Source of the DNA: Selaginella moellendorffii
Taxonomy: Eukaryota > Plantae > Lycopodiophyta
Assembly (NCBI RefSeq): GCF_000143415.4
Contig: NW_003314271.1
Coordinates: 2,028,806-2,092,805 of the forward strand
DNA length: 64,000 bases
Direction: 5' to 3'
Shown: positions 1 to 64,000 of the stretch, piece after piece
Position numbering within the stretch: position 1 is the stretch's first letter
Layout of the letters: each line of letters begins with the position of its first letter
The notes under the pieces: model-generated
Told to the model about the DNA's origin: nothing
Seen by the model: only the letters and a program-made list of their open reading frames with translations
Database searches by the model: none
Position numbers and translations under genes: made by a program

Positions 1-128
1 TCCAATAACATGCTGTAACACTTCTAGTATAATGCAAATCCTCTCAAAGAATTGTCTTTTAATATTAATACAATGGCATGGAACCCCATGCCATAATAAG
101 TTACATTTTTAAATAAATACATGCCATC

Positions 129-3100
129 TCAGACTGTTATTTTTTGCCTCCAACGCCTATACAATAATCTTGGAATTTCATCACTCTCCACACTATCAGG
201 ATTTAAACCCAATAGTAATGCCATCTCTTCTCTAATACGTCCACGCTCATGTTCAGTGGTCGAAGAACCCATCCGGTTGAGCAGATTATGGAGATGCGGA
301 TAGTGCTTGGCTAGACAATATACATGCCATAAATGATGACTGGTGTCTGTCCGATCAAATGGCTTTTGATATACCGTTCCATCTGCCATTTGGTTGATTT
401 CTGCACCCACCTCCTGGATTGGCCGGTTCTCTATCACCATCGCTCCAAGCCGTTTTGCAAGGTCCCCCAGAACATACGGTTTCTTCTCCCTAGTTTCCAT
501 ACTGCAAGAGATGGGGTGCATTGCATATGTGTGCATGTTTGCTGCAGTTTTAATCGGCGAGTCATCGATGATGAGGATTTCACTTGACCTAGCAGTCCGG
601 TTCATCACTACAGCCTCTGGCTTGACGAAGATGGGCTTGCTACCCCTCACATGGACCATAGTCAAGCAATCCTCCTACGTTAGGAGAAAGTCAAATGGTA
701 ATATTACTCGCATCTGATCGTGCATCATCTGTAGCAACGTTAATGCATTGTGGCGCATCATGGATGTCCAAACTCCCAATTGCAAATTGAACCCGACCCT
801 CTGTTTTAAGTGTCGCATGGTCATTATTAGATCCCGCAGTTTCTCCCGTGTGATTAATGTGAATCTGTCTCTTTTGACCAACTTGCGACCGCAGGCTTTG
901 GAGGGTGCAGTGACATTCGAGGACGAGCCACGCTCATGGGAGAAAAGGACACCGTTCAGATCAAAAACGATACAGTACCTTCGCCGTGACTCTGAAATGA
1001 AATGCGTCAGCATAAAAAATGGTACAAGTCAATTTTACCATCTACAATATTAGCGAATGGTGCTCCCGATGGTCGTTGAGAGGGTTTTGGTCGAGGAAAC
1101 GTGAAGGGCGGAAATACTCTCCTCTGCAATGTGGGGTCAATCGCATCCGATGGCGTGTGGGCACATGCTATTTCAACTGTAGACTCTGGTACAACTGGCT
1201 CAACAGTGGCATGGGGTGGTTCCGATGGCGTGTGATCACACGCCATTTCAGCTGATGCCTCCGTTGGCAAAGTGGACATGACCGAACAGGCAGCAGGGGC
1301 GGTGTAGGGAGGTTCCAACGGCACGTAGTCAGACGATTGGGCACACGTTGAGTCCGTTGGAAATGAGGATACGACTGGCTCGGCGGCTGGGGCGGCCTCA
1401 TGCGGGTCCAATGGCGCCTGGTCACCGTCAGTTGGATACGTGGACAAGATTGACTCAGTGGTATGGGCAGCATCAAGTGGAGCGTGGTCAGCTTGCTTGG
1501 CGTTGATATGGATAGTAGCCTCCACCAGCTCTGATGACTCTTGCAGGCAAGTAGAGTCCACTGGCGGATCTATATGCATGTCCAAATATCTCCCTTCGAT
1601 TGAGATGGTATCCTCCCTACTGGCTACTAAAAACAAACTCATTAGCACATTGAATCAACTATACTGTATTTACCATCAACTGCTATTGAGGAACTAGGAC
1701 CGATATCACTTGGGCGCACTGCTGATTCTGAAGGATTGGACATACGTTTCGACCCTTGCTTGGCACTATCCTTCCTCGACACTAAAGGCTAGAGTTTGTA
1801 TCTTAATTCAACTGAATAATCTCTACTTACCATTTGCTCTGCGACCTACATGGACAATGTTAGAAATAGTAAAAGGTTAGGAATGGATGTACTATTATTT
1901 ACCTGATGGTTTGTCTTGTATGACCTTCCTCCGCTGCTCTTTGGCCACCTCAGGCTGGCCATCGTTGTCATCATCGTCGTCGTCGTTATTGTGATCGTCA
2001 CCATTGTGAGGACCATCTAAGTCCTCTTCGTCCTCCTCTTCTTCGTCCTCCTCCTCTTTGTCCTCCTCTTCGTCCTTCTGCTCTTCTTGCTCATTATCTT
2101 TCTCTGGCTCCTCATCCCCCTCCTGCATTTCTTCCATAGGCTGCTCAGGCTGGATGGCTTGTTCTTCCAGGACCATCTTGGGAAAATCATCTGGCCGAGT
2201 CTCCATCTCAAAATACAAGACATCCATAGCCTGTTTTAGTGCGTGACCTAGGACTGTATCCTCACGCGACTGTCTTAACATGGTTTTTGCACGTTCTTGC
2301 ACCCTTCGAAGATGACGAGATGAGAAAAATGTGGCCCTGACTTGAAAAGCATCCCTCATCCATTCCATTGAGATTGGGGAAGGGGAGTCCGCCATAGGAA
2401 TCTGAGTCAGGAGGTGGTGACTGGCTGCTTTCACTCAGCCCTTGATCTGCAATGAATGGCATGAGCACACACGCCATAACCGCGAGGCATTACCTATCAT
2501 CTTTTCGTTGCCCTTCTTCCTTTTCGAATCAAACGCCTTTGATCCCGACGACTGTCCAACGTGCTTTCACTTTTTATGACCACTGTCAGTTTGAGCTTGG
2601 CTGGTGCTTGCCTGTTTTGCCTTTGAAGAAGTGTCTCCTGCAAGGAATGGCATGAGACCACACGCCATTGCAAATATAATTTGTACCTCCTTTTTTCCTA
2701 TTGCTTGTCTGTTTGTCCTTCTTTGACGCGCCACCAGTGCGCTTTTCAGTCCTCGTGTCTGAATATTCACAACGATCTATAATCAAAATGGCGTGAGGCC
2801 TCATGTGACCTTACCTTGTGCAGGTTGTGAGCTCGGCCCAACATGGGTATCTTCAACAGTAGCTGTTAACGCCGTTTCAGCATCTAGGGGTGGCCACGCT
2901 CCTGCATACAGAGCTTGTGAGATAACATTTAAACTTAAAGTGCGTACTCACCAGGTTCGCAGAGAAGATACTGTTTTTCTTTGGCAACTGTAATTATATG
3001 CTCCATTGAAGTCACTTCTTCAATGGAGTTTGTCACCGCAACACACAGGACACCCTTGAGTAGTGCGGCTCGAAAGAATAGTCCGCCGCAGTTGTACTCG

Positions 3101-5750
3101 ACAACGCATTTGCCCTTGGAGTCGGAAGCAGGTGACCCACCCGCTATTGCGTTGAAGACCCAGCTGAGCATTTCCCATGCTGCACCTGGAGCTTTCTCTG
3201 GATTCGAAAGCTCCATAGCCGTCTTCAGTTCCTCAGGCATGGGTAAATTGACCTCCCTCAGATCAATTCGATCGGCCTTGTCGAACGAAGCTGGGAAGTC
3301 ACTCCAGTCCCACTCTGCTGCAGGACCAATAACAAGGGTGAGTGTGAAGATGCGGACATTCGTCGGTACCTTCTTCTTAGCCATTATCCCATGGATCTCC
3401 TGCATCTCCTTGCCTTTCAACCGAGCCTTCACCTCGTTCAAGGCCTTCCAGAACTTGTGATAGGATTCGGAGTCGTAGATCATATAGCGGACTGAAGATT
3501 CCACCTCCGCAAGTCCCACTATTAAGTCAATGATGGAGCTGACTTCGTCTGCATGAGTGATCTCCTCGTTTGTGAAGTCCATCACACAAAAGATGTTCTT
3601 GACCTGCTCATCTCCGCGGGAAACGATGCTCCTCCACCTTTGATCCTCATCCGAATTCACGTATACCTGGTAAGGTTCTCGATAGGCCTCTGCTGCGGGG
3701 TCGAGCTGTTTCTGAAGCCGGCGGTCGACATCCCTCTTAATGAAATTTGGATACTGATCCAACTTCTCAGCTTTACTTTTCGTGGCATCCCGCAGCAGAT
3801 CGATGAACTTGGGGGCCCCCTTCACGTACTCGTCGATGTCTTCATTTGACAACTCCAGCTCTTCCATCATCTCTTGCATGGTGTCGATGCTCACCCTCTC
3901 CATGGCCACTTGCTCGAAGATCCAATCCTTCAATAGCGCATGAGCTCTCAGAGTCGTGCACAAGTCCTCGTATGTCACAATATGGCCGGGAGTCATTTTG
4001 GTGTTGTTGAAGACTACCTCACCACATAGAAGAGCATTAGCCACTGTCAGAAGGTCGTCGTCGTCTAGAGACCGCGAGAAACGCAAGGCGTTGAGCTTCA
4101 AATCATTGGGCTTCCGGCCGTCCTCCACACCCATTGAGTTTAGCAACTCCCCGTCATGGTACCTCCTCAGCACATCTACCCATTTGTCAAAAATAACTTT
4201 TGTCGCGAGTAGAATGTTATGGATGCTGAGTGTGTCATTGACCCCCAGTGTTTTCGAGAGAAGACTCGAGAATTCCTGCAATGGAAATGGCGTGAGGCCA
4301 CATGCTATGCCACATGCAACGAGGCTTACCTGCCAGGCGCTAGTTGCTAGTGCACGTCCTTGTCCTGGTTTTTGTGGCTTCTTCAGTTGAACCCAGAGCT
4401 TCCGTGTTCGTGCCAATGTCTCGTGCAGACCCGATTTGTAGCACGTTTCTTGCTTGACATTCTGCGCGTGGGAGATGGATATGATAGATCAGAGGGGCGA
4501 GTTGCCTTTTATCAGGCGGACAACTCTTGTCTTGAAGACTTTCTTCACCTCCTCGCCCACCATAATATCCACAACTATCTGTTGCATCGCCAAGCTAGAA
4601 TGCTGCCCGGAGACGACATAGAACTGGATGTTCTGATCGTCCAACACCTTCCTATTGATCAAGTCTGGAAACCTCGTCTCGCCCTTCATTGTTCGGTAGT
4701 AGGGGATCACGTCTGCGATGTCGGGTGTTACTGGACTTGCCAGCATCTTCTGCTTCAGTTTCTCCACCCACTCATCAGATACTAGCCTGTGGTTGTATTT
4801 TCTTTGGATCTTGATACGGCTCACGTCGATTGTATATACTTTGTTGGAATAGTAACAAGTACTATTATCTGCAACGATTTTTGCTGCCTCTTCTTGCTCT
4901 TTCTGCTCTTTGCGGCTCTTCTTTTTGGTGGGTGTAGTGTTCGAACCCGAGGCAATGGCATCACCGAGTAGCTTCTTTTTTGGAGCAGCAGAGTCGGACG
5001 TCAGCTTGAGCTTGACCACCCTTTTCTGCTTCGGGGTAGTTTCCAGATCGACCCCCTTCCCCTTTGCTTCGCAAACTGGAGGCACTCTCAACGGCTCAAT
5101 GTTGGAATATAGTTTTTGAACATCACCGTAGGTGAGGTCCGTGGATTCCATGTGATCTTCATAGACCCGCAGCGTCTTTGAAATTGTGGGCCTCCTGGAC
5201 AACCTCTCCCTAGCTCCCTCTAGGAATTCCTCATAGCCGCTGCCCCCCTCCGGGAAGCCGCTAGGATGTGCAAGGTGGATCTTGAAGGCGGACGCTGTCT
5301 CTACCACAAGTGCCAGTGCATATTCTTGCATGGAACTGCATGGAGTGTCTGTCACTTGGATGAGGATCCCCATGCATTCTTTTCTCCCACCATCTGTGTT
5401 GTACAGCCTCAGATCCTCGCTTTCCATCCCGAAAGTCCAACTGGTGAGCTCCTCCCCCTTCTCTGCATCCACATTGATAGTGGCTGGAAGAAGAACGCAA
5501 TTCCTCGCCTGTTCAGAAATGCACAACAATTATAGCTGACAGATGAAAAGCTAGCAGCTGGAAATAACGTGAGGCCACACGCCATTCACCACTGCATCAG
5601 ATGTCTTGAGGCTGCATCCTAAGATGGCGTGAAGCTACACGCCATCTGTAACCAGACTGCACTCGAGAGCCCAATCGGTGCATGCCAATGTTGCTACTGA
5701 ATGGCATGTGGCCTCATGCCATTTTCTACTTGGCCTAAAAGACTTACCAT
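129..5750 (-). pseudogene. Spliced cargo gene, copy 1: ParB/Srx-like + degenerate amino-MTase fold + low-complexity linker + FCP1/NIF-type HAD phosphatase
   Basis: Inverted twin of 50926-56505. Motifs: FYVVSGQHS (ParB-like), GKCVVEYNCGG..AALLKG (MTase motif I-like), IVFDLNGVL..WTS..IIDDSPIK (HAD). Lesions: TGA at 4489-4491, an 8-bp deletion near 2365, TAG at 675-677. Confidence 0.75.
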
Positions 5751-7993
5751 TTGAAGCCGAATGGAGGCGTGACAATCGAGGCCAGACTCGCTGGCAAATG
5801 TGCACTGTGTGTGCAGCGGATCGTAGCAGCAAGGCTACTCTGCCACTTACAGTTGGAGAGTGGCGCTGAAATCTCCCGGGACGCCAAGTGGGCTGCTTGT
5901 GGGTGGCGGAGTGGGCGGCGCAGTTGGCGGCGAAGTTACAAACTGGGTGTGTCTTGAAGTGGACACCGATGCACACGAGAAACCTGTAGAGAAGGTAGAT
6001 GAGCGCAAATGTGAGCGTGATCGCGAGTGGGAGCGCGATGCAAGCTCGAGTGTGCGAGCGCGAGTACGATGCAAAACCTAACCTCACACGCGCGAAATGT
6101 CACGACGGTTGGTAATCCCGCCACGTCATCATTCCTCGGACTTGGGCACCACCATTAATTTCTGGATCGCCGCGCGCATGCATGCACGTGAAATCCAAAA
6201 GAAATCCGCAACGTCATCATTCCTCGGACTGCATGCACGCGAAATCCAAAAGAAAGATCATGATTGGGATATCATTTAATACCCTCGCTATATTTATACC
6301 ATGCATGATTGGATATTCCAAAGCATCTTGTATTTCCAAAAATGCCAGATGTTCAGCTAAATAAAGAATGGTATACAATGTCCTTCTTGATGACCCTACA
6401 AAGAAGCATCTTGATCGGACACCACATGAGACCACACGAGCCTTACAATGTTTCAGGGGCATTTGCCATAGATCCGACCGTTATTTTGCTCCAAGATTCT
6501 ACAGTTTGGTGTGCATTGACCTTTCCATCGACATTGCAAAGGGACATCACAATCAGATGCGGGATCACAAGAAACTAACTTCACTAACTCTGGTTTCACC
6601 AAGATCTACGTAAGGAGTTATGAAATGAAAGGACCCTCTCTATTGAAATGTGTTTATGGTCCTAGGGGCATTGTGACATATTAAAGGATTTTGCATCAAG
6701 TTCTGTATTTGCATGTTTATCAAGCTACTGAATTGCTAAACCCTAAACCCTAAACATGTGGCAAATGCTGCATGAAGAAAGATGCCCTTTCTGGGCAAAT
6801 GCTGTAAGAGGCAGATGCCGAGCAGATGTATCTCAGGCTAGCGAAGGGGACAAACGAAAGCTAGCTATAAACATGACGGGATGCAAATAGATTACTAGGC
6901 TGGTCCTGCGAAAATCAAAAACCATAATTGAAAACATTGAAAATGCAAAAAGAAAGGTTTATAATATTTTTGAATTTTAAGCAACCAAAGGAATGTAAGT
7001 AGGGCATGTGTTTGTAAGTTTAAAAATGCCTCAACCACTTAAATTCCCAAGTAAATAAAGCTGTTTCTATTTTTGGTACAGGTAAACTTTATAGCGTGTG
7101 GGCTCATGCAATTTTGAACCCAAAAATGCACCAAAAAATGCTCGACTAGCATTATTCTTTGAATGGCGTGTGGCCTTATATTGCCATAAATGGACGTACA
7201 CACACAGCATAATTATTCCTTTACACGGTGAATAATCTTGGCGCGGATCGCTGACATGGCATGGCAAAGTTCGAATCACTGACATGGCACAGCTGGATCG
7301 AGGCAAGGACATGATGTGACAAAGTTCAACCTCTGACAGCAAAGTCTAGAAGCTACTCAGTTTGAAATTTGTCAGAGGAATCATAAGATCTGGTTTGTCA
7401 GAGGATTTGATGTGACGTTCAAGCGTGTGTTATTTTTGAATTCTTGAACTCATTCCTAGGTCTATCATTTTTGTGCGCTGTGTTCTTGGTTCCACTGAGC
7501 GCAGTGAGCGCTGCTTGTGTAAGCGGCGTTGTGAGCTGTGGTTTATGCGTCTATGAGCGGTTGCGGCATTGCGAGCGCCATTGCGAGCGGCAGTTTATGC
7601 GAGTGGCAGTTTGTGCGAGCGGCGCTACGAGTAGTTGCGGTGTTGCGAGCGGCACTGTCTTTGGTGTGGCTACCGCTTCCTCTTGATATTCGGCACTTGT
7701 GCTTCCTGGTATGTTCACCATGGAATGGCTTAGGACCACATTTAGAAATGGCATGAGGCCACATGCCATTAGTGGTACCACTAATGGCATGAGGGCTCAT
7801 GCCAATAGTGGTACCACTAATGGCATGAGGGCTCATGCCAATTTTGTGAATGCGAAATTTCACGTGGGTGTCAATAGCATGTTTGAATAATGGCATGTGG
7901 CCTCATGCTATTGAGGTTGTTTGGTATGTTATGATTTAGGTCATTCTCCAATCATTTTTTGTATGGTCTTAACTTCTTTTCTGCACTTTCAGA

Positions 7994-10634
7994 ATGGCCT
8001 CCGCAAGTGCGACGCATGTTCCCTCCGTGGATCTTAAGAACCGTGCTACATGGATTCAGGCAAAGGTGTTTCTAAACAACCCCGAGGGGGAGGTGGTAGC
8101 TGAGGGCTTAGCCACAGTTGTCGATCCAAGAGATGCGGTTGCTAATCAAGAATTGGGCTGGGATGATATTGGAGTTGCAATTTTAGAGGTTGTTGACACA
8201 GAAGAAAATAGTCTGACTATTGGAAGCATTGTGCGGTGGAAATTGAGGCACTTAGTGTTTGAGAATGTGAAGGATTCACAATTAAACACCACTACAACTG
8301 ATGACAGAACATCTCTTCATGGGAAAAGAAAGTACACCTTCCTAAAGCGCAGCCAAAGGGATCTGAGCAACGAACCGAAAAGGCAGAAAATGGCGATGGA
8401 GGTTTGAATGGTCTCGACAGTTGCTTGTTGCAAGAGGAGGTGCTGTCAACATGCTGATTGGGATGCTATTGAAGAGGAGAGAGCAAGATACAAGACATTG
8501 TCCTGGAAGGCAGCTCGCAATTTTGTGTATGAGGCATTACGGTCATCTGTTGATGCTTGAGAACATCAGGTGGGGGGCATGGTCTTCCAGAGGGGTTTGG
8601 TCTGCATGAAGGCATGGAGAATCATTTATGGAGTCCCTCAAACCACATTCTACAGAATCAAAACTGAGTTTGAGGAACAAAGGGTTCAACAGGCAGTCCA
8701 TGGGAACGACGGTACTCACAAAACCAGGGGTCATGTTGTATATGGAGAGGCAATCTTCAAGAGGTTTGTCGAGACATGTAGCGAGCAGCAACCACATAAA
8801 ACCCGCCTCTTGGAAGATGGAACTCGAGACACCCAACGAGTTCTCCCTTCCATGTATACCAAGGGGGCCATATTGGAAGATGTGAATCGGGAACTCTAGA
8901 GTAATGGCTACAGGAAGCTGAGCCAATCTAGATTTAGTAGATTGTGGAGCAACAGGTTCAGGGATGTGAGTATAGGAAAGTACTCCAGCTTTTCAAAGTG
9001 TGACGAGTGCACTGCTATCAAAATGGCTTTGTCGAAGAATTCTTGCATCGCTCAAGAGCGAGAGACGTTGGTGTAAGGAACCAACTCGCCGAGGTGTCGT
9101 AGGCTAAAGGAACCCCGAAAGCATGACCAAAATGACAAAGACTTCATCGGATGGGACCAAGTCAAAGATAGAGTCTGGAATCGAGTCCGAGACCGACTCT
9201 AGGACCGAGTTCGAGATAGAGTCCGGAATCGAGTCCGAGACCGACTCGGGGACCGAGTTCGAGTCCGAGTTCGAGACCAAGTTCGAGACGGAGTCCGAGA
9301 TCCGAAATCGGGTCCAAGACCGAGTCCGAAATCGAGTCCGAGGTCGGGCCCGAGATCGGGTCCGAGATCGAGTCCGCGATCGAGTCCGAGACCGAATCCG
9401 AAGTCGGATCCGAAATCGGATCCGAGATCGAGCCAGAGACTAAGTCCAAATACTAATACGGGTCAAGGGGTGAAAGCCCAAAGCGTGCGTCCCCCAGGGG
9501 GGGGGGGGGGGCTGCAGGGGGTTCCAAAAGTATAGTAGGGATAGTGAGGCCCAGGAACCAGTTTTGAAGGGACTCTCCAGTTGGGCTTCCAAACCGACTT
9601 GAGGTTGAGACTAGGACCGAGGGGCCTTGGGTGGGAGTGAGCATGGACTTGGCTGGTGCCGGAGGGGCCATCCAAGGAAGTGCTCAAGAGCAGCTCCCAC
9701 TCCCGAAAGGGAAACCAATTGCGGTGCTCCCGGCTCATGTGGAGTGGTGCCCCACTTGAGTACCATGCGACTCATTGGTCCTCACCCTTCCTAAGGGCTT
9801 GGGCCTTCCTTCGGGATGGAAGTGGGGGGCGAGAGGTACCCATACCGGGCCGCTAGGCCACGGTGTTTCGCCTCGACGTCCCGAAGCAAGTGTTGCACTC
9901 AAGACTTGGGATTTAGAGGGTCCCATGATCAAGTCTTGTGGTACCAAGGGATGTTAGGCACCTGGAAGCTTGGTGTGCTTGGCTGCTTGTGCTTGCGGGG
10001 AGTGTAGCCGAACCTTAGTCCAGTCTAACCCGGGGAGGGGGATTGGGAGTGATTTGGGAATCTGTGGAAGGATGGCTAACACTCCGTTGTTCGTGCAGTG
10101 AGTAGCTGAAACCAAGTAGGAGCTGGTACCATAGGCGAGAACCTTGGCAAGGGAACTTAGCAAAAGCCAAGGCAGTGTTGGACGGATAGACGAGGTAAGC
10201 TGGCAAATTGGAAAAGAAAAATTTGTGGCTTACAGTTGGTTAGAAGGCGGCTCGACCACAACATTGAGCAGAGAAGCTGCAGGACTGCATATTATTATAA
10301 CAGGATTCTCTCCATGGAGAGACCTAACTCTTACCTCTGCATCATCCACGACAAAATGGACCAGAAAAAGACGTGCTTACCTCGACTCAATCCTGCCCCC
10401 AAGGCAATCTCTTCATCCATGCAGCTGCCTGTGTCTCTGTTTGGCATAATCGCTCATGGGCATGGTGCCCAGAACTATGGGAACTTCTTTGTACCTCTAT
10501 GGGGTGGCGGGGGTGCAAACATGATGATTGCGTCCCTAGCAAAACACTTAAGGTCTCTGCAAAGTGCGCAGACTGAGCTGAACGGCCAACCCTTGCATAA
10601 GGCCCTTGTCGATCGAACCCCATACAGGTTCTAG
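7994..10634 (+). pseudogene. DUF7869/Sola-like DDD-type transposase, interrupted by a solo LTR and 3'-truncated
   Basis: One frame from 7994 to 9071 with three stops, each explicable by C>T (8405, 8558, 8897). Contains CCKRRCC, VCMKAW..YG, HGN and FSRLW..FSKCDEC. Removing the LTR plus one TSD rejoins ERETL-VRRRLDH in frame to IIHDKMDQKKT..HGHG. The expected DN..NKN and GHT..D motifs are absent. Confidence 0.75.
9072..10234 (+). mobile_element. Solo LTR of chromovirus family A
   Basis: TGTAAGG...GCTTACA with 5-bp TSD GTTGG (9067-9071, 10235-10239). Homologous to the LTRs at 15746, 20259, 36440 and 57288. Confidence 0.95.
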
Positions 10635-11169
10635 CAAATCTTACTTAAAGTTCAAGGTGAACAAGCCGAATATGAATTCATCGGATTGTTATAACAAATT
10701 GCGAGGTGATGGCATGAGGTGATACGCCATTTGAGAGTGGTAGCCATTCCTATATGAGGTGAGTGAAATATTTATTAGAAATACCTCATTCAATTGTGCA
10801 CTTCTAAGTCTTGGTCCACTCAATACTAAAATGTTATTTAGCATGTGGCTTCATGCCATTGCTCTCCACAATCATGCATTGAATTTTTCTATCCTTGCAT
10901 AATACTTCTCCATATATATAGCATGTGCGCACATGTGATATGGTTCATTAGGCCTAATATAGTGTGTGAGGTAAAACAAAGATGATGTGACATATGCATT
11001 TACCAATCACACGATAAATCTAATAATATGGCGTGTGGCCCATATTAATGGCACATAAACCCATATTGTGGGCTTACGTGCTTTATGTACCATCATTCCC
11101 TTGCAGCGTGTGTGTTGGTTTCCTTTTATAACACAACGAACTCCATATTTTAGGGTGAAGAGCGTTCTC

Positions 11170-11427
11170 ATGGCAAGCACAAAATCTGTAAGTGAGGCAG
11201 AAAAGGAGACGGAGAAGGAGATAGGTGAAGATGTAGAATATATAAGTCTTCCAAACTCCCCGTACTATACTCCAGGTGATCATTTTTCTGAACAAACGGC
11301 AACATTAACAACTATCGAGAACGCCCCAGTAACGTCAGAGACAACAATCCAAAGCAAAACAACTGACCTGGAGAAGGATGATAGTACCGCTGAGAGTACC
11401 AAAAAGGAGGTGTCCACTAGCGCTTAG
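11170..11427 (+). CDS. Small (85 aa) S/T/E-rich element-encoded protein of unknown function
   Basis: Shares SLPxSxYYTPG, NAPVTSETTIQSK and DSTAEST with ORF 61030-61278. Confidence 0.55.
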   Translation: MASTKSVSEAEKETEKEIGEDVEYISLPNSPYYTPGDHFSEQTATLTTIENAPVTSETTIQSKTTDLEKDDSTAESTKKEVSTSA

Positions 11428-12087
11428 GCTTATAATGGCGTGTGCCCTCATGCCATTTACTTGATCACCAAATACCTTTTTCCCTTTGCACTAGTATATC
11501 TTAATACCGGTCTGAGAAATAGAATGGCATGTGCCCTCAGGCCTTTTACTAAATCACCTTTGAAAGAAATGCAAGCCTCTATGTCGTAAAAAAAAGGTAC
11601 TAGAGAAATTCCTTAATAATATGAATGTTATTTAGTTTCATGAAAATACACTAAGGGTCAAATGAGTTAAATGACTTCTCCAGACTAGCAATGCCTCTTG
11701 CTACACCTTCACAATTAGATTCGTTAGAAAAAGATAACATTGAATAATATCTAAATGTTCTCACCATTAAGTTATATGTCTGGCTAATAGGAATGACATT
11801 CATCTTGGAAAGCTCACCACACGCTCAATGAACAAACAAATAGTGTGTGCGCGCATGCCATCGCTCTTCTTTAGCTTCAGATTCGGCTTGTTCACCTTGA
11901 CAATGAGATTTATTATACAACCAGATGGACTCAGTCTGGACACAAAGTCACTGCACTAGTCACCATGCCCCAGATATGTCTAGCTCCTGGACAAAAAACA
12001 TATAATTTCACGTCATTTTCAAATACTTGAAAATTTGTACCTAGTCCCATTTTACTGAATAAATCCCACTTTAACGAAATAGAGCTT

Positions 12088-15000
12088 TGAGTAGGTTCAC
12101 ATGGAACACTAGGTGCATCTTCCCCATCTCTCAAGGAAGTCAGAGGCTATAAGACACTTTACCGATATGCCTCAATCTCGTAAGGCCCCACAAACCTGCT
12201 TAAAGAGTTCAATATCAGTTCATTTCCAGGATTACATGCATTTTTACCTTTGGGGCTGATCCCTACTGGTGAAGATCTTATGTCGATCTGAGATGATCTC
12301 TTCTGGCCTTCCTTGCACTCAAACCATTTGTTCGAAGAACAACTTCGCCACACCTTCCTCATCCACTTCCGTTATGGTGGGTATGAAATGTGCCATCTTC
12401 GAAAATCGATCCACCACCACAAATATCACATCGAACCCCTCACTTGGGGGGAGTCCCGTGATGAAGTCCATTGTAAGAGATTTCCACGGTCGATCTGGAA
12501 TTCGGATGCTTTGTAACAAGCCCCCACTAGCCTTAGTCATGGCTTTGACCTATTGACATGTTGGACATATCTTTACATAGTCTTGGATGTCCTTAGCCAT
12601 ATCTGGCCAGTGATACTTCCTCTTGAGTAAGCCTATCGTCTTAGGCATTCTGCCGTGTCCTGCAAGAGGTCCATTATGACACTCTTCTAAGGCTACCTTC
12701 CTTAGTTCCCCTTCTGGAACATACACCCTTGTTTGTTTATAATAGATAAGTCCATTGCATTCTGTATAACCTGTTTTCTCTTCCGTTGGCAACTCACCTC
12801 TCTTGTGAGCTTCTTGCGCCTCTTGGTTCCTCAGCAACACTTCTTGTGCTAGACCATTGCTCTTATATGCTGTCCACAGATCGTCCCAAAGGTTGCTATT
12901 GCGTTAGATATCATCAACTTCAAGCTTGCTTTTTGACTTAGAGCATCTGCCACGATATTACTCTTTCTAGGTTTATACAGAATCTCGCAATCAAACTCAA
13001 CCAAAGCATTAGCCCACCAACCTTGTTTCCCTTTTAAGTCAGGTTGTGACAAGAAGTGTTTCATTGCCACATTATTCATGTAAACTTTAAAGTGCCTCCA
13101 AAGGTAGTGTCGCCACTCCTTGAGTGACTTGACCACCGCAAATAATTCCTTCTCGTGGGCAGGCCACTTCGCTGAGCCTTGTCCAACTTCTTCGAGAAGA
13201 ACACCACTGGATAGTTGTTTTGCTTAAAAATTGTGCCCAACATAAAGTTTGAAGCATCTGTTTCTACTTTAAAGTCCTTACCAAAGTCAGGTAACGCCAA
13301 TACGGGGGTCTTCCTCAACTTCCCTTTGAGGTGGACAAATGCTGCCTTGCATTCTATTATCCATACCATCTTCCTTTTACCCGTTTGGTCTATTAAGGGT
13401 AGAGCTACTCTCGAATAGTGTTTGATAAACTTTTGGTAGTAGTTGCATAGCCCCAAGAACGCCCTCAACTCATGTACATTTGATGGTTGCTTCCATTCCT
13501 GGATAGCTTGGACCTTCTCAGGGTCCACCTTGAGCCCGTCCTTGCCCACCACATGCCCAAGAAACTTTACCTCTTGTTGAGTAAAGTCACATTTGCTCTC
13601 TTTAGCATACAGGTTGTGTTCCCTTAGTTTCTTAAACTTGTTTTTCTTTGTATACTTGTTGAGCAACCAGTAGTCTATGCACATATGCATAGATCCATCT
13701 TTCTTTTTCACAAATAACACCGGTGCCTCATATGACAACTTACTCAACCTAACATACCCTTTTTCCACCAACTCTTCTAGTTGGCGCTTGAGCTCCTCGA
13801 GTTCCTTTTCGTTCAAACAATAGGGGGGATGAACCATCGCCTTCACACCCTCGACCAGCTCATTCTTGTGTTCTATCAGTCGTGTGGGGGCAACCCCACT
13901 GGTAGCTCCTCTAGAATGGTATCTTGGAATTAGTCCAACACCCGCTGGATCACTAAAGGTACTTCTTCAGTTCCCATCTTTTTGTCACTCTTCACGAGAG
14001 TAAGCATAAAAATGCTGCCTTGGTTCCTTTAGTGAATTGTCCTCTCGTGGACACTAGGTTTAAGCAAGAGTCTTTGGCTTTACATTGCCCTACTTTTAGA
14101 TCCTGGGCATCCACCCTGGATTGTTCTCCCTGAGCATTTGCCAGTACCACAAGGTTCTTCCTTTGTCCATGCAGGGCTACTATGAACCAATTGAACCAAT
14201 TCATCCCGAAGATTATGTCAAATCCCGCCATGTCCAACACGGTGAAATCTATGTCTACTTTCCATGTCCCTACTTCGACTCTCACTTGTCGAAGTATCTC
14301 ATCGGTGCTTTGTCTACCTTGAACAAACTCTATTATCCTTGGTTCACCCAGCCGCTGTACGGTTATTCCGGCTTGCTGAACTATATCTGTAGCCACAAAA
14401 TTATCTGAAGCACCCGTGTCAATAAGGATCTTAACAAAGATACCTCCGAGCTTCCCTCGGAGGGCTAGTAGATGTCGCGAACAACTCTCTACCAAAGTTG
14501 CTTGTGTAATGAGTAACTTTGAGCTAGGGACTGGATCACGTACCTTAATTTAGATTTCACCCGACTTAATGGCCATATTGGCTCTGGCCTTCTTCGGGTA
14601 GGGACATTCCCTCAAAAAGTGTCCTGCTTTGTTGCAGTTGTAGCATATGTTGTTTCCCACGCTGCTAACAGACTTGACCTTCTTATCTGTGGGTTTGTCT
14701 CTTTTTTCTTGACTCCCCCATGTACTTGCTCGTTGGGCACTGGATTTGCCTTTTCGGAACCTCGAGGACTCATTCTTAGATAAACTCTTCTTGAATTTCC
14801 CTTTGCTATATATTCCCCTTGGTTTGGCCCCTTTGCTAAATGTGAACCCCGATAGCCACATCCAACGGTTCTTTGTAGTTGGTCGGGTTCCAATGCATCA
14901 CTTCGCTGTAAGCCCAAGTTTGCAAGCCTGATATGAAAGCATGGAACGCATCCATATCACTCATATTCGTGACAAGTATCCTCTTTGCCATAAACCCATT

Positions 15001-16875
15001 CACATACTCTTGAATGGTTCCATTTTGCTTCAACCTTCTCAGCTTATCCCTTAGTGTAGAGTAGCATTTGGAGGAACATAACTCGCACAGATCCTCGCCT
15101 TCATCATTTCCCAAGTGGCCACTGGTCCTTCATTGGTCTCTGTCGTTCTCCACCAAGACTTGGCATTATCTGCCAAGTATGGTTTTGCATATGGGACCTT
15201 CTCCGAGCTCGGTAACCGCAACGCTTAGAAGTAGTCCTCTAAATCAGAAAACCAATCCTCCACCACCTTATAGTCATTCACTCCCTTGAAGACCGGTGGA
15301 GGCTTTGGTTTGTTCTTGGGAACTACTTGGGGGACTGATTCCACTTTGGTCTGTTCGACCTTGTTTGGTTCTGCCTGAGTCCCTGCTGAAGGGTTCGCAC
15401 CTTCTGTGTTGCCAGCATTCATAGTTTTTTGCCTTTTCTTCCGCTTCTCATCACACTTTAGCTTGCATATGAGAGTCTCCAGCAGGGCATTGGCCTATGC
15501 CAATTGTCCTTCTAGAATGTCCAACCGAGCCCGAACCTCACCACTAGACTCCTGTTTGGAAGTTTCCTCACTGGAGTCCTCCTCATGCAAGGATTCCTCA
15601 TCTATAGCCTCTTATTCGATCGAAGGCTCCAGCTTTGGAGGAGGTTCCGTCTCCGCCTTGGTCCATTTCTGCCCTGCCTTTACCATCTCCCAGAAATCCA
15701 CCTCTATCCTTCGCTAGAACTAAGGAAAAGGCTCCAATACTAAATTGTAAGCCACAAATTTTTCCTCTCTAATTTGCCACCTTACCTCGTCTATCTGACC
15801 GACACCGCCTTAGCCTTTGCAAAGTTCCCTCGCCAAGGTTCCCGCATATTGTATCATCTCCTACTTGGTCCTACTTGGTTTCAGCTACTCACTACATGAA
15901 TAATGGAGTGTTAACCATCCATCCACGGATTCCCAAATCTTTCCCAATCACCCTCCCTAGGTTAGACTGGACTTAAAGTTCGGCTACACTCCCCGTAGGT
16001 ACAAGTAGCCAAGCACACCAATCCTCCAGATTCCTGACATCCCTTGGTATAACAAGACATGATCATGGGACCCTCTAAATCCTAAGCCTTGGGTGCAACA
16101 TTTGCTTCGGGACACTAGGGCAAAACACCGTAGCTTAACGGCCCTGTGTGGGTACCTCTACCCCCCCACTTCCATCCCGAAGGGAAGGCCCAAGCCCCTG
16201 GGAAGGGCGAGGACCAATGAGCCACAAGGTATTCAAGTGGGGCACCATTCCATATGAGTCGGGAGCACCACAGTCGGTTTCCCTTCCAGGAGTGGTAGCT
16301 GCTCTTGAGCACTTCCTTGGGTGGCCCCTCCAGCATCACTCGAGTCCATGCTCATTCCCACCCAAGGCCCCTTGGCCCTAGTCTCAACCTCAAGTCAGTT
16401 GGAAGCACCATTGGAGAGTTCCTTCAAGACTGGTTCCTGGACCTCACTATCCCTACTATATTTTTGGAACCCCTTGCAACCCCCCCCGGGAGACACATGC
16501 TTTGGGCTTTCACCCCTTGACCTGTATTGGTATTTGGACTCGGTCTCGGACTCGGTCTCATACCTGACTTCGAACTCGGTCTCGGACTCGATCTCGGACT
16601 CGATTTCGGACCCGATCTCGAACTCAACCTTGGACTCGGTCTTGGACCCAATCTTGGATCTTGGACTCGGTCTCAAACTCGCTCTCGAACTCGCTCTCGA
16701 ACTCAGTCTCGCAGTTAGCCTCGAACTCGATCCTGGACTCTATCTCAAACTTGGTCTTAGAGTTGGTCTTGGACTCGATCTCGGACTCGGTCCCATCCGA
16801 TGAACTCTTTATCATTTCGGTCGTGCTTTCGGGGATCTTTTAGCCTACGACACCTTGGGGAGTTGGTTACTTACA
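12088..16875 (-). mobile_element. Ty3/gypsy chromovirus family A, copy A1 (degenerate; 3' part displaced by the DNA transposon)
   Basis: 5' LTR 15746-16875 and degenerate tRNA-iMet PBS at 15731-15742. Gag with CYNCNKAGHFLREC, protease LIDTGAS, RT (core deleted), RNase H ETDAS, integrase His/Cys zinc finger and [15 protein letters not shown]. Confidence 0.92.
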
Positions 16876-18385
16876 CATACCTTTTGTATTAGTCTCATTG
16901 GCATGGTTGACGTTTTGTGTTAGTCTCATTGGCATGGCCGACTAACCTGAGGCATAGTCTAGCTCCCGCTTGTATGCCTGTCCTTGTTCTGCGTCCGGCT
17001 TGGGTCTAAGCTTAAGTTTCATTCCATGCTAACTGGTGAAGTACCCATATCCACGTGTTAAGCCACCGGTATGCTAAAATAGTTCTAGACTCCATTTGGC
17101 TCTGTTTTTGGCATTAGGATGCTGGATATTCTAAGACTATTCCAAGTCACTCCGTGCTCCTGTCCCTTCGCTCCTTGGGCTGTATGCTCAAGAGTTGTTT
17201 CGTGCTCTAGTGCCATTGCTTCTTGGCTCCATACCTTGGAGTTTGGCACTATTCCTTCATTCAATTTCCCAAGGTCTTGAAACTCGGGTTCCACACCATT
17301 GCCTTTTGGACACGTGGCATGTGACACATGGCATATAGCATGTGGCACATGGAGGGTTTAGGTTCTACTTCCATGGTTATCTTATAGTAAATCACCATAA
17401 GATAAAGGGTAAAAACCACATGCACTACATTTGGTACCAAAGGATGAGTCTCAGTGAGTACTATCTAATGAGATTGGGCAACTAGTCTCGTTGCATACAC
17501 AGAAATGAAAATGATGATCCGAGTGGGTACACGTTTGGGTGCTAAGACTTTGCATTGGTTCCTTGGGTATGGATTTGGTTACCTTTTTGTACCATAATAA
17601 TGTGAGCTTGCTCTTGGGCTCATAAGAGGGATTGAGATATTTCGTTTACACGAGTTTGTGCTAGGACTTGTGAATGAGGCACATTAACAACTTAAAGCTA
17701 CACTTTGAGTTGGTAAGATGGATTTGAGGTGTACCATTTTACACAAGTTTGCACTTGGGCTTGTGAGTAAAGCATATTAACAACTCGAGGTTACACTTTG
17801 AGTTGGCAAGATTAATATTTGCCTATTGGTGGTTTCATGAGTTGTTCTTTGTACCGTGGGTGAAAGTAAACCTTCCCTACTAAATATGGAATGTCCCTAG
17901 ATTGTTAATTTGGACACGAGACAAACAACATTGTGTTCATGACAATCTCTACATTCCGTAGATATGCCAAATGAGCAAATCTGGACACTTTCCATATATA
18001 GCATTTGGGACCAAAATGAGACTAACACAAAGGGCATGAGCGAGGGTGTTTGGCAGACACGGTAAGCTATCATTTAGTGAATATTGAGGGACCAAACTCA
18101 ATATTGTGGGGTTCCTAACACTAGTAAGTGTAAGTTAACAAATGAGTTTCTCTAACCAGGTCAAGTATGCTTGACTAATAACACTTAGGAATTCCGTCCT
18201 TATGCTCATATAGTCAAGTGCACATGTGAAGACCAGTTTCTCAACTAGCTTAGGCAGAGACTGATAAAGGATCCAGAAATACCGACCTCTTGCCGTCATG
18301 GCAATAAGGAAAGAATATCCGAAAGGACTAGCCAACAGGTAACTTTCAATACCCAAAGTCACATTTGTGACACTCTCCCCCCTTT
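16876..18385. mobile_element. Two fragments of LTR family B in opposite orientations
   Basis: About 16940-17326 is the reverse complement of 37870-38116 plus 45724-45880; it ends TGTGACA and is followed by a PBS-like TGGCATATAGC. About 17875-18372 matches 46025-46526 directly and is followed by a minus-strand PPT (CTCTCCCCCCTTT). Confidence 0.7.
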
Positions 18386-18899
18386 AGGGAAGATTGACGT
18401 CTTTGTCGATACATACTCGAGTTTAGACTACCGCCAAGGAAACAATTCCGGAAAAAGTTCATGATGATCACACTATGTGAGAAATGCACTAACTTAAATA
18501 AGTTAGGAGGCAACCTCTTTGTCTAACGTGGATGTGCTACCAGCTCAGATATCTTTAGGCCATCGATGATAAGGAAATGACCAACAAAGTTAGCCACCCT
18601 TGCTACTCTAGGTGTCACCCAGCTTACAAAAGTGTGATATACTTCTACCCGTAGGGACATAGAGAGAGAAGCTAAAGGCCCTAACCCTCATGAGCAAAAA
18701 AACCAAACCTGTCAGTAAGGTTTAGATAAACTATTGTAAATAGGTAGTTAGAGTTGTTTACATGGTCACACCCTTTTAACGGAATAAGGAACATCAATAG
18801 AGAAGTGGGTGATGTGACTAGTCAACAGTAGCCACTTCATGACTAAAGATTTTATCATGCACACGAAGTGCCGAAGCCAGTTTGCATATACTGACTCAA

Positions 18900-20258
18900 A
18901 CTCAAAGATTAATAAGTGGATAGAGACAATGATATCTTAGAGACTTAATTATTAGTGAATAAATCTTAGTTTAGAACACAAAAGTATTCCAAATAAGTTA
19001 TCATCCAATAAACCAGTAGTAGAGCACATAAACCACTAAGAACACTATAGCTGGAAAACGTAGGATTCACAATTCAACAAAATTCAATAGCAAGTGTATC
19101 ATCGAGAAAACTCAATGATAAATCTTAACTACCAAAGTTTCTAAACAATATGCCAAACAACGTACCAAAAATAACTAAAAGAACACAAAGTATCATTGAC
19201 TGACAAGCAAAATATTCATGAATGTATCACCTGAAGGAGAGAACATCCAAATCTATCAGAACTAACTCGAGCAAAACAGAATAAATGTGGTAAAACCAAC
19301 AAACACCCAGTCATGCCAATTATCATAGAAGCCAATCTGAATAGATTTTGATCTACAATACAAAGGAACTCAAGCTGCTTAAACAAGTGTCAGCAACATC
19401 CTACTAATGTCTCAAACCCAAGAAATCAATCCAGAGAAAACCACAAAGAACATATAGTTATGCAAAAAGCCAAATGCCATAAAAAAGAACAACTAATCAT
19501 CATAAAAGATCATCAATCCTCTCATCAAAAGAGACATGCATAATCATTGTTGAAAAAATAATCCATCATCCCAAAGGACAACAAATCATTCTATGTCAAC
19601 AACAATCAACAAAAAACCCTTTGACAAGGATAATCAACTATCCTAGATAATAGTAAATCATCACTAATGATTGCAAGATATAAATGGAAACTTCAACATC
19701 GAAGCTAATGAGCTAAAATGCCTTCCTCAACAACTTCTAACAAATGAAACAATAAGTCTAAAACTCAAAGAACCAAATGCTAAATAAGCCTATAGCCAAG
19801 TCTTGGCTAAAAATAATCACAAATCTTGCATGAACTAACTTCAATGTTAAAGAAGAAATCATGATACAACCCACAATATCCTTCTCAACACATCCATAAG
19901 CCAAACTTTATAATGCTAAAGCTAATGAAAAACATATCTGCATCAACTTAAAAGCTAAGCATAACAAAACTATGCTCAACAAGTAATCACTAAACCTTTA
20001 TGAATCCATCTATAACAAGACATAACTCACTTCATAACAAACACAAGAAGAATCATTAATGATCGATATATACCAATTCAAAAATCCAATAAAGATTCAA
20101 ACATTCCAATAACAATCAATAACTCTTCCTCTCTTAAAGCTAGCATAGTCCATGATTGAATCACTTTTCAAGGAAAAACTAAAGCTCAACCCTTACTAAA
20201 CAATCTTGTCTAGAACACAACTAACTTAAATTTGCCACTCAACTCATTTAAACGTCAA
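18900..20258 (+). other. Highly decayed A/C-rich relic (probably an old retroelement), continuous with 59085-60600
   Basis: No ORFs and a G-poor plus strand. Joined to 59085+ by the GTCAA TSD. A zinc-knuckle-like remnant (CY..GHLSR.C) lies near 60100-60145. Confidence 0.4.
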
Positions 20259-21779
20259 TGTAAGCCATAAATTTTTCCTTTTCAATTTGTCAGCTTATCT
20301 CATCTATCCAACCAACACTGCCTTAGCCTTAACTAAGTTCCCTTGCTAAGGTTCCCACCTATTGTACCAACTTTTACTTGGTCCTACTTAGTTTCAACTA
20401 CTCACTGCATAAGCAACGGAGCATTAGCCATCTATCCACAAACACCTAAATCTCTCCCAATCCCCTCCCTGAGTTAGACTGGACTTAAAGTTTAGTTACA
20501 CTCCCCGCAAGCACAAGTAGCAAGGCACACCAAGCCTCCAAGTTCCTAACATCCCTTAGTACAATAAGACTTGATTATGGGACCCTCTAAATCCCAAGCC
20601 TTGGGTGCAATACTTACTTCGGGATGCCAGGGGGGAAACACCATGGCATAACGGCCTAGTATGGGTCCCTCTACCACCCCACTTCCATCATGAAGGGAAG
20701 GCCCAAGCCCCTAGGAAGGGCGAGGACTAATGAGCCGCAAGATACTCAAATAGGGCACCATTCCATATGAGTCAAAAGCACCACAGTCGATTTCCCTTCC
20801 GAGAGTGGGAGCTGCTCTTGAGCACTTCCTTGGGTGGCCCCTCCAGCACCACCCGAGTCCATGCTCACTCCCACCTAAGGCCCCTTGGCCTCAGTCTCAA
20901 CCTCAAGTTAGTTTGGAAGCACCACTAGAGAGTTCCTTCAAGATTGGTTCCTGAACCTCACTATCCCTACTATACTTCTGGACCCCCCTACAGCCGCCCC
21001 CCCCCCTCCCCCCCCTAGGAGACATATGCTTTGGGCTTTCACCCTCGACCTATATTAGTACTCAGACTTGGTCTCGAACTCAATCTCTCGATCTTGAACC
21101 TGACATCGGACTTGGTCTTGGACTCGATCTTGGATCTCAGACTCTATCTCAAACTCGGTCTCAAACTCGGTCTCAAAGTCGGCCTCGGACTCGATCCGGG
21201 ACTCTATCTCAAACTTGGTCTCAAAGTCGGTCTTGGACTCAATCTCAGACTTGGTCCCATCCGATGAACTCTTTATCATTTCGGTCGTGCTTTCGGGGAT
21301 CCTTTAGCCTACGACACCTCGGGGAGTTGGTTCCTTACAACTTCACCACCTATAGAAGAAGTTCAATGTCCACATCAAATGTCTCTTTTTAATCATACGA
21401 CTTGTTGACTATGTCTTCGAGGGCATCCCTTCACTTAGCAGTGTGCCTAAGTTAGCCTCCCCGGCCAAAAGCCTATGACAACAAAATATAAGTGTCTCTA
21501 TACCCCTCACCTCACCATGCTCTAGTATGGGGTTGGGACTTGAACCCAACCTTGCTTTACTAGGGGGTTGGGACTTGAACCCAACCTCTGTAGATCACAT
21601 CTACGGATTTGACATCCCCGCGGGGAGTTGGGCGTAGTTCCCTACGCATGGTTGACCTAGCTAACCCATGTTAACTAGCTTACCTTCAACGCGCCTTCGG
21701 GTCCCAACATATGCCATTGCTCAACTTCACAAATTGATACTTTTAATTTAACTTTGCATAAGTATATAGAGTTCTGCTT

Positions 21780-24700
21780 TGTAGAAATTCCTCCACTAAA
21801 TCTCGCACGTTTGTTAGGTTCTCCTCCGATTCTTATGTTGCTTCACAGTATGGAAATCCTTTCCATTTCACATGGAACTCTCTCACCTCGTGTCTTTGTC
21901 GTTTGCTCTTGTGCGCATTGAGGATGGCCTTGACTTTGTATTCCTCTTCCCCTTAGATAACCTCAGGTAAAGGTCTCACTTGGTCCTTGCGAAGCAGATT
22001 CTCAAAGTACGGCTTGAGTAGGTTCACATGGAACACTGGGGAAGATGCACCCATCTCTTGAGGAAGTCGGAGGTGGTAAACCACTTTACCAATTTGTGCC
22101 TCAATTTCATAAGGCCCCGTGAACCTGCTTAAGGAACTCAAGATGAGTTCATTTCCAAGACTACATGAATTTTTACCTTTGGGTCAACTTCCGGCTGATC
22201 CCACTTGGTAACCTGAGGTTCTTGGTGTTCAGCCACACCTTCTCCCCAGCTTGGAACTTTACATCTTGATGCTTTTGGTTTGCATACTTGGTTTGCCTTT
22301 GTTGAGCCCGTTCCATGGAATCCCTTACTAGATTCCAAATGTTGAGTATTTCCGCCATGAATGCCTCCACTATAGGTAACTCTCCATGATACTCGGCCAC
22401 GCCGAGTTCCACAAGACCTTCAATAGCTCACCCATTGATGACTTCCCATGGACTCACCCCGATACTCGAGTGTGGTGAGTTGTTGTAGCACATTTCCGCA
22501 AGTCCCAAATGACTTACCCAATCGGTCAGGTGTCTCGAGACATAGCATCGCAAATAATCCTCCAGCTGCCTATTCACCCTTTCTGTTTTTCCATCTGTCA
22601 AGAAGTGTTAGTGCCATCAAACTTGACTTAATACCCAATACCTGTATGTGGGTGATAGGTTGTGCTGAATTTCAACTTGGTGCGATATTGTTCTAGGAGA
22701 GTTCTCTAGAACCTACTAGTGAAGATCTTATCTCGATTTGAGATAATCTCTTTTGGCCTTCCCCACACTCAAACCACTTGTTCAAAGAACAACTTCGCCA
22801 CACTTTCCGTATCCACTTCCGTTGTGGTAGGTATGAAATATACTATCTTCAAAAATCGGTCCACCACCACAAATATCGCATCGAACCCCTCGCTTGGGGA
22901 GAGTCCCGTGATGAAGTCCATCATAAGACATTTTCACGGACGATCTAGAATTGGGATGCTTTGTAACAAGCCCTCACTATCCTTAATCATGGCTTTGACC
23001 TGCTAACATGTTGGACATGTCTTTACATAGTCTTGGACGTCTTTAGCCATATTTGGTCAGTGATACTCCTTTTGAGTAAGCCCATCATCTTGGGCACTCC
23101 GCCGTGTCCCGCAAAAGGTCCGTCATGGCACTCTTCTAAGGCTACCTTCCTTAGTTCGCCTTCTGGAATATACACCCTCATTTGTTTATAATAGATGAGT
23201 CCATTGCATTCTGCATAAAATGTTTTCTCTTCCATTGGCAACTCACCTCTCTTGTGAGCTTCTCGCCCCTCTTGGTTCCTCAACAACACTTCTTGTGCTA
23301 TACCATCACTCTTATATGCTATCTGCAGATCGTCCCAAAGGTTGCTATTGCGCTAGATATTGCCAACTTCAAGCTTAATTTTTGACTTAGAGCATTTGCC
23401 ATGATGTTGCTCTTCCCAAGTTTATACAGAATCTCGCAATTGAACTCAGCCAAAACATTGGCCCACCAACCTTGTTTCCCTCTTAGGTCAGGTTGTCACA
23501 AGAAGTGTTCCATGGCCACATTATCCATGTAAACTTTAAAGTGCCTCCCAAGGTAGTATTGCTACTCTTTGAGTGCCTTGACCACCACAAATAATTCCTT
23601 CTCATGGGCAAGCCACTTTTGCTGAGCCTTGTCCAACTTCTTCGAGAAGAATGCCACTAGATGGTTGTTTTGCTTCAAAACTGCACCCAACGCAAAGTCT
23701 GAAGCATCCGTTTCTACCTCAAAGTCCTTACCAAAGTCGGGTAACGCCAACACGGGAGTCTTCCTTAACTTCCCTTTGAGGTTGACAAATGTCGCTTTGC
23801 ATTCCGTAGTCCATACCATCTTCCCTTTACCCGTTTTGTCCGTTAAGGGTAAGGTTACTCTCGAATAGTGTTTGATAAACTTTTGGTAGTAGTTGCATAG
23901 CCCCAAGAACGCCCTAACCTCATGTACATTCGATGGTCACTCCCATTCCTGGATCGCTTGGACCTTCTTAGGGTCCACCTTGAGCCCATCCTTGCTCACC
24001 ACATGCCCAACAAAATTTACCTCTTGTTGAGCAAAGTCATATTCGCTTTCTTTAGTATACAATTTGTGTTCCCTTAGTTTCTCAAACACCTTTGTCAAGT
24101 GTTTGGCATGCTCCTTTAGCATCTCGCTATAGATCAAGATGTTGTCAATATAGACGACTACGAAGTGATCCAGATAGGGTACAAAGATATGGTTCATCAG
24201 CACCAAAAACGTTGCCGGCACATTGCACAGCCTAAAGGGCATCACTAAAAACTCAAAGCTCCCATACCTTGTTCAACAGGTTGTCTTCTTGACATCTTCC
24301 TCTGCTACCCTGATCTGGTAGTATCTTGACCTTAAGTCAATCCTTAAGAAGTATTTCGCCTTTTCCAACCTATCAAACAGGTCCTCAATCCTTGGCAAAG
24401 GGTACTTATTTTTCTTTGTATACTTGTTGAGAAACCGGTAGTGTATGCACGGTTGCCTTTCCAGGGGGGAAGAGATAGAGCTCGTAGCCCGTCCCAGGCT
24501 CCACATAGCCCACACGCTCTCCTTTCTCATATTGATCGGCAATCTGTGACAAAACAAAGAGCACATAGATCCATCTTTCTTTTTCACAAATAACACCAGT
24601 GCCCCATACAATGACTTGCTTGACCTAACATACCCTTTGTCCACCAACTCTTCTAGTTGGTGCTTGAGCTCCTCGAGTTCCTTTTCGTTCAAACGATAGG

Positions 24701-25587
24701 GGGGACGAACCACCACCTTAGCACCTTCGACTAGTTCAATCTTGTGTTCTATCGATCGTGCGGGGGGCAACCCCGCTGGTAGCTCCTCTGGCATGGTATC
24801 CTGGAATTGGTGCAACACCTGCTGAATCACTAAAGTTACTTCTTCCATTCCCATCTTTTTGTCACTCTTCACCGAGTAAGCATAAAAATGTTGCTTTGGT
24901 TCTTTTAATGAGTTGTCCTCTCATGAACACCAGGCTTAAGCAAGAGTCTTTGGCCTTACATTGCCCTACCTTTAGATCCTAGGCCTCCACCCTAAATCAT
25001 TCTCCCCGGGTATTTGCTAGTACCACAAAGTTCTTACCTTGTCCATGCAGGGCTACTATGAACCGATTGAATCAATCCATCCCGAAGATTATGTCAAATC
25101 CCGCCATGTCCAACACAGTGAAACCCATATCTACTTTCCATGTCCCTACTTCAACTCTCGCTTATCGAAGTACCTCATTAGTACTTTGGCTACCTTGAGC
25201 AAACTCTATAGTCCTTGGTCTGACTCTGGCCTTCTTCGGGTAGGGACATTCCCTCGAGAAGTGTCCCGCTTCACTATAGTTGTAGCATACGTTATTTCCT
25301 ATGCTACTAACAGACTTGACCTTCTTATCCAGGGGTTTGTCTCTTTTTGGTTTACTCCCCCATGTATTTGATTGTTGGCCACCGGATTTGCCTTTCCGGA
25401 ACCCTGAGGACTCATGCTTAAAGAAACTTCTTTTGAATTTCCCTTTGCTATATGTTCCCCTTGGTTTGGCCCCTTTGCTAAATGTGGACCCCGACCCCGT
25501 TGTGTTCCCCTTTCGTAGGTTATTATTGAAATGCACCTTGATAGCTGGATCTAACGCTTCCTTGTAGTTGGTTGGGTTCCAATGCAT
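21780..25587 (-). pseudogene. Family A gag-pol remnant: gag, PR (partly deleted), RT, RNase H, integrase, chromodomain
   Basis: [20 protein letters not shown] (YxDD variant), ETDASDFA, GPY-region FTGPYEI, and chromodomain EYKVKAIL..FHVKWKGFPYCEAT*E at ~21780-21952. Confidence 0.9.
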
Positions 25588-25959
25588 CCTAGATCTACGA
25601 GTAGGGGTGATTCTTGGTGCTAGATTTGGCCAAATTGGCAGCATGCAAAAGGATTTTCTTGTTCGGCATCTTTGTGGCAGGAATTCGTGCTCCTCTGGGC
25701 CTTGTTTTGGATGTCGTTTGTTTCTAGAGGTGCTCCTGGTCCTAGGCTTTCCAAAAATACCAACAGCGTCTTAGTATCTATCTACATCAGTGACATGCAG
25801 ATGTTTTTCCACAATATTGGCGTTCTAGGCTACCTCTTCTTGGATTTTGTGGAATATTGAGATGGCTTCTTCCCAAATTCCTGTGATAGAGGATAGACGG
25901 GGCTGAGCTCTTTCCAACGAACCCACCAACAGTCAAAATGTGGAAGGATCAAGACCAGA

Positions 25960-26546
25960 TATAACGCACTTTATCTCTCTCCCCTTAAGCCAACTGGAAA
26001 AGGGGCAATTGCTTAATGAGAGAGCCCTTAGTGGCTATTTTATCCCCATTTATCCCCCAAGGTTCCAAGGATCCACGGTGACAGTATATCCAGATGACTA
26101 GTAGGGGTTGCTAGTCAATAGTCAATGAAGACATTGACATCTTTGAAGGGGGGGTGAGTGTAGTGCATATGATCATGGGATGAGATTCATCCGTACCGCA
26201 GTCCCACGGTGGATACCTTCGTCCGTGGATACTCCACACAAGAGGAAGGACATACGCATGGATGCCCAATACGTACGATTTCAAATTTAAGGGTAGGAAT
26301 ATACCTTGCTCAAGGGTATATTATACTTTTAAATAGCCACTAATCAATGGGAATCGAACCCGTGCCATTTGCTCCGAAACCAACTGTAACGCACCTTATC
26401 TCTCTCCCCTTAAGCCAACTGGAAAAGGGGCAATTGCTTGATGAGAGAGCCCTTAGTGGCTATTTTATCCCCATTTATCCCCCAAGGTTCCAAGAATCCA
26501 CAGTGACAGTTTATCCAAATCTCATCCCATGATCACATGCGCTACA
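25960..26546 (-). mobile_element. TRIM family D with an internal inversion
   Basis: LTRs of ~160 bp and TSD CCAGA (25955-25959, 26547-26551). 26093-26187 is inverted relative to the other copies. Confidence 0.88.
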
Positions 26547-26857
26547 CCAGAGGACTCATTTTTCTCTTTTGGGCTAAACTTTGTGGGAGTTCCTTGGGAG
26601 CGAAACAATCTTCAAGGAATAGGTAACCGTAGGAATAGGAATAGGAGGAGTAGGAACAAGAGTTGGTGTAGGAACAGAGACAGTAGGAATAGGGACAATA
26701 GGAACAGGCACAAGGATAGGAGTTGGTGTTGGAGCAGGCGCAGGAGCAGGAGTGAGAGCAGGGGGTTACCAGTTATAGGTTACAGGTCCCCGGTTACTCC
26801 AGCGGCTGCTCTAGCAGCTACTTTGATGGTTACCCCATGGGTCAATGGTTATGTGTG

Positions 26858-27453
26858 TGTAAGCAACCAAAGGGAACGACTCGAGAGACGATCCATAGGG
26901 GTTCAAATATAGAGGGAAAGGGCTTATGAATAAGAGTGCACCCCCTTTTCCAATCGGTTAAGGGTCTTGGGATAGTTGGAGTTAAGCATCCTTGGGTTTG
27001 AATAGTACTGGGTTGGGTGACCTCCCGGGAAGTCCAAATTCAGGAGCTTACATTTGGTATCAGAGCGGTCTCGGGTCCGACTCTGTTGGTTGGATTAGGG
27101 GAATCGCACCACATGTTGATTGACATCTGGCTGGTCCAGTTTGCTCCCGCTAGGCTCGACCCGAGGGGTAGGGTGTCAAGAGAGCGAGGCTCTCGGGAGA
27201 GCTGCGGCTCTCAGCTTCCGTTCACGAGGGCGTGAACTTGCAGGGAAGCGTGGTGGATTGTAAGCAACCAAAGGGAACGACTCGAGAGACGATCCATAGG
27301 GGTTCAAATATAGAGGGAAAGGGCCCATGAATAAGAGTGCACCCCGTTTTCCAATCGGTTAAGGGTCTTGGGATAGTTGGAGTTAAGCGTCCTTGGGTTT
27401 GAATAGTACTGGGTTGGGTGACCTCCCGGGAAGTCCAAATTCAGGAGCTTACA
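26858..27453 (+). mobile_element. Cassandra TRIM (5S rRNA-derived segment in its LTRs)
   Basis: 195-bp LTRs at 26858-27052 and 27259-27453, PBS TGGTATCAGAGC, PPT, TSD GTGTG. The LTR contains AGTTAAGCGT..TAGTACT..GGGTGACCTCCCGGGAAGTCC, matching the 5S A-box to C-box region. Confidence 0.93.
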
Positions 27454-30400
27454 GTGTGCTTGAGGTGTACATCTCCGTTTTCACCCTTATTCTTCTTCGT
27501 CACAGGCATTTTGGGCAACTTTGCGCAACTTGAGCACTAGCCTACAGTCGTCTTGCTCTTGTCAACCCAGTTGCGTTGATCAGGCATTTGTAGTGTTCAG
27601 GGTATTTGATGCCGGTACAAACTAGATGTATGACAAACTGACACCCTTTTACCATACCTCAAGCCCCTAAGGTATGGAGTAAACTTTCTAACATCCAAAG
27701 GTAGCTTAGGTACAACACTGCACCTTCTCAGGCCGAGTCCTCTTCATCTTCGGCAAATTCCAGTGACTTAGATCTACGAGCTATAGCGCAGCCACCTTTA
27801 ACTCGACCTCAGCTCCATGTTCTGCAGAAGGGGAGTGATCTGCCAACCTTCTTAGGTGTTGGAACAATCTCTCCAACATCGCATATCAGTCGCTTTGATT
27901 ACTACTGCACTTCAAACATGATCGTCGATGATGATCGTATGTGCCGCAACTTCTTGCAGTCTCTCGAAGGCAAAGCAGCAACTTGGGTAGATTCTCTCCT
28001 CCTAGAGGACAGGACAGACTTCCAGACACTACTTGCTTCTTTCAGAGAATGTTTCGTTGAAGAAAAACTCACAAATCGACTACTTATCGACCTCTTTTTG
28101 TTCTGGTAGGGTGCTCATGAATCTATTCTTGACTACATCACACGGTTTTGAGCATACTGGAAGCAGTGTTGGGATCGCAGAGTGGTCCAAGATGAGAAAC
28201 AGGGGATCACGACATTCACAGTGGGTCTGCGTGGGAACTTGCAGAGGAAACTTCTCAAAAAGACATTCCGGTCTTGCCGCGAGGCATTTTCATTTGCCAC
28301 AAAGTTGGAAAGAGAGCTTTTGGTTGACCTAGGGATTGCTAGAGTTGATTTTGACCAAGCCATCACCCCATCAGATTCACCTTGTGCAGCTGTTCGCCCG
28401 TCCACAACAAAGCCCGTCGCTATTGAGCATACACCTCTGGCTATTGAGAACTTTGCCAACGAGATGCGGCAGCTGAAGGAGATCATTCTTCAGTAGCAAT
28501 CACACCATGACAAACTGCTTCAGAAGCTGGTGGAGTCCAGGAAAGAGGCTGCTACAGCTCGGGAACGCATATTTAAGTCTCGTTGGTGCACTCACTGCGA
28601 GACAAACACACACAACACACAGTGCTGCTTCAAGCTTCACCCAGAGGTTCGGCCTCCATCTTCTCAATGTGTCCAACAACATCCCTTTGCTGATAATTCC
28701 ACATCGTCTTGGGGTCCAGAGACATATCATGAGCAGTTGGAGTGACAAGCGATTGAGGTAGGCCCTTCGTCAAGCAAAGGCAAGGCACCAGCCTCATCAA
28801 TCAACACGATTTTGGTAGCCGAGGAACTCTATAGGCAACAGCAGCAAACCGCAGGCACTCGAGCCCAAGCAAAGAAGAAGGCACCCGCTCAGCCTGCCAC
28901 AAATCCCTTGGCACTGGTTGAGAGTGAATCTCTGTCGGCACCAGATCCAGTGACACAGAGGGTGGCTTGTAAACTCCCCTTCAAGTCACTAGTCTCTTCT
29001 CCTCCTGAGATCTCACCAATACCTATACCTGTTTTGGAGCTGGTTCTTCAATAGCTGGTTGACACTCTCGTCACCTTTTCGCTCCGAGACATATTGTGTC
29101 TTGTCCCGGGATTCGGCCAGCATTTAGAGGAGTTTGCACGGTCAAGAACACCAGAGAGCACTCTCAAGAGGACTCCTCAAGAGGTGCACATTGTCAACAT
29201 GACAAGATATGGTAGAGATCCTGGTCCATTCTTTGTCTTGGTGCAGATTGGTACTTCCTCTTGTAAGATGGATGTTTTGGTTGACTCCGGTTCTAGAAGC
29301 AACATTATCTCTCTTGAGGCTGCCCTTTCAACACAGCTACAGATCACTAAGAGCTCCTCTATCATGCTCAAAACCTTCGCCAACCACACTGTTCCTCTAG
29401 CGGGCATTTGCTGTGGTGTCAAGGTCTTAGTGCAGGGTGTTATTTCTAAAGTGGATTTCCTCGTGGTTGACTACAAACATCTTGGAACGTCCTTTTTAAA
29501 GGACTCTATCATCCTTGGCTGCTCATGGCAAGTCACAGCCCATTGCACCATTGACAGCGCACAAGGCAAGATGGAAATTAGTGATGGAACCCATAGTGCC
29601 ACCTTTCTTAACAACCACAGCAGAGCTCTTTCTCAACAAGCCCAGCAAGCTCAGACTAAGATGGCCTCCACACCACCCTTCCCCCCCGAGCTCACAAGGT
29701 TTTTCCTAAGTTGGCGGTGGAGCCGACCATCTATATGACGGATGCTTTCTCATGCAATGCAATTGACATGGTTGGAGGTGAGTCAGATAGCCCGAGACAT
29801 CTCTCAGCTTCACTCTCTTTATTTGGAGTAAGGCCGAACCTCTAGACAAGCCCTCTTTATTTGATGGTGGGGCTTATAGAGTACAGGCTCCCATATCCAG
29901 CTTTTTTAAGTGTTTCTCGATAGAGGAAGGGCTCCTCAATTCATTTCTTGCATAGGAACAACTCTCTCTTATGGATCTTGACAACACAGTCACTCCATAC
30001 CAGGTCCATCTTTTGCAAGACACTCAATCCTCCTCAACAACTATCTAAGGTCTCACACAGCCAGCATCTTCCTACTAAAATTGCAGTAGCTGATGACTTT
30101 GAGTGTATTTTGTCATGCCATTTCTTGGAGACAGAGGATGACATCCAGATCCAAAGCTGGAAAAAACAATCAAACCAATCGGACGTGCTGCATGCGAGTT
30201 ATAGTTCTTTGAGTTCAGAATTTCCTACTGTGGAGCTCCCGGTACAGGTCCAAGTGTATTACACTGAAACTTCAGCACCAGACTTGGACTGGACTTCAGT
30301 GGAGGATCTTCCTTCACTTTCAGAGTACTTAGCTACAGTCCTTGCATTGGACATCGAGCGCTCAGAGCATCAGAAGCAAAGAGAACAACAGACAAAGACT

Positions 30401-31361
30401 CCAGATCCAACAGCAATGTTCTTGCTTGACTTGCTAGAGCTGGTCTGCGCAGATGTGGTGTCCCAGCATCTTTATTTGAAGAAGAGGACACTCCTATGAT
30501 TACAGTTTATTTTGACGGTGCTTTCTGCCCCAGAAACTAGGCTGCTGGCATTGGAGTTTGGATGATTGATTCTGCAGAAAACAAAGTAGCTGACCTCTCT
30601 ATCACTTTGCCAGCAACATCAGCTAATGAAGCAGAGTACTTGGTGGCTATCAGTGCCATGAAGTTGGCCACAGATCTCAAGTTTAGGTGAGTCACTTTCG
30701 TTAGAGATGCGCAACTCATCATACGCCAACTTACTGGAGAATACCAAGTCTGCGAAGAGAACCTGAAAGAGTTATGGCAGCGGGCAGTCAACCTGAAGGA
30801 TGAGTTCTCTCAGGTGACTTTTCAAAGTGTCCCTTGTGAAGAAAACTTTTGGGCAGACAGGTTATCACATCAAGCAATCACCATGATGTGAGAGGCAAAA
30901 GGCACTCCTTGCTCTTTAGTTTCCAAGGTCAGGGAGGAATCCAAGATAGATGAACCTTCTGAGCCCAAGGTTTCTCCAGATTCTAGGGTTCATCTAGGTG
31001 ATGACAAGGACCTGTTCTTTATCGCCACATCACTTGCTTCAACAAACATAGCAAAGCTCTTGGATCTCCTTCACTGTTTCAAGGATGTGTTTGCTTAGGA
31101 CTACAGCCAGCTTCTAGGAGTTCCCATGGACACGATTATGCAATAGTATTGTGCTTTCAGAGTCAGCCAAACCAGTCCGTCAAAAGATGTGGCGTTTCAG
31201 CCTGACAGCTCACTCTGAGATGAAGTTGGAGATCGAGCGACTTCTGGCAGCTGGCTTCATTTACCCTTTGGAGAGCTCAGAGTGGGTGGCCAATCTCGTC
31301 CTTGCATGCAAGGCAAATGGAAAACTTCGCCTCTGCATTAACTTTCGAGACTTGAACAAGG

Positions 31362-32362
31362 TGTAAGCTCCTGAGTTTGGACTTCCTGGGAAGTCACCCA
31401 GCCCAGTACTATTCAAACCCAAGGACGCTTAACCCCAAATATCCTAAGACCCTTAACCATTTGGAAAAGGGGGTGCACTCTTGTTCATGGGCCCTTTCCC
31501 TCTATATTTGAACCCCAATGGATCATCTCTCAAGTCGTTCCCTTTAGTTGCTTACAATCCACCACGCTTCCCTGCAAGTTCACGCCCTCGTGAACGAAAG
31601 CTGAGAGCCACAGCTCTCCCGAGAGCCCCACTCTCTTGACACCCTACCCCTCGGGTCGAGCCCAGCGGGAGCAAACTGGACCAGCCAGATGTCAATCAAC
31701 ATGTGGTGTGATTCCCTTAGCCAACCAACAGAGTCGGACCCGAGATCCCTCTGATACCAAATGTAAGCTCCTGAGTTTGGACTTCTCGGGAGGTCACCCA
31801 GCCCAGTACTATTCAAACCCAAGGACGCTTAACCCCAAATATCCCAAGACCCTTAACCGATTGGAAAAGGGGGTGCACTCTTGTTCATGGGCCCTTTCCC
31901 TCTATATTTGAACCCCATGGATCGTTTCTCGAGTCGTTCCCTTTGGTTGTTTATAATCCACCACGCTTCCCTGCAAGTTCACGCCCTCGTGAACAGAAGC
32001 TAAGAGCCGTAGCTCTCCCGAGAGCCTCGCTCTCTTGACACCCTACCCCTCGGGTCGAGCCTAGCCAACCAACAAAGTCGCGGACCCGAGACCCCTCTTG
32101 ACACCCTACCCCTTGGGTCGAGCCTAGCCAACCAACAAAGTCGGACCCGAGACCCCTCTGATACCAAATGTAAGCTCCTGAGTTTGAACTTCCCGGGAAG
32201 TCACCCAGCCCAGTACTATTCAAACCCAAGGACGCTTAACCCCAAATAACCCAAGACCCTTAACCGATTGGAGAAGGGGGTGCACTCTTGTTCATGGGCC
32301 CTTTCCCTCTATATTTGAACCCCATTGATCGTCTCTCAAGTCATTCCCTTTGGTTGCTTACA
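31362..32362 (-). mobile_element. Tandem Cassandra array (3 LTRs, 2 internal regions) inserted in the Tat RT
   Basis: LTRs at 31362-31556, 31762-31955 and 32169-32362 with a single TSD CAAGG. Removal restores NFRDLNK-ATVKDHFP. Confidence 0.93.
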
Positions 32363-35300
32363 CAAGGCAACTGTGAAAGATCACTTTCCGACTCCATTTA
32401 TTGATGTGATTGTGGATAAGATGGCTAGACACCGGTACTACTCTTTCATGGATGGCTTTCCAGGGTACAACCAAATCTTCATTCATCTGGATCATCGAGA
32501 TCTTATGGCCTTCCGGACACCTTGGGGTGTCTTCACTTTCAACGTCCTTCCATTTGGCTTGTGTAACGCCGAAGCTACTTTTCAGTGCTTTATGACCCAT
32601 GCCTTTCACAACTTGATTTGAGGCGCCTTGAGGGTGTATATGGATGATCTGTGCACGACCTCTGACTCCTTTGAGGATCACCTTGTGCACTTGGAACAGA
32701 TCTTCACTCGCTGCTGACACCAGAAGTTTTCATTGAACCCAGCAAAGTGTAAATTTGGGGTGACTGAGGGCCAGTTACTAAGCTTTGATGTTTCACAAGA
32801 TGGAATCAAGCCTCAGGTAGCCAAGGCCCAGGAGATTTTGGATCGGAACTGACCAACCAACTTGAAGCAGCTTCGTAGCTTCCTTGGGCAAATGGGTTTC
32901 TTTTGCCGTTTCCTCCACAACTATGCTGCATGTTCACGGCCTCTGATAGCTCTGCTACAACACAACATTCCATTTTTCTGGGGTGAGTCCCAACAACAAG
33001 CCTTTGAATCACTGAAGCAGTCACTCCGCACGGCCCCGGTACTCCAACCACCAGAACGACAACTTCCTTTCAACATTTCCATCACAATGGGTACGGAGGC
33101 TTTTGGAGTATGCCTTTGCCAATGTTCACAGCCTGGCAAGCCACCACATGCAACATACTATGCCTCACATTCGTTCAAGGAGACTGAGAAGAAATACGTG
33201 GATGCGGAAAAAGAAGCAATGGCTATTGTTTACACCTTAGAGCGATTCCATCACTTTCTCACTGGAGCCTGTATCCATTTTCACGTCTATTTTAATGTGC
33301 TGACCTTTCTTTTACAGCGACTGGTTCACAATCCTCGTGCTTTATCTTGGATTGTGACCATCCAACAGTTCCAGCCAACTTTTCACATGTGGCGGAAGCG
33401 TGTGATGGATCCAAGCGAGTTCCTGGTTGCTGAAGCTACTTCCTTTGTGGTCCTAGCAGCATTACAGGATGTTGCAGTGTACTTGGATTCAGGTCAGTTC
33501 CCAGCAGATTCCTCACCAGTGCAACAAAAGGCATTGGAGATCCGAGCACGGGGGTTTTGCCTTCTCGACAGACACCTTTACAGGAGGACTTCTCAAGATG
33601 TTTTGTTGTGGTGTGTGGGGGAACACAAGGCCCCTGAGCTCCTTCGCACTTTCCACTCTTGTGCAGGGCATTTCTCAGGACGAGTCACAGCACAGCTCCT
33701 CTTGTGCCATGGCTACTTTTGGCCTCGGATTCACCAAGATAGCTTGGCCTATACAAAGGCATGTGACCAGAACCAACGGTTCAACCCCCAGAGCCATGTT
33801 CCATGTCTTCCTTTCCAGCTCATTACTTCTCCAGGCCCTTTTTTCCAGTGGGGACTTGACTTCATCGGCCCGATCAACCCACCGAGCTCAAAAGGACAGC
33901 GATATATCATTGTGGCGACGGACTATTTCACAAAATGGGTCGAGCTCACCCCTCTGCGACAGGCAGATCAACAGTCTACAGCAAAGTTTGTCTACGAGTA
34001 CATCATTTGCCAATTTGGAGTTCCTGCTGTTTGGTTTCGGATCGTGGCAGTGGCTTCCTTGGATAGGTGATGTAGCATCTTCTCCAACAGCTACAAGTCA
34101 AGCACGTGAAGAGCAGCAGCTATTATCCTGAGTGCAATGGCCAGGCAGAGTCCAACAACAAGATATTGAAGACAGTCATCTCAAAGCTTGTGGAGGATCA
34201 CCCAAGGCATTGGCACGAACACTTGGTTACGGCGTTGTGGGCCTTTTGAACGTCCTTCAAGACATCCATCTCTGCGACCCCATTCTCCCTTGTCTATGGG
34301 ACAGAGGCTGTGCTTCCAGTGGAGATCTAGGTGCCATCACTCTCACTTTCACTTCGATATGCAGCAACGATGCAGCTTAGCGATGAGGACAAGCTTCATG
34401 CATGTGACTTGGAGGTTCTTGCCTTGGAAGAACAGCGACGATCCACATTGGAACATCTCCTTCGAGGCAAGCAGAAGATCAAGTCTGTCATTGATCACCG
34501 GCGGTTTGCCGAACCATTCGAGGATGGCAATCTGGTTCTACTCAAGGAGTTCACGCCACCTTCGAAGTTCTCCCCTCGCTAGACCGGCCCTACTTTGTCC
34601 AGCAACACATCGGAGGTGGAACATATATGTTAGTTGATGCTGATGGATGCGAGCTCCCACACGCTCACAACCACTCTCATCTCAAATGCTTCATCTGGTG
34701 AGGTGTTCCTCTTCTCTTCTTTTTCTTTTTCTTCCTTTCTTTCACTTTACTTTCATGGCTACTTTTCTTACTTTCAGAGGGTGTTTCTTCATTGGACCAT
34801 GGCTCATGCCTTGGATTTTGCACTCAGGCTGCATTGCCATTTCTATGGAGGTTCCTCGCTTGGCTTAGTCTATGTTTCAAGTTCTTTGGCCCTTCCCTTA
34901 CCATTACTACACCCCACACATTTCCCTCACTCATTCCATATCATCTACACTCACAATTCCATCACCAATCACTTCCAACAGCATTGCCCGGACTTATCTC
35001 TAGATGCCCGTCTTGCATCTTTCCTTCTTTCACCATCATTCACATCTCCGTTTGAGGTCATATTTACACCATATCATGGACACACATACATGCACCAGCA
35101 GCAAATGACACCACCTCATTTGGACATGCCGTTTCTGAGATATCCTTACGACCATTTTCCGACAATGCACTAGCTTTTCTGGAGCGACTTTCTTCCAACC
35201 AGGTGAACCTATTCACTCAAGGCACCTAGGTGGATCTTTAGGCAAGGCCACAGAAGCCGAGGCCACTTTCTTCTGCTCCATCACTCAGTGGACACATGCC

Positions 35301-36754
35301 ACCTCCCTTTACCGGCAACCTAGTGACTGCAACATCCTTTTCAGCTGCTGACTTCTTCAGTCCGACACATCAGACTGGCCACCTTCTCAGAGTGCCACCC
35401 CATCTTAGCGCCCCACCATATCACTCCACCATATTGGTGCTGGAGCAGGTGCAAGAGTAGGAGCGAGAGTAAGTGGTTACCGGTTATAGGTTACAGGTCC
35501 CTAGTTACTGGTTACCGGTTACAAGCTACTCCGAGTGGTCACTGCTTACTCTACAAGCCAACAGTGGCCACCTTTTCAGAGTGCCACCACTATCTCAGCG
35601 CTCCACCATATCACTCCATCTTTCATCATTTCCACACTTACCACCCTTGGGCAACGCATCCCCTCTTCTACCTCTCTTTCTTTCTCGATTTCGGCCAATC
35701 CTTGGAGCATACCGGAAGTCATCAAGAGGCTGCATTTGCATATTACACTTTCCTAAGCCGAAATTCAGGTACGGGTTAAGTTTTTTGGGTGCTCACTCTT
35801 TTTCCTCTATTTTCCTCCTCTTTTCACACTTTTTCTACACTTTTCTTCAAGTTTAGGATCCAGTTTGACTACAGGGTTTCCCACCGGGTTTTCCTCTCTG
35901 TTTCCAAACTTCACACCTACCTCTTTTCTTTCTTTTCCACTTTGTTTTCTAGAGTTTCTACTATTTCACGCAGCTACTAGCACTTGGCATCAGTAGCGGA
36001 GGTACACTCTACACTCTTCAGAGGGTTCTCACGCGTCTAGAGCTAGCGCGATCCACCGTGGTTGCATGTTAAGGCGTAGCCACCGAGAGTGTGTGTGTGA
36101 GAGAGAGAGGGAATATTCTGGTTCTCAAAATATTCCCCATCTTCCTTGTAAAATACCCCTGCCTCACAAGGGCAAGGGGGGGCATTTTTGAGAAGAGCAT
36201 TGAAGCATTTCTTGTGTTTGAGCGAGCATTGGGGGAGGCACCCCTCCTTCCCCCAACATCTTCACTGGAGTCCTCCTCATGCAAGGATTCCTCATCCATA
36301 GCCTCTTGTTCGACCAGAGGCTCCAGCTCTGGAGGAGGTTTCGTCTCCACCTTGGTTCATTTCCGCCCTGCCTTTGCCATCTCCCAGCAATCCGCCTCTA
36401 TCCTTCACTAGAACTAAGGAAAAGGCTCCGATACCAAATTATAAGCCACAAATTTTTCCTCTCTAATTTGCCAGCTTACCTCGTCTATCTGACCAACACT
36501 ACTTTGGCCTTTGCTAAGTTCCCTCGCCAAGGTTTCCACCTATTGTACTAACTCCTACTTGGTCCTACTTGGTTTCAGCTATTCATTGCACAAGCAACGG
36601 AACGTTAACCATCCATCCATAGATTCCCAAATCTCTCCCAATCCCCCTCCCCGGGTTAAACTAGACTTAAGGTTCAGCTACACTCCCCATAAGCACAAGC
36701 AGCCAAGCATACCAAACCTCTAGATTCTTAACATCCCTTGGACAACAAAACTGA

Positions 36755-36854
36755 NNNNNNNNNNNNNNNNNNNNNNNNNNNNNNNNNNNNNNNNNNNNNN
36801 NNNNNNNNNNNNNNNNNNNNNNNNNNNNNNNNNNNNNNNNNNNNNNNNNNNNNN
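36755..36854. other. Assembly gap (~100 N) with low-quality flanking sequence
   Basis: Run of N. 36855-37160 is a homopolymer-distorted version of the family A LTR. Confidence 0.95.
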
Positions 36855-37356
36855 GTTTTTGGGCCCCAAGGTTCTCAAGGGGGGCCCCCCTCCCCTTGGG
36901 CCGGGAACCCCCCAAGGGGTTTTCCTTCCGGGAGGGGGGGGGGTTTTTGAACCCTTCCTTGGGGGGCCCCTTGGGCCCCCCCGGGGTCCATGTTCTTTCC
37001 CCCCCAAGGTCTTTTGGTCCCAGTTTCAACCCCAAGTCGGTTTTTAAACCCCCCTAGAAAGTTCCTTCAAGAGGTGGTTCCGGGGCCCCCACGTTTCCCT
37101 TATTATACTTTTTGGAACCCCCTGGGGCCCCCCCCCCCCCCCCCCCCCCCCCCTCCTGGGAGACACACACTTTGGGTTTTCACCCCTTGATCTGTATTAG
37201 TACTCGGACTTGGTCTTAGACTTGATCTCGTACTCGATCTCGAACTCAATCTCGGACTCGACCTCAGACATGATCTCGGACTCGACCTCGGACTCGGTCT
37301 CGGACCCGATCTTGGCTCTCAAACTTTATCTCAAACTCGGTCTCGGAGTAGGCCTC

Positions 37357-40300
37357 TGTAGCGCACCTTATCTCTCTCCCCTTAAGCCAACTGGAAAAGG
37401 GGCAATTACTTGATGAGAGAGCCCTTAGTGGCTATTTTATCCCCATTTATCCCCCAAGGTTCCAAGGATCCACGGTGACAGTATATCTAAATCTCATCCC
37501 ATGATCACATGCGCTACACTCACCCCCCCTTCAGATATGTTAATGTCCTCATTGACTATTGACTAACAACCCCTACTGAGCTAAGGGGAACCAGCACCTC
37601 CATTTTTGCACTCAATCTACCAATCCTTCCATTGTGTAGACCAGCTATTCCATGTGAGGCAACTAGTCATCCACCCGTACCGCAGTCCCACGGTGGATAC
37701 CTTCGTCCGTGGATACTCCACACAAGAGGAAGGATGTACGCATGGATGCCCAATACGTACGATTTCAAATTTAGGGGTAGGAATATACCTTGCTCAAGGG
37801 TATATTATACTTTTAAGTAGCCACTAATCAATGGGAATCGAACCCATGCCATTTGCTCCGATACTAGCATAACATGCCACGTGTCCATGCCACGTGTCCA
37901 TAGGAACCCAAGGTTCAGGGCCTTGGGCCATTGAACAAAGGAACGGTGCCAAACTCCCAAGCGTGGAGCCAAGGAGTGATGGAACCGAACCACGGAGCAA
38001 CTCCCAAACATAAAGCCTAAGGAGCGAAGGGACAGGAGCCCGGAGCGACTTGGAACAGTCCTAGAGTAACCAGCATCCCAATGCCAAGACCAACACACAA
38101 AACGGAGCCAAATGGATGTAAGCGACTAATTTTTCCATTCTACTTTAGTAACTTAACCACACCTCTGACCACTTGGAGGAGTCTCATTCACAACCTCCAT
38201 AAGTCCAATCCAGGACTTGGGACTTGCTAGCCTCGAGAATGGCATCCATGCCACTCAACATTTGCACTTGGTCCAAGTGCTCCACGTGTCCGATCCCATG
38301 ACCGACACTCAAAGGTACCACCGACATAGCAGCCCGTTACGCTAAGGCCATGCCCAATCACCTTTGCCACACTGGTAGTCCAATACCACTTGCATCACAG
38401 TCTTGGCTCTCCAAGACTAGGCAAACCATCCGTGAGTGGTCATCTCAGATCCACTCCTTAGCATCCTTAGGATGCCCACCGATAAGGGGAATAGCCTTCC
38501 CCAATATCCCTCTGTCAGTCCCCACTAAGTCCCTTTTTGCCCCTGGCCGTGTTTGCCAACACTGCCACTGGATCGAGACCCACAGGCCCGACCACTAAGT
38601 CCCACGGTCCTCTGGGACTTCCTCACCACACGACTGTGTCCTTGGTCACTACCCCAGAGGACTGCTCCTCTTCCTTTCCACAATCTGGGCCTTTGGGACA
38701 ACATTTCGGAACACCGTGGCCTTACGCGAGCCACCTGGGTACTCTCCTCGCCTTCTGCCCTTGGGTGCTCTAGCCATGGGCTTAGAGCGGGTTCCGTTGA
38801 GCCACACCAAGTATCCAAGTAGGTAGTGCCACCCACACTTGGACTGGGAGCATCGGCCAGTCGATCTCCCGGGGGAACTAGAGCCGGCTCTTGAACATTT
38901 CACCAAGCTACCCCGCTTGTCGGTCCATGTTCATTCTAGTCTTGGACTTCCCAGTGGTCAGCTCATCACCCAACTTTGGGTCTGGCCTTCCTGGGCCAAA
39001 TTGGCCTTTCCTGGCCAAACTGGCTCCACTGGGCTCCAACCCCCACACTCTCCCTACTATACTTTTGGAACCCCCCGGGGGACGATCGCTTTGGGCTTTC
39101 ACCCAACTGCCTGTATTAGTATTCGGACTCGGACTCGGGCTCGGACTCGGACTCGGACTCGGTCTTGGTCCCGGTTTTGGACTCGGACTCGGTCTCGGTC
39201 TCGGTCTCGGTCTCGATCTCGGACTCGGTCTCGGTCTCGGTCTCGGTCTCGGTTCCATCTCGGACTCCATCTCGGACTCTATCTCGGGTCCATCTCGGAC
39301 TCCATCTCGGACCCCGTCTCGGGTCCATCTCGGACTCCATCTCGGACTCCGTCTCGGTCCATCTCGGACTCCATCTCGGACCCCATCTCAGGTCCATCTC
39401 GGACTCCATATCGGACTCCGTCTCGGTCCTTCTCGGACTCCTTCTCGGGTCCATCTCGGACTCCATCTCGGGTCCATCTCGGACTCCATCTCGGGTCCAT
39501 CTCGGACTCCACTTCGGACTCCAACTCGGGTCCACCTCGGACTCCACTTCGGACTCCAACTCGGGTCCATCTCGGACTCCACTTCGGACTCCAACTCGAG
39601 TCCATCTCGGACACTTCCACGTGTCATGTGTTGGTCCTTTTGGGTCCCTTTTTGGAGCCTCGCTTTTTGCTCGCTTTGTGCTCGTTCCTCGAGCACTTCG
39701 TTGGGGGTTCCACTCCCGCTCTTGACTTTTCAAGTCGGAGCTTTTGGTCCAAACGTGTTATGCTCGTTTGGCTCTCGCTTCGGCCACTACCACGTGGCGC
39801 CCTTCCGGCTCCACTTTGGGGCCTAGGGATTTTGTGTCTCACAACTCCACCACCCATAGACGAAGTTCGATGTCCTCATCGAACGGTAAACCGTTTTATA
39901 AAGTACCACCCGCATGTGTTACCACTTACATCCTTGGCACCTAGCCAATATTTGTCAATGGTTTGACATTGAAGGCTCACCATGCCTTCTCCATATTCGT
40001 CAATGGTTTGACACCAAAGGCTCACCATGCCTTGCCCATCCTCTAAGGAGGGTAGTCTCTCCAACTTAGAGACTGATTAGACCACATGTAGTGGTTCTCT
40101 CCTTTTATTGATTTAGTTCTTGCTAAACCTCTTAGAGACCCTTCTCTAAGTCAATACCACTACTCCTTCTCGAGTAGTCTCAATTTCCATTGATTGAACA
40201 TTTGCACCTTGGAACTTTTACTCTTTGACTTCTGGAAGTCAATTCCCTAGGTGTCTCCAACACCTTGCATTGCACATATTGTGCAACTCCACTCCCTCAC

Positions 40301-43300
40301 CCTAGGAAGTTCTCTACTTGAGGGCACCATCATCCTCTCTTCTATTTCGTGCCACCTTGGGCACTAAGTTCCAGTTATCATACTTTGTGCTAGGGCTGTC
40401 CATGGCCCTATCATTTGGCTACTTTACCGCTCCCTCCCTCGGAGCTTCCCCTTTCGCCAAACCGGAGCAATTCGGAATCCATCCTTGGAAACTCGCTTCC
40501 TTTTCCGCAATTTGTTAGCGTCCAACACATTAGTGTTCCTCGCCTAACTTTGCCACTTGGATTCCTTCCAAGGGATTCCACGGCCCTATTTTGGCCACTC
40601 ATCTTTTGCTCCTATCCGTTGATTGTTGCACCAAGCAACACTGAATCTCTACCTCCCTCCTTGAGGTATTCTTTTGATTCCATAGCAAAGGCTCTGCTTT
40701 GCCAAGACTAGGGTGTTCACCCCTAGTAAGTCTCTTTAGCACCTTCTGCTATGGGCTCTATCCACGGCCCAACTTGGTGACCCTCCCATGGGTCGTTTTA
40801 AAGACTACTTTCCTTGGACACACTATGCCATCGCAATGACATAGCTCATTTCCCTAAGGTGCTTTTCCCACTTGGTCACCTTGACCAAGCTACACCATCA
40901 TCAATAGTTCAAATCAACACTTTGAACTAGGAACCTTATTCCTTAACCCAAACAAGGACCTTGTCCTTATTTAGCCACAAGATCACCTAGTGATCTCACC
41001 TCGGCACCTTAACAGGTTTGCCAATAGGTACTAGGTCTTCCAGACCTTTAACTTGTTAACTACGACCCCGGGGGCATCCCCCACACTTGGCGGTGCACCC
41101 AAGCCAGCCCTTCCGACCAAGGGTCCATAGCAACTGAGATTAGGTGTCCCCATCTCACTCACCACGTCCTTGGTGCCACTTGCACCAAAGCGTTCAAGTT
41201 AGATATGCCAAGCTTTCACACTAAGCAATCTAACCGTGCATCACGACTCCGAGGCATCCCTCGCTTGGCGGTGTGCCCAAACCAGTCTCCCCACTGAGAG
41301 TCCATGACCACCGAAATATGAGTGTCCTCATATTCCAAACCATCACCACGCCCTAGTGATTTGGGACTCGAACCCAAGCACTAGAGGGTCGGGACTCGAA
41401 CCCAACCTCCGTATATGCATCTACGGAAGGCATCATCCAAGATGCCAGGCGTGACTCCCCACGCCGGTGCACCAACTTTTATTTAAAGCGCGCTACAGAT
41501 CACAACTTAGGAACCTAGTTCCCCCGCACTGCCAAGTCCTCTCACTTGGCAAGCCTGTGATCATGCATGGACTCCTCCATGCTTGGCCCCATGGCCCACC
41601 CTTTTTAAAGTTATCACTTTCAACTAGGGTATTTGTTCCCCTGACTTGCCAATCTCGCTTGGCAAGTCCTCTGACCACTGTAACATGGTTCTTGCACAAG
41701 CGTGAAAGTCCTTGACCATCGACTTTCGTTCAAAGCCCTCTCTTTGAACACTCGGGAACTACTTCCCTAACCTTGACAGCCTTGCCTCATGGCAAGCTTC
41801 AAGACCACGCTTCTGCTGCGCCACTCTGATTTCGCGCGTTCTATGAACCATTTACACTTGGCCTTTCTAGGTACTAAGCTACCTAGAATCGTCTTCGGGA
41901 ACATTGAAGGAACTCTGTCCCTTAGCTTGCTAAGGCCTCCCTTTTTGCAAGTTTCCCAATTGCCACATAGTCTAACATGGACAATTCCATATTTTAGACT
42001 CTCCATGGCATCACGGTTGCTAGCGGCAACACCCTCGAGCCCCCACTTGATTCTCCACTCCCAGCTGGCATAACCAACCTTGGTTATGCCCTTCGATTCC
42101 TATGGTTCGGTTCCATCCCCTTACTTCTTGCTTTTGGCTTCACGCCTTTCCTTCGGTCATTCTCCTCCAGACTAGGAGGATAGCTTTGCACTTTCTATCA
42201 TGCCTTAGCAAGTATTCTTAGGGATGAACCTACCCAATAGCCCAGGGAGTGGTTCCTCAATCCGGGTATGCTCACTTTATAATCCCACACACTGGGATTA
42301 CATTGTTGCTTATGGGCCTTTACATGCCCATCACTAACCTTGCCAAAATTCCATTCTAGGCTTTGTCCAACTCGGGTAGACAGTCCTCTCCTGTCTCCGC
42401 AACCTTGGACATTTGGATAGCACCTTCTATCCATCATTCGCTAGGGACTTAGTCCCTTGGGCTTTATCCATTGCCCTCGCGACATCAAACACAACCTCTT
42501 GGTGTTCTAGAGTGTTCGGGTGTCCCAATGATGGCTTTCTTGACAATGAGTATTTCCTTTTATGACATTGACTTACTATATCGCAACATAAGCAACTTAT
42601 CCCCCGTAAGGGTATATCCGACTTCCCTATGCTAGAAGTCTTGGGTAGCTACCTTCTACCCGTTTAACTAGTTATTTTGCACCTCTTGCTTAGTTGCCTC
42701 ATAGTTGTCAAGTCCTACAACTCATTGCTTGGTGCTTTCACACCTCCATCATTATCTGGGTCACCACACTCCAACTGCATGCTCTGCAGCTTAGGCTATG
42801 CCATTCCCATTTCCATTGGGATCCCTTTGGCAAGGGGTTCTCATGAACCCACCAACATAGCCTCAAGGTACCACACCTTGGCACATTTGGTGTCTCCACA
42901 CCATCGGCTCCACGAGCCTACCTCTATGACACTTCCCCTTCGTGTTTAAGTCTTTGCCAAGACCAACACCTCTCTTTCTCAGGCCAACCATCCGTTAGCA
43001 CTGCACTATAGAGGTCACACACAACTTTGTGTCAAAGTTGTTTTCTTCTGGGAACACCTTTCCCATAACTTTAGCATGGCACATTTTGCCATCGATGAGA
43101 TACCCTCTGTTCTCATCCTTGGATCCTATGATCCCCCCCCCATCCTTCATGGGGTACAACACACCTCAGTCCAAATGCTCCAATTAGTCTTTTTAGGACC
43201 TTTCCTTGACTCTACTTGAGTCATCCAGCAGTTTCTGACTTGGTTCATCCACCGACCCGTAAGGTCCCACTTGTGAGGCACTAGCTCACTGGAATACACT

Positions 43301-46300
43301 TCTTGCATTCCTGTCCTACTCAGAAGGACTATTTTTACAAGTGTTACTCTGACACTTGTTTTTGTTCTCTGGGGCAACCTCTGCCCCTTAGGACTACTTG
43401 TCCATGTGATGAGAATACCAACTCATCTCTGAGTACACCCCCCAACTCCTTGGGTTGTTCCAGCATTTATTACAGGTAGCCCTGGCTACCATTTCAAGGA
43501 CTTGAGTCCTCTTCCGTATTTGACCTCCCACGGTCATTACTTCTGGTCTCACATTCATGAGCACCAACCTCAACTATATGAGGATAATCTTGTGACTCCC
43601 TTATTGCTTTGGAGTCTTTATCTTTCCTGTGATCCCAACTTTAGTTGTTTACAACAACTAAATTGGCCCGTTTGCTGAGTCAAACGCTCATCTGGATCAC
43701 CTCCTCAACTCAATGAGGAAAACCTTGCACCGTTCCCAAGATCCCAAAGTCGTTCCATTATTGGCCCCTTTTCTATCCACCACCTTGTCTACAAGTTCAC
43801 ACATGAACTGTAATGGAGAGCCATGTCTTCCAGACCTGCTACTCCTCAAGGATAGGCCCACTTCTCGGACCTTCCGTTGCCAACACCAGTGGTGATATAC
43901 TTGAGCACCAATAAAAGTCAGACTAAGGAACAGCTCCGATACCAAGTTGTAAGCGACTAATTTTTCCATTCTACTTTAGTCACTTAACCACACCTCTGAC
44001 CACTTGGAGGAGTCTCATTCACAACCTCCATAAGTCCAATCCAGGACTTGGGACTTGCTAGCCTCGAGAATGGCATCCATGCCACTCAACATTTGCACTT
44101 GGTCCAAGTGCTCCACGTGTTCGATCCCATGACCGACACTCAAAGGTACCACCGACATAGCAGCCCGTTACGCTAAGGCCATGCCCAATCACCTTTGCCA
44201 CACTGGTAGTCCAATACCACTTGCATCACAGTCTTGGCTCTCCAAGACTAGGCAAACCATCCGTGAGTGGTCATCTCAGATCCACTCCTTAGCATCCTTA
44301 GGACGCCCACCGACAAGGGGAATAGCCTTCCCCAATATCCCTCTGTCAGTCCCCACTAAGTCCCTTTTTGCCCCTGGCCGTGTTTGCCAACACTGCCACT
44401 GGATCGAGACCCACAGGCCCGACCACTAAGTCCCACGGTCCTCTGGGACTTCCTCACCACAGGACTGTGTTCTTGGTCACTACCCCAGAGGACTGCTCCT
44501 CTTCCTTTCCACAGTCTGGGCCTTTGGGACAACATTTCGGAACACCGTGGCCTTACGCGACCCACCTGGGTACTCTCCTCGCCTTCTGCCCTTGGGTGCT
44601 CTAGCCATGGGCTTAGAGCGGGTTCCGTTGAGCCACACCAGGTATCCAAGTAGGTAGTGCCACCCACACTTGGACTGGGAGCATCGGCCAGTCGATCTCC
44701 CGGGGGAACTAGAGCCAGCTCTTGAACATTTCACCAAGCTACCCCGCTTGTCGGTCCATGTTCACTCTAGTCTTGGACTTCCCAGTGGTCAGCTCATCAC
44801 CCAACTCTGGGTCTGGCCTTCCTGGGCCAAACTGGCCTTTCCTGGCCAAACTGGCTCCACTGGGCTCCAACCCCCACACTCTCCCTACTATACTTTTGGA
44901 CCCCCCGCAGCCCCCCCCCCTGGGGGACGATCGCTTTGGGCTTTCACCCAACTGCCTGTATTAGTATTCGGACTCGGACTCGGGCTCGAACTCGGACTCG
45001 GACTCGGTCTCGGTCCCGGTTTCGGACTCGGACTCGGTCTCGGTCTCGGTCTCGGCCTCGGTCTCGGTCTCGGTCTCGGTTCCATCTCGGACTCCATCTT
45101 GGACTCCATCTCGGACTCCATCTCGGACCCCGTCTCGGGTCCATCTCGGACTCCATCTCGGACTCCGTCTCAGTCCATCTCGGACTCCATCTCGGACCCC
45201 ATCTCGGGTCCATCTCGGACTCCATATCGGACTCCGTCTCGGTCCATCTCGGACTCCTTCTCAGACTCCTTCTCGGGTCCATCTCGGACTCCATCTCAGG
45301 TCCATCTCGGACTCCACTTCGGACTCCAACTCGGGTCCACCTCGGAGTCCACTTCGGACTCCAACTCGGGTCCATCTCGGACTCCACTTCGGACTCCAAC
45401 TTGGGTCCATCTCGGACTCCACTTCGGACTCCAACTCGAGTCCATCTCGGACTCCACTTCGGACTCCAACTCGAGTCCATCTCGGACACTTCCACGTGTC
45501 ATGTGTTGGTCCTTTTGGGTCCCTTTTTGGAGCCTCGCTTTTTGCTCGCTTCGTGCTCGTTCCTCGAGCACTTCGTTGGGGGTTCCACTCCCGCTCTTGA
45601 CTTTTCAAGTCGGAGCTTTTGGTCCAAACGTGTTATGCTCGTTTGGCTCTCGCTTCAGCCACTACCACGTGGCGCCCTTCCGGCTCCACTTTGGGGCCTA
45701 GGGATTTTGTGTCTCACAATGGAGTCTGGCGCTATTTCGGCATACTGGTGGCCTAATGTGAGGATATGGGTACTCCACCAATTAGCATGGAATGGAACTT
45801 GGGCTTAGACCCAAGCCGGACGCAAAACAAGAACAGGCACGCAAGCAGGAGCTAGACTATCCCTTAGGTTAGTCAGGCATACCCGACCTACCCCCTATCC
45901 CTACTATACATTTGGAACCCCCCATAGGCCCCCCCCCCCCCCCCCCCTTGAGGAACACACTCTTTGGGCTTTCACCCCAAGCCTCCCTTAGTATCAGGAG
46001 TTAGTCTCTGGGATAAGCTTGAAACTTACTAAATGTGGAATGTCCTTAGATTGCAAATTTGGACATGGGACGAACACCATTGTGTTTAGGACAATCTCTA
46101 CATTCCATAGATATGCCAAATGAGCAAATCTAGACACTTTCTATAAATAGCATTTGGGACCGAATTGAGACTAACACTAAGGGCATGATAGCGAGGGTGT
46201 TTAGCAGACACGGTAAGCTATCATGTAGCGATATTAAGGGACTAATCTCAATACGCGAGGGTTCTTGTCAAACCAGTGCAAGACAGAGCAAAAGAGAACT

Positions 46301-46526
46301 AACAAGCCGGGCCAAGTATGCTCAGCTAAATAGACACTTAGGAATTCCTTCCTTATGCTCATCCGGCCAAGTACAGATGCAAAGTCCAGTTTACTAACAC
46401 TTGAACAAGAGGGGCTGATAAAGGGTCCAGCAATACCGACCTCCTGCCATCGTGGCAGTAAAGTAAGAGTGTCCGTAAGGACTGGTCAACAAGTAACTTT
46501 CGATACCCGAAGTCACATTCACGACA
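37357..46526 (-). mobile_element. Chimeric LTR element: family B 5' LTR + TRIM-D internal region + TRIM-D 3' LTR
   Basis: TSD GCCTC (37352-37356, 46527-46531). TRIM-D LTR 37357-37518, PBS 37855-37866, LTR-B ~37868-46526 (split by the LARD). Confidence 0.7.
38117..45718 (-). mobile_element. Young non-autonomous LTR element (LARD-like, family C)
   Basis: Near-identical LTRs at 38117-39843 and 43948-45718, TSD ATGGA, PBS 43933-43944, PPT ~39844-39855. The 4.1-kb interior has no intact ORF. Confidence 0.92.
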
Positions 46527-46684
46527 GCCTCGGACTCTATTCCGGACTCTATCTCGAACTCGGTCTCAGAGTCGGTCTTGGACTCGATCTCGGACCTGGT
46601 CCCATCCGATGAACTCTTTATCATTTTAGTCATGCTTTCGAGGATCCTTTAGCCTACAAAACCTTGGGGAGTTGGTTCCTTACA

Positions 46685-48525
46685 CATTGATCTGGTAGTA
46701 TCCTAACTTTAGGTCAATCCTTGAGAAGTATTTTGCCTTTCCCAACCTATTGAACAGGTCCTTAATCCTTGGCAAAGGGTACTTGTTCTTCTTTATTTAC
46801 TGGTTTAGGGTTTAAGGGTTTTAGGGTTTAGGGTTTAGGGTTTAGCCAGTTTTTAGGGTTTGTTGAGCAACTGGTAGTCTATGCACATGCGCATAAAACT
46901 ATCTTTCTTTTTCATAAATAACACTGGGGCCCTATATGGTGACTTGCTCAACCTAACATACCCTTTGTTCACCAACTCTTCTAGTTGGCGCTTGAGCTCC
47001 TCGAGTTCTTTTTCGTTCAAATGATAGGGTGAACGAACCATTGCCTTAGCACCCTCGACCAGTTCAATCTTATGTTCAATCAGTCTTGTGGGGGCAACCC
47101 TGCCAATAGCTCCTCCAGCATGGTATCTTGGAATTGGTCCAACACCCGTTAGATCATTAAAGGTATTTCTTCCGTTCGCATTTTTTGTCACTCTTCACTG
47201 AGTAAACATAAAAATGTTGCTTTGGTTCTTTTAGTGAGTTGCCCTTTCGTGAACACTAGGCTTAAGCAGGAGTCTTTGGCCTTACATTGCCTTACCTTTA
47301 GATCCTATGCCTCCACCCTAGATCGTTCTCCCCGGGCATTTGCCAGTACCACAGGGTTCCTACCTTGTCCATGCAGGGCTTCTATGAACCGATTGAACCA
47401 ATCCATCCCGAAAATTACATTAAATCCCGCCATGTCCAACACGATAAAACCCATGTCTACTTTCCATGTCCCTACTTTGACTCTCGCTTGTCGAAGTACC
47501 TCATCAGTGCTTTGGTTACCTTGAACAAACTCTATAGTCCTTGGTTCACCCAACTACTGCACCGTTAATCTAGCTTGCCGGACTATGTTTGCAACCACAA
47601 AATTATTCGAAGCACCCGTGTCAATAAGGATCTTAACAAAGCTACCTTTGAGCTTCCCTCGAAGGGTTAGTAAATGTCGCAAACAACTCTCTACCAAAGT
47701 TGCTCGTGTAATGAGTAACTTTGAGCTAGGGACCTCAATTTAGATTTCACCTAACTTAATGGCCATATTGGCTCTGGCCTTCTTCGGGTAGGGACATTCC
47801 CGCGAAAAGTGTCCCACTTCACCACAGTTATAGCATATATTGTTTCCCACACTGCTAGTAGACTTGGCTTTCTTATCTGTGGGTTTGTCTATTTTTTGCT
47901 TGACTCCCTCACGTACTTGCTCGTTGGCCACCGGATTTGCCTTTCTAGAACCCCGAGGACTCATTCTTAGAGAATCCAACGCTTCCTTGTAGTTAGTCGG
48001 GTTCCAACGCATTATCTCCCCGCGAGCCCAGGTTTGCAAGCCTGATATGAATGCATGGAACGCATCCATATCACTCATATCTGTGACAAGTATCCTTTTT
48101 GCCATAAACCCATGCACATACTCTTGAATGGTTCTGGTTTGCTTTAGCCTACTCAGCTCATCCCTTAGGTGCAGAGTAGCATTCGAATGAATGTAAGTCG
48201 TGCGAATCCTCGCCTTCATCATTTCCCAAGTGGCCACCGGTCCTTCGTTGGCCTCTGTCGTTCTCCACCAAGATTTGGCATTATCTACCAAGTATGGTTT
48301 TGCACATCTGAGCTCGGTAACTGCAACACTCGGAAGTAGTCCTCTATATCGTAAAACCAATCCTTCGCCACCTTATAGTCATTCACTTCCTTGAAAACCA
48401 GTGGGGGCTTTGGTTTGTACTTGAGAACTGCTTGAAAGATTGATTTCACTTCAGTTTGTTTGACCTTGTTTGGTTCTGCCTCATTCCCTACCGAAGGGTC
48501 CGCACTTTCTGCACTGCCAGCATCT
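46685..48525 (-). pseudogene. Family A (A2) gag, protease and N-terminal RT remnant
   Basis: [37 protein letters not shown]. Continues into the leader at 56954 after the DNA transposon. Confidence 0.88.
46802..46859 (+). repeat. Interstitial telomeric (TTTAGGG)n insertion inside RT
   Basis: About 6 imperfect TTTAGGG units, absent from the homologous RT positions at ~13655 and ~24420. Confidence 0.9.
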
Positions 48526-49298
48526 AAGCTCTATTTCGTTAAAGTGGGATTTATTCAGTAAAATGGGACTAGGTACAAATTTTCAAGTATTTGAAAATGA
48601 CGTGAAATTATATGTTTTTTGTCCAGGGGCTAGATATATCTGGGGCATGGTGACTAGTGCGGTGACTTTATGTCCAGACTGAGTCCATCTGGTTGTATAA
48701 TAAATCTCATTGTCAAGGTGAACAAGCCGAATCTGAAGCTAAAGAAGAGCGATGGCATGCGCGCACACACTATTTGTTTGTTCATTGAGCGTGTGGTGAG
48801 CTTTCCAAGATGAACGTCATTCCTATTAGCCAGACATATAACTTAATGGTGAGAACATTTAGATATTATTGTGAAGGTGTAGCAAGAGGCATTGCTAGTC
48901 TGGAGAAGTCATTTAACTCATTTGACCCTTAGTGTATTTTCATGAAACTAAATAACATTCATATTATTAAGGAATTTCTCTAGTACCTTTTTTTTACGAC
49001 ATAGAGGCTTGCATTTCTTTCAAAGGTGATTTAGTAAAAGGCCTGAGGGCACATGCCATTCTATTTCTCAGACCGGTATTAAGATATACTAGTGCAAAGG
49101 GAAAAAGGTATTTGGTGATCAAGTAAATGGCATGAGGGCACACGCCATTATAAGCCTAAGCGCTAGTGGACACCTCCTTTTTGGTACTCTCAGCGGTACT
49201 ATCATCCTTCTCCAGCCTGAGATACATCTGCTCGGCATCTGCCTCTTACAGCATTTGCCCAGAAAGGGCATCTTTCTTCACGCAGCATTTGCCACATG

Positions 49299-49331
49299 TT
49301 TAGGGTTTAGGGTTTAGGGTTTAGGGTTTAG
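49299..49331 (+). repeat. (TTTAGGG)4+ tract inside the DNA transposon
   Basis: Four full units plus TTTAG. Copy 1 has two units plus a partial at 6736-6755. Confidence 0.9.
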
Positions 49332-50925
49332 CAATTTAGTAGCTTGATAAACATGCAAATACAGAACTTGATGCAAAATCCTTTGATATGTCACAATGTC
49401 CCTAGGACCATAAACACATTTCAATAGAGAGGGTCCTTTCATTTCATAACTCCTTACGTAGATCTTGGTAAAACCAGAGTTAGTGAAGTTAGTTTCTTGT
49501 GATCCCACATCTGATTGTGATGTCCCTTTGCAGTGTCGATGGAAAGGTCAATGCACACTAAACTGTAAAATCTTGGAGAAAAATAACGGTCGGATCTATG
49601 GCAAATGCCCCTGAAACATTGTAAGGCTCGTGTGGTCTCATGTGGTGTCCGATCGAGATGCTTCTTTGCAGAGTCATCAAGAAAGACATTGTATAACATT
49701 CTGTAAAATCTAGTTGCGATCTAACGGTTGGATCTCCAGAAAACTCAAAAAAATCTCGCGCGTGTCAGAATATTCTAGGAATATACTCCTATGTGCCCCT
49801 GAAAATGGCATGCGGCCCCACGCCATTCAAGAGATAACGCCAGATGACGCCGAGAATTTTTTGGTGCATTTTTTGGGTTCAAAATTGCATGAGCCCACAC
49901 GCTATAAAGTTTATCTTTGCCAAATAGAGAAAAGTTTATCTGTGTCGTGTGAGGTAGTTACAGTCCTTTGTGCTCGCCATCTGCCTCTTGCAGCATTTGC
50001 ACTGAAAGGGAATTTTTCTCCATTCAGCATTTGGCCCTGAAAATGGCATGCGCCCACACGCCATTCAAGGAATAACGCCATAGGACGCCTGGATTTTTGG
50101 GTTTAAAATGTTTAGGGTTTTTTGGGTTTTTTCAAAATATTTTGGGTCCAACGTTTTTTGGGTTTCTTTGGTTCAAAATTGCATGAGCCCACACGCTATA
50201 ATATTGATTTGAGAGAAAAATAGAAACAGATAGAATTTCTTTATTTAGCTGAACATCTGCCATTTTTGGAAATACAAGATGCTTTGGAATATCCAATCAT
50301 GCATGGTATAAATATAGCGAGGGTATTAAATGATATCCCAATCATGATCTTTCTTTTGGATTTCGCGTGCATGCAGTCCGAGGAATGATGACGTTGCGGA
50401 TTTCTTTTGGATTTTGCGTGCTTGCATGCGCGCGGCAATCCAGAAATTAATGGTGGCGCCCAAGTCCGAGGAATGATGACGTGGCGGGATTACCAACCGT
50501 TGTGACATTTCGCGCGTGTGAGGTTAGGTTTTGCATTTTGCTTCGTACTCGCGCTCGCGCTCGCATCACACTCGCGCTCGCATCGCGCTCCCACTCGCGA
50601 TCACGCTCACATTCGCGCTCATCTACCTTCTCTACAGGTTTCTCGTGTGCATCGGCGTCCACTCGCGCTTGCATCACACTCGCGCTCGTATCGCGCTCGT
50701 GTGCATCGGCGTCCACTTCAAGACACACCCAGTTTGTAACTTCGCCGCCAACTCCGCCGCCCACTCCGCCACCCACACGCAGCCCACTTGGCGTCCCGGG
50801 AGATTTCAGCGCCACTCTCCAACTGTAAGTGGCAGAGTAGCCTTGCTGCTACGATCCGCTGCACATACAGTGCACATTCGCCAGCGAGTCCGGCCTCGAT
50901 TGTCACGGCCTCCATTCGGCTTCAA

Positions 50926-53900
50926 ATGGTAAGTCTTTTAGGCCAAGTAGAAAATGGCATGAGGCCACATGCCATTCAGTAGCAACATTGGCATGCACCG
51001 ATTGGGCTCTCGAGTGCAGTCCGGTTACAGATGGCGTGTAGCCTCACGCCATCTTAGGATGCAGCCTCAAGACATCTGATGCAGTGGTGAATGGCGTGTG
51101 GCCTCACGTTATTTCCAGCTGCTAGCTTTTCATCTGTCAGCTCTAATTGTTGTGCATTTCTGAACAGGCGAGGAATTGCGTTCTTCTTCCAGCCACTGTC
51201 AATGTGGATGCAGAGAAGGGGGAGGAGCTCACCAGTTGGACTTTCGGGATGGAAGGCGAGGATCTGAGGCTGTACAACACAGATGGTGGGAGAAAAGAAT
51301 GCATGGGGATCCTCATCCAAGTGAAAGACACTCCATGCAGTTCCATGCAAGAATATGGACTGGCACTTGTGGTAGAGACAGCGTCCGCCTTCAATATCCA
51401 CCTTGCACATCCTAGCGGCTTCCCGGAGGGGGGCAGCGGCTATGAGGAATTCCTAGAGGGAGCTAGGGAGAGGTTGTCCAGGAGGCCCACAATTTCAAAG
51501 ACGCTGCGGGTCTATGAAGATCACATGGAATCCACGGACCTCACCTACGGCGATGTTCAAAAACTATATTCCAACATTGAGCCGTTGAGAGTGCCTCCAG
51601 TTTGCGAAGCGAAGGGGAAGGGGGTCGATTTGGAAACTACCCCGAAGCAGAAAAGGGTGGTCAAGCTCAAGCCGACGTCCGACTCTGCTGCTCCAAAAAA
51701 GAAGCTACTCGGTGATGCCATTGCCTCGGGTTCGAACACTACACCCACCAAAAAGAAGAGCCGCAAAGAGCAGAAAGAGCAAGAAGAGGCAGCAAAAATC
51801 GTTGCAGATAATAGTACTTGTTACTATTCCAACAAAGTATATACAATCGACGTGAGCCGTATCGAGATCCAAAGCAAATACAACCACAGGCTAGTATCTG
51901 ATGAGTGGGTGGAGAAACTGAAGCAGAAGATGCTGGCAAGTCCAGTAACACCCGACATCGCAGACGTGATCCCCTACTATCGAACAATGAAGGGCGAGAC
52001 GAGGTTTCCAGACTTGATCAATAGGAAGGTGTTGGACGATCAGAACATCCGGTTCTATGCCGTCTCCAGGCAGCATTCTAGCTTGGCGATGCAACAGATA
52101 GTTGTGGATATTATGGTGGGCGAGGAGGTGAAGAAAGTCTTCAAGACAAGAGTTGTCCGCCTGATAAAAGGCAACTCGCCCCTCCGATCTATCATATACA
52201 TCTCCCACGCGCAGAATGTCAAGCAAGAAACGTGCTACAAATCGGGTCTGCACGAGACATTGGCACGAACACGGAAGCTCTGGGTTCAACTGAAGAAGCC
52301 ACAAAAACCAGGACAAGGACGTGCACTAGCAACTAGCGCCTGGCAGGTAAGCCTCGTTGCATGTGGCATAGCATGTGGCCTCACGCCATTTCCATTGCAG
52401 GAATTCTCGAGTCTTCTCTCGAAAACACTGGGGGTCAATGACACACTCAGCATCCATAACATTCTACTCACGACAAAAGTTGTTTTTGACAAATGGGTAG
52501 ATGTGCTGAGGAGGTACCATGACGGGGAGTTGCTAAACTCAATGGGTGTGGAGGACGGCCGGAAGCCCAATGATTTGAAGCTCAACGCCTTGCGTTTCTC
52601 GCGGTCTCTAGACGACGACGACCTTCTGACAGTGGCTAATGCTCTTCTACGTGGTGAGGTAGTTTTCAACAAGACCAAAATGACTCCCGGCCATATTGTG
52701 ACATACGAGGACTTGTGCACGACTCTGAGAGCTCGTGCGCTATTGAGGGATTGGATCTTCGAGCAAGTGGCCGTGGAGAGGGTGAGCATCGACACCACGC
52801 AAGAGATGATGGAAGAGCTGGAGTTGTCAAATGAAGACATTGACGAGTACGTGAAGGGGGCCCCCAAGTTCATCGATCTGCTGCGGGATGCCACGAAAAG
52901 TAAAGCTGAGAAGTTGGATCAGTATCCAAATTTCATTAAGAGGGATGTCCACCGCCGGCTTCAGAAACAGCTCGACCCCGCAGCAGAGGCCTATCGAGAA
53001 CCTTACCGGGTATACGTGAATTCGGATGAGGATTAAAGGTGGAGGAGCATCGTTTCCCGCGGAGATGAGCAGGTCAAGAACATCTTTTGTGTGATGGACT
53101 TCACAAACGAGGAGATCACTCATGCAGACGAAGTCAGCTCCATCATTGACTTAATGGTGGGACTTGCGGAGGTGGAATCTTCAGTCCACTATATGATCTA
53201 CGACTCCGAATCCTATCACAAGTTCTGGAAGGCCTTGAACGAGGTGAAGGCTCGGTTGAAAGGCAAGGAGATGCAGGAGATCCATGGGATAATGGCTAAG
53301 AAGAAGATACCAACGAATGTCTGCATCTTCACACTCGCCCTTGTTATTGGTCCTGCAGCAGAGTGGGACTGGAGTGACTTCCCAGCTTCGTTCAACAAGG
53401 CCGATCGAATTGATCTGAGGGAGGTCAATTTACCCGTGCCTGAGGAACTGAAGACGGCTATGGAGCTTTCGAATCCAGAGAAAGCTCCAGGTGCAGCATG
53501 GGAAATGCTCAGCTGGGTCTTCAACGCAATAGCACCTGCTTCCGACTCCAAGGGCAAATGCATTGTCGAGTACAACTGCGGCGGACTATTCTTTTGAGCC
53601 GCACTACTCAAGGGTGTCCTGTGTGTTGCGGTGACAAACTCCATTGAAGAGGTGACTTCAATGAAGCATATAATTACAGTTGCCAAAGAAAAACAGTATC
53701 TTCTCTGCAAACCTGGTGAGGACGCACTTTAAGTTTAAATGTTATCTCACAAGCTCTGTATGTAGGAGCGTGGCCACCCCCAGATGCTAAAACGGCGTTA
53801 ACAGCTACTGTTGGGCCGAGCTCACAACCTGCACAAGGTAAGGTCACGTGAGGCCTCACGCCATTTTGATTATAGATCGTTGTGAATATTCAGACACGAG

Positions 53901-56505
53901 GACTGAAAAGCGCACTGGTGGCGCGTCGAAGAAGGACAAACAGACAAGCAATAGGAAAAAAGGAGGTACAAATTATATTTGCAATGGCGTGTGGTCTCAT
54001 GCCATTCCTTGTAGGAGACACTTCTTCAAAGGCAAAACAGGCAAGCACAAGCCAAGCTCAAACTGACAGTGGTCATAAAAAGCGAAAGCACGTTGGACAG
54101 TCGTCGGGATCAGAGGTGTTTGATTCGAAAAGGAAGAAGGGCAACGAAAAGATGATAGGTAATGCCTCGCGGTTATGGCGTGTGTGCTCATGCCATTCAT
54201 TGCAGATCAAGGGCTGAGTGAAAGGAGCCAGTCACCACCTTCTGACTCAGATTCCTATGGCGGACTCCCCTTCCCCAATCTCAATGGAGAGGTACAATGG
54301 ATGAGGGATGCTTTTCAAGTCAGGGCCACGTTTTTCTCATCTCGTCGTCTTCGAAGGGTGCAAGAACGTGCAGAAACCATGTTAAGACAGTCGGGTGAGG
54401 ATACGGTCCTAGGTCAAGCACTAAAACAGGCTATGGATGTCTTGTATTTTGAGATGGAGACTCGGCCAGATGATTTTCCCAAGATGGTCCTGGAAAAACA
54501 AGCCATCCAGCCTGAGCAGCCTATGGAAGAAATGCAGGAGGGGGATGAGGAGCTAGAGAAAGATAATGAGCAGGAAGAGCAGAAGGACGAAGAGGAGGAC
54601 AAAGAAGAGGAGGACGAAGAAGAGGAGGACGAAGAGGACTTGGATGGTCCTCACAATGGTGACGATCACAATAACGACGACGACGATGATGACGACGATG
54701 GCTAGCTTGAGGTGGCCAAAGAGCAGTGGAGGAAGGTCATACAAGACAAACCATCAGGTAAATAATAGTACATCCATTCCTAACCTTTTACCATTTCTAA
54801 CATTGTCCATGTAGGTTGCAGAAGAAATGGTAAGTAGAGATTATTCAGTTGAATTAAGATACAAACTCTAGCCTTTAGTGTCGAGGAAGGATAGTGCCAA
54901 GCAAGGGTCGAAACGTATGTCCAATCCTTCAGAATCAGCAGTGCGCCCAATAGCAGTTGATGGTAAGTACAGTATAGTCGATTCAATGTGCTAATGAGTT
55001 TGTTTTTAGTAGCCAGTAGGGAGGATACCATCTCAATCGAAGGGAGATATTTGGACATGCATATGGATCCGCCAGTGGACTCTACTTGCCTGCAAGAGTC
55101 ATCAGAGCTGGTGGAGGCTACTATCCATATCAACGCCAAGCAAGCTGACCACGCTCCACTTGATGCTGCCCATACCACTGAGTCAATCTTGTCCATGTAT
55201 CCAACTGACGGTGACCAGGCGCCATTGGACCCGCATGAGGCCGCCCCAGCCGCCGAGCCGGTCGTATCCTCATTTCCAACGGACTCAACGTGTGCCCAAT
55301 CGTCTGACTACGCGCCGTTGGAACCACCCTACACCGCCCCTGCTGCCTGTTCGGTCATGTCCACTTTGCCAACGGAGGCACCAGCTGAAATGGCGTGTGA
55401 TCACACGCCATCGGAACCACCCCATGCCACTGTTGAGCCAGTTGTACCAGAGTCTACAGCTGAAATGGCATGTGCCCACACGCTATCGGATGCGATTGAC
55501 CCCACATTGCAGAGGAGAGTATTTCCGCCCTTCGTTTCCTCGACCAAAACCCTCTCAACGACCATCGGGAGCACCATTCGCTAATATTGTAGATGGTAAA
55601 ATTGACTTGTACCATTTTTTATGCTGACGCATTTCATTTCAGAGTCACGGCGAAAGTACTGTATCGTTTTTGATCTGAACGGTGTCCTTTTCTCCCATGA
55701 GCGTGGCTCGTCCTTGAATGTCACTGCACCCTCCAAAGCCTGCGGTCGCAAGTTGGTCAAAAGAGACAGATTCACATTAATCACACGAGAGAAACTGCGG
55801 GATCTAATAATGACCATGCGACACTTAAAACAGAGGGCCGAGTTCAATTTGCAATTGGGAGTTTGGACATCCATGATGCGCCACAATGCATTAACGTTGC
55901 TACAGATGATGCACGATCAGACGCGAGTAATATTACCATTTGACTTTCACCTAACGCAGGAGGATTGCTTGACTATGGTCCATGTGAGGGGTAGCAAGCC
56001 CATCTTCATCAAGCCAGAGGCTGTAGCGATGAACCGGACTGCTAGGTCAAGTGAAATCCTCATCATCGATGACTCGCCGATTAAAATTGCAGCGAACACG
56101 CACACATATGCAGTGCACCCCATCTTTTGCAGTATGGAAACTAGGGAGAAGAAACCGTATGTTCTGGGGGACCTTGCAAAACGGCTTGAAGCGATGGTGA
56201 TAGAGAACCGGCCAGTCCAGGAGGTGACTGCAGAAATCAACCAAATGGCAGATGGAACAGTATATCAGAAGCCATTTGATCGGACAGACACCAGTCATCA
56301 TTTATGGCATGTATATTGTCTAGCCAAGCACTATCCGCATCTCCATAATCTGCTCAACCGGATGGGTTCTTCGACCACTGAACGTGAGCGTGGACGTATT
56401 AGAGAAGAGATGGCATTTCTATTGGGTTTAAATCCTGATAGTGTGGAGAGTGATGAAATTCCAAGATTATTGTATAGGCGTTGGAGGCAAAAAATAACAG
56501 TCTGA
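50926..56505 (+). pseudogene. Spliced cargo gene, copy 2: ParB/Srx-like, degenerate amino-MTase, linker, FCP1/NIF HAD phosphatase (~1,600 aa, 11 exons)
   Basis: GT-AG introns 50929-51167, 52347-52400, 53716-53765, 53838-53893, 53966-54014, 54159-54205, 54758-54814, 54830-54878, 54963-55009 and 55596-55642 give phase-consistent joins. Lesions: stops at 53034, 53595 and 54703, and a 2-bp deletion near 55533. Confidence 0.78.
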
Positions 56506-57287
56506 GATGGCATGTATTTATTTAAAAATGTAACTTATTATGGCATGGGGTTCCATGCCATTGTATTAATATTAAAAGACAATTCTTTGAGAGGATTTGC
56601 ATTATACTAGAAGTGTTACAGCATGTTATTGTAAGTCTACAAAGTTGTTTTATTAATAAGGGGAAAGTAAAGATTGAATGGGGACTTGGGCTCCACCTAG
56701 ACTCGGAGCAACTGAGCCAATATTAAAAAAGGATGGAAAGAAATTGGACGACGATGACAAGGAGAAGAGAGAGGTGAAGTAGTGGCAGGGGGAGGAGAAG
56801 TGATTGAGTAGACATTTCCTTGTTTAAAATAAAATGGCATGTGCCTCAATGCAGTTGAATTTTGTTATATTTATATACTATATAAAGGTTTGGAAACCTT
56901 ATTTTACAAGTGGGATAATGACAATTCCCACTTTAACGAAATAGAGCTTATCTGCAGTCTTTTGTTTTTTCTTCCACTTCTCTTAATGCTTTAGCTTGCG
57001 TATGAGAGTCTCTAGCAAGGCATTGGTCTGTGCCAACTGTCCTTCTAGAACGTCCAATCGAGCCTTGGACAACCGAACCTCACCACCGGACTCCTGTTTA
57101 GAAGTTTCCTCATTGAAGTCCTCCTCATGCAAGGATTCCTCATCCATAGCCTATTGTTCGACCGGAGGCTCTAGTTCTAGAGGAGGTTTTGTCTCTGCCT
57201 TGGTTCGTTTACGCCCTCCCTTCGCCATCTCCTAGCAATTCGCCTTTATCTTTTGCTAGAACTGAAGAAAAATCTCCAATACCAAAT

Positions 57288-59084
57288 TGTAAGCCACAAA
57301 TTTTTCCTTCCCAATTTGCCAGCTTACCATGTCTATTCGACCAACACTGTCTTGGCCTTAGTTAGTTTCCCTTGCCAAGGTTCCTGCCTATTGTACCAGC
57401 TCCTACTTGATCCTACTTAGTTTCAACTACTCACTGCATGAGCAATGGAGTGTTAGCCATCCATCCACAGATACCCAAATCTCTCCCAATCCCCCTCCCC
57501 GGGTTAGACTGAACTTAAGGTTCGACTACACTCCCCATAGGCATAAGCAGCCAAGCACACCAAGCCTCCAGGTTCCTAACATCCTTTGGTATAACAAGAC
57601 TTGATCATGGGACCCTCTAAATCCCAAGCCTTGTGTAGCACACCTTATCTCTCTCCCCTTAAACCAACTGGAAAAGGGGCAATTGTTTGATGAGAGAGCC
57701 CTTAGTGGCTATTTTATCCCCATTTATCCCCCAAGGTTCCAAGGATCCACGGTGACAGTATATCCAAATTTCATTCCATGATCACATGCGCTGCACTCAC
57801 CCCCTCTTTAAAGATGTCAATGTCCTCATTGACTATTAGCTAACAACCCTTATTGAGCCAAGAGGAACGAGCACTTCCATTTTCGCACTAAATCTACCAA
57901 TCCTTCCATTGTGTAGATCAGCTATTCCATGTGAGGCAACTAGTCATCCACCCATACCGCAGTCCCACGGTGGATACCTTCGTCCGTGGATACTCCACAC
58001 AAGAGGAAGGACGTATGCATGGATGCCCAATACGTATGATTTCAAATTTAGGGCTAGGAATATACCTTGCTCAAGGGTATATTATGTTTTTAAATAGCCA
58101 CTAATCAATGGGAATTGAACCCGTGCCATTTACTCTGATACTACATGTAGTGCACTTTATCTCTCTCCCCTTAAACCAATTAGAAAAGGGGCAATTACTT
58201 GATGAGAGAGCATTTAGTGGCTATTTTATCCCCATTTATCCCCCAACGTTCCAAGGATCCACGGTGACAGTATATCCAAATCTCATCCCATGATCACATA
58301 TGTTAGACCTTGGGTGCAATACCTACTTCGTGACGTTGGGGGGGGGGGGAGGGGGGACACTGTGGCCTAATACCCCCCCCTCTTCCATCCCAAAGGGAGG
58401 GCCCAAGCCCCTAGGAAGGGCGAGGATTAATAAGCTGCAAGGTACTCAAGTGGGGCACCACTCCACATGAGCTGGGAGCACCACAGTCGGTTTCCCTTCC
58501 GGGAGTGGGAGTTACTTTTGAGCATTTCCTTGGGTGGCCCGTCTGACACCATGCTCACTCCCACCCAAGGCCCCTTGGCCCTAGTCTCAACCTCAAGTCA
58601 GTTTGGAAGCACCACTGGAGAGTTCTTTCAAGACTGGTTCTTGGACCTCATTATCCCTACTATACTTTTGGAAACCCCCTACAGCTCCCCCCCCCCAAGG
58701 AGACACACGCTTTGGGCTTTCACCCTCAACTTGTATTAGTACTCGGTCTTGGACTTGGACTTGATCTCAGACTCGACCTCGGACTCAATTTCAGACTCGA
58801 TCTTGGACTCGACCTCGAACCTGATCTAGGACTCGACCTCGGACTCGACCTTGGACTCGGTCTCGGACCCGATCTTAGATCTCGGACTCTGTCTCAAACT
58901 CAGTCTTTGAACTCGGTCTCGAACTCGGCCTCAAACTCGATTCGGACTCTATCTCAAACTCGGTCTCTAAGTCAGTGTTGGACTCAATCTCCGACTTGGT
59001 CCCATTCGATGAATTCTTTATCATTTCGGTTTTGCTTTTGGGGATCCTTTAGCCTACGACACCTCGGGGAGTGGGTTCCTTACA
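57288..59084 (-). mobile_element. 5' LTR of A2, containing a TRIM
   Basis: TGTAAGCC...CCTTACA, preceded by a PBS-like CTCCAATACCA. Confidence 0.9.
57634..58307 (-). mobile_element. TRIM family D, complete
   Basis: Two ~160-bp LTRs, PBS, PPT and TSD CCTTG (57629-57633, 58308-58312). Confidence 0.9.
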
Positions 59085-61029
59085 GTCAATACAATTGCTA
59101 ACTAGCAAATGCACGAATGCCAATAACACAAAGTCATAGCCAAATCATCAACACCATCTTCATCAAGACTAATGAAACTTAATATCAATCCTACGAAGAG
59201 ACATCTCATTTCATTTGCATCTCAACATCAACAATGTTAATAACAGGGCATCACTTCAATGCTATCAACACCATAACAAAGCTAGAAGAAAGCAAGAGTG
59301 ACACATAGCGTATCACCACTCAAAGCTCTTTAGCAACCAAGCTAACCAAGTATCTGAGACCAATTCTCCAATAAAACTCAGTTGCAGATAACACATCATC
59401 AAGGAGTGACTCACCACATCCAAGACTCAATAAAATCCAACACTACGAACTAAACGCAACCAAATGACATCGATAGAGATAGAGTCAAAATGCCAATATG
59501 GAAAATCCATGTAAGTTTAACGACACAAACCTTTGCAACACCATTCGGTAAAGCAAACTCATCACTACTAAATCTTCATCGAGTGAAGCAAGTGTCAAAA
59601 GTCCTTGACAAAGGCTACAAGCAATTACTAGTTGCAAAGTAACTAACAATCACCCTTCAACTTGCCTTCACAAGACCCAAACACTAAACTCATGCCATCG
59701 AGTTGTATACTTGTCCAACATGAACGTAATACTTCAGCACGAGATAAAGGTTCATGGATAAGCACGAACTAAATGACTACTTGAATCCAACTCAACTGCA
59801 ATAAGCTTATTAACATGTCTAACCAATAGCTCTGAGCATGCCTTGAAGAGGCTAGTTATGCATGACCAACACTTAGTCAAAACTAAAGTGAAGACCACGA
59901 GATGGACTCATATCGGTACACAACTTCCTCATAGACAAAGCTATAGTACAAGTACTAACATCTCAACCTCAAACAACTAAATTGAACATCACCATCTTCA
60001 ATCAAGGCACAGGGCTACCAAGACTAAGTCAAGATCAGTGAAAGCTCACTACTCTTATGAAGTCTAACAAAATGCAATGTGCAACCTGCTGCCAAGCATA
60101 ATGTTACAAAAGAAAGGCACAAGGGTCACCTTTCTAGAAAAATGTAATGGCCACTTTTTTACACCAACTCTAGACTCTATCTAATTCAATTGCCTTAGCC
60201 ACAAAAGTCAACATCTCTTTCGAGCTGCATCATACAAACTACCTACTAAGGTTTAGGCTAACTGAAGTCAACTCCAACCCTTTCACTAATTTATACTAGC
60301 TTACGAAAATAGAATGGTTTTTGAGCAAAATGATTAATAGATCAGCCATTGGAAAAGTTTAAGAAAATTTATGGAAAAATTTCCATCCTAGAAAAAGAAT
60401 GACTATCAGTCCAAAAATGCAAACTTTCAAGATTCAACCAGCTTCCTCCTACCAACAACTTTATATAAGTTCACCTCAACACAAATTCTTATGACCCATA
60501 GTATGTCTAAGTATCAAACATCTTTGCCCATACTTCTGACATTCAACACCGATATCCACAAAATGCAAAATGAACATCTAAAACTTGATCACAAAGACCA
60601 TATTTTCAGATATCCACATTGGGGATGGTCCAAAGTTGAGTTGAGCTCATGAGTTGAGCTCAATTTAGCTCAAGTCAATGCTAGTCAACATAGTCAACCA
60701 TAAGTTTTATAAGGAAATATTAAGTCAGAAAAATGTTATTCTTTGGTGAACTTGAAATTTATGAGTTTAAGTATCAATGGTTCAGAGAGATTTTTATTTT
60801 TTGAATCTTTCTAATGCAGTTTATATAATTTCTAGAATTAGAAGTTTGTCTGAACCCATAGAAATTTTTGGGCTTTATTGGTCCCAAATAAAATGGGAAT
60901 ATTGAAGTTCGAATGAACCGGAAAATTTCTATTGTCCATTTCAACATTTTAACATTTCAACAATTGACCAGAAATATATAAATAATTCGAAACACTGATT
61001 CACTCGTTCATTCTTTAGGGTTTACAGAG

Positions 61030-61278
61030 ATGGGAAGCAAGGAAGAAGACAAAAAATCTGTAAGTAGTTCTAGCATACAGAAATGTGAGAATGTGAATTT
61101 TGTTTCACTACCACAATCTCTATATTACACGCCTGGTCCTTATTACCCATTCGGGAATGTGGAGACCACTATCACTATTGATAAAAATGCTCCTGTTACT
61201 TCCGAAACAACAATCCAGAGCAAGAGAAAAGAAGAAATGGACAGCACAGCGGAAAGCACTAATAAATCCACTCTATAA
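61030..61278 (+). CDS. Small (82 aa) protein homologous to 11170-11427
   Basis: VSLPQSLYYTPG, NAPVTSETTIQSK and DSTAEST are shared. Confidence 0.6.
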   Translation: MGSKEEDKKSVSSSSIQKCENVNFVSLPQSLYYTPGPYYPFGNVETTITIDKNAPVTSETTIQSKRKEEMDSTAESTNKSTL

Positions 61279-61719
61279 ACCTTTCAATGGCTTTTGTAAT
61301 CCACTAAAATATTATAAAAAAATGTAAGTTTTTTATATATATCTTATTCCTTTTGATATGTTTTGTCTTTGCAAAGATATATGATGTAGACAAATCAAAG
61401 AATTAAATCTATATATGATTTTGGGATTGAAAGGTAATCTTGCAAAAAGGCATACTTGCGTGCTTGTGTATATTCGCTATTATTATATATGGCAGGCCAA
61501 CTATATAAAATAAGGCTACATATTAATTATATGCTAGTTTTTAGCTTCTAAAACCCTATAGCCACTTGTTTCTCATAGTAGGTTGTAATTACTAAGACTG
61601 ACAATTATCATTCACTATAATGTCATGTCATAATAAAACATCATTCCCGAGATTGAAATATAGTATATTAATGAGAGAATTCTTATTGCTAGGAAGTTTA
61701 ATTCTTCTTGTGTGTTGCA

Positions 61720-62274
61720 ATGGTTAGGAAGAAGTTTACTTTTGGTCCTGAAGGCCTCTCATATGAGTCTCCACCTCCATCTCCAATCTCAACCAATAAT
61801 CCACCTTCACCTCTACGCAACAATCCTCCTTTTCATTTTGAGAGCTGTTGTGAGGCTCTTCCATTTGCGACCTCGAGTGCAACTGAACAAAAACTCCTTC
61901 CTTATGATGTTGTTAAAAAAGTTGGATTGCCTCCAATGCTTCAAGAGCGATGTCAATATTTTCTTCAAGATCTTGCTCCAGATATGGCAGGGGAGCTTAA
62001 TGTAGATACATACTATCTTCAGTGTCCTATATGCAACTTTTATTTAAACAAGACAGATGGTTGCATGGGTTTGGTAAATTTTATTGAGCATTGTCGCAAA
62101 TGCCCAAGAGCGGGTTTGGAAGGTGTGCACGCGTGGATGTATAAGAAAATCAAGAAAGAATTAAAAACACACAGCTATTATGATTTCATGGTGGAGAACA
62201 ATATTCCATTGGTGAACACTGCATCAGTAAGTGCTGAATATGGGATATTTAGGCCACCCTTTAATGTAATGTGA
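61720..62274 (+). CDS. Cys/His-motif (putative zinc finger) protein, tandem paralog 1
   Basis: YYLQCPICNFYL..GCMGL..F.EHCRKC..GVH.WMYKKIKKEL, with a Pro-rich N-terminus. Confidence 0.6.
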   Translation: MVRKKFTFGPEGLSYESPPPSPISTNNPPSPLRNNPPFHFESCCEALPFATSSATEQKLLPYDVVKKVGLPPMLQERCQYFLQDLAPDMAGELNVDTYYLQCPICNFYLNKTDGCMGLVNFIEHCRKCPRAGLEGVHAWMYKKIKKELKTHSYYDFMVENNIPLVNTASVSAEYGIFRPPFNVM

Positions 62275-62532
62275 AAGTCATGCATAGTTTTTTCAAAAGG
62301 TTAATTCTTTATGAGTAAAGTGGAGAATCTTATATTTTTGAGAATGATATTATTCTAGCATGTATAAAGATATTATTATATATACAAGTGGTTCTGACAC
62401 TGTTATAATTCTGAAGTCCCATTTTTGAGACTGACAATTTAAACTTTCAAGAACCCCTAGATCTTTTCTTAGTATAAATACCAACAAGGGATGCTTTCAA
62501 CATTGAAATTTCAGTTTGTTTAGAGTGTAGGA

Positions 62533-63075
62533 ATGGCTAGGGAAAATGCTATTGCTACTCGCACTTGGCCCCCATGCATCTCATATGAGTCTCCACTTCC
62601 GTCTCCAACTTCTACCAACATTCCACCCTTCCCTCCATACATCAATCGTTGTGAGGCCTTTTCTTTTGTAGCCCCAAGTGTGACTGAACAAGAGATCCCT
62701 CTTCTAGATAATGTTCCAGATGTTGCTACTAAAGATGGATTGCCTCATGTGCTTCAAGAGCGATGCCAGATGTTTCTTCAAGATCTTGCTCCCGATATGG
62801 TTGAAACTTTTGAAAGAATGAACACATATTATCTCCAGTGTCCCATCTGCTACTTTTATTTAGATAAAACGGAAGGCTGTATGGGTTTAGAAACTTTTCT
62901 AGAACACTGTCACAACTGCCCAAGAACTAGTGTGGAAGGTGTGCATAAATGGATGTATAAGAAAATCAAGAAAGAGTTAAGAACACACAATCATTATCAT
63001 TTCACTGTCAGTGTCACAATCATTATCACATTGACATGTGACACATCTTTCTCATTGCATTCAATTGTCTTTTAA
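62533..63075 (+). CDS. Cys/His-motif (putative zinc finger) protein, tandem paralog 2
   Basis: Same motif block. TATAAATA at ~62473 upstream and AATAAA just after the stop. Confidence 0.6.
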   Translation: MARENAIATRTWPPCISYESPLPSPTSTNIPPFPPYINRCEAFSFVAPSVTEQEIPLLDNVPDVATKDGLPHVLQERCQMFLQDLAPDMVETFERMNTYYLQCPICYFYLDKTEGCMGLETFLEHCHNCPRTSVEGVHKWMYKKIKKELRTHNHYHFTVSVTIIITLTCDTSFSLHSIVF

Positions 63076-63206
63076 TGTATCATTAATAAATAGATTTTTC
63101 ATACCACTCCTCAATTTACATATTGCATATGATGTGCCATGCATACCTAGGAAGACTTCTAGAAAACTAAATATATATTATTTATAAGTTTTTAAAACAT
63201 CATAAA

Positions 63207-64000
63207 TTACCTCCTAGAAGCAACTGATAGAGAAGGACGAAAACCTCGAAGACGGCGTTTGAAGAACTCATGTTCTTCAATCGCAAACACCGATCTACCA
63301 GAGTCACGTGCTGCTTCGACCATCGAACCACTACCTGCTGTGCAATCGATGACAACACCTCTAGTTGGGCAATAAAGCTCAAGTAGGACATGCATCGCCG
63401 ATGGAGATCGGAACCGATACCCAGACAATGTGTTGCAGATGTCGTCGTCTATGAGATTTGGTATGATGTCAGTAAAGCTGTCATACCCTGGCAAAACCCT
63501 TGCAGCACACTCGCTATCACGAAAACCGTCATTTTCTTTTCTGCAAAACACATGGTAGGTCCACATCATAACCTGAATAATAAAACTTTAGAGACAACCA
63601 AAACAGAAAATGATTTCTTACCTTCTCTGGCATGCCTAGGACACCTTTGGTCTCAACCCCAACACTATCCATGATGCATCCGGAAGAGAACCTCTTGAAG
63701 TTGACTCGACTTGCATACCTCATAAGGCAGGACATCCAATGGGGGTCATTCGGGAGAATGAAGGCAACTTGACCGGTTGTGTGAAGGAGAATTGCTGCCA
63801 AAAGGAATGCATCCTTCAAGTGGTCTTTAGTCAGGTTGTTCCAGCTTGGGACATCACCATTAGCGTCTAGAAGACCATCTGGCATGTCAAAGAGCATGAA
63901 GTTTGTGCTCTTGAGCAGTCGCCTATGGATCTTCTGACAAAAGCGCTCCCACTTTTGCTGGATAGCCATATTCTCAGCATCCTCCTCAAAAGATGCCATC
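63207..64000 (-). CDS. Beta-class N4C/N6A DNA methyltransferase-like domain (5' end outside the window)
   Basis: FMLFDMPDG (motif IV position) precedes VVIDCTAGSGSMVEAARDSGRSVFAIE (motif I). A 49-nt GT-AG intron at 63573-63621 joins the two ORFs in frame (PEK-VMMW). Confidence 0.75.

Follow-up and report, generated by a model that had tools for sequence, protein, structure and literature searches.

Element-confined spaced palindromes in a Sola-type transposon of Selaginella moellendorffii as putative sites for an element-encoded dimeric protein

Two copies of a Sola-type transposon and their genes

The window analysed here is a 64,000-nucleotide stretch of contig NW_003314271.1 from Selaginella moellendorffii. 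It contains two copies of one element in inverted orientation with 95.8% identity. Copy 1 covers 1..12087, its left end lying ~315 bp before the window. Its right terminal inverted repeat (TIR; 24 bp, 12064..12087, reverse strand) is identical to both TIRs (48526-48549 and 56926-56949) of the inverted copy 2 (48526..56949, 8.4 kb). The latter, still bounded by TIRs, derives from a deletion that removed the transposase and spared the cargo gene; the full element measures ~13-14 kb and has two divergent genes. An empty homologous site near 15417 sets the 4-bp target site duplication (TSD) of copy 2 as ATCT. On the basis of this empty site, a TA target duplication as in Tc1/mariner was rejected. 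For the Sola superfamily, a 4-bp TSD and TIRs of 11-1124 bp are reported (PMC10741241), and the element has both features, its 24-bp TIR being perfect.

The DUF7869 (Sola-type) transposase gene (7994..10628, forward strand) contains stops, is interrupted by a solo LTR and ends abruptly at ~10628, a loose end at which the reading frame continues in other copies. Its product is 97% identical to P0002 and 38-41% identical to its homologues, which include two full-length DUF7869 proteins. Inspected by eye, the full-length homologues contain DUF7869 and three aspartate motifs, the first of which is the only one retained in the window copy. DUF7869 and these motifs are presumably linked to Sola. Judged by the described features and these motifs, the element is assigned as a high-copy, cut-and-paste, Sola-type DNA transposon. 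Our literature search returned no paper naming DUF7869, and the prokaryote genomes searched contained no relative of the transposase. The solo LTR (9072..10234, TSD GTTGG) carries no palindrome and is skipped by contigs of four sequencing runs. A small forward-strand ORF of 85 aa (11170..11427) is shared with a neighbouring element (61087-61266, 58% identity). No tRNA or Rfam matches were obtained.

The cargo gene of copy 2 (50926..54750, forward strand) is predicted to comprise seven exons with a 1109-codon frame containing three stops. One exon (4330..5508 in copy 1, reverse strand) encodes a domain at ~4330-4920 (51756-52346 in copy 2) whose model reached a pLDDT of 77. The top VIA structure matches were PadC (Z 8.8, rmsd 3.0, 97 aligned), ParB-N (8.3) and KorB (8.2), and the best eight were ParB/Srx-fold proteins throughout; they include SerK, SbnI and Atu1540, members of this family. 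The top Foldseek matches were Noc/ParB at E 1e-3 or weaker (Noc 1.3e-3). Sequence identity to bacterial ParB-fold structures is 8-14%. Based on the model, the passenger is thus a divergent protein with a predicted ParB/sulfiredoxin fold. The arginine patch GxxRxxA of CTP-clamp ParBs is replaced by SGQHS; at this position GQHS or GQHT is found in copy 1 and all seven homologues, RQHS in copy 2. The helical region following the ParB domain was poorly modelled and gave neither a clear structure match nor a recognisable helix-turn-helix (HTH).

The next exon (2951..4275, reverse strand) contains helical and methyltransferase-like regions and has a homologue in S. moellendorffii (P0008/P0020). Its methyltransferase-like region gave an Atlas lead of 0.88 to an N6_N4_Mtase cluster and no Pfam match. 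Of the methyltransferase motifs, a motif-I-like EYNCGG aligns with the homologues and DPPY is missing. This methyltransferase-like part is probably dead. The model of the C-terminal half was poor (pLDDT 42.6), structure searches with it were uninformative, and a methyltransferase remnant nearby gave no alignment with the cargo profile. A NIF/FCP1-like phosphatase ORF (129..1028, reverse strand; 55606-56505 in copy 2) has one in-frame stop in copy 1, matches Pfam PF03031 (E 5.9e-6 for the copy-2 ORF) with tblastn support, and is possibly the end of the cargo transcript.

A HMMER search with the cargo gave 13 matches, after which three spurious repeats (P0007, P0012 and P0019) were removed. Word-index searches with the cargo protein and a PHROGs search found no match, and PDB sequence searches with transposase, HTH-region and ParB profiles returned nothing significant. 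Viral contigs yielded neither a motif match nor a ParB relative.

The spaced palindrome and its placement

The original prediction described a palindrome ATGGCRTG-N6-CAYGCCAT that is confined to the element, and our counts agree. Seventeen exact palindromes (eight in copy 1, nine in copy 2) compare with 0.00 expected from 100 shuffles, and 35 sites at ≤2 mismatches with 0.03 expected, while the 43,489 bp of the window outside both copies hold none. A single look-alike with three mismatches lies outside both copies, at 37831. The anticipated number of about 20 sites in copy 1 and a comparable set in copy 2 corresponds to 19 and 16 at ≤2 mismatches (18 in copy 2 at ≤3). The predicted extra sites of copy 2 at 49805, 50043 and 50178, together with a further one at 49884, indeed lie in an intergenic segment of ~530 bp (49706..50236) that copy 1 lacks; the start of this segment matches a loose contig end in another sequencing run.

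When spacers of 0-20 bp were scanned, as had been proposed, 6 bp was found in all 17 exact sites; at ≤1 mismatch 25 sites had a spacer of 6 and two a spacer of 20. Spacing is strict, in agreement with the prediction. The spacer sequence, however, is less free than supposed: of the 46 half-sites in 23 sites, 40 have A/T at position 9, 41 have G at position 10 and 40 have G/C at position 11, which gives the consensus ATGGCRTGWG-SS-CWCAYGCCAT. The only degenerate position of the arm is a CpG. The two half-sites vary independently, since pairing of the R/Y positions is seen in just 10 of 22 sites, and 15 of 19 have non-complementary bases at positions 9/14 (p=0.019). The half-site bears no likeness to the TIR of the element. 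Flanks are mostly unrelated, as claimed (median identity 0.30 over 210 site pairs), except for four pairs that are local duplications (7748/7784/7820 and 1150/1225). No TSD surrounds individual palindromes, in line with the prediction, although the element itself has one. The strict spacing, independent half-sites, unrelated flanks and missing TSDs support the earlier preference for a site of a dimeric protein over a MITE.

The sites are spread through the element, but more unevenly than first described. Coding DNA makes up 61% of the element yet holds 2 of the 21 copy-1 sites (p=1.8e-6, on the predicted gene model); the others are in predicted introns, UTRs and the promoter common to both divergent genes. 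The two exceptions (1150 and 1225; 1150..1246) lie in a low-complexity linker ORF and belong to a 75-bp local duplication. One palindrome (73..94) directly follows the stop of the NIF ORF, in the 3' UTR. A degenerate one (7091..7112) is located in the divergent intergenic region, with a half-site next to it at 7163. Upstream of the transposase ATG, four palindromes (7748, 7784, 7820 and 7890; 7748..7911) include a 36-bp tandem unit and, from the GT/AG signals, are probably within a 5' UTR intron. Three more (10709, 10838 and 10918; 10709..10939) lie downstream of the transposase remnant and ahead of the small ORF, with a half-site at 11028, and another three (11435, 11524 and 11840; 11435..11861) start directly past the stop of that ORF.

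Predicted introns of the cargo gene hold 7 of the 21 copy-1 sites. Its first intron (5509..5747, reverse strand) contains three palindromes (5564, 5624 and 5701). Three mini-introns (47, 49, and 56 or 38 nt; 2447..2812, reverse strand) contain one each (2456, 2647 and 2788), and in a splice model of copy 2 retention of any single mini-intron adds stops. Sequencing run X20, which may or may not be RNA, showed no splice joints; this says nothing for or against the introns. A 54-nt intron (4276..4329, reverse strand) contains the palindrome at 4287; its WQ/EF junction agrees with the RefSeq model XP_024528744.1, and several homologous ORF calls stop at it. Since this intron is conserved in distant homologues, it is older than the palindrome word. 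In four motif introns CTCAY is placed 15-17 nt before the 3' splice site, and it is likewise placed in the motif-free intron.

Related lineages and candidate readers of the palindrome

Our tentative explanation, to which we give a little less than an even chance, is that the palindromes are putative sites for an element-encoded dimeric protein, most likely the passenger with the predicted ParB fold, which would mark the element's own DNA and probably protect it locally from silencing by host cytosine methylation. One protein would read the two half-sites on duplex DNA. This reader would, on balance, be the ParB-like passenger; the transposase is clearly the less likely of the two. The passenger is predicted to fold like the palindrome binders ParB, Noc and KorB, which we count in its favour; that its poor model shows no clear HTH counts against it.

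Palindromes of other sequences, particular to each lineage, occupy comparable positions in five further transposase lineages (shuffle maxima 0-1), giving a total of six words across six lineages. In five related loci (L006-L010) no palindrome was detected. The expectation that related families carry different palindromes was confirmed, but not that these co-vary with the cargo: the type follows the transposase tree, L001-L004 having one common word and L011/L040 a common half-site, and none of 80 related loci (50 distinct) has a ParB-like gene, though most of the long ones bear a palindrome. The ParB profile, sensitive in leave-one-out tests, was run on raw ORFs, consensus ORFs and with stops read through. 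Two loci, L053 (10.7 kb) and L065 (6.3 kb), extend from TIR to TIR with matched 4-bp TSDs and have no detectable ParB; like copy 2, both may have arisen by deletion.

Because no ParB gene was found in these 80 loci, the transposase stays a real rival binder. It could bind the palindromes itself via its N-terminal, cysteine-rich, HTH-like region, either to switch on its own copies or to draw the long element into a transposition complex, ParB then being incidental to the sites. We consider this unlikely, albeit the strongest alternative. Besides the agreement of palindrome type with the transposase tree and the palindromes in TIR-bounded elements without detectable ParB, it is favoured by sites that three other lineages have in transposase introns and L012 has at the stop codon, and by weak HTH matches (E 0.11-0.38) of the N-terminal region in two of ten members. 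Moreover, the AtMu1 transposase alone is reported to activate cognate copies (bioRxiv 10.64898/2026.08.24.746577). In that account, however, the AtMu1 transposase binds at TIRs, whereas the half-site is unlike the TIR both here and in the AT-rich family. Furthermore, L011 and L040 have a near-identical HTH-like segment but different spacing, tracking of the transposase tree is expected for any element-borne gene, and the contigs of L001-L012 are 2-6 kb long, so that a passenger upstream could lie beyond them. With the transposase as reader, this would be a case of a transposase whose internal sites bear no relation to its TIRs.

Recruitment of a host transcription factor such as a NAC dimer is improbable. 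The G/C form contains CGT-N8-ACG, which fits the palindromic NAC site CGTN{7-8}ACG as given in PMC4081100, but CGT and ACG occur together in only 3 of 23 sites. Unrelated words in related families are also better explained by a reader that is encoded in the element and co-evolves with it than by a single host factor.

Marginally less probable still, the palindromes could act as RNA hairpins, splicing signals in short introns or DNA cruciforms. Their presence in cargo introns and the position of CTCAY would suit this explanation, and folding was better than for shuffles in two of the four motif introns (z -2.2 and -1.7). The other two fold no better, and the independent variation of the half-sites is evidence against a hairpin: there is no compensatory pairing, and mismatches are in excess at positions 9/14. 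In addition, many sites fall in intergenic DNA or 3' regions, Rfam gave no match and a hairpin does not need a fixed 6-nt loop.

Least probable is that local duplication or tiny insertions (MITE or introner relics) left the sites behind as a by-product without function. This could account for the few tandemly duplicated sites and for an A/T asymmetry at positions 9/14 that suggests descent from a founder word, but conflicts with unrelated flanks, most sites being without TSD and no common flanks per unit, with the 4287 intron that predates the word, and with the same design in different words in five lineages.

A possible anti-silencing role and known systems

C-to-T differences between copies 1 and 2 are rarer near the palindromes, with 10 of 617 at ≤50 bp from a site against 110 of 2795 beyond (p=0.003). 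For CpG the numbers are 3 of 86 and 56 of 538 (p=0.046), a contrast attained by none of 291 circular shifts, which are not independent of each other. In a comparison of cut-offs the CpG contrast had p 0.02 at 50 bp and was weaker at the others (p 0.08-0.25). Other changes do not differ significantly (3/716 near, 20/2961 beyond; p=0.6), while all non-CpG changes taken together are likewise lower near sites (0.8% versus 1.7%). The comparison rests on two copies, and selection on splice sites could produce the same contrast. C-to-T decay near sites is about halved, which is an indirect hint of protection from silencing.

By analogy with VANDAL/VANC, the likely role of the passenger with the predicted ParB fold and its sites would be anti-silencing. 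Binding along the entire ~13-14 kb would leave both divergent genes open to expression, in the way VANC works for VANDAL. Sites would build up where they are cost-free; in ~50-nt introns, the CTCAY in the second half-site would at the same time serve as branch point. Each family would drift to a private word and so act on its own copies alone. More speculatively, and unlikely as a whole, one land-plant transposon lineage may run a prokaryote-derived ParB-palindrome self-recognition with a private word per family, used as branch point in mini-introns, in which a protein of ParB fold, able to cope with methylation or deamination of the CpG in its site, loads there, shields the whole 13-14 kb element and leaves a dip in C-to-T changes. 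If the ParB-like passenger does bind its own element, sequence-specific anti-silencing would have arisen a second time, independently of VANDAL/VANC and from a bacterial fold; this could help to account for the abundance of a 13-kb DNA transposon and would provide orthogonal protein-site pairs for plants. The six words in six transposase lineages are natural variants that make the idea testable by cross-family binding.

Sola1-1_Ec32 from Ectocarpus is a large Sola element with a ParB-like and N4/N6-methyltransferase gene opposite the transposase (PMC12477816); its main text does not mention palindromes. Here, too, a ParB-like domain lies on the strand opposite a Sola-type transposase. Differences are the land-plant host, a methyltransferase-like part devoid of DPPY, an additional NIF phosphatase and the mapping of the sites. 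PAG3 is a ParB-like accessory gene of red-algal Plavaka (EnSpm) elements that contain inverted repeats, and self-binding was proposed (bioRxiv 10.1101/2025.02.11.637652). These elements differ in transposase superfamily and in having ParB fused to a 2OG oxygenase, and their repeats are tandem arrays beside the gene rather than dispersed through introns, UTRs and spacers. Sola elements with ParB-methyltransferase genes and inverted-repeat arrays beside ParB genes are therefore already in print, and the present element extends a known type. Two papers of 2025 had put forward the idea that, in algal transposons, a ParB-like passenger binds the very element that carries it; here, a sharply defined site and a candidate reader are available. 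Our literature search, for which Repbase Reports and most subscription papers were out of reach, came across no account of palindromes in Sola elements.

In the VANDAL/VANC system of Arabidopsis, an accessory protein reads a short, family-specific motif that lies in the introns and in the intergenic and terminal non-coding parts of a large transposon, with local CG hypomethylation, and VANC21 sites avoid coding DNA (PMC5735166). A family-specific motif in non-coding regions throughout the element is shared with our case; binding and demethylation are proven there and inferred here. The Selaginella element, with its DUF7869 transposase, 4-bp TSD and ParB-fold cargo, at most works alike and does not belong to that system. 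The words read by VANC are non-palindromic, measure 8-9 bp and form tandem repeats in a Mutator-type element. For Spm TnpA and the AtMu1 transposase, family-specific motifs co-diversify with the lineage and cognate copies are trans-activated (bioRxiv 10.64898/2026.08.24.746577). Their binding, in contrast, is confined to termini or TIRs, the TnpA motif is non-palindromic and no ParB is involved.

The term 'parS-like' is apt as an analogy, but the element is probably not a parS segregation system: SGQHS replaces the arginine patch, and no partner ATPase (ParA) occurs among the 18 window ORFs scanned, both copies being partly deleted. A chromosomal transposon also has no obvious need for segregation. 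Bacterial ParB/parS has a palindromic site in several copies, and CTP-clamp ParBs bind CTP via the arginine patch. The passenger shares with ParB/parS, Noc/NBS and KorB (6sdk, 7ol9, 8qa8) the predicted ParB/Srx fold and a many-copy, spaced palindrome on the DNA that encodes the protein; it has no arginine patch, and its model gave no clear HTH. The parS site is 16 bp long, whereas the palindrome described here spans 20-22 bp and is present in several copies in cis.

Palindromic sites and the element that carries them

The palindrome ATGGCRTG-N6-CAYGCCAT is a real, non-random feature. The window holds 17 exact matches, with none in 100 shuffles, and 35 matches at up to two mismatches, where 0.03 are expected. 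These 35 sites are split between 73–11861 (19 sites) and 48752–56561 (16 sites), in agreement with the original prediction of about 20 copies in copy 1 and a matching set in copy 2. The predicted absence from retroelement DNA was also borne out, as no site at up to two mismatches occurs in the 43,489 bp of the window outside both copies. Exact sites use spacer 6 only (spacers 0–20 scanned), so that the proposed fixed spacer length stands. The spacer sequence, however, is constrained rather than free: the consensus over 23 sites is aATGGCRTGWG-SS-CWCAYGCCATt, with WG-SS-CW between the arms. Flanks are unrelated, as proposed, apart from 4 of 210 flank pairs that stem from two local duplications. 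For 12 of the 13 sites that align between the copies, the R/Y state is shared and hence reflects the family, not recent decay. At the degenerate positions 1169 and 5633 the consensus base is present in other genomic copies. The sole look-alikes outside the element, at three to four mismatches, belong to a repeated stretch with GGGAATCGAACC or a variant (26347, 37831 and 58108). This stretch resembles a reversed tRNA B-box; ARAGORN found no tRNA.

The two site-bearing stretches are copies of a single element in opposite orientation and are 94–96% identical over three blocks. Copy 2 (48526–56949) is bounded by perfect 24-bp terminal inverted repeats (TIRs), and an empty homologous site fixes its 4-bp duplication as ATCT; the right end of copy 1, at 12087, carries the same TIR. 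The copy 1 transposase (7994–10628) is truncated and contains stops and a solo LTR (9072–10234). It is 97% identical to the database homologue P0002 and 38–41% identical to four homologues, two of which are full-length DUF7869 proteins. TIRs, a 4-bp target site duplication (TSD) and a DDD enzyme are Sola features according to the accessible text of PMC10741241, and by these described features the element is best read as a Sola-type transposon. Copy 2 lost its transposase by internal deletion and kept the remainder; an imperfect microhomology of ~10 nt lies at the junction (49206–49215, compared with 6847 and 11368). This is a very abundant family: one run has 83,985 contigs on copy 1, a figure that is not a copy number, and they cover all 30 bins.

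The stretches 12088–48525 and 56950–59100 consist of decayed Gypsy-type retroelements nested in one another and contain many related LTRs. TTTAGGG repeats occur near 46,800, and an assembly gap of 100 N lies near 36,900. A third, AT-rich element (60600–64000) shares a small ORF (61087–61266, 58% identity) and has two paralogous cysteine-rich ORFs (61702–62274 and 62524–63075) and an N6_N4_Mtase-like remnant (63210–63587; Pfam E 1.7e-4, below cut-off). Its visible part contains neither the motif nor a palindrome of its own.

Placement of the sites

The passenger gene lies on the strand opposite the transposase and is followed by a NIF phosphatase ORF. Removal of six predicted GT-AG introns gives a 1109-codon frame with 3 stops, and keeping any one of five of them results in 8–59 stops. 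The remaining, sixth intron preserves the frame, with a junction, WQ|EF, that agrees with a RefSeq model of the Selaginella homologue. The nearest named homologue is from Selaginella moellendorffii; together with the ~50-nt introns, the TTTAGGG repeats and the Gypsy elements, it points to a non-seed land plant as the probable host.

Among 21 copy 1 sites at up to three mismatches, only two fall in coding DNA, which makes up 61% of the element (p=1.8e-6), and both are in low-complexity linker. Passenger introns contain seven, four precede the transposase ATG, the intergenic spacer has a single site, and the remainder are in 3' regions. In the four mini-introns the second half-site contains CTCAY 15–17 nt ahead of the acceptor (in one, with the nearer of two in-frame acceptors). 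The mini-intron that lacks the motif has CTCAC equally far from its acceptor, which makes the site a likely source of the branch point.

Palindromes of related families

Relatives were taken as the best 80 of 210 loci matching the transposase alignment (50 distinct), and palindromes were sought by a de novo scan with shuffles and follow-up. The original prediction had raised the question of different palindromes in related families, and these were found. Locus L012 has six GTCGGC-N5-GCCGAC sites (two in linker coding DNA, one in a transposase intron, one at a stop codon, two downstream). L011 has ten CACGGG-N6-CCCGTG sites, in introns and upstream, and its sister L040 combines the half-site CACGGG with N4, at three sites. 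In L005, TTGGCCATATGGCCAA is found six times, and L001–L004 share GCTCAAAC-N4-GTTTGAGC, one to three per locus. In a large AT-rich land-plant family, with plant genes in the flanks, 32 of the 35 representative loci carry TRGTGGCCACYA. For the 16 that have a right TIR, the final 2 kb within the element contain 40 sites in all, and the 102 kb past the TIR contain 2. No palindrome was detected in L006–L010 (1.9–4.3 kb). The words of related families are all absent from the window. With up to two mismatches allowed, the window's own word turns up at a single distinct position in the 944 kb of loci. The words track the transposase tree (20 rows, with L062 omitted for short coverage), several of whose branches are long. 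Because relatives carry different fixed-spacing palindromes following this tree, the design is clade-wide and the word private.

The transposases of L011 and L040 have nearly identical HTH-like segments, the same half-site and spacers 2 bp apart. L012 (2017–2140) and L053 (~10450–10650), of distant lineages, each have a transposase intron with their own family's palindrome at about the same position, where the window's transposase has none. Spaced-palindrome arrays near the AT-rich family (L066:12935–14307, L072:20688–21572, L080:2525–3231, L060:7576–7846) may in part be family-word variants or parts of other elements.

Candidate readers and possible function

We lean slightly towards the passenger as the protein that reads the palindromes. 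Its 197-aa domain has a predicted fold (pLDDT 77) whose leading matches are PadC (Z 8.8, rmsd 3.0, 97 aligned), ParB-N, KorB and sulfiredoxin; Foldseek returned Noc/ParB (best E 1.3e-3). CTP-clamp ParBs carry an arginine patch, and the passenger motif, SGQHS, is without one. Besides this fold, the dissimilarity of half-site and TIR in two families favours the passenger, as do published cases of ParB-like genes in transposons. In the accessible text, Sola1-1_Ec32 has a ParB-methyltransferase gene divergent from its transposase (PMC12477816), and in red-algal Plavaka inverted-repeat arrays adjoin a ParB-like gene for which self-binding has been put forward (bioRxiv 10.1101/2025.02.11.637652). 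As described there, the Plavaka transposase belongs to another superfamily, and therefore ParB is the common term. Against the passenger counts that related loci with palindromes yield no ParB match. A ParB profile sensitive enough to recover homologues omitted from it (E 2e-30 or better) and most fragments of 60 aa found nothing in the 80 best related loci with flanks to 10 kb (best E 0.22; L001–L012 are too short to tell). Consensus sequences of the families and translation through stops yielded nothing either; a retest of the AT-rich family was also negative. L053 (10.7 kb) and L065 (6.3 kb) run from TIR to TIR with matched 4-bp TSDs and palindromes; both copies are old and may be deletion derivatives.

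The C-terminal half of the passenger resembles a permuted N4/N6 methyltransferase that lacks DPPY, judging from motifs seen by eye and an Atlas protein-cluster lead; Pfam and the fold model gave no confirmation. The cargo region 51789–53033 matches fungal DUF3723 clusters (Atlas score 0.96–0.97), hinting that DUF3723 is perhaps ParB-like; the literature searched gave no paper naming both.

Recognition by the transposase is a less probable, though not implausible, alternative: transposases can activate their own copies, according to the accessible part of bioRxiv 10.64898/2026.08.24.746577, but HTH matches are weak only. Action as hairpins is disfavoured, as the R/Y pair is Watson-Crick in only 10 of 22 sites, positions 9/14 are mismatched in 15 of 19, and shuffles fold just as well as two of the four introns with the motif. 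Binding by a host NAC factor is a weak candidate, the complete form CGT-N8-ACG (accessible text of PMC4081100) being present in only 3 of 23 sites.

With the passenger as reader, the element's own predicted ParB-fold protein would dock on the palindromes and mark the element's DNA as self, which would probably counter silencing. The best, though as a whole chain tentative, reading is that the palindromes let a Sola-type transposon recognise itself, as sites for its own predicted ParB-fold protein, probably for anti-silencing. PMC5735166 reports that the motif bound by VANC21 is family-specific and found in introns and in intergenic and terminal non-coding DNA, and that VANC21 reduces CG methylation locally. 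The element is no VANDAL, and the palindromes do not belong to a parS partition system. Between copies 1 and 2, cytosine transitions amount to 10/617 up to 50 bp from a site and to 110/2795 at greater distances (p=0.003). Other changes differ in the same direction with low power (3/716 versus 20/2961, p=0.6), and the CpG contrast is significant at the 50-bp cut-off only. The dip near sites fits protection from methylation, in two copies in which selection near splice sites could not be separated.

The ParB/element pairing of Sola1-1_Ec32 and Plavaka was proposed for algae, as far as their accessible texts go. New are the occurrence in a land plant, sites that are dispersed and embedded in introns, a collection of words each specific to its family, and the hint from decay. 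No description of such palindromes in Sola elements turned up in the literature searched, a point on which the figures and supplements of PMC12477816 and bioRxiv 10.1101/2025.02.11.637652 may bear. A degenerate site (56834–56855) lies ~95 bp inside the copy 2 TIR, and in the AT-rich family a site is often 66–89 bp inside the right TIR; a near-terminal site may thus be a conserved position.

Follow-up and report, generated by a model that had tools for sequence, protein, structure and literature searches.

A decayed accessory gene of a Selaginella moellendorffii DNA transposon, predicted to encode ParB-like, methylase-like and NIF-type domains

Two copies of a transposon in one window

The window, the whole 64,000-nucleotide stretch of Selaginella moellendorffii contig NW_003314271.1 that was analysed, contains sequence from two copies (A and B) of one element, with the following features.

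48522..48525: left 4-bp target-site duplication, ATCT, inside a Gypsy element (same bases at 56950-56953)
48526..48552, plus strand: left terminal inverted repeat of copy B (the matching end of copy A is at 12087)
48526..56949, plus strand: copy B, an 8.4-kb deletion derivative without transposase
50926..56505, plus strand: accessory gene of copy B, a pseudogene (stops at 53034, 53595 and 54703, frameshift at 55532)
56923..56949, minus strand: right terminal inverted repeat of copy B
56950..56953: right 4-bp target-site duplication
129..5750, minus strand: accessory gene of copy A, the second copy, also broken
7994..10635, plus strand: transposase gene of copy A, with stops, a solo-LTR insertion and its 3' part deleted; divergent from the accessory gene
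9072..10234: Gypsy solo LTR in the copy A transposase, with a 5-bp duplication
12061..12087, minus strand: terminal inverted repeat of copy A, the other end lying beyond the window

For the target site of copy B, an empty-site test was used: once the element and one ATCT are taken out, the flanks match the uninterrupted Gypsy copy at 15.4 kb without a gap. Assuming a TA duplication, or none at all, brings a 4-nt gap into this alignment, and a TA duplication was rejected. A 4-bp target-site duplication is the rule in the Sola superfamily, and the duplication of copy B agrees with that length. The copy A transposase is 32–34% identical to three further loci, the ORFs of which match DUF7869 (E 1.9e-47 and 2.7e-29), a domain that we take to be linked to Sola transposases. 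Within the window, only the first acidic motif of the DDE/D set is kept in copy A, the remainder being deleted; the left arm of copy B joins copy-A position 11368 to copy-A position 6847 at a short microhomology, with loss of the transposase. Contigs from three other runs lack the solo LTR, and two of these three runs hold ~1.5 kb of extra sequence between 10628 and 10826. Scanning viral contigs for the transposase yielded nothing, and Rfam gave no matches in 48500-57000.

The stretch at 50926..56505 is almost certainly a broken copy of an accessory gene carried by a DNA transposon that ends in terminal inverted repeats. An earlier note on this DNA had recognised a three-domain gene here and missed this context. 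The usual element would be ~12.8 kb long and autonomous.

Gene model and decay

The exons predicted for the accessory gene of copy B are as follows.

50926-50928, 51168-52346, 52401-53715, 53766-53837, 53894-53965 and 54015-54158, plus strand: exons 1-6
54206-54757, 54815-54829, 54879-54962, 55010-55595 and 55643-56505, plus strand: exons 7-11

The ten GT-AG introns measure, in order, 239, 54, 50, 56, 49, 47, 57, 49, 47 and 47 nt, and the eleven exons, among them a 15-nt micro-exon (54815-54829), comprise ~1,640 codons; comparison of copies A and B gave a frame of 1,644 codons. The introns (nine of 47-57 nt) and micro-exon proposed in the earlier note were recovered in this predicted model, and its single spliced gene of ~1,600 aa, with ParB, inactive-looking methylase and NIF-type HAD parts, is likewise supported at the level of sequence. 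Its statement that all ORFs join in phase did not hold, copy B being broken by the three stops and the frameshift listed above. Copy A is disabled by three other stops and another frameshift, none of these four breaks being common to copy B. Over 5572 aligned bases the copies differ by 112 substitutions (pN 0.021, pS 0.020), and both are pseudogenes under neutral decay. Changes in the two copies fell at 9.5% of CG and 4.8% of CHG sites, versus 1.4% for CHH; decay mostly at CG and CHG implies that the host methylated both copies, and that any anti-silencing effect was short-lived.

Splicing was assessed by a splice-path test allowing strong donors and 44–62-nt introns only, with 300 dinucleotide shuffles for each of four starts. 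The stop-free reach was 1107, 1799, 502 and 1773 nt, matched by 0, 0, 1 and 0 of 300 shuffles, respectively, so that chance does not account for the splice path. In both copies a single frame is maintained through eight phase-1 introns in a row, all with strong sites, again exceeding shuffles. Homologues that extend across intron 2 show an 18-residue gap at its position, and several single-exon homologues terminate at this junction. Contigs of one run, presumed to be RNA, read through the introns with no joints and are uninformative on splicing. Contigs from other runs cover the accessory gene and the transposase gene without the breaks listed for the window copies; no single contig spanning both genes was found among them. 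Exon 10 of copy B can also be read in an alternative open frame; copy A does not keep this frame open, and it was put down to chance.

Domains of the predicted protein

Along copy B, the regions of the predicted protein are encoded at the following positions.

51168..51780, plus strand: N-terminal region, unassigned to a family, then a Lys-rich stretch
51816..52232, plus strand: ParB/Srx-fold domain (box II SRQHS in copy B, SGQHS in copy A)
52401..52973, plus strand: conserved all-helical domain, a candidate DNA-binding domain
53000..53715, plus strand: beta-class N6/N4 methylase-like domain (DFT at the catalytic position, 53097; SAM motif YNCGG)
53766..55595, plus strand: long low-complexity linker (basic, acidic and Pro-rich), exons 4-10, assigned from sequence
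55657..56109, plus strand: NIF/HAD-type domain (motif I DLNGV, motif IV DDSP)

The motifs SGQHS and GKCVVEYNCGG, quoted earlier for copy B, are found in copy A; copy B itself reads SRQHS, and GKCIVEYNCGG followed by a stop. For the N-terminal region there was no Pfam match, and a profile built from homologue N-termini missed it.

Pfam gave no ParB match for the window sequence. A model of the ParB region was built with AlphaFold2 (pLDDT 77) and aligned by VIA-align to PadC with Z 9.4 and rmsd 3.0 over 99 residues; the best 8 of 48161 chains were all of ParB/Srx/SerK/SbnI type, and the next unrelated row had Z 4.3. Foldseek gave E values of 4e-3 to Noc and 7e-4 to phage ParB. The ParB/Srx-like core suggested earlier is borne out by these predicted structures, the top matches being ParB/Noc/KorB/Srx only. 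In the ESM Atlas the nearest entries to the ParB piece were fungal DUF3723 clusters (0.95), with a ParB_N cluster at 0.92; a literature search found no paper naming both ParB and DUF3723. In a tree of 13 ParB domains the window row was unplaced, on a long branch. Neither the ParB piece nor its alignment found a relative in the metagenome, viral or prokaryote contigs scanned.

The GxxR arginine is missing in all 26 homologues with the motif, which read GQHS, GQHT or RQHS and many of which are near-identical Riccia copies, the register being taken from the sequence motif and not from superposition. The accessible text of PMC12704722 reports that, in the ParB folds tested there, replacing the R of this motif with A removes NTP binding. 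Because none of the 26 has the arginine, CTP hydrolysis by the accessory protein is unlikely, as judged from these motifs. The all-helical domain that follows is conserved in Selaginella, Riccia and further homologues; the KorB alignment extends into it as far as model residue 319 at rmsd 10.9, a loose fit, as it is for Noc.

For the methylase-like domain, the window segment alone had no Pfam methylase match. A homologue-only profile matched the copy A segment at E 2.4e-6, the best of 1267 ORFs, the family profile matched M.RsrI (E 1.7e-4 and 4.9e-5), and a Riccia member matched PF01555 at E 5.8e-4, below the curated cut-off. Family profiles support a permuted Rossmann architecture, motif IV preceding motif I. 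The inactive-looking catalytic position noted earlier was confirmed in sequence across the family: none of 24 homologues, again including many near-identical Riccia copies, has a DPP-type motif, with DLT, DVT, DLR, DAT, DSA or GLL in its place and DFT here. In copy B the helix before motif I is also shortened and one glycine position lost. The claimed likeness to a methylase at 63 kb was not significant, since 1646 and 843 of 2000 shuffles reached the best local scores, and the family profile also misses that gene. Single-sequence folding of the region was of low confidence (pLDDT 36), and a profile–profile comparison was discarded at a probability of 2.6%.

At the C terminus, PF03031 was matched at E 5.9e-6 (26.5 bits against a cut-off of 21.8). 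The DLNGVL, WTS, lysine and DDSP elements reported earlier are all present, DLNGV lying at 55672 in copy B, identical in copy A and replaced by DVEGL in Riccia. FCP1/SCP enzymes carry DxDx(T/V); the second Asp is Asn in the window and Glu in Riccia. NCBIfam gave no FCP1 family match and only a weak HAD-IIIC match, so the suggested link to dephosphorylation of the Pol II CTD was not upheld.

Homologues in Riccia and Selaginella

Word-index protein searches with the window ORFs returned nothing, and PDB sequence searches with single ORFs returned only weak, unrelated rows. From a homologue set of 13 rows, three (P0001, P0006 and P0012) were left out because they matched through low-complexity or repeat sequence. 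Riccia sorocarpa yielded 24 further related proteins on several large contigs; in two of these and in P0028 the ParB motif, the methylase motif and a NIF domain occur together. The window NIF ORF is missed by a NIF profile built on the Riccia copies, so the fusion may have arisen twice.

A palindrome confined to the elements

The elements carry a repeated 22-bp palindrome.

48752..56561: ATGGCRTG-N6-CAYGCCAT, sixteen copies in copy B with at most two mismatches

In copy B these sites lie in the left arm, in introns 1, 2, 5 and 6, in exon 10 and 3' of the accessory gene. With two mismatches allowed, all 35 occurrences in the window fall within the two elements and none in the other 44.7 kb, nor was any found in 30 simulated windows; relaxing the limit to four mismatches gives 48 sites, 40 of them within the elements. 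The palindrome is a candidate for the binding site of the accessory protein, an assignment that we slightly favour.

Interpretation

The explanation that we prefer, with moderate confidence, is that this broken gene encoded a non-methylating scaffold that bound the element's own palindrome and aided its movement or expression. The helical domain after the ParB fold would read the palindrome half-sites as a dimer. Coating of sites at both arms, in the shared promoter region and in the gene's own introns could join the ends or regulate the two promoters. The dead methylase may serve as a structural or nucleic-acid-contacting module, and the NIF domain as a weak enzyme or phosphopeptide-binding module. 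The family suggests that the enzymes were dropped, the fold kept and a phosphatase-like domain added.

Alternatively, the palindromes could be binding sites of the transposase, and the accessory protein would then help through chromatin or protein interactions without recognising the sites. Subterminal repeats bind transposase in many cut-and-paste elements, and the palindromes are concentrated in the left arm and near the transposase promoter. Against this, five introns of the accessory gene and one of its exons also carry sites, at a distance from the ends; the predicted protein has a ParB fold and then a conserved helical domain, as do the palindrome-binding ParB/Noc/KorB proteins, and algal elements pair ParB genes with inverted-repeat arrays. 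We regard this alternative as rather unlikely.

A single three-domain protein is probable. The splice junctions are predicted from sequence, exon 3 reaches a stop within a few codons if intron 3 is retained, and the Riccia and window NIF domains have no detectable likeness, all of which would fit two cargo genes, an ~840-residue ParB-methylase ending just past 53715 and a separate NIF gene. The one frame held through the phase-1 introns in both copies, and the fusion of the same domains in the same order in Riccia gene models, make two genes unlikely.

An unlikely extension of the scaffold reading makes these elements an undescribed, widespread Sola-like lineage of seed-free plants with its own parS/ParB-like system: a CTP-independent ParB-derived protein would coat a private palindrome along the element and bring a fused HAD phosphatase to it, so that changed phosphorylation of Pol II or chromatin would counter silencing and would have carried the family to high copy number. 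A reading in the direction of the earlier note, in which the NIF domain is an active phosphatase tethered to the element and alters Pol II CTD or chromatin phosphorylation to escape silencing, is unlikely. The domain retains the nucleophile Asp, motif II Thr/Ser, Lys and motif IV Asp and is kept in liverwort relatives, but the altered second Asp, the missing FCP1 family match and the host methylation of both copies argue against it.

An active methylase marking the element with 6mA or 4mC, a role proposed for the algal proteins in the accessible text of PMC12477816, would be consistent with the retained beta-class fold and recognisable SAM-binding strand, but the want of a (D/N/S)PP(Y/F/W) motif in the window copies and 24 homologues, together with the damaged motif I region of copy B, renders it very unlikely. 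A host gene or captured host fragment, suggested by the many short introns and by Selaginella homologues annotated as ordinary loci, is hardly tenable for a gene that lies within inverted repeats with a target duplication, is inserted twice in one window, decays neutrally, has half or more of its words in 19 runs and matches the layout of a published algal transposon.

Self-recognising helper genes on plant transposons are few and informative, revealing how selfish DNA handles host silencing. Direct work on self-binding can draw on this accessory family, in which the protein and its candidate 22-bp site are both identified and a liverwort relative is available, and the Riccia "FCP1 homology domain" models are probably transposon genes and not CTD phosphatases.

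Comparison with known systems

With the FCP1/SCP/CPL CTD phosphatases the protein has the NIF domain (PF03031) in common, and differs in lacking DxDx(T/V) and any FCP1 family match. To the same family belong the Riccia sorocarpa "FCP1 homology domain-containing" proteins (e.g. KAL3675584.1, R1sor_026150) and Selaginella LOC9650508. They share the SGQHS motif and the helical and methylase-like domains, to which the Riccia proteins add a linker and a NIF domain in the same order, whereas the Selaginella models contain the middle part only; these homologues are ~22–27% identical and carry automatic annotation only.

The ParB-CTPase fold is common to bacterial and phage ParB/Noc/KorB, from which the window gene differs by the absent GxxR arginine, the lack of a ParA and its intron-rich eukaryotic structure. 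Fusions of ParB to PF01555 methylases are described as frequent in phages (PMC12704722, accessible text); no close relatives of the accessory protein were found in viral or prokaryotic collections.

In Bostrychia Plavaka elements, as described in the accessible text of bioRxiv 10.1101/2025.02.11.637652, inverted-repeat arrays adjoin a ParB gene. PAG2/PAG3 resemble the present system in having a ParB-domain accessory protein and inverted-repeat arrays, and in that their element also carries a PF01555 methylase gene; they differ in an EnSpm-type transposase, a ParB fused to a 2OG oxygenase and a methylase on a separate gene with SET. Their arrays are tandem, whereas the window elements have dispersed single palindromes.

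ParB-plus-methylase helper genes on Sola1 transposons are already published for algae; a literature search did not find the land-plant range, the NIF fusion or the lost catalytic residues described. In the accessible text of PMC12477816, Sola1-1_Ec32 of Ectocarpus carries a ParB and N4/N6 methylase gene opposite its transposase and makes a 4-bp duplication, and methylation of the element is proposed for algal ParB-methylase proteins. Common to both systems are a large DNA transposon, the 4-bp duplication, an opposite-strand accessory gene with ParB-like and N4/N6 methylase parts, and proposed self-binding. Sola1-1_Ec32 comes from a brown alga, is 21.5 kb long with 282-bp repeats and encodes a 1104-aa protein whose methylase is predicted to methylate, that text mentioning no phosphatase. 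The window elements, in contrast, belong to a land plant, would be ~12.8 kb long in their usual form with ~27-bp repeats, and are predicted to encode ~1,640 aa with degenerate ParB and methylase motifs and a C-terminal NIF domain, so that the ParB-methylase type of helper known from algae reaches into land plants.

Two copies of a Sola-like transposon

The window is plant-like nuclear DNA with many Gypsy elements, represented by pieces of Pfam gag, protease, RT, RNase H and integrase domains. The feature at 50926..56505 belongs to a Sola-like plant transposon as its accessory gene, now decayed and present here in two copies; the earlier note was right that the feature is real but had misread its nature in part. 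Self-comparison of the window gave a reverse match of 50237-56631 to 3-6368 at 95.8%.

48526..56949, transposon, copy B
49297-49330, short plant telomere-type repeat run (TTTAGGG) in the element's arm
50537-50700, 17-nt CG-rich repeats upstream of the accessory gene, their length varying between copies
50926..56505 (+), accessory gene of copy B
129..5750 (-), accessory gene of copy A
7994..10635 (+), transposase of copy A
9072..10234, solo Gypsy LTR inserted in that transposase
12087, element end of copy A
36755-36854, N assembly gap of 100 bases

Copy B ends in inverted repeats at 48526 and 56949 with ATCT on either side, and the surrounding Gypsy sequence could be restored gap-free only with a 4-bp duplication. 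Copy A has the identical end at 12087, at a different insertion site. It retains 4.5 kb, lost from copy B at a short microhomology, that codes for a transposase pointing away from the accessory gene. The earlier note had neither the element ends nor a palindrome; both were found here, the ends as inverted repeats and the 22-bp palindrome in both elements. Membership in Sola1 is suggested by the 4-bp length of the duplication.

The copy A transposase has a weak Pfam match of its own (DUF7869, E 0.1), and it aligned with three metagenome loci at 32–34% identity over ~340 residues (42–46% for the window's piece). Two of these loci were scanned, both matching DUF7869 strongly and showing three acidic motifs. 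The metagenome contigs hold near-complete DUF7869 transposases without the palindrome, and are too short to show any neighbouring gene. At the solo LTR site, contigs from three sequencing runs join straight across, and in two of the three ~1.5 kb missing from copy A is present. From both copies and contig pieces of other runs, a usual element of ~12.8 kb was inferred. The stretch was found in 20 of 24 listed runs (19 with at least half of its words), from five named studies, and its assembly as long contigs in low-coverage runs points to a high-copy repeat, depth not being equivalent to copy number.

Gene structure and decay

The ten GT-AG introns and 15-nt micro-exon (54815-54829) proposed in the earlier note held up at the sequence level. 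The introns, of 239, 54, 50, 56, 49, 47, 57, 49, 47 and 47 nt, separate 11 exons including the 15-nt exon, and yield 1,644 codons in a frame common to both copies. From four starts, the stop-free reach after splicing was matched by 0, 0, 1 and 0 of 300 shuffles each. Introns 3–10 are all in phase 1, and homologues spanning intron 2 have a gap at that position.

Each accessory gene is disrupted by three stops and one frameshift, at differing positions. Among the breaks listed, two of copy B (53034 and 55532) and three of copy A are absent from the contigs of other runs. Because pN (0.021) and pS (0.020) are nearly equal between the copies, and differences are highest at CG sites (9.5%), then CHG (4.8%; CHH, 1.4%), the pattern is that of methylated copies in neutral decay.

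Domains and relatives

AlphaFold2 modelling of 51780-53033 with 31 sequences gave a pLDDT of 77. Foldseek against the PDB placed Noc, ParB, KorB, PadC and Srx in the top rows (none at E <= 0.001), and the viral rows were ParB-like, three at E <= 0.001. With VIA-align the first eight chains were all of ParB/Srx type (Z 9.4 to 6.0), unrelated chains following at 4.3. The predicted structure thus supports the ParB/Srx-like core previously noted. Separately, language-model features placed the ParB piece 51780-52346 nearest to fungal DUF3723-associated clusters (0.95), which suggests that those proteins may also have a ParB-like fold; DUF3723 is named in Starship papers.

For the methylase-like domain, M.RsrI was the best PDB match of the family profile, and a profile built without the window sequence ranked the copy A segment best of 1267 ORFs.

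Full HMMER search returned 13 rows, 10 of them true relatives; the other three were dropped as repeats. Those with names come from Selaginella and Riccia sorocarpa. In the Riccia protein KAL3675584.1 the SGQHS motif is followed by PF01555 (E 5.8e-4) and NIF (E 1.9e-5), the order of the window gene, and a search with it found 24 Riccia proteins spread over several large contigs. One Riccia relative, R1sor_012722, carries the name 'BAH domain-containing', a hint that a different fusion, to a chromatin reader, may exist in the family. Four near-identical Selaginella models (P0002, P0014-P0016) on two scaffolds comprise the helical and methylase-like parts only; either the models were cut short or the copies may have been domesticated.

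The C-terminal HAD domain of the earlier reading passed the Pfam cut-off for NIF. A Riccia NIF profile did not detect the window NIF, so a common origin of the fusion is no more than likely.

Catalytic motifs

Of the homologues that carry the ParB motif, 0 of 26 have the GxxR arginine, and a DPP-type motif was seen in 0 of 24, many in each set being close Riccia copies; the change that the earlier note read at the methylase catalytic position extends across the family. In tested ParB folds, loss of this arginine abolished NTP binding (PMC12704722). In the window NIF the motif reads DLNGV and lacks the second Asp; NCBIfam assigned HAD-IIIC (E 0.009) and gave no FCP1 match, so the proposed link to the Pol II CTD is a guess. 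With the GxxR arginine, DPP-type motif and second NIF Asp all missing, the role that best fits the accessory protein is that of a scaffold.

Features at 59–64 kb

60982-61275 (+), small ORF with 58% identity (62 residues, E 2e-16) to a small ORF at 11170-11427 (+) in copy A
61702-62274 and 62524-63075 (+), tandem duplicate ORFs, 72% DNA identity, CxxC and HCxxC motifs
63207-64000 (-), intron-containing beta-class methylase gene, truncated by the window end

Because the 61-kb small ORF resembles one inside copy A, this stretch may be a related element with shared cargo. The tandem ORFs are probable zinc fingers; neither had a convincing Pfam match, and 61702-62274 had no PHROG match. The methylase (PF01555, E 1.7e-4; PHROG methylase, E 2.3e-6) reads DMPD at the catalytic position and belongs to another family than the methylase-like domain of the accessory gene. 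Direct likeness between the two, as earlier proposed, was not significant, yet both are colinear in the multiple alignment.

Palindrome and possible function

At two mismatches, ATGGCRTG-N6-CAYGCCAT occurs at 35 sites, 19 in copy A and 16 in copy B, with none in the window's other 44.7 kb or in 30 simulated windows. Sites lie in the arm, between both genes, in introns 1, 2, 5 and 6 and in exon 10, with intron 4 added at a looser threshold.

Beyond the anatomy, domains, motif losses and palindrome distribution established here, the helical domain that follows the ParB fold would read the palindrome as a dimer. The accessory protein would coat its own element, and might in this way help the ends to pair or regulate the divergent promoters. 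The En/Spm accessory protein TnpA, which binds subterminal motifs, is offered as an analogy.

Comparison with known systems

No paper on a land-plant element with this accessory protein, or on the NIF fusion, was found in the literature within scope, which excluded most subscription journals and Repbase entries; the accessible portions of PMC4455052, PMC5751038 and PMC5199201 held no defining details. Sola1 is listed in Physcomitrella (PMC9033089), and Ginger and Sola make up 9 of 3203 active plant clusters (PMC12973397). ParB-linked methylases of algae and fungi are described in PMC4738411, the window family not being among those in the text available. In Bostrychia, a ParB accessory gene is adjoined by inverted-repeat arrays (bioRxiv 10.1101/2025.02.11.637652). 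Sola1-1_Ec32 shares the layout of the window element, with a gene for a 1104-aa ParB and N4/N6 methylase protein opposite the transposase and a 4-bp duplication; self-binding and self-modification were proposed for its protein, and the same paper cites comparable proteins from green and red algae (PMC12477816).
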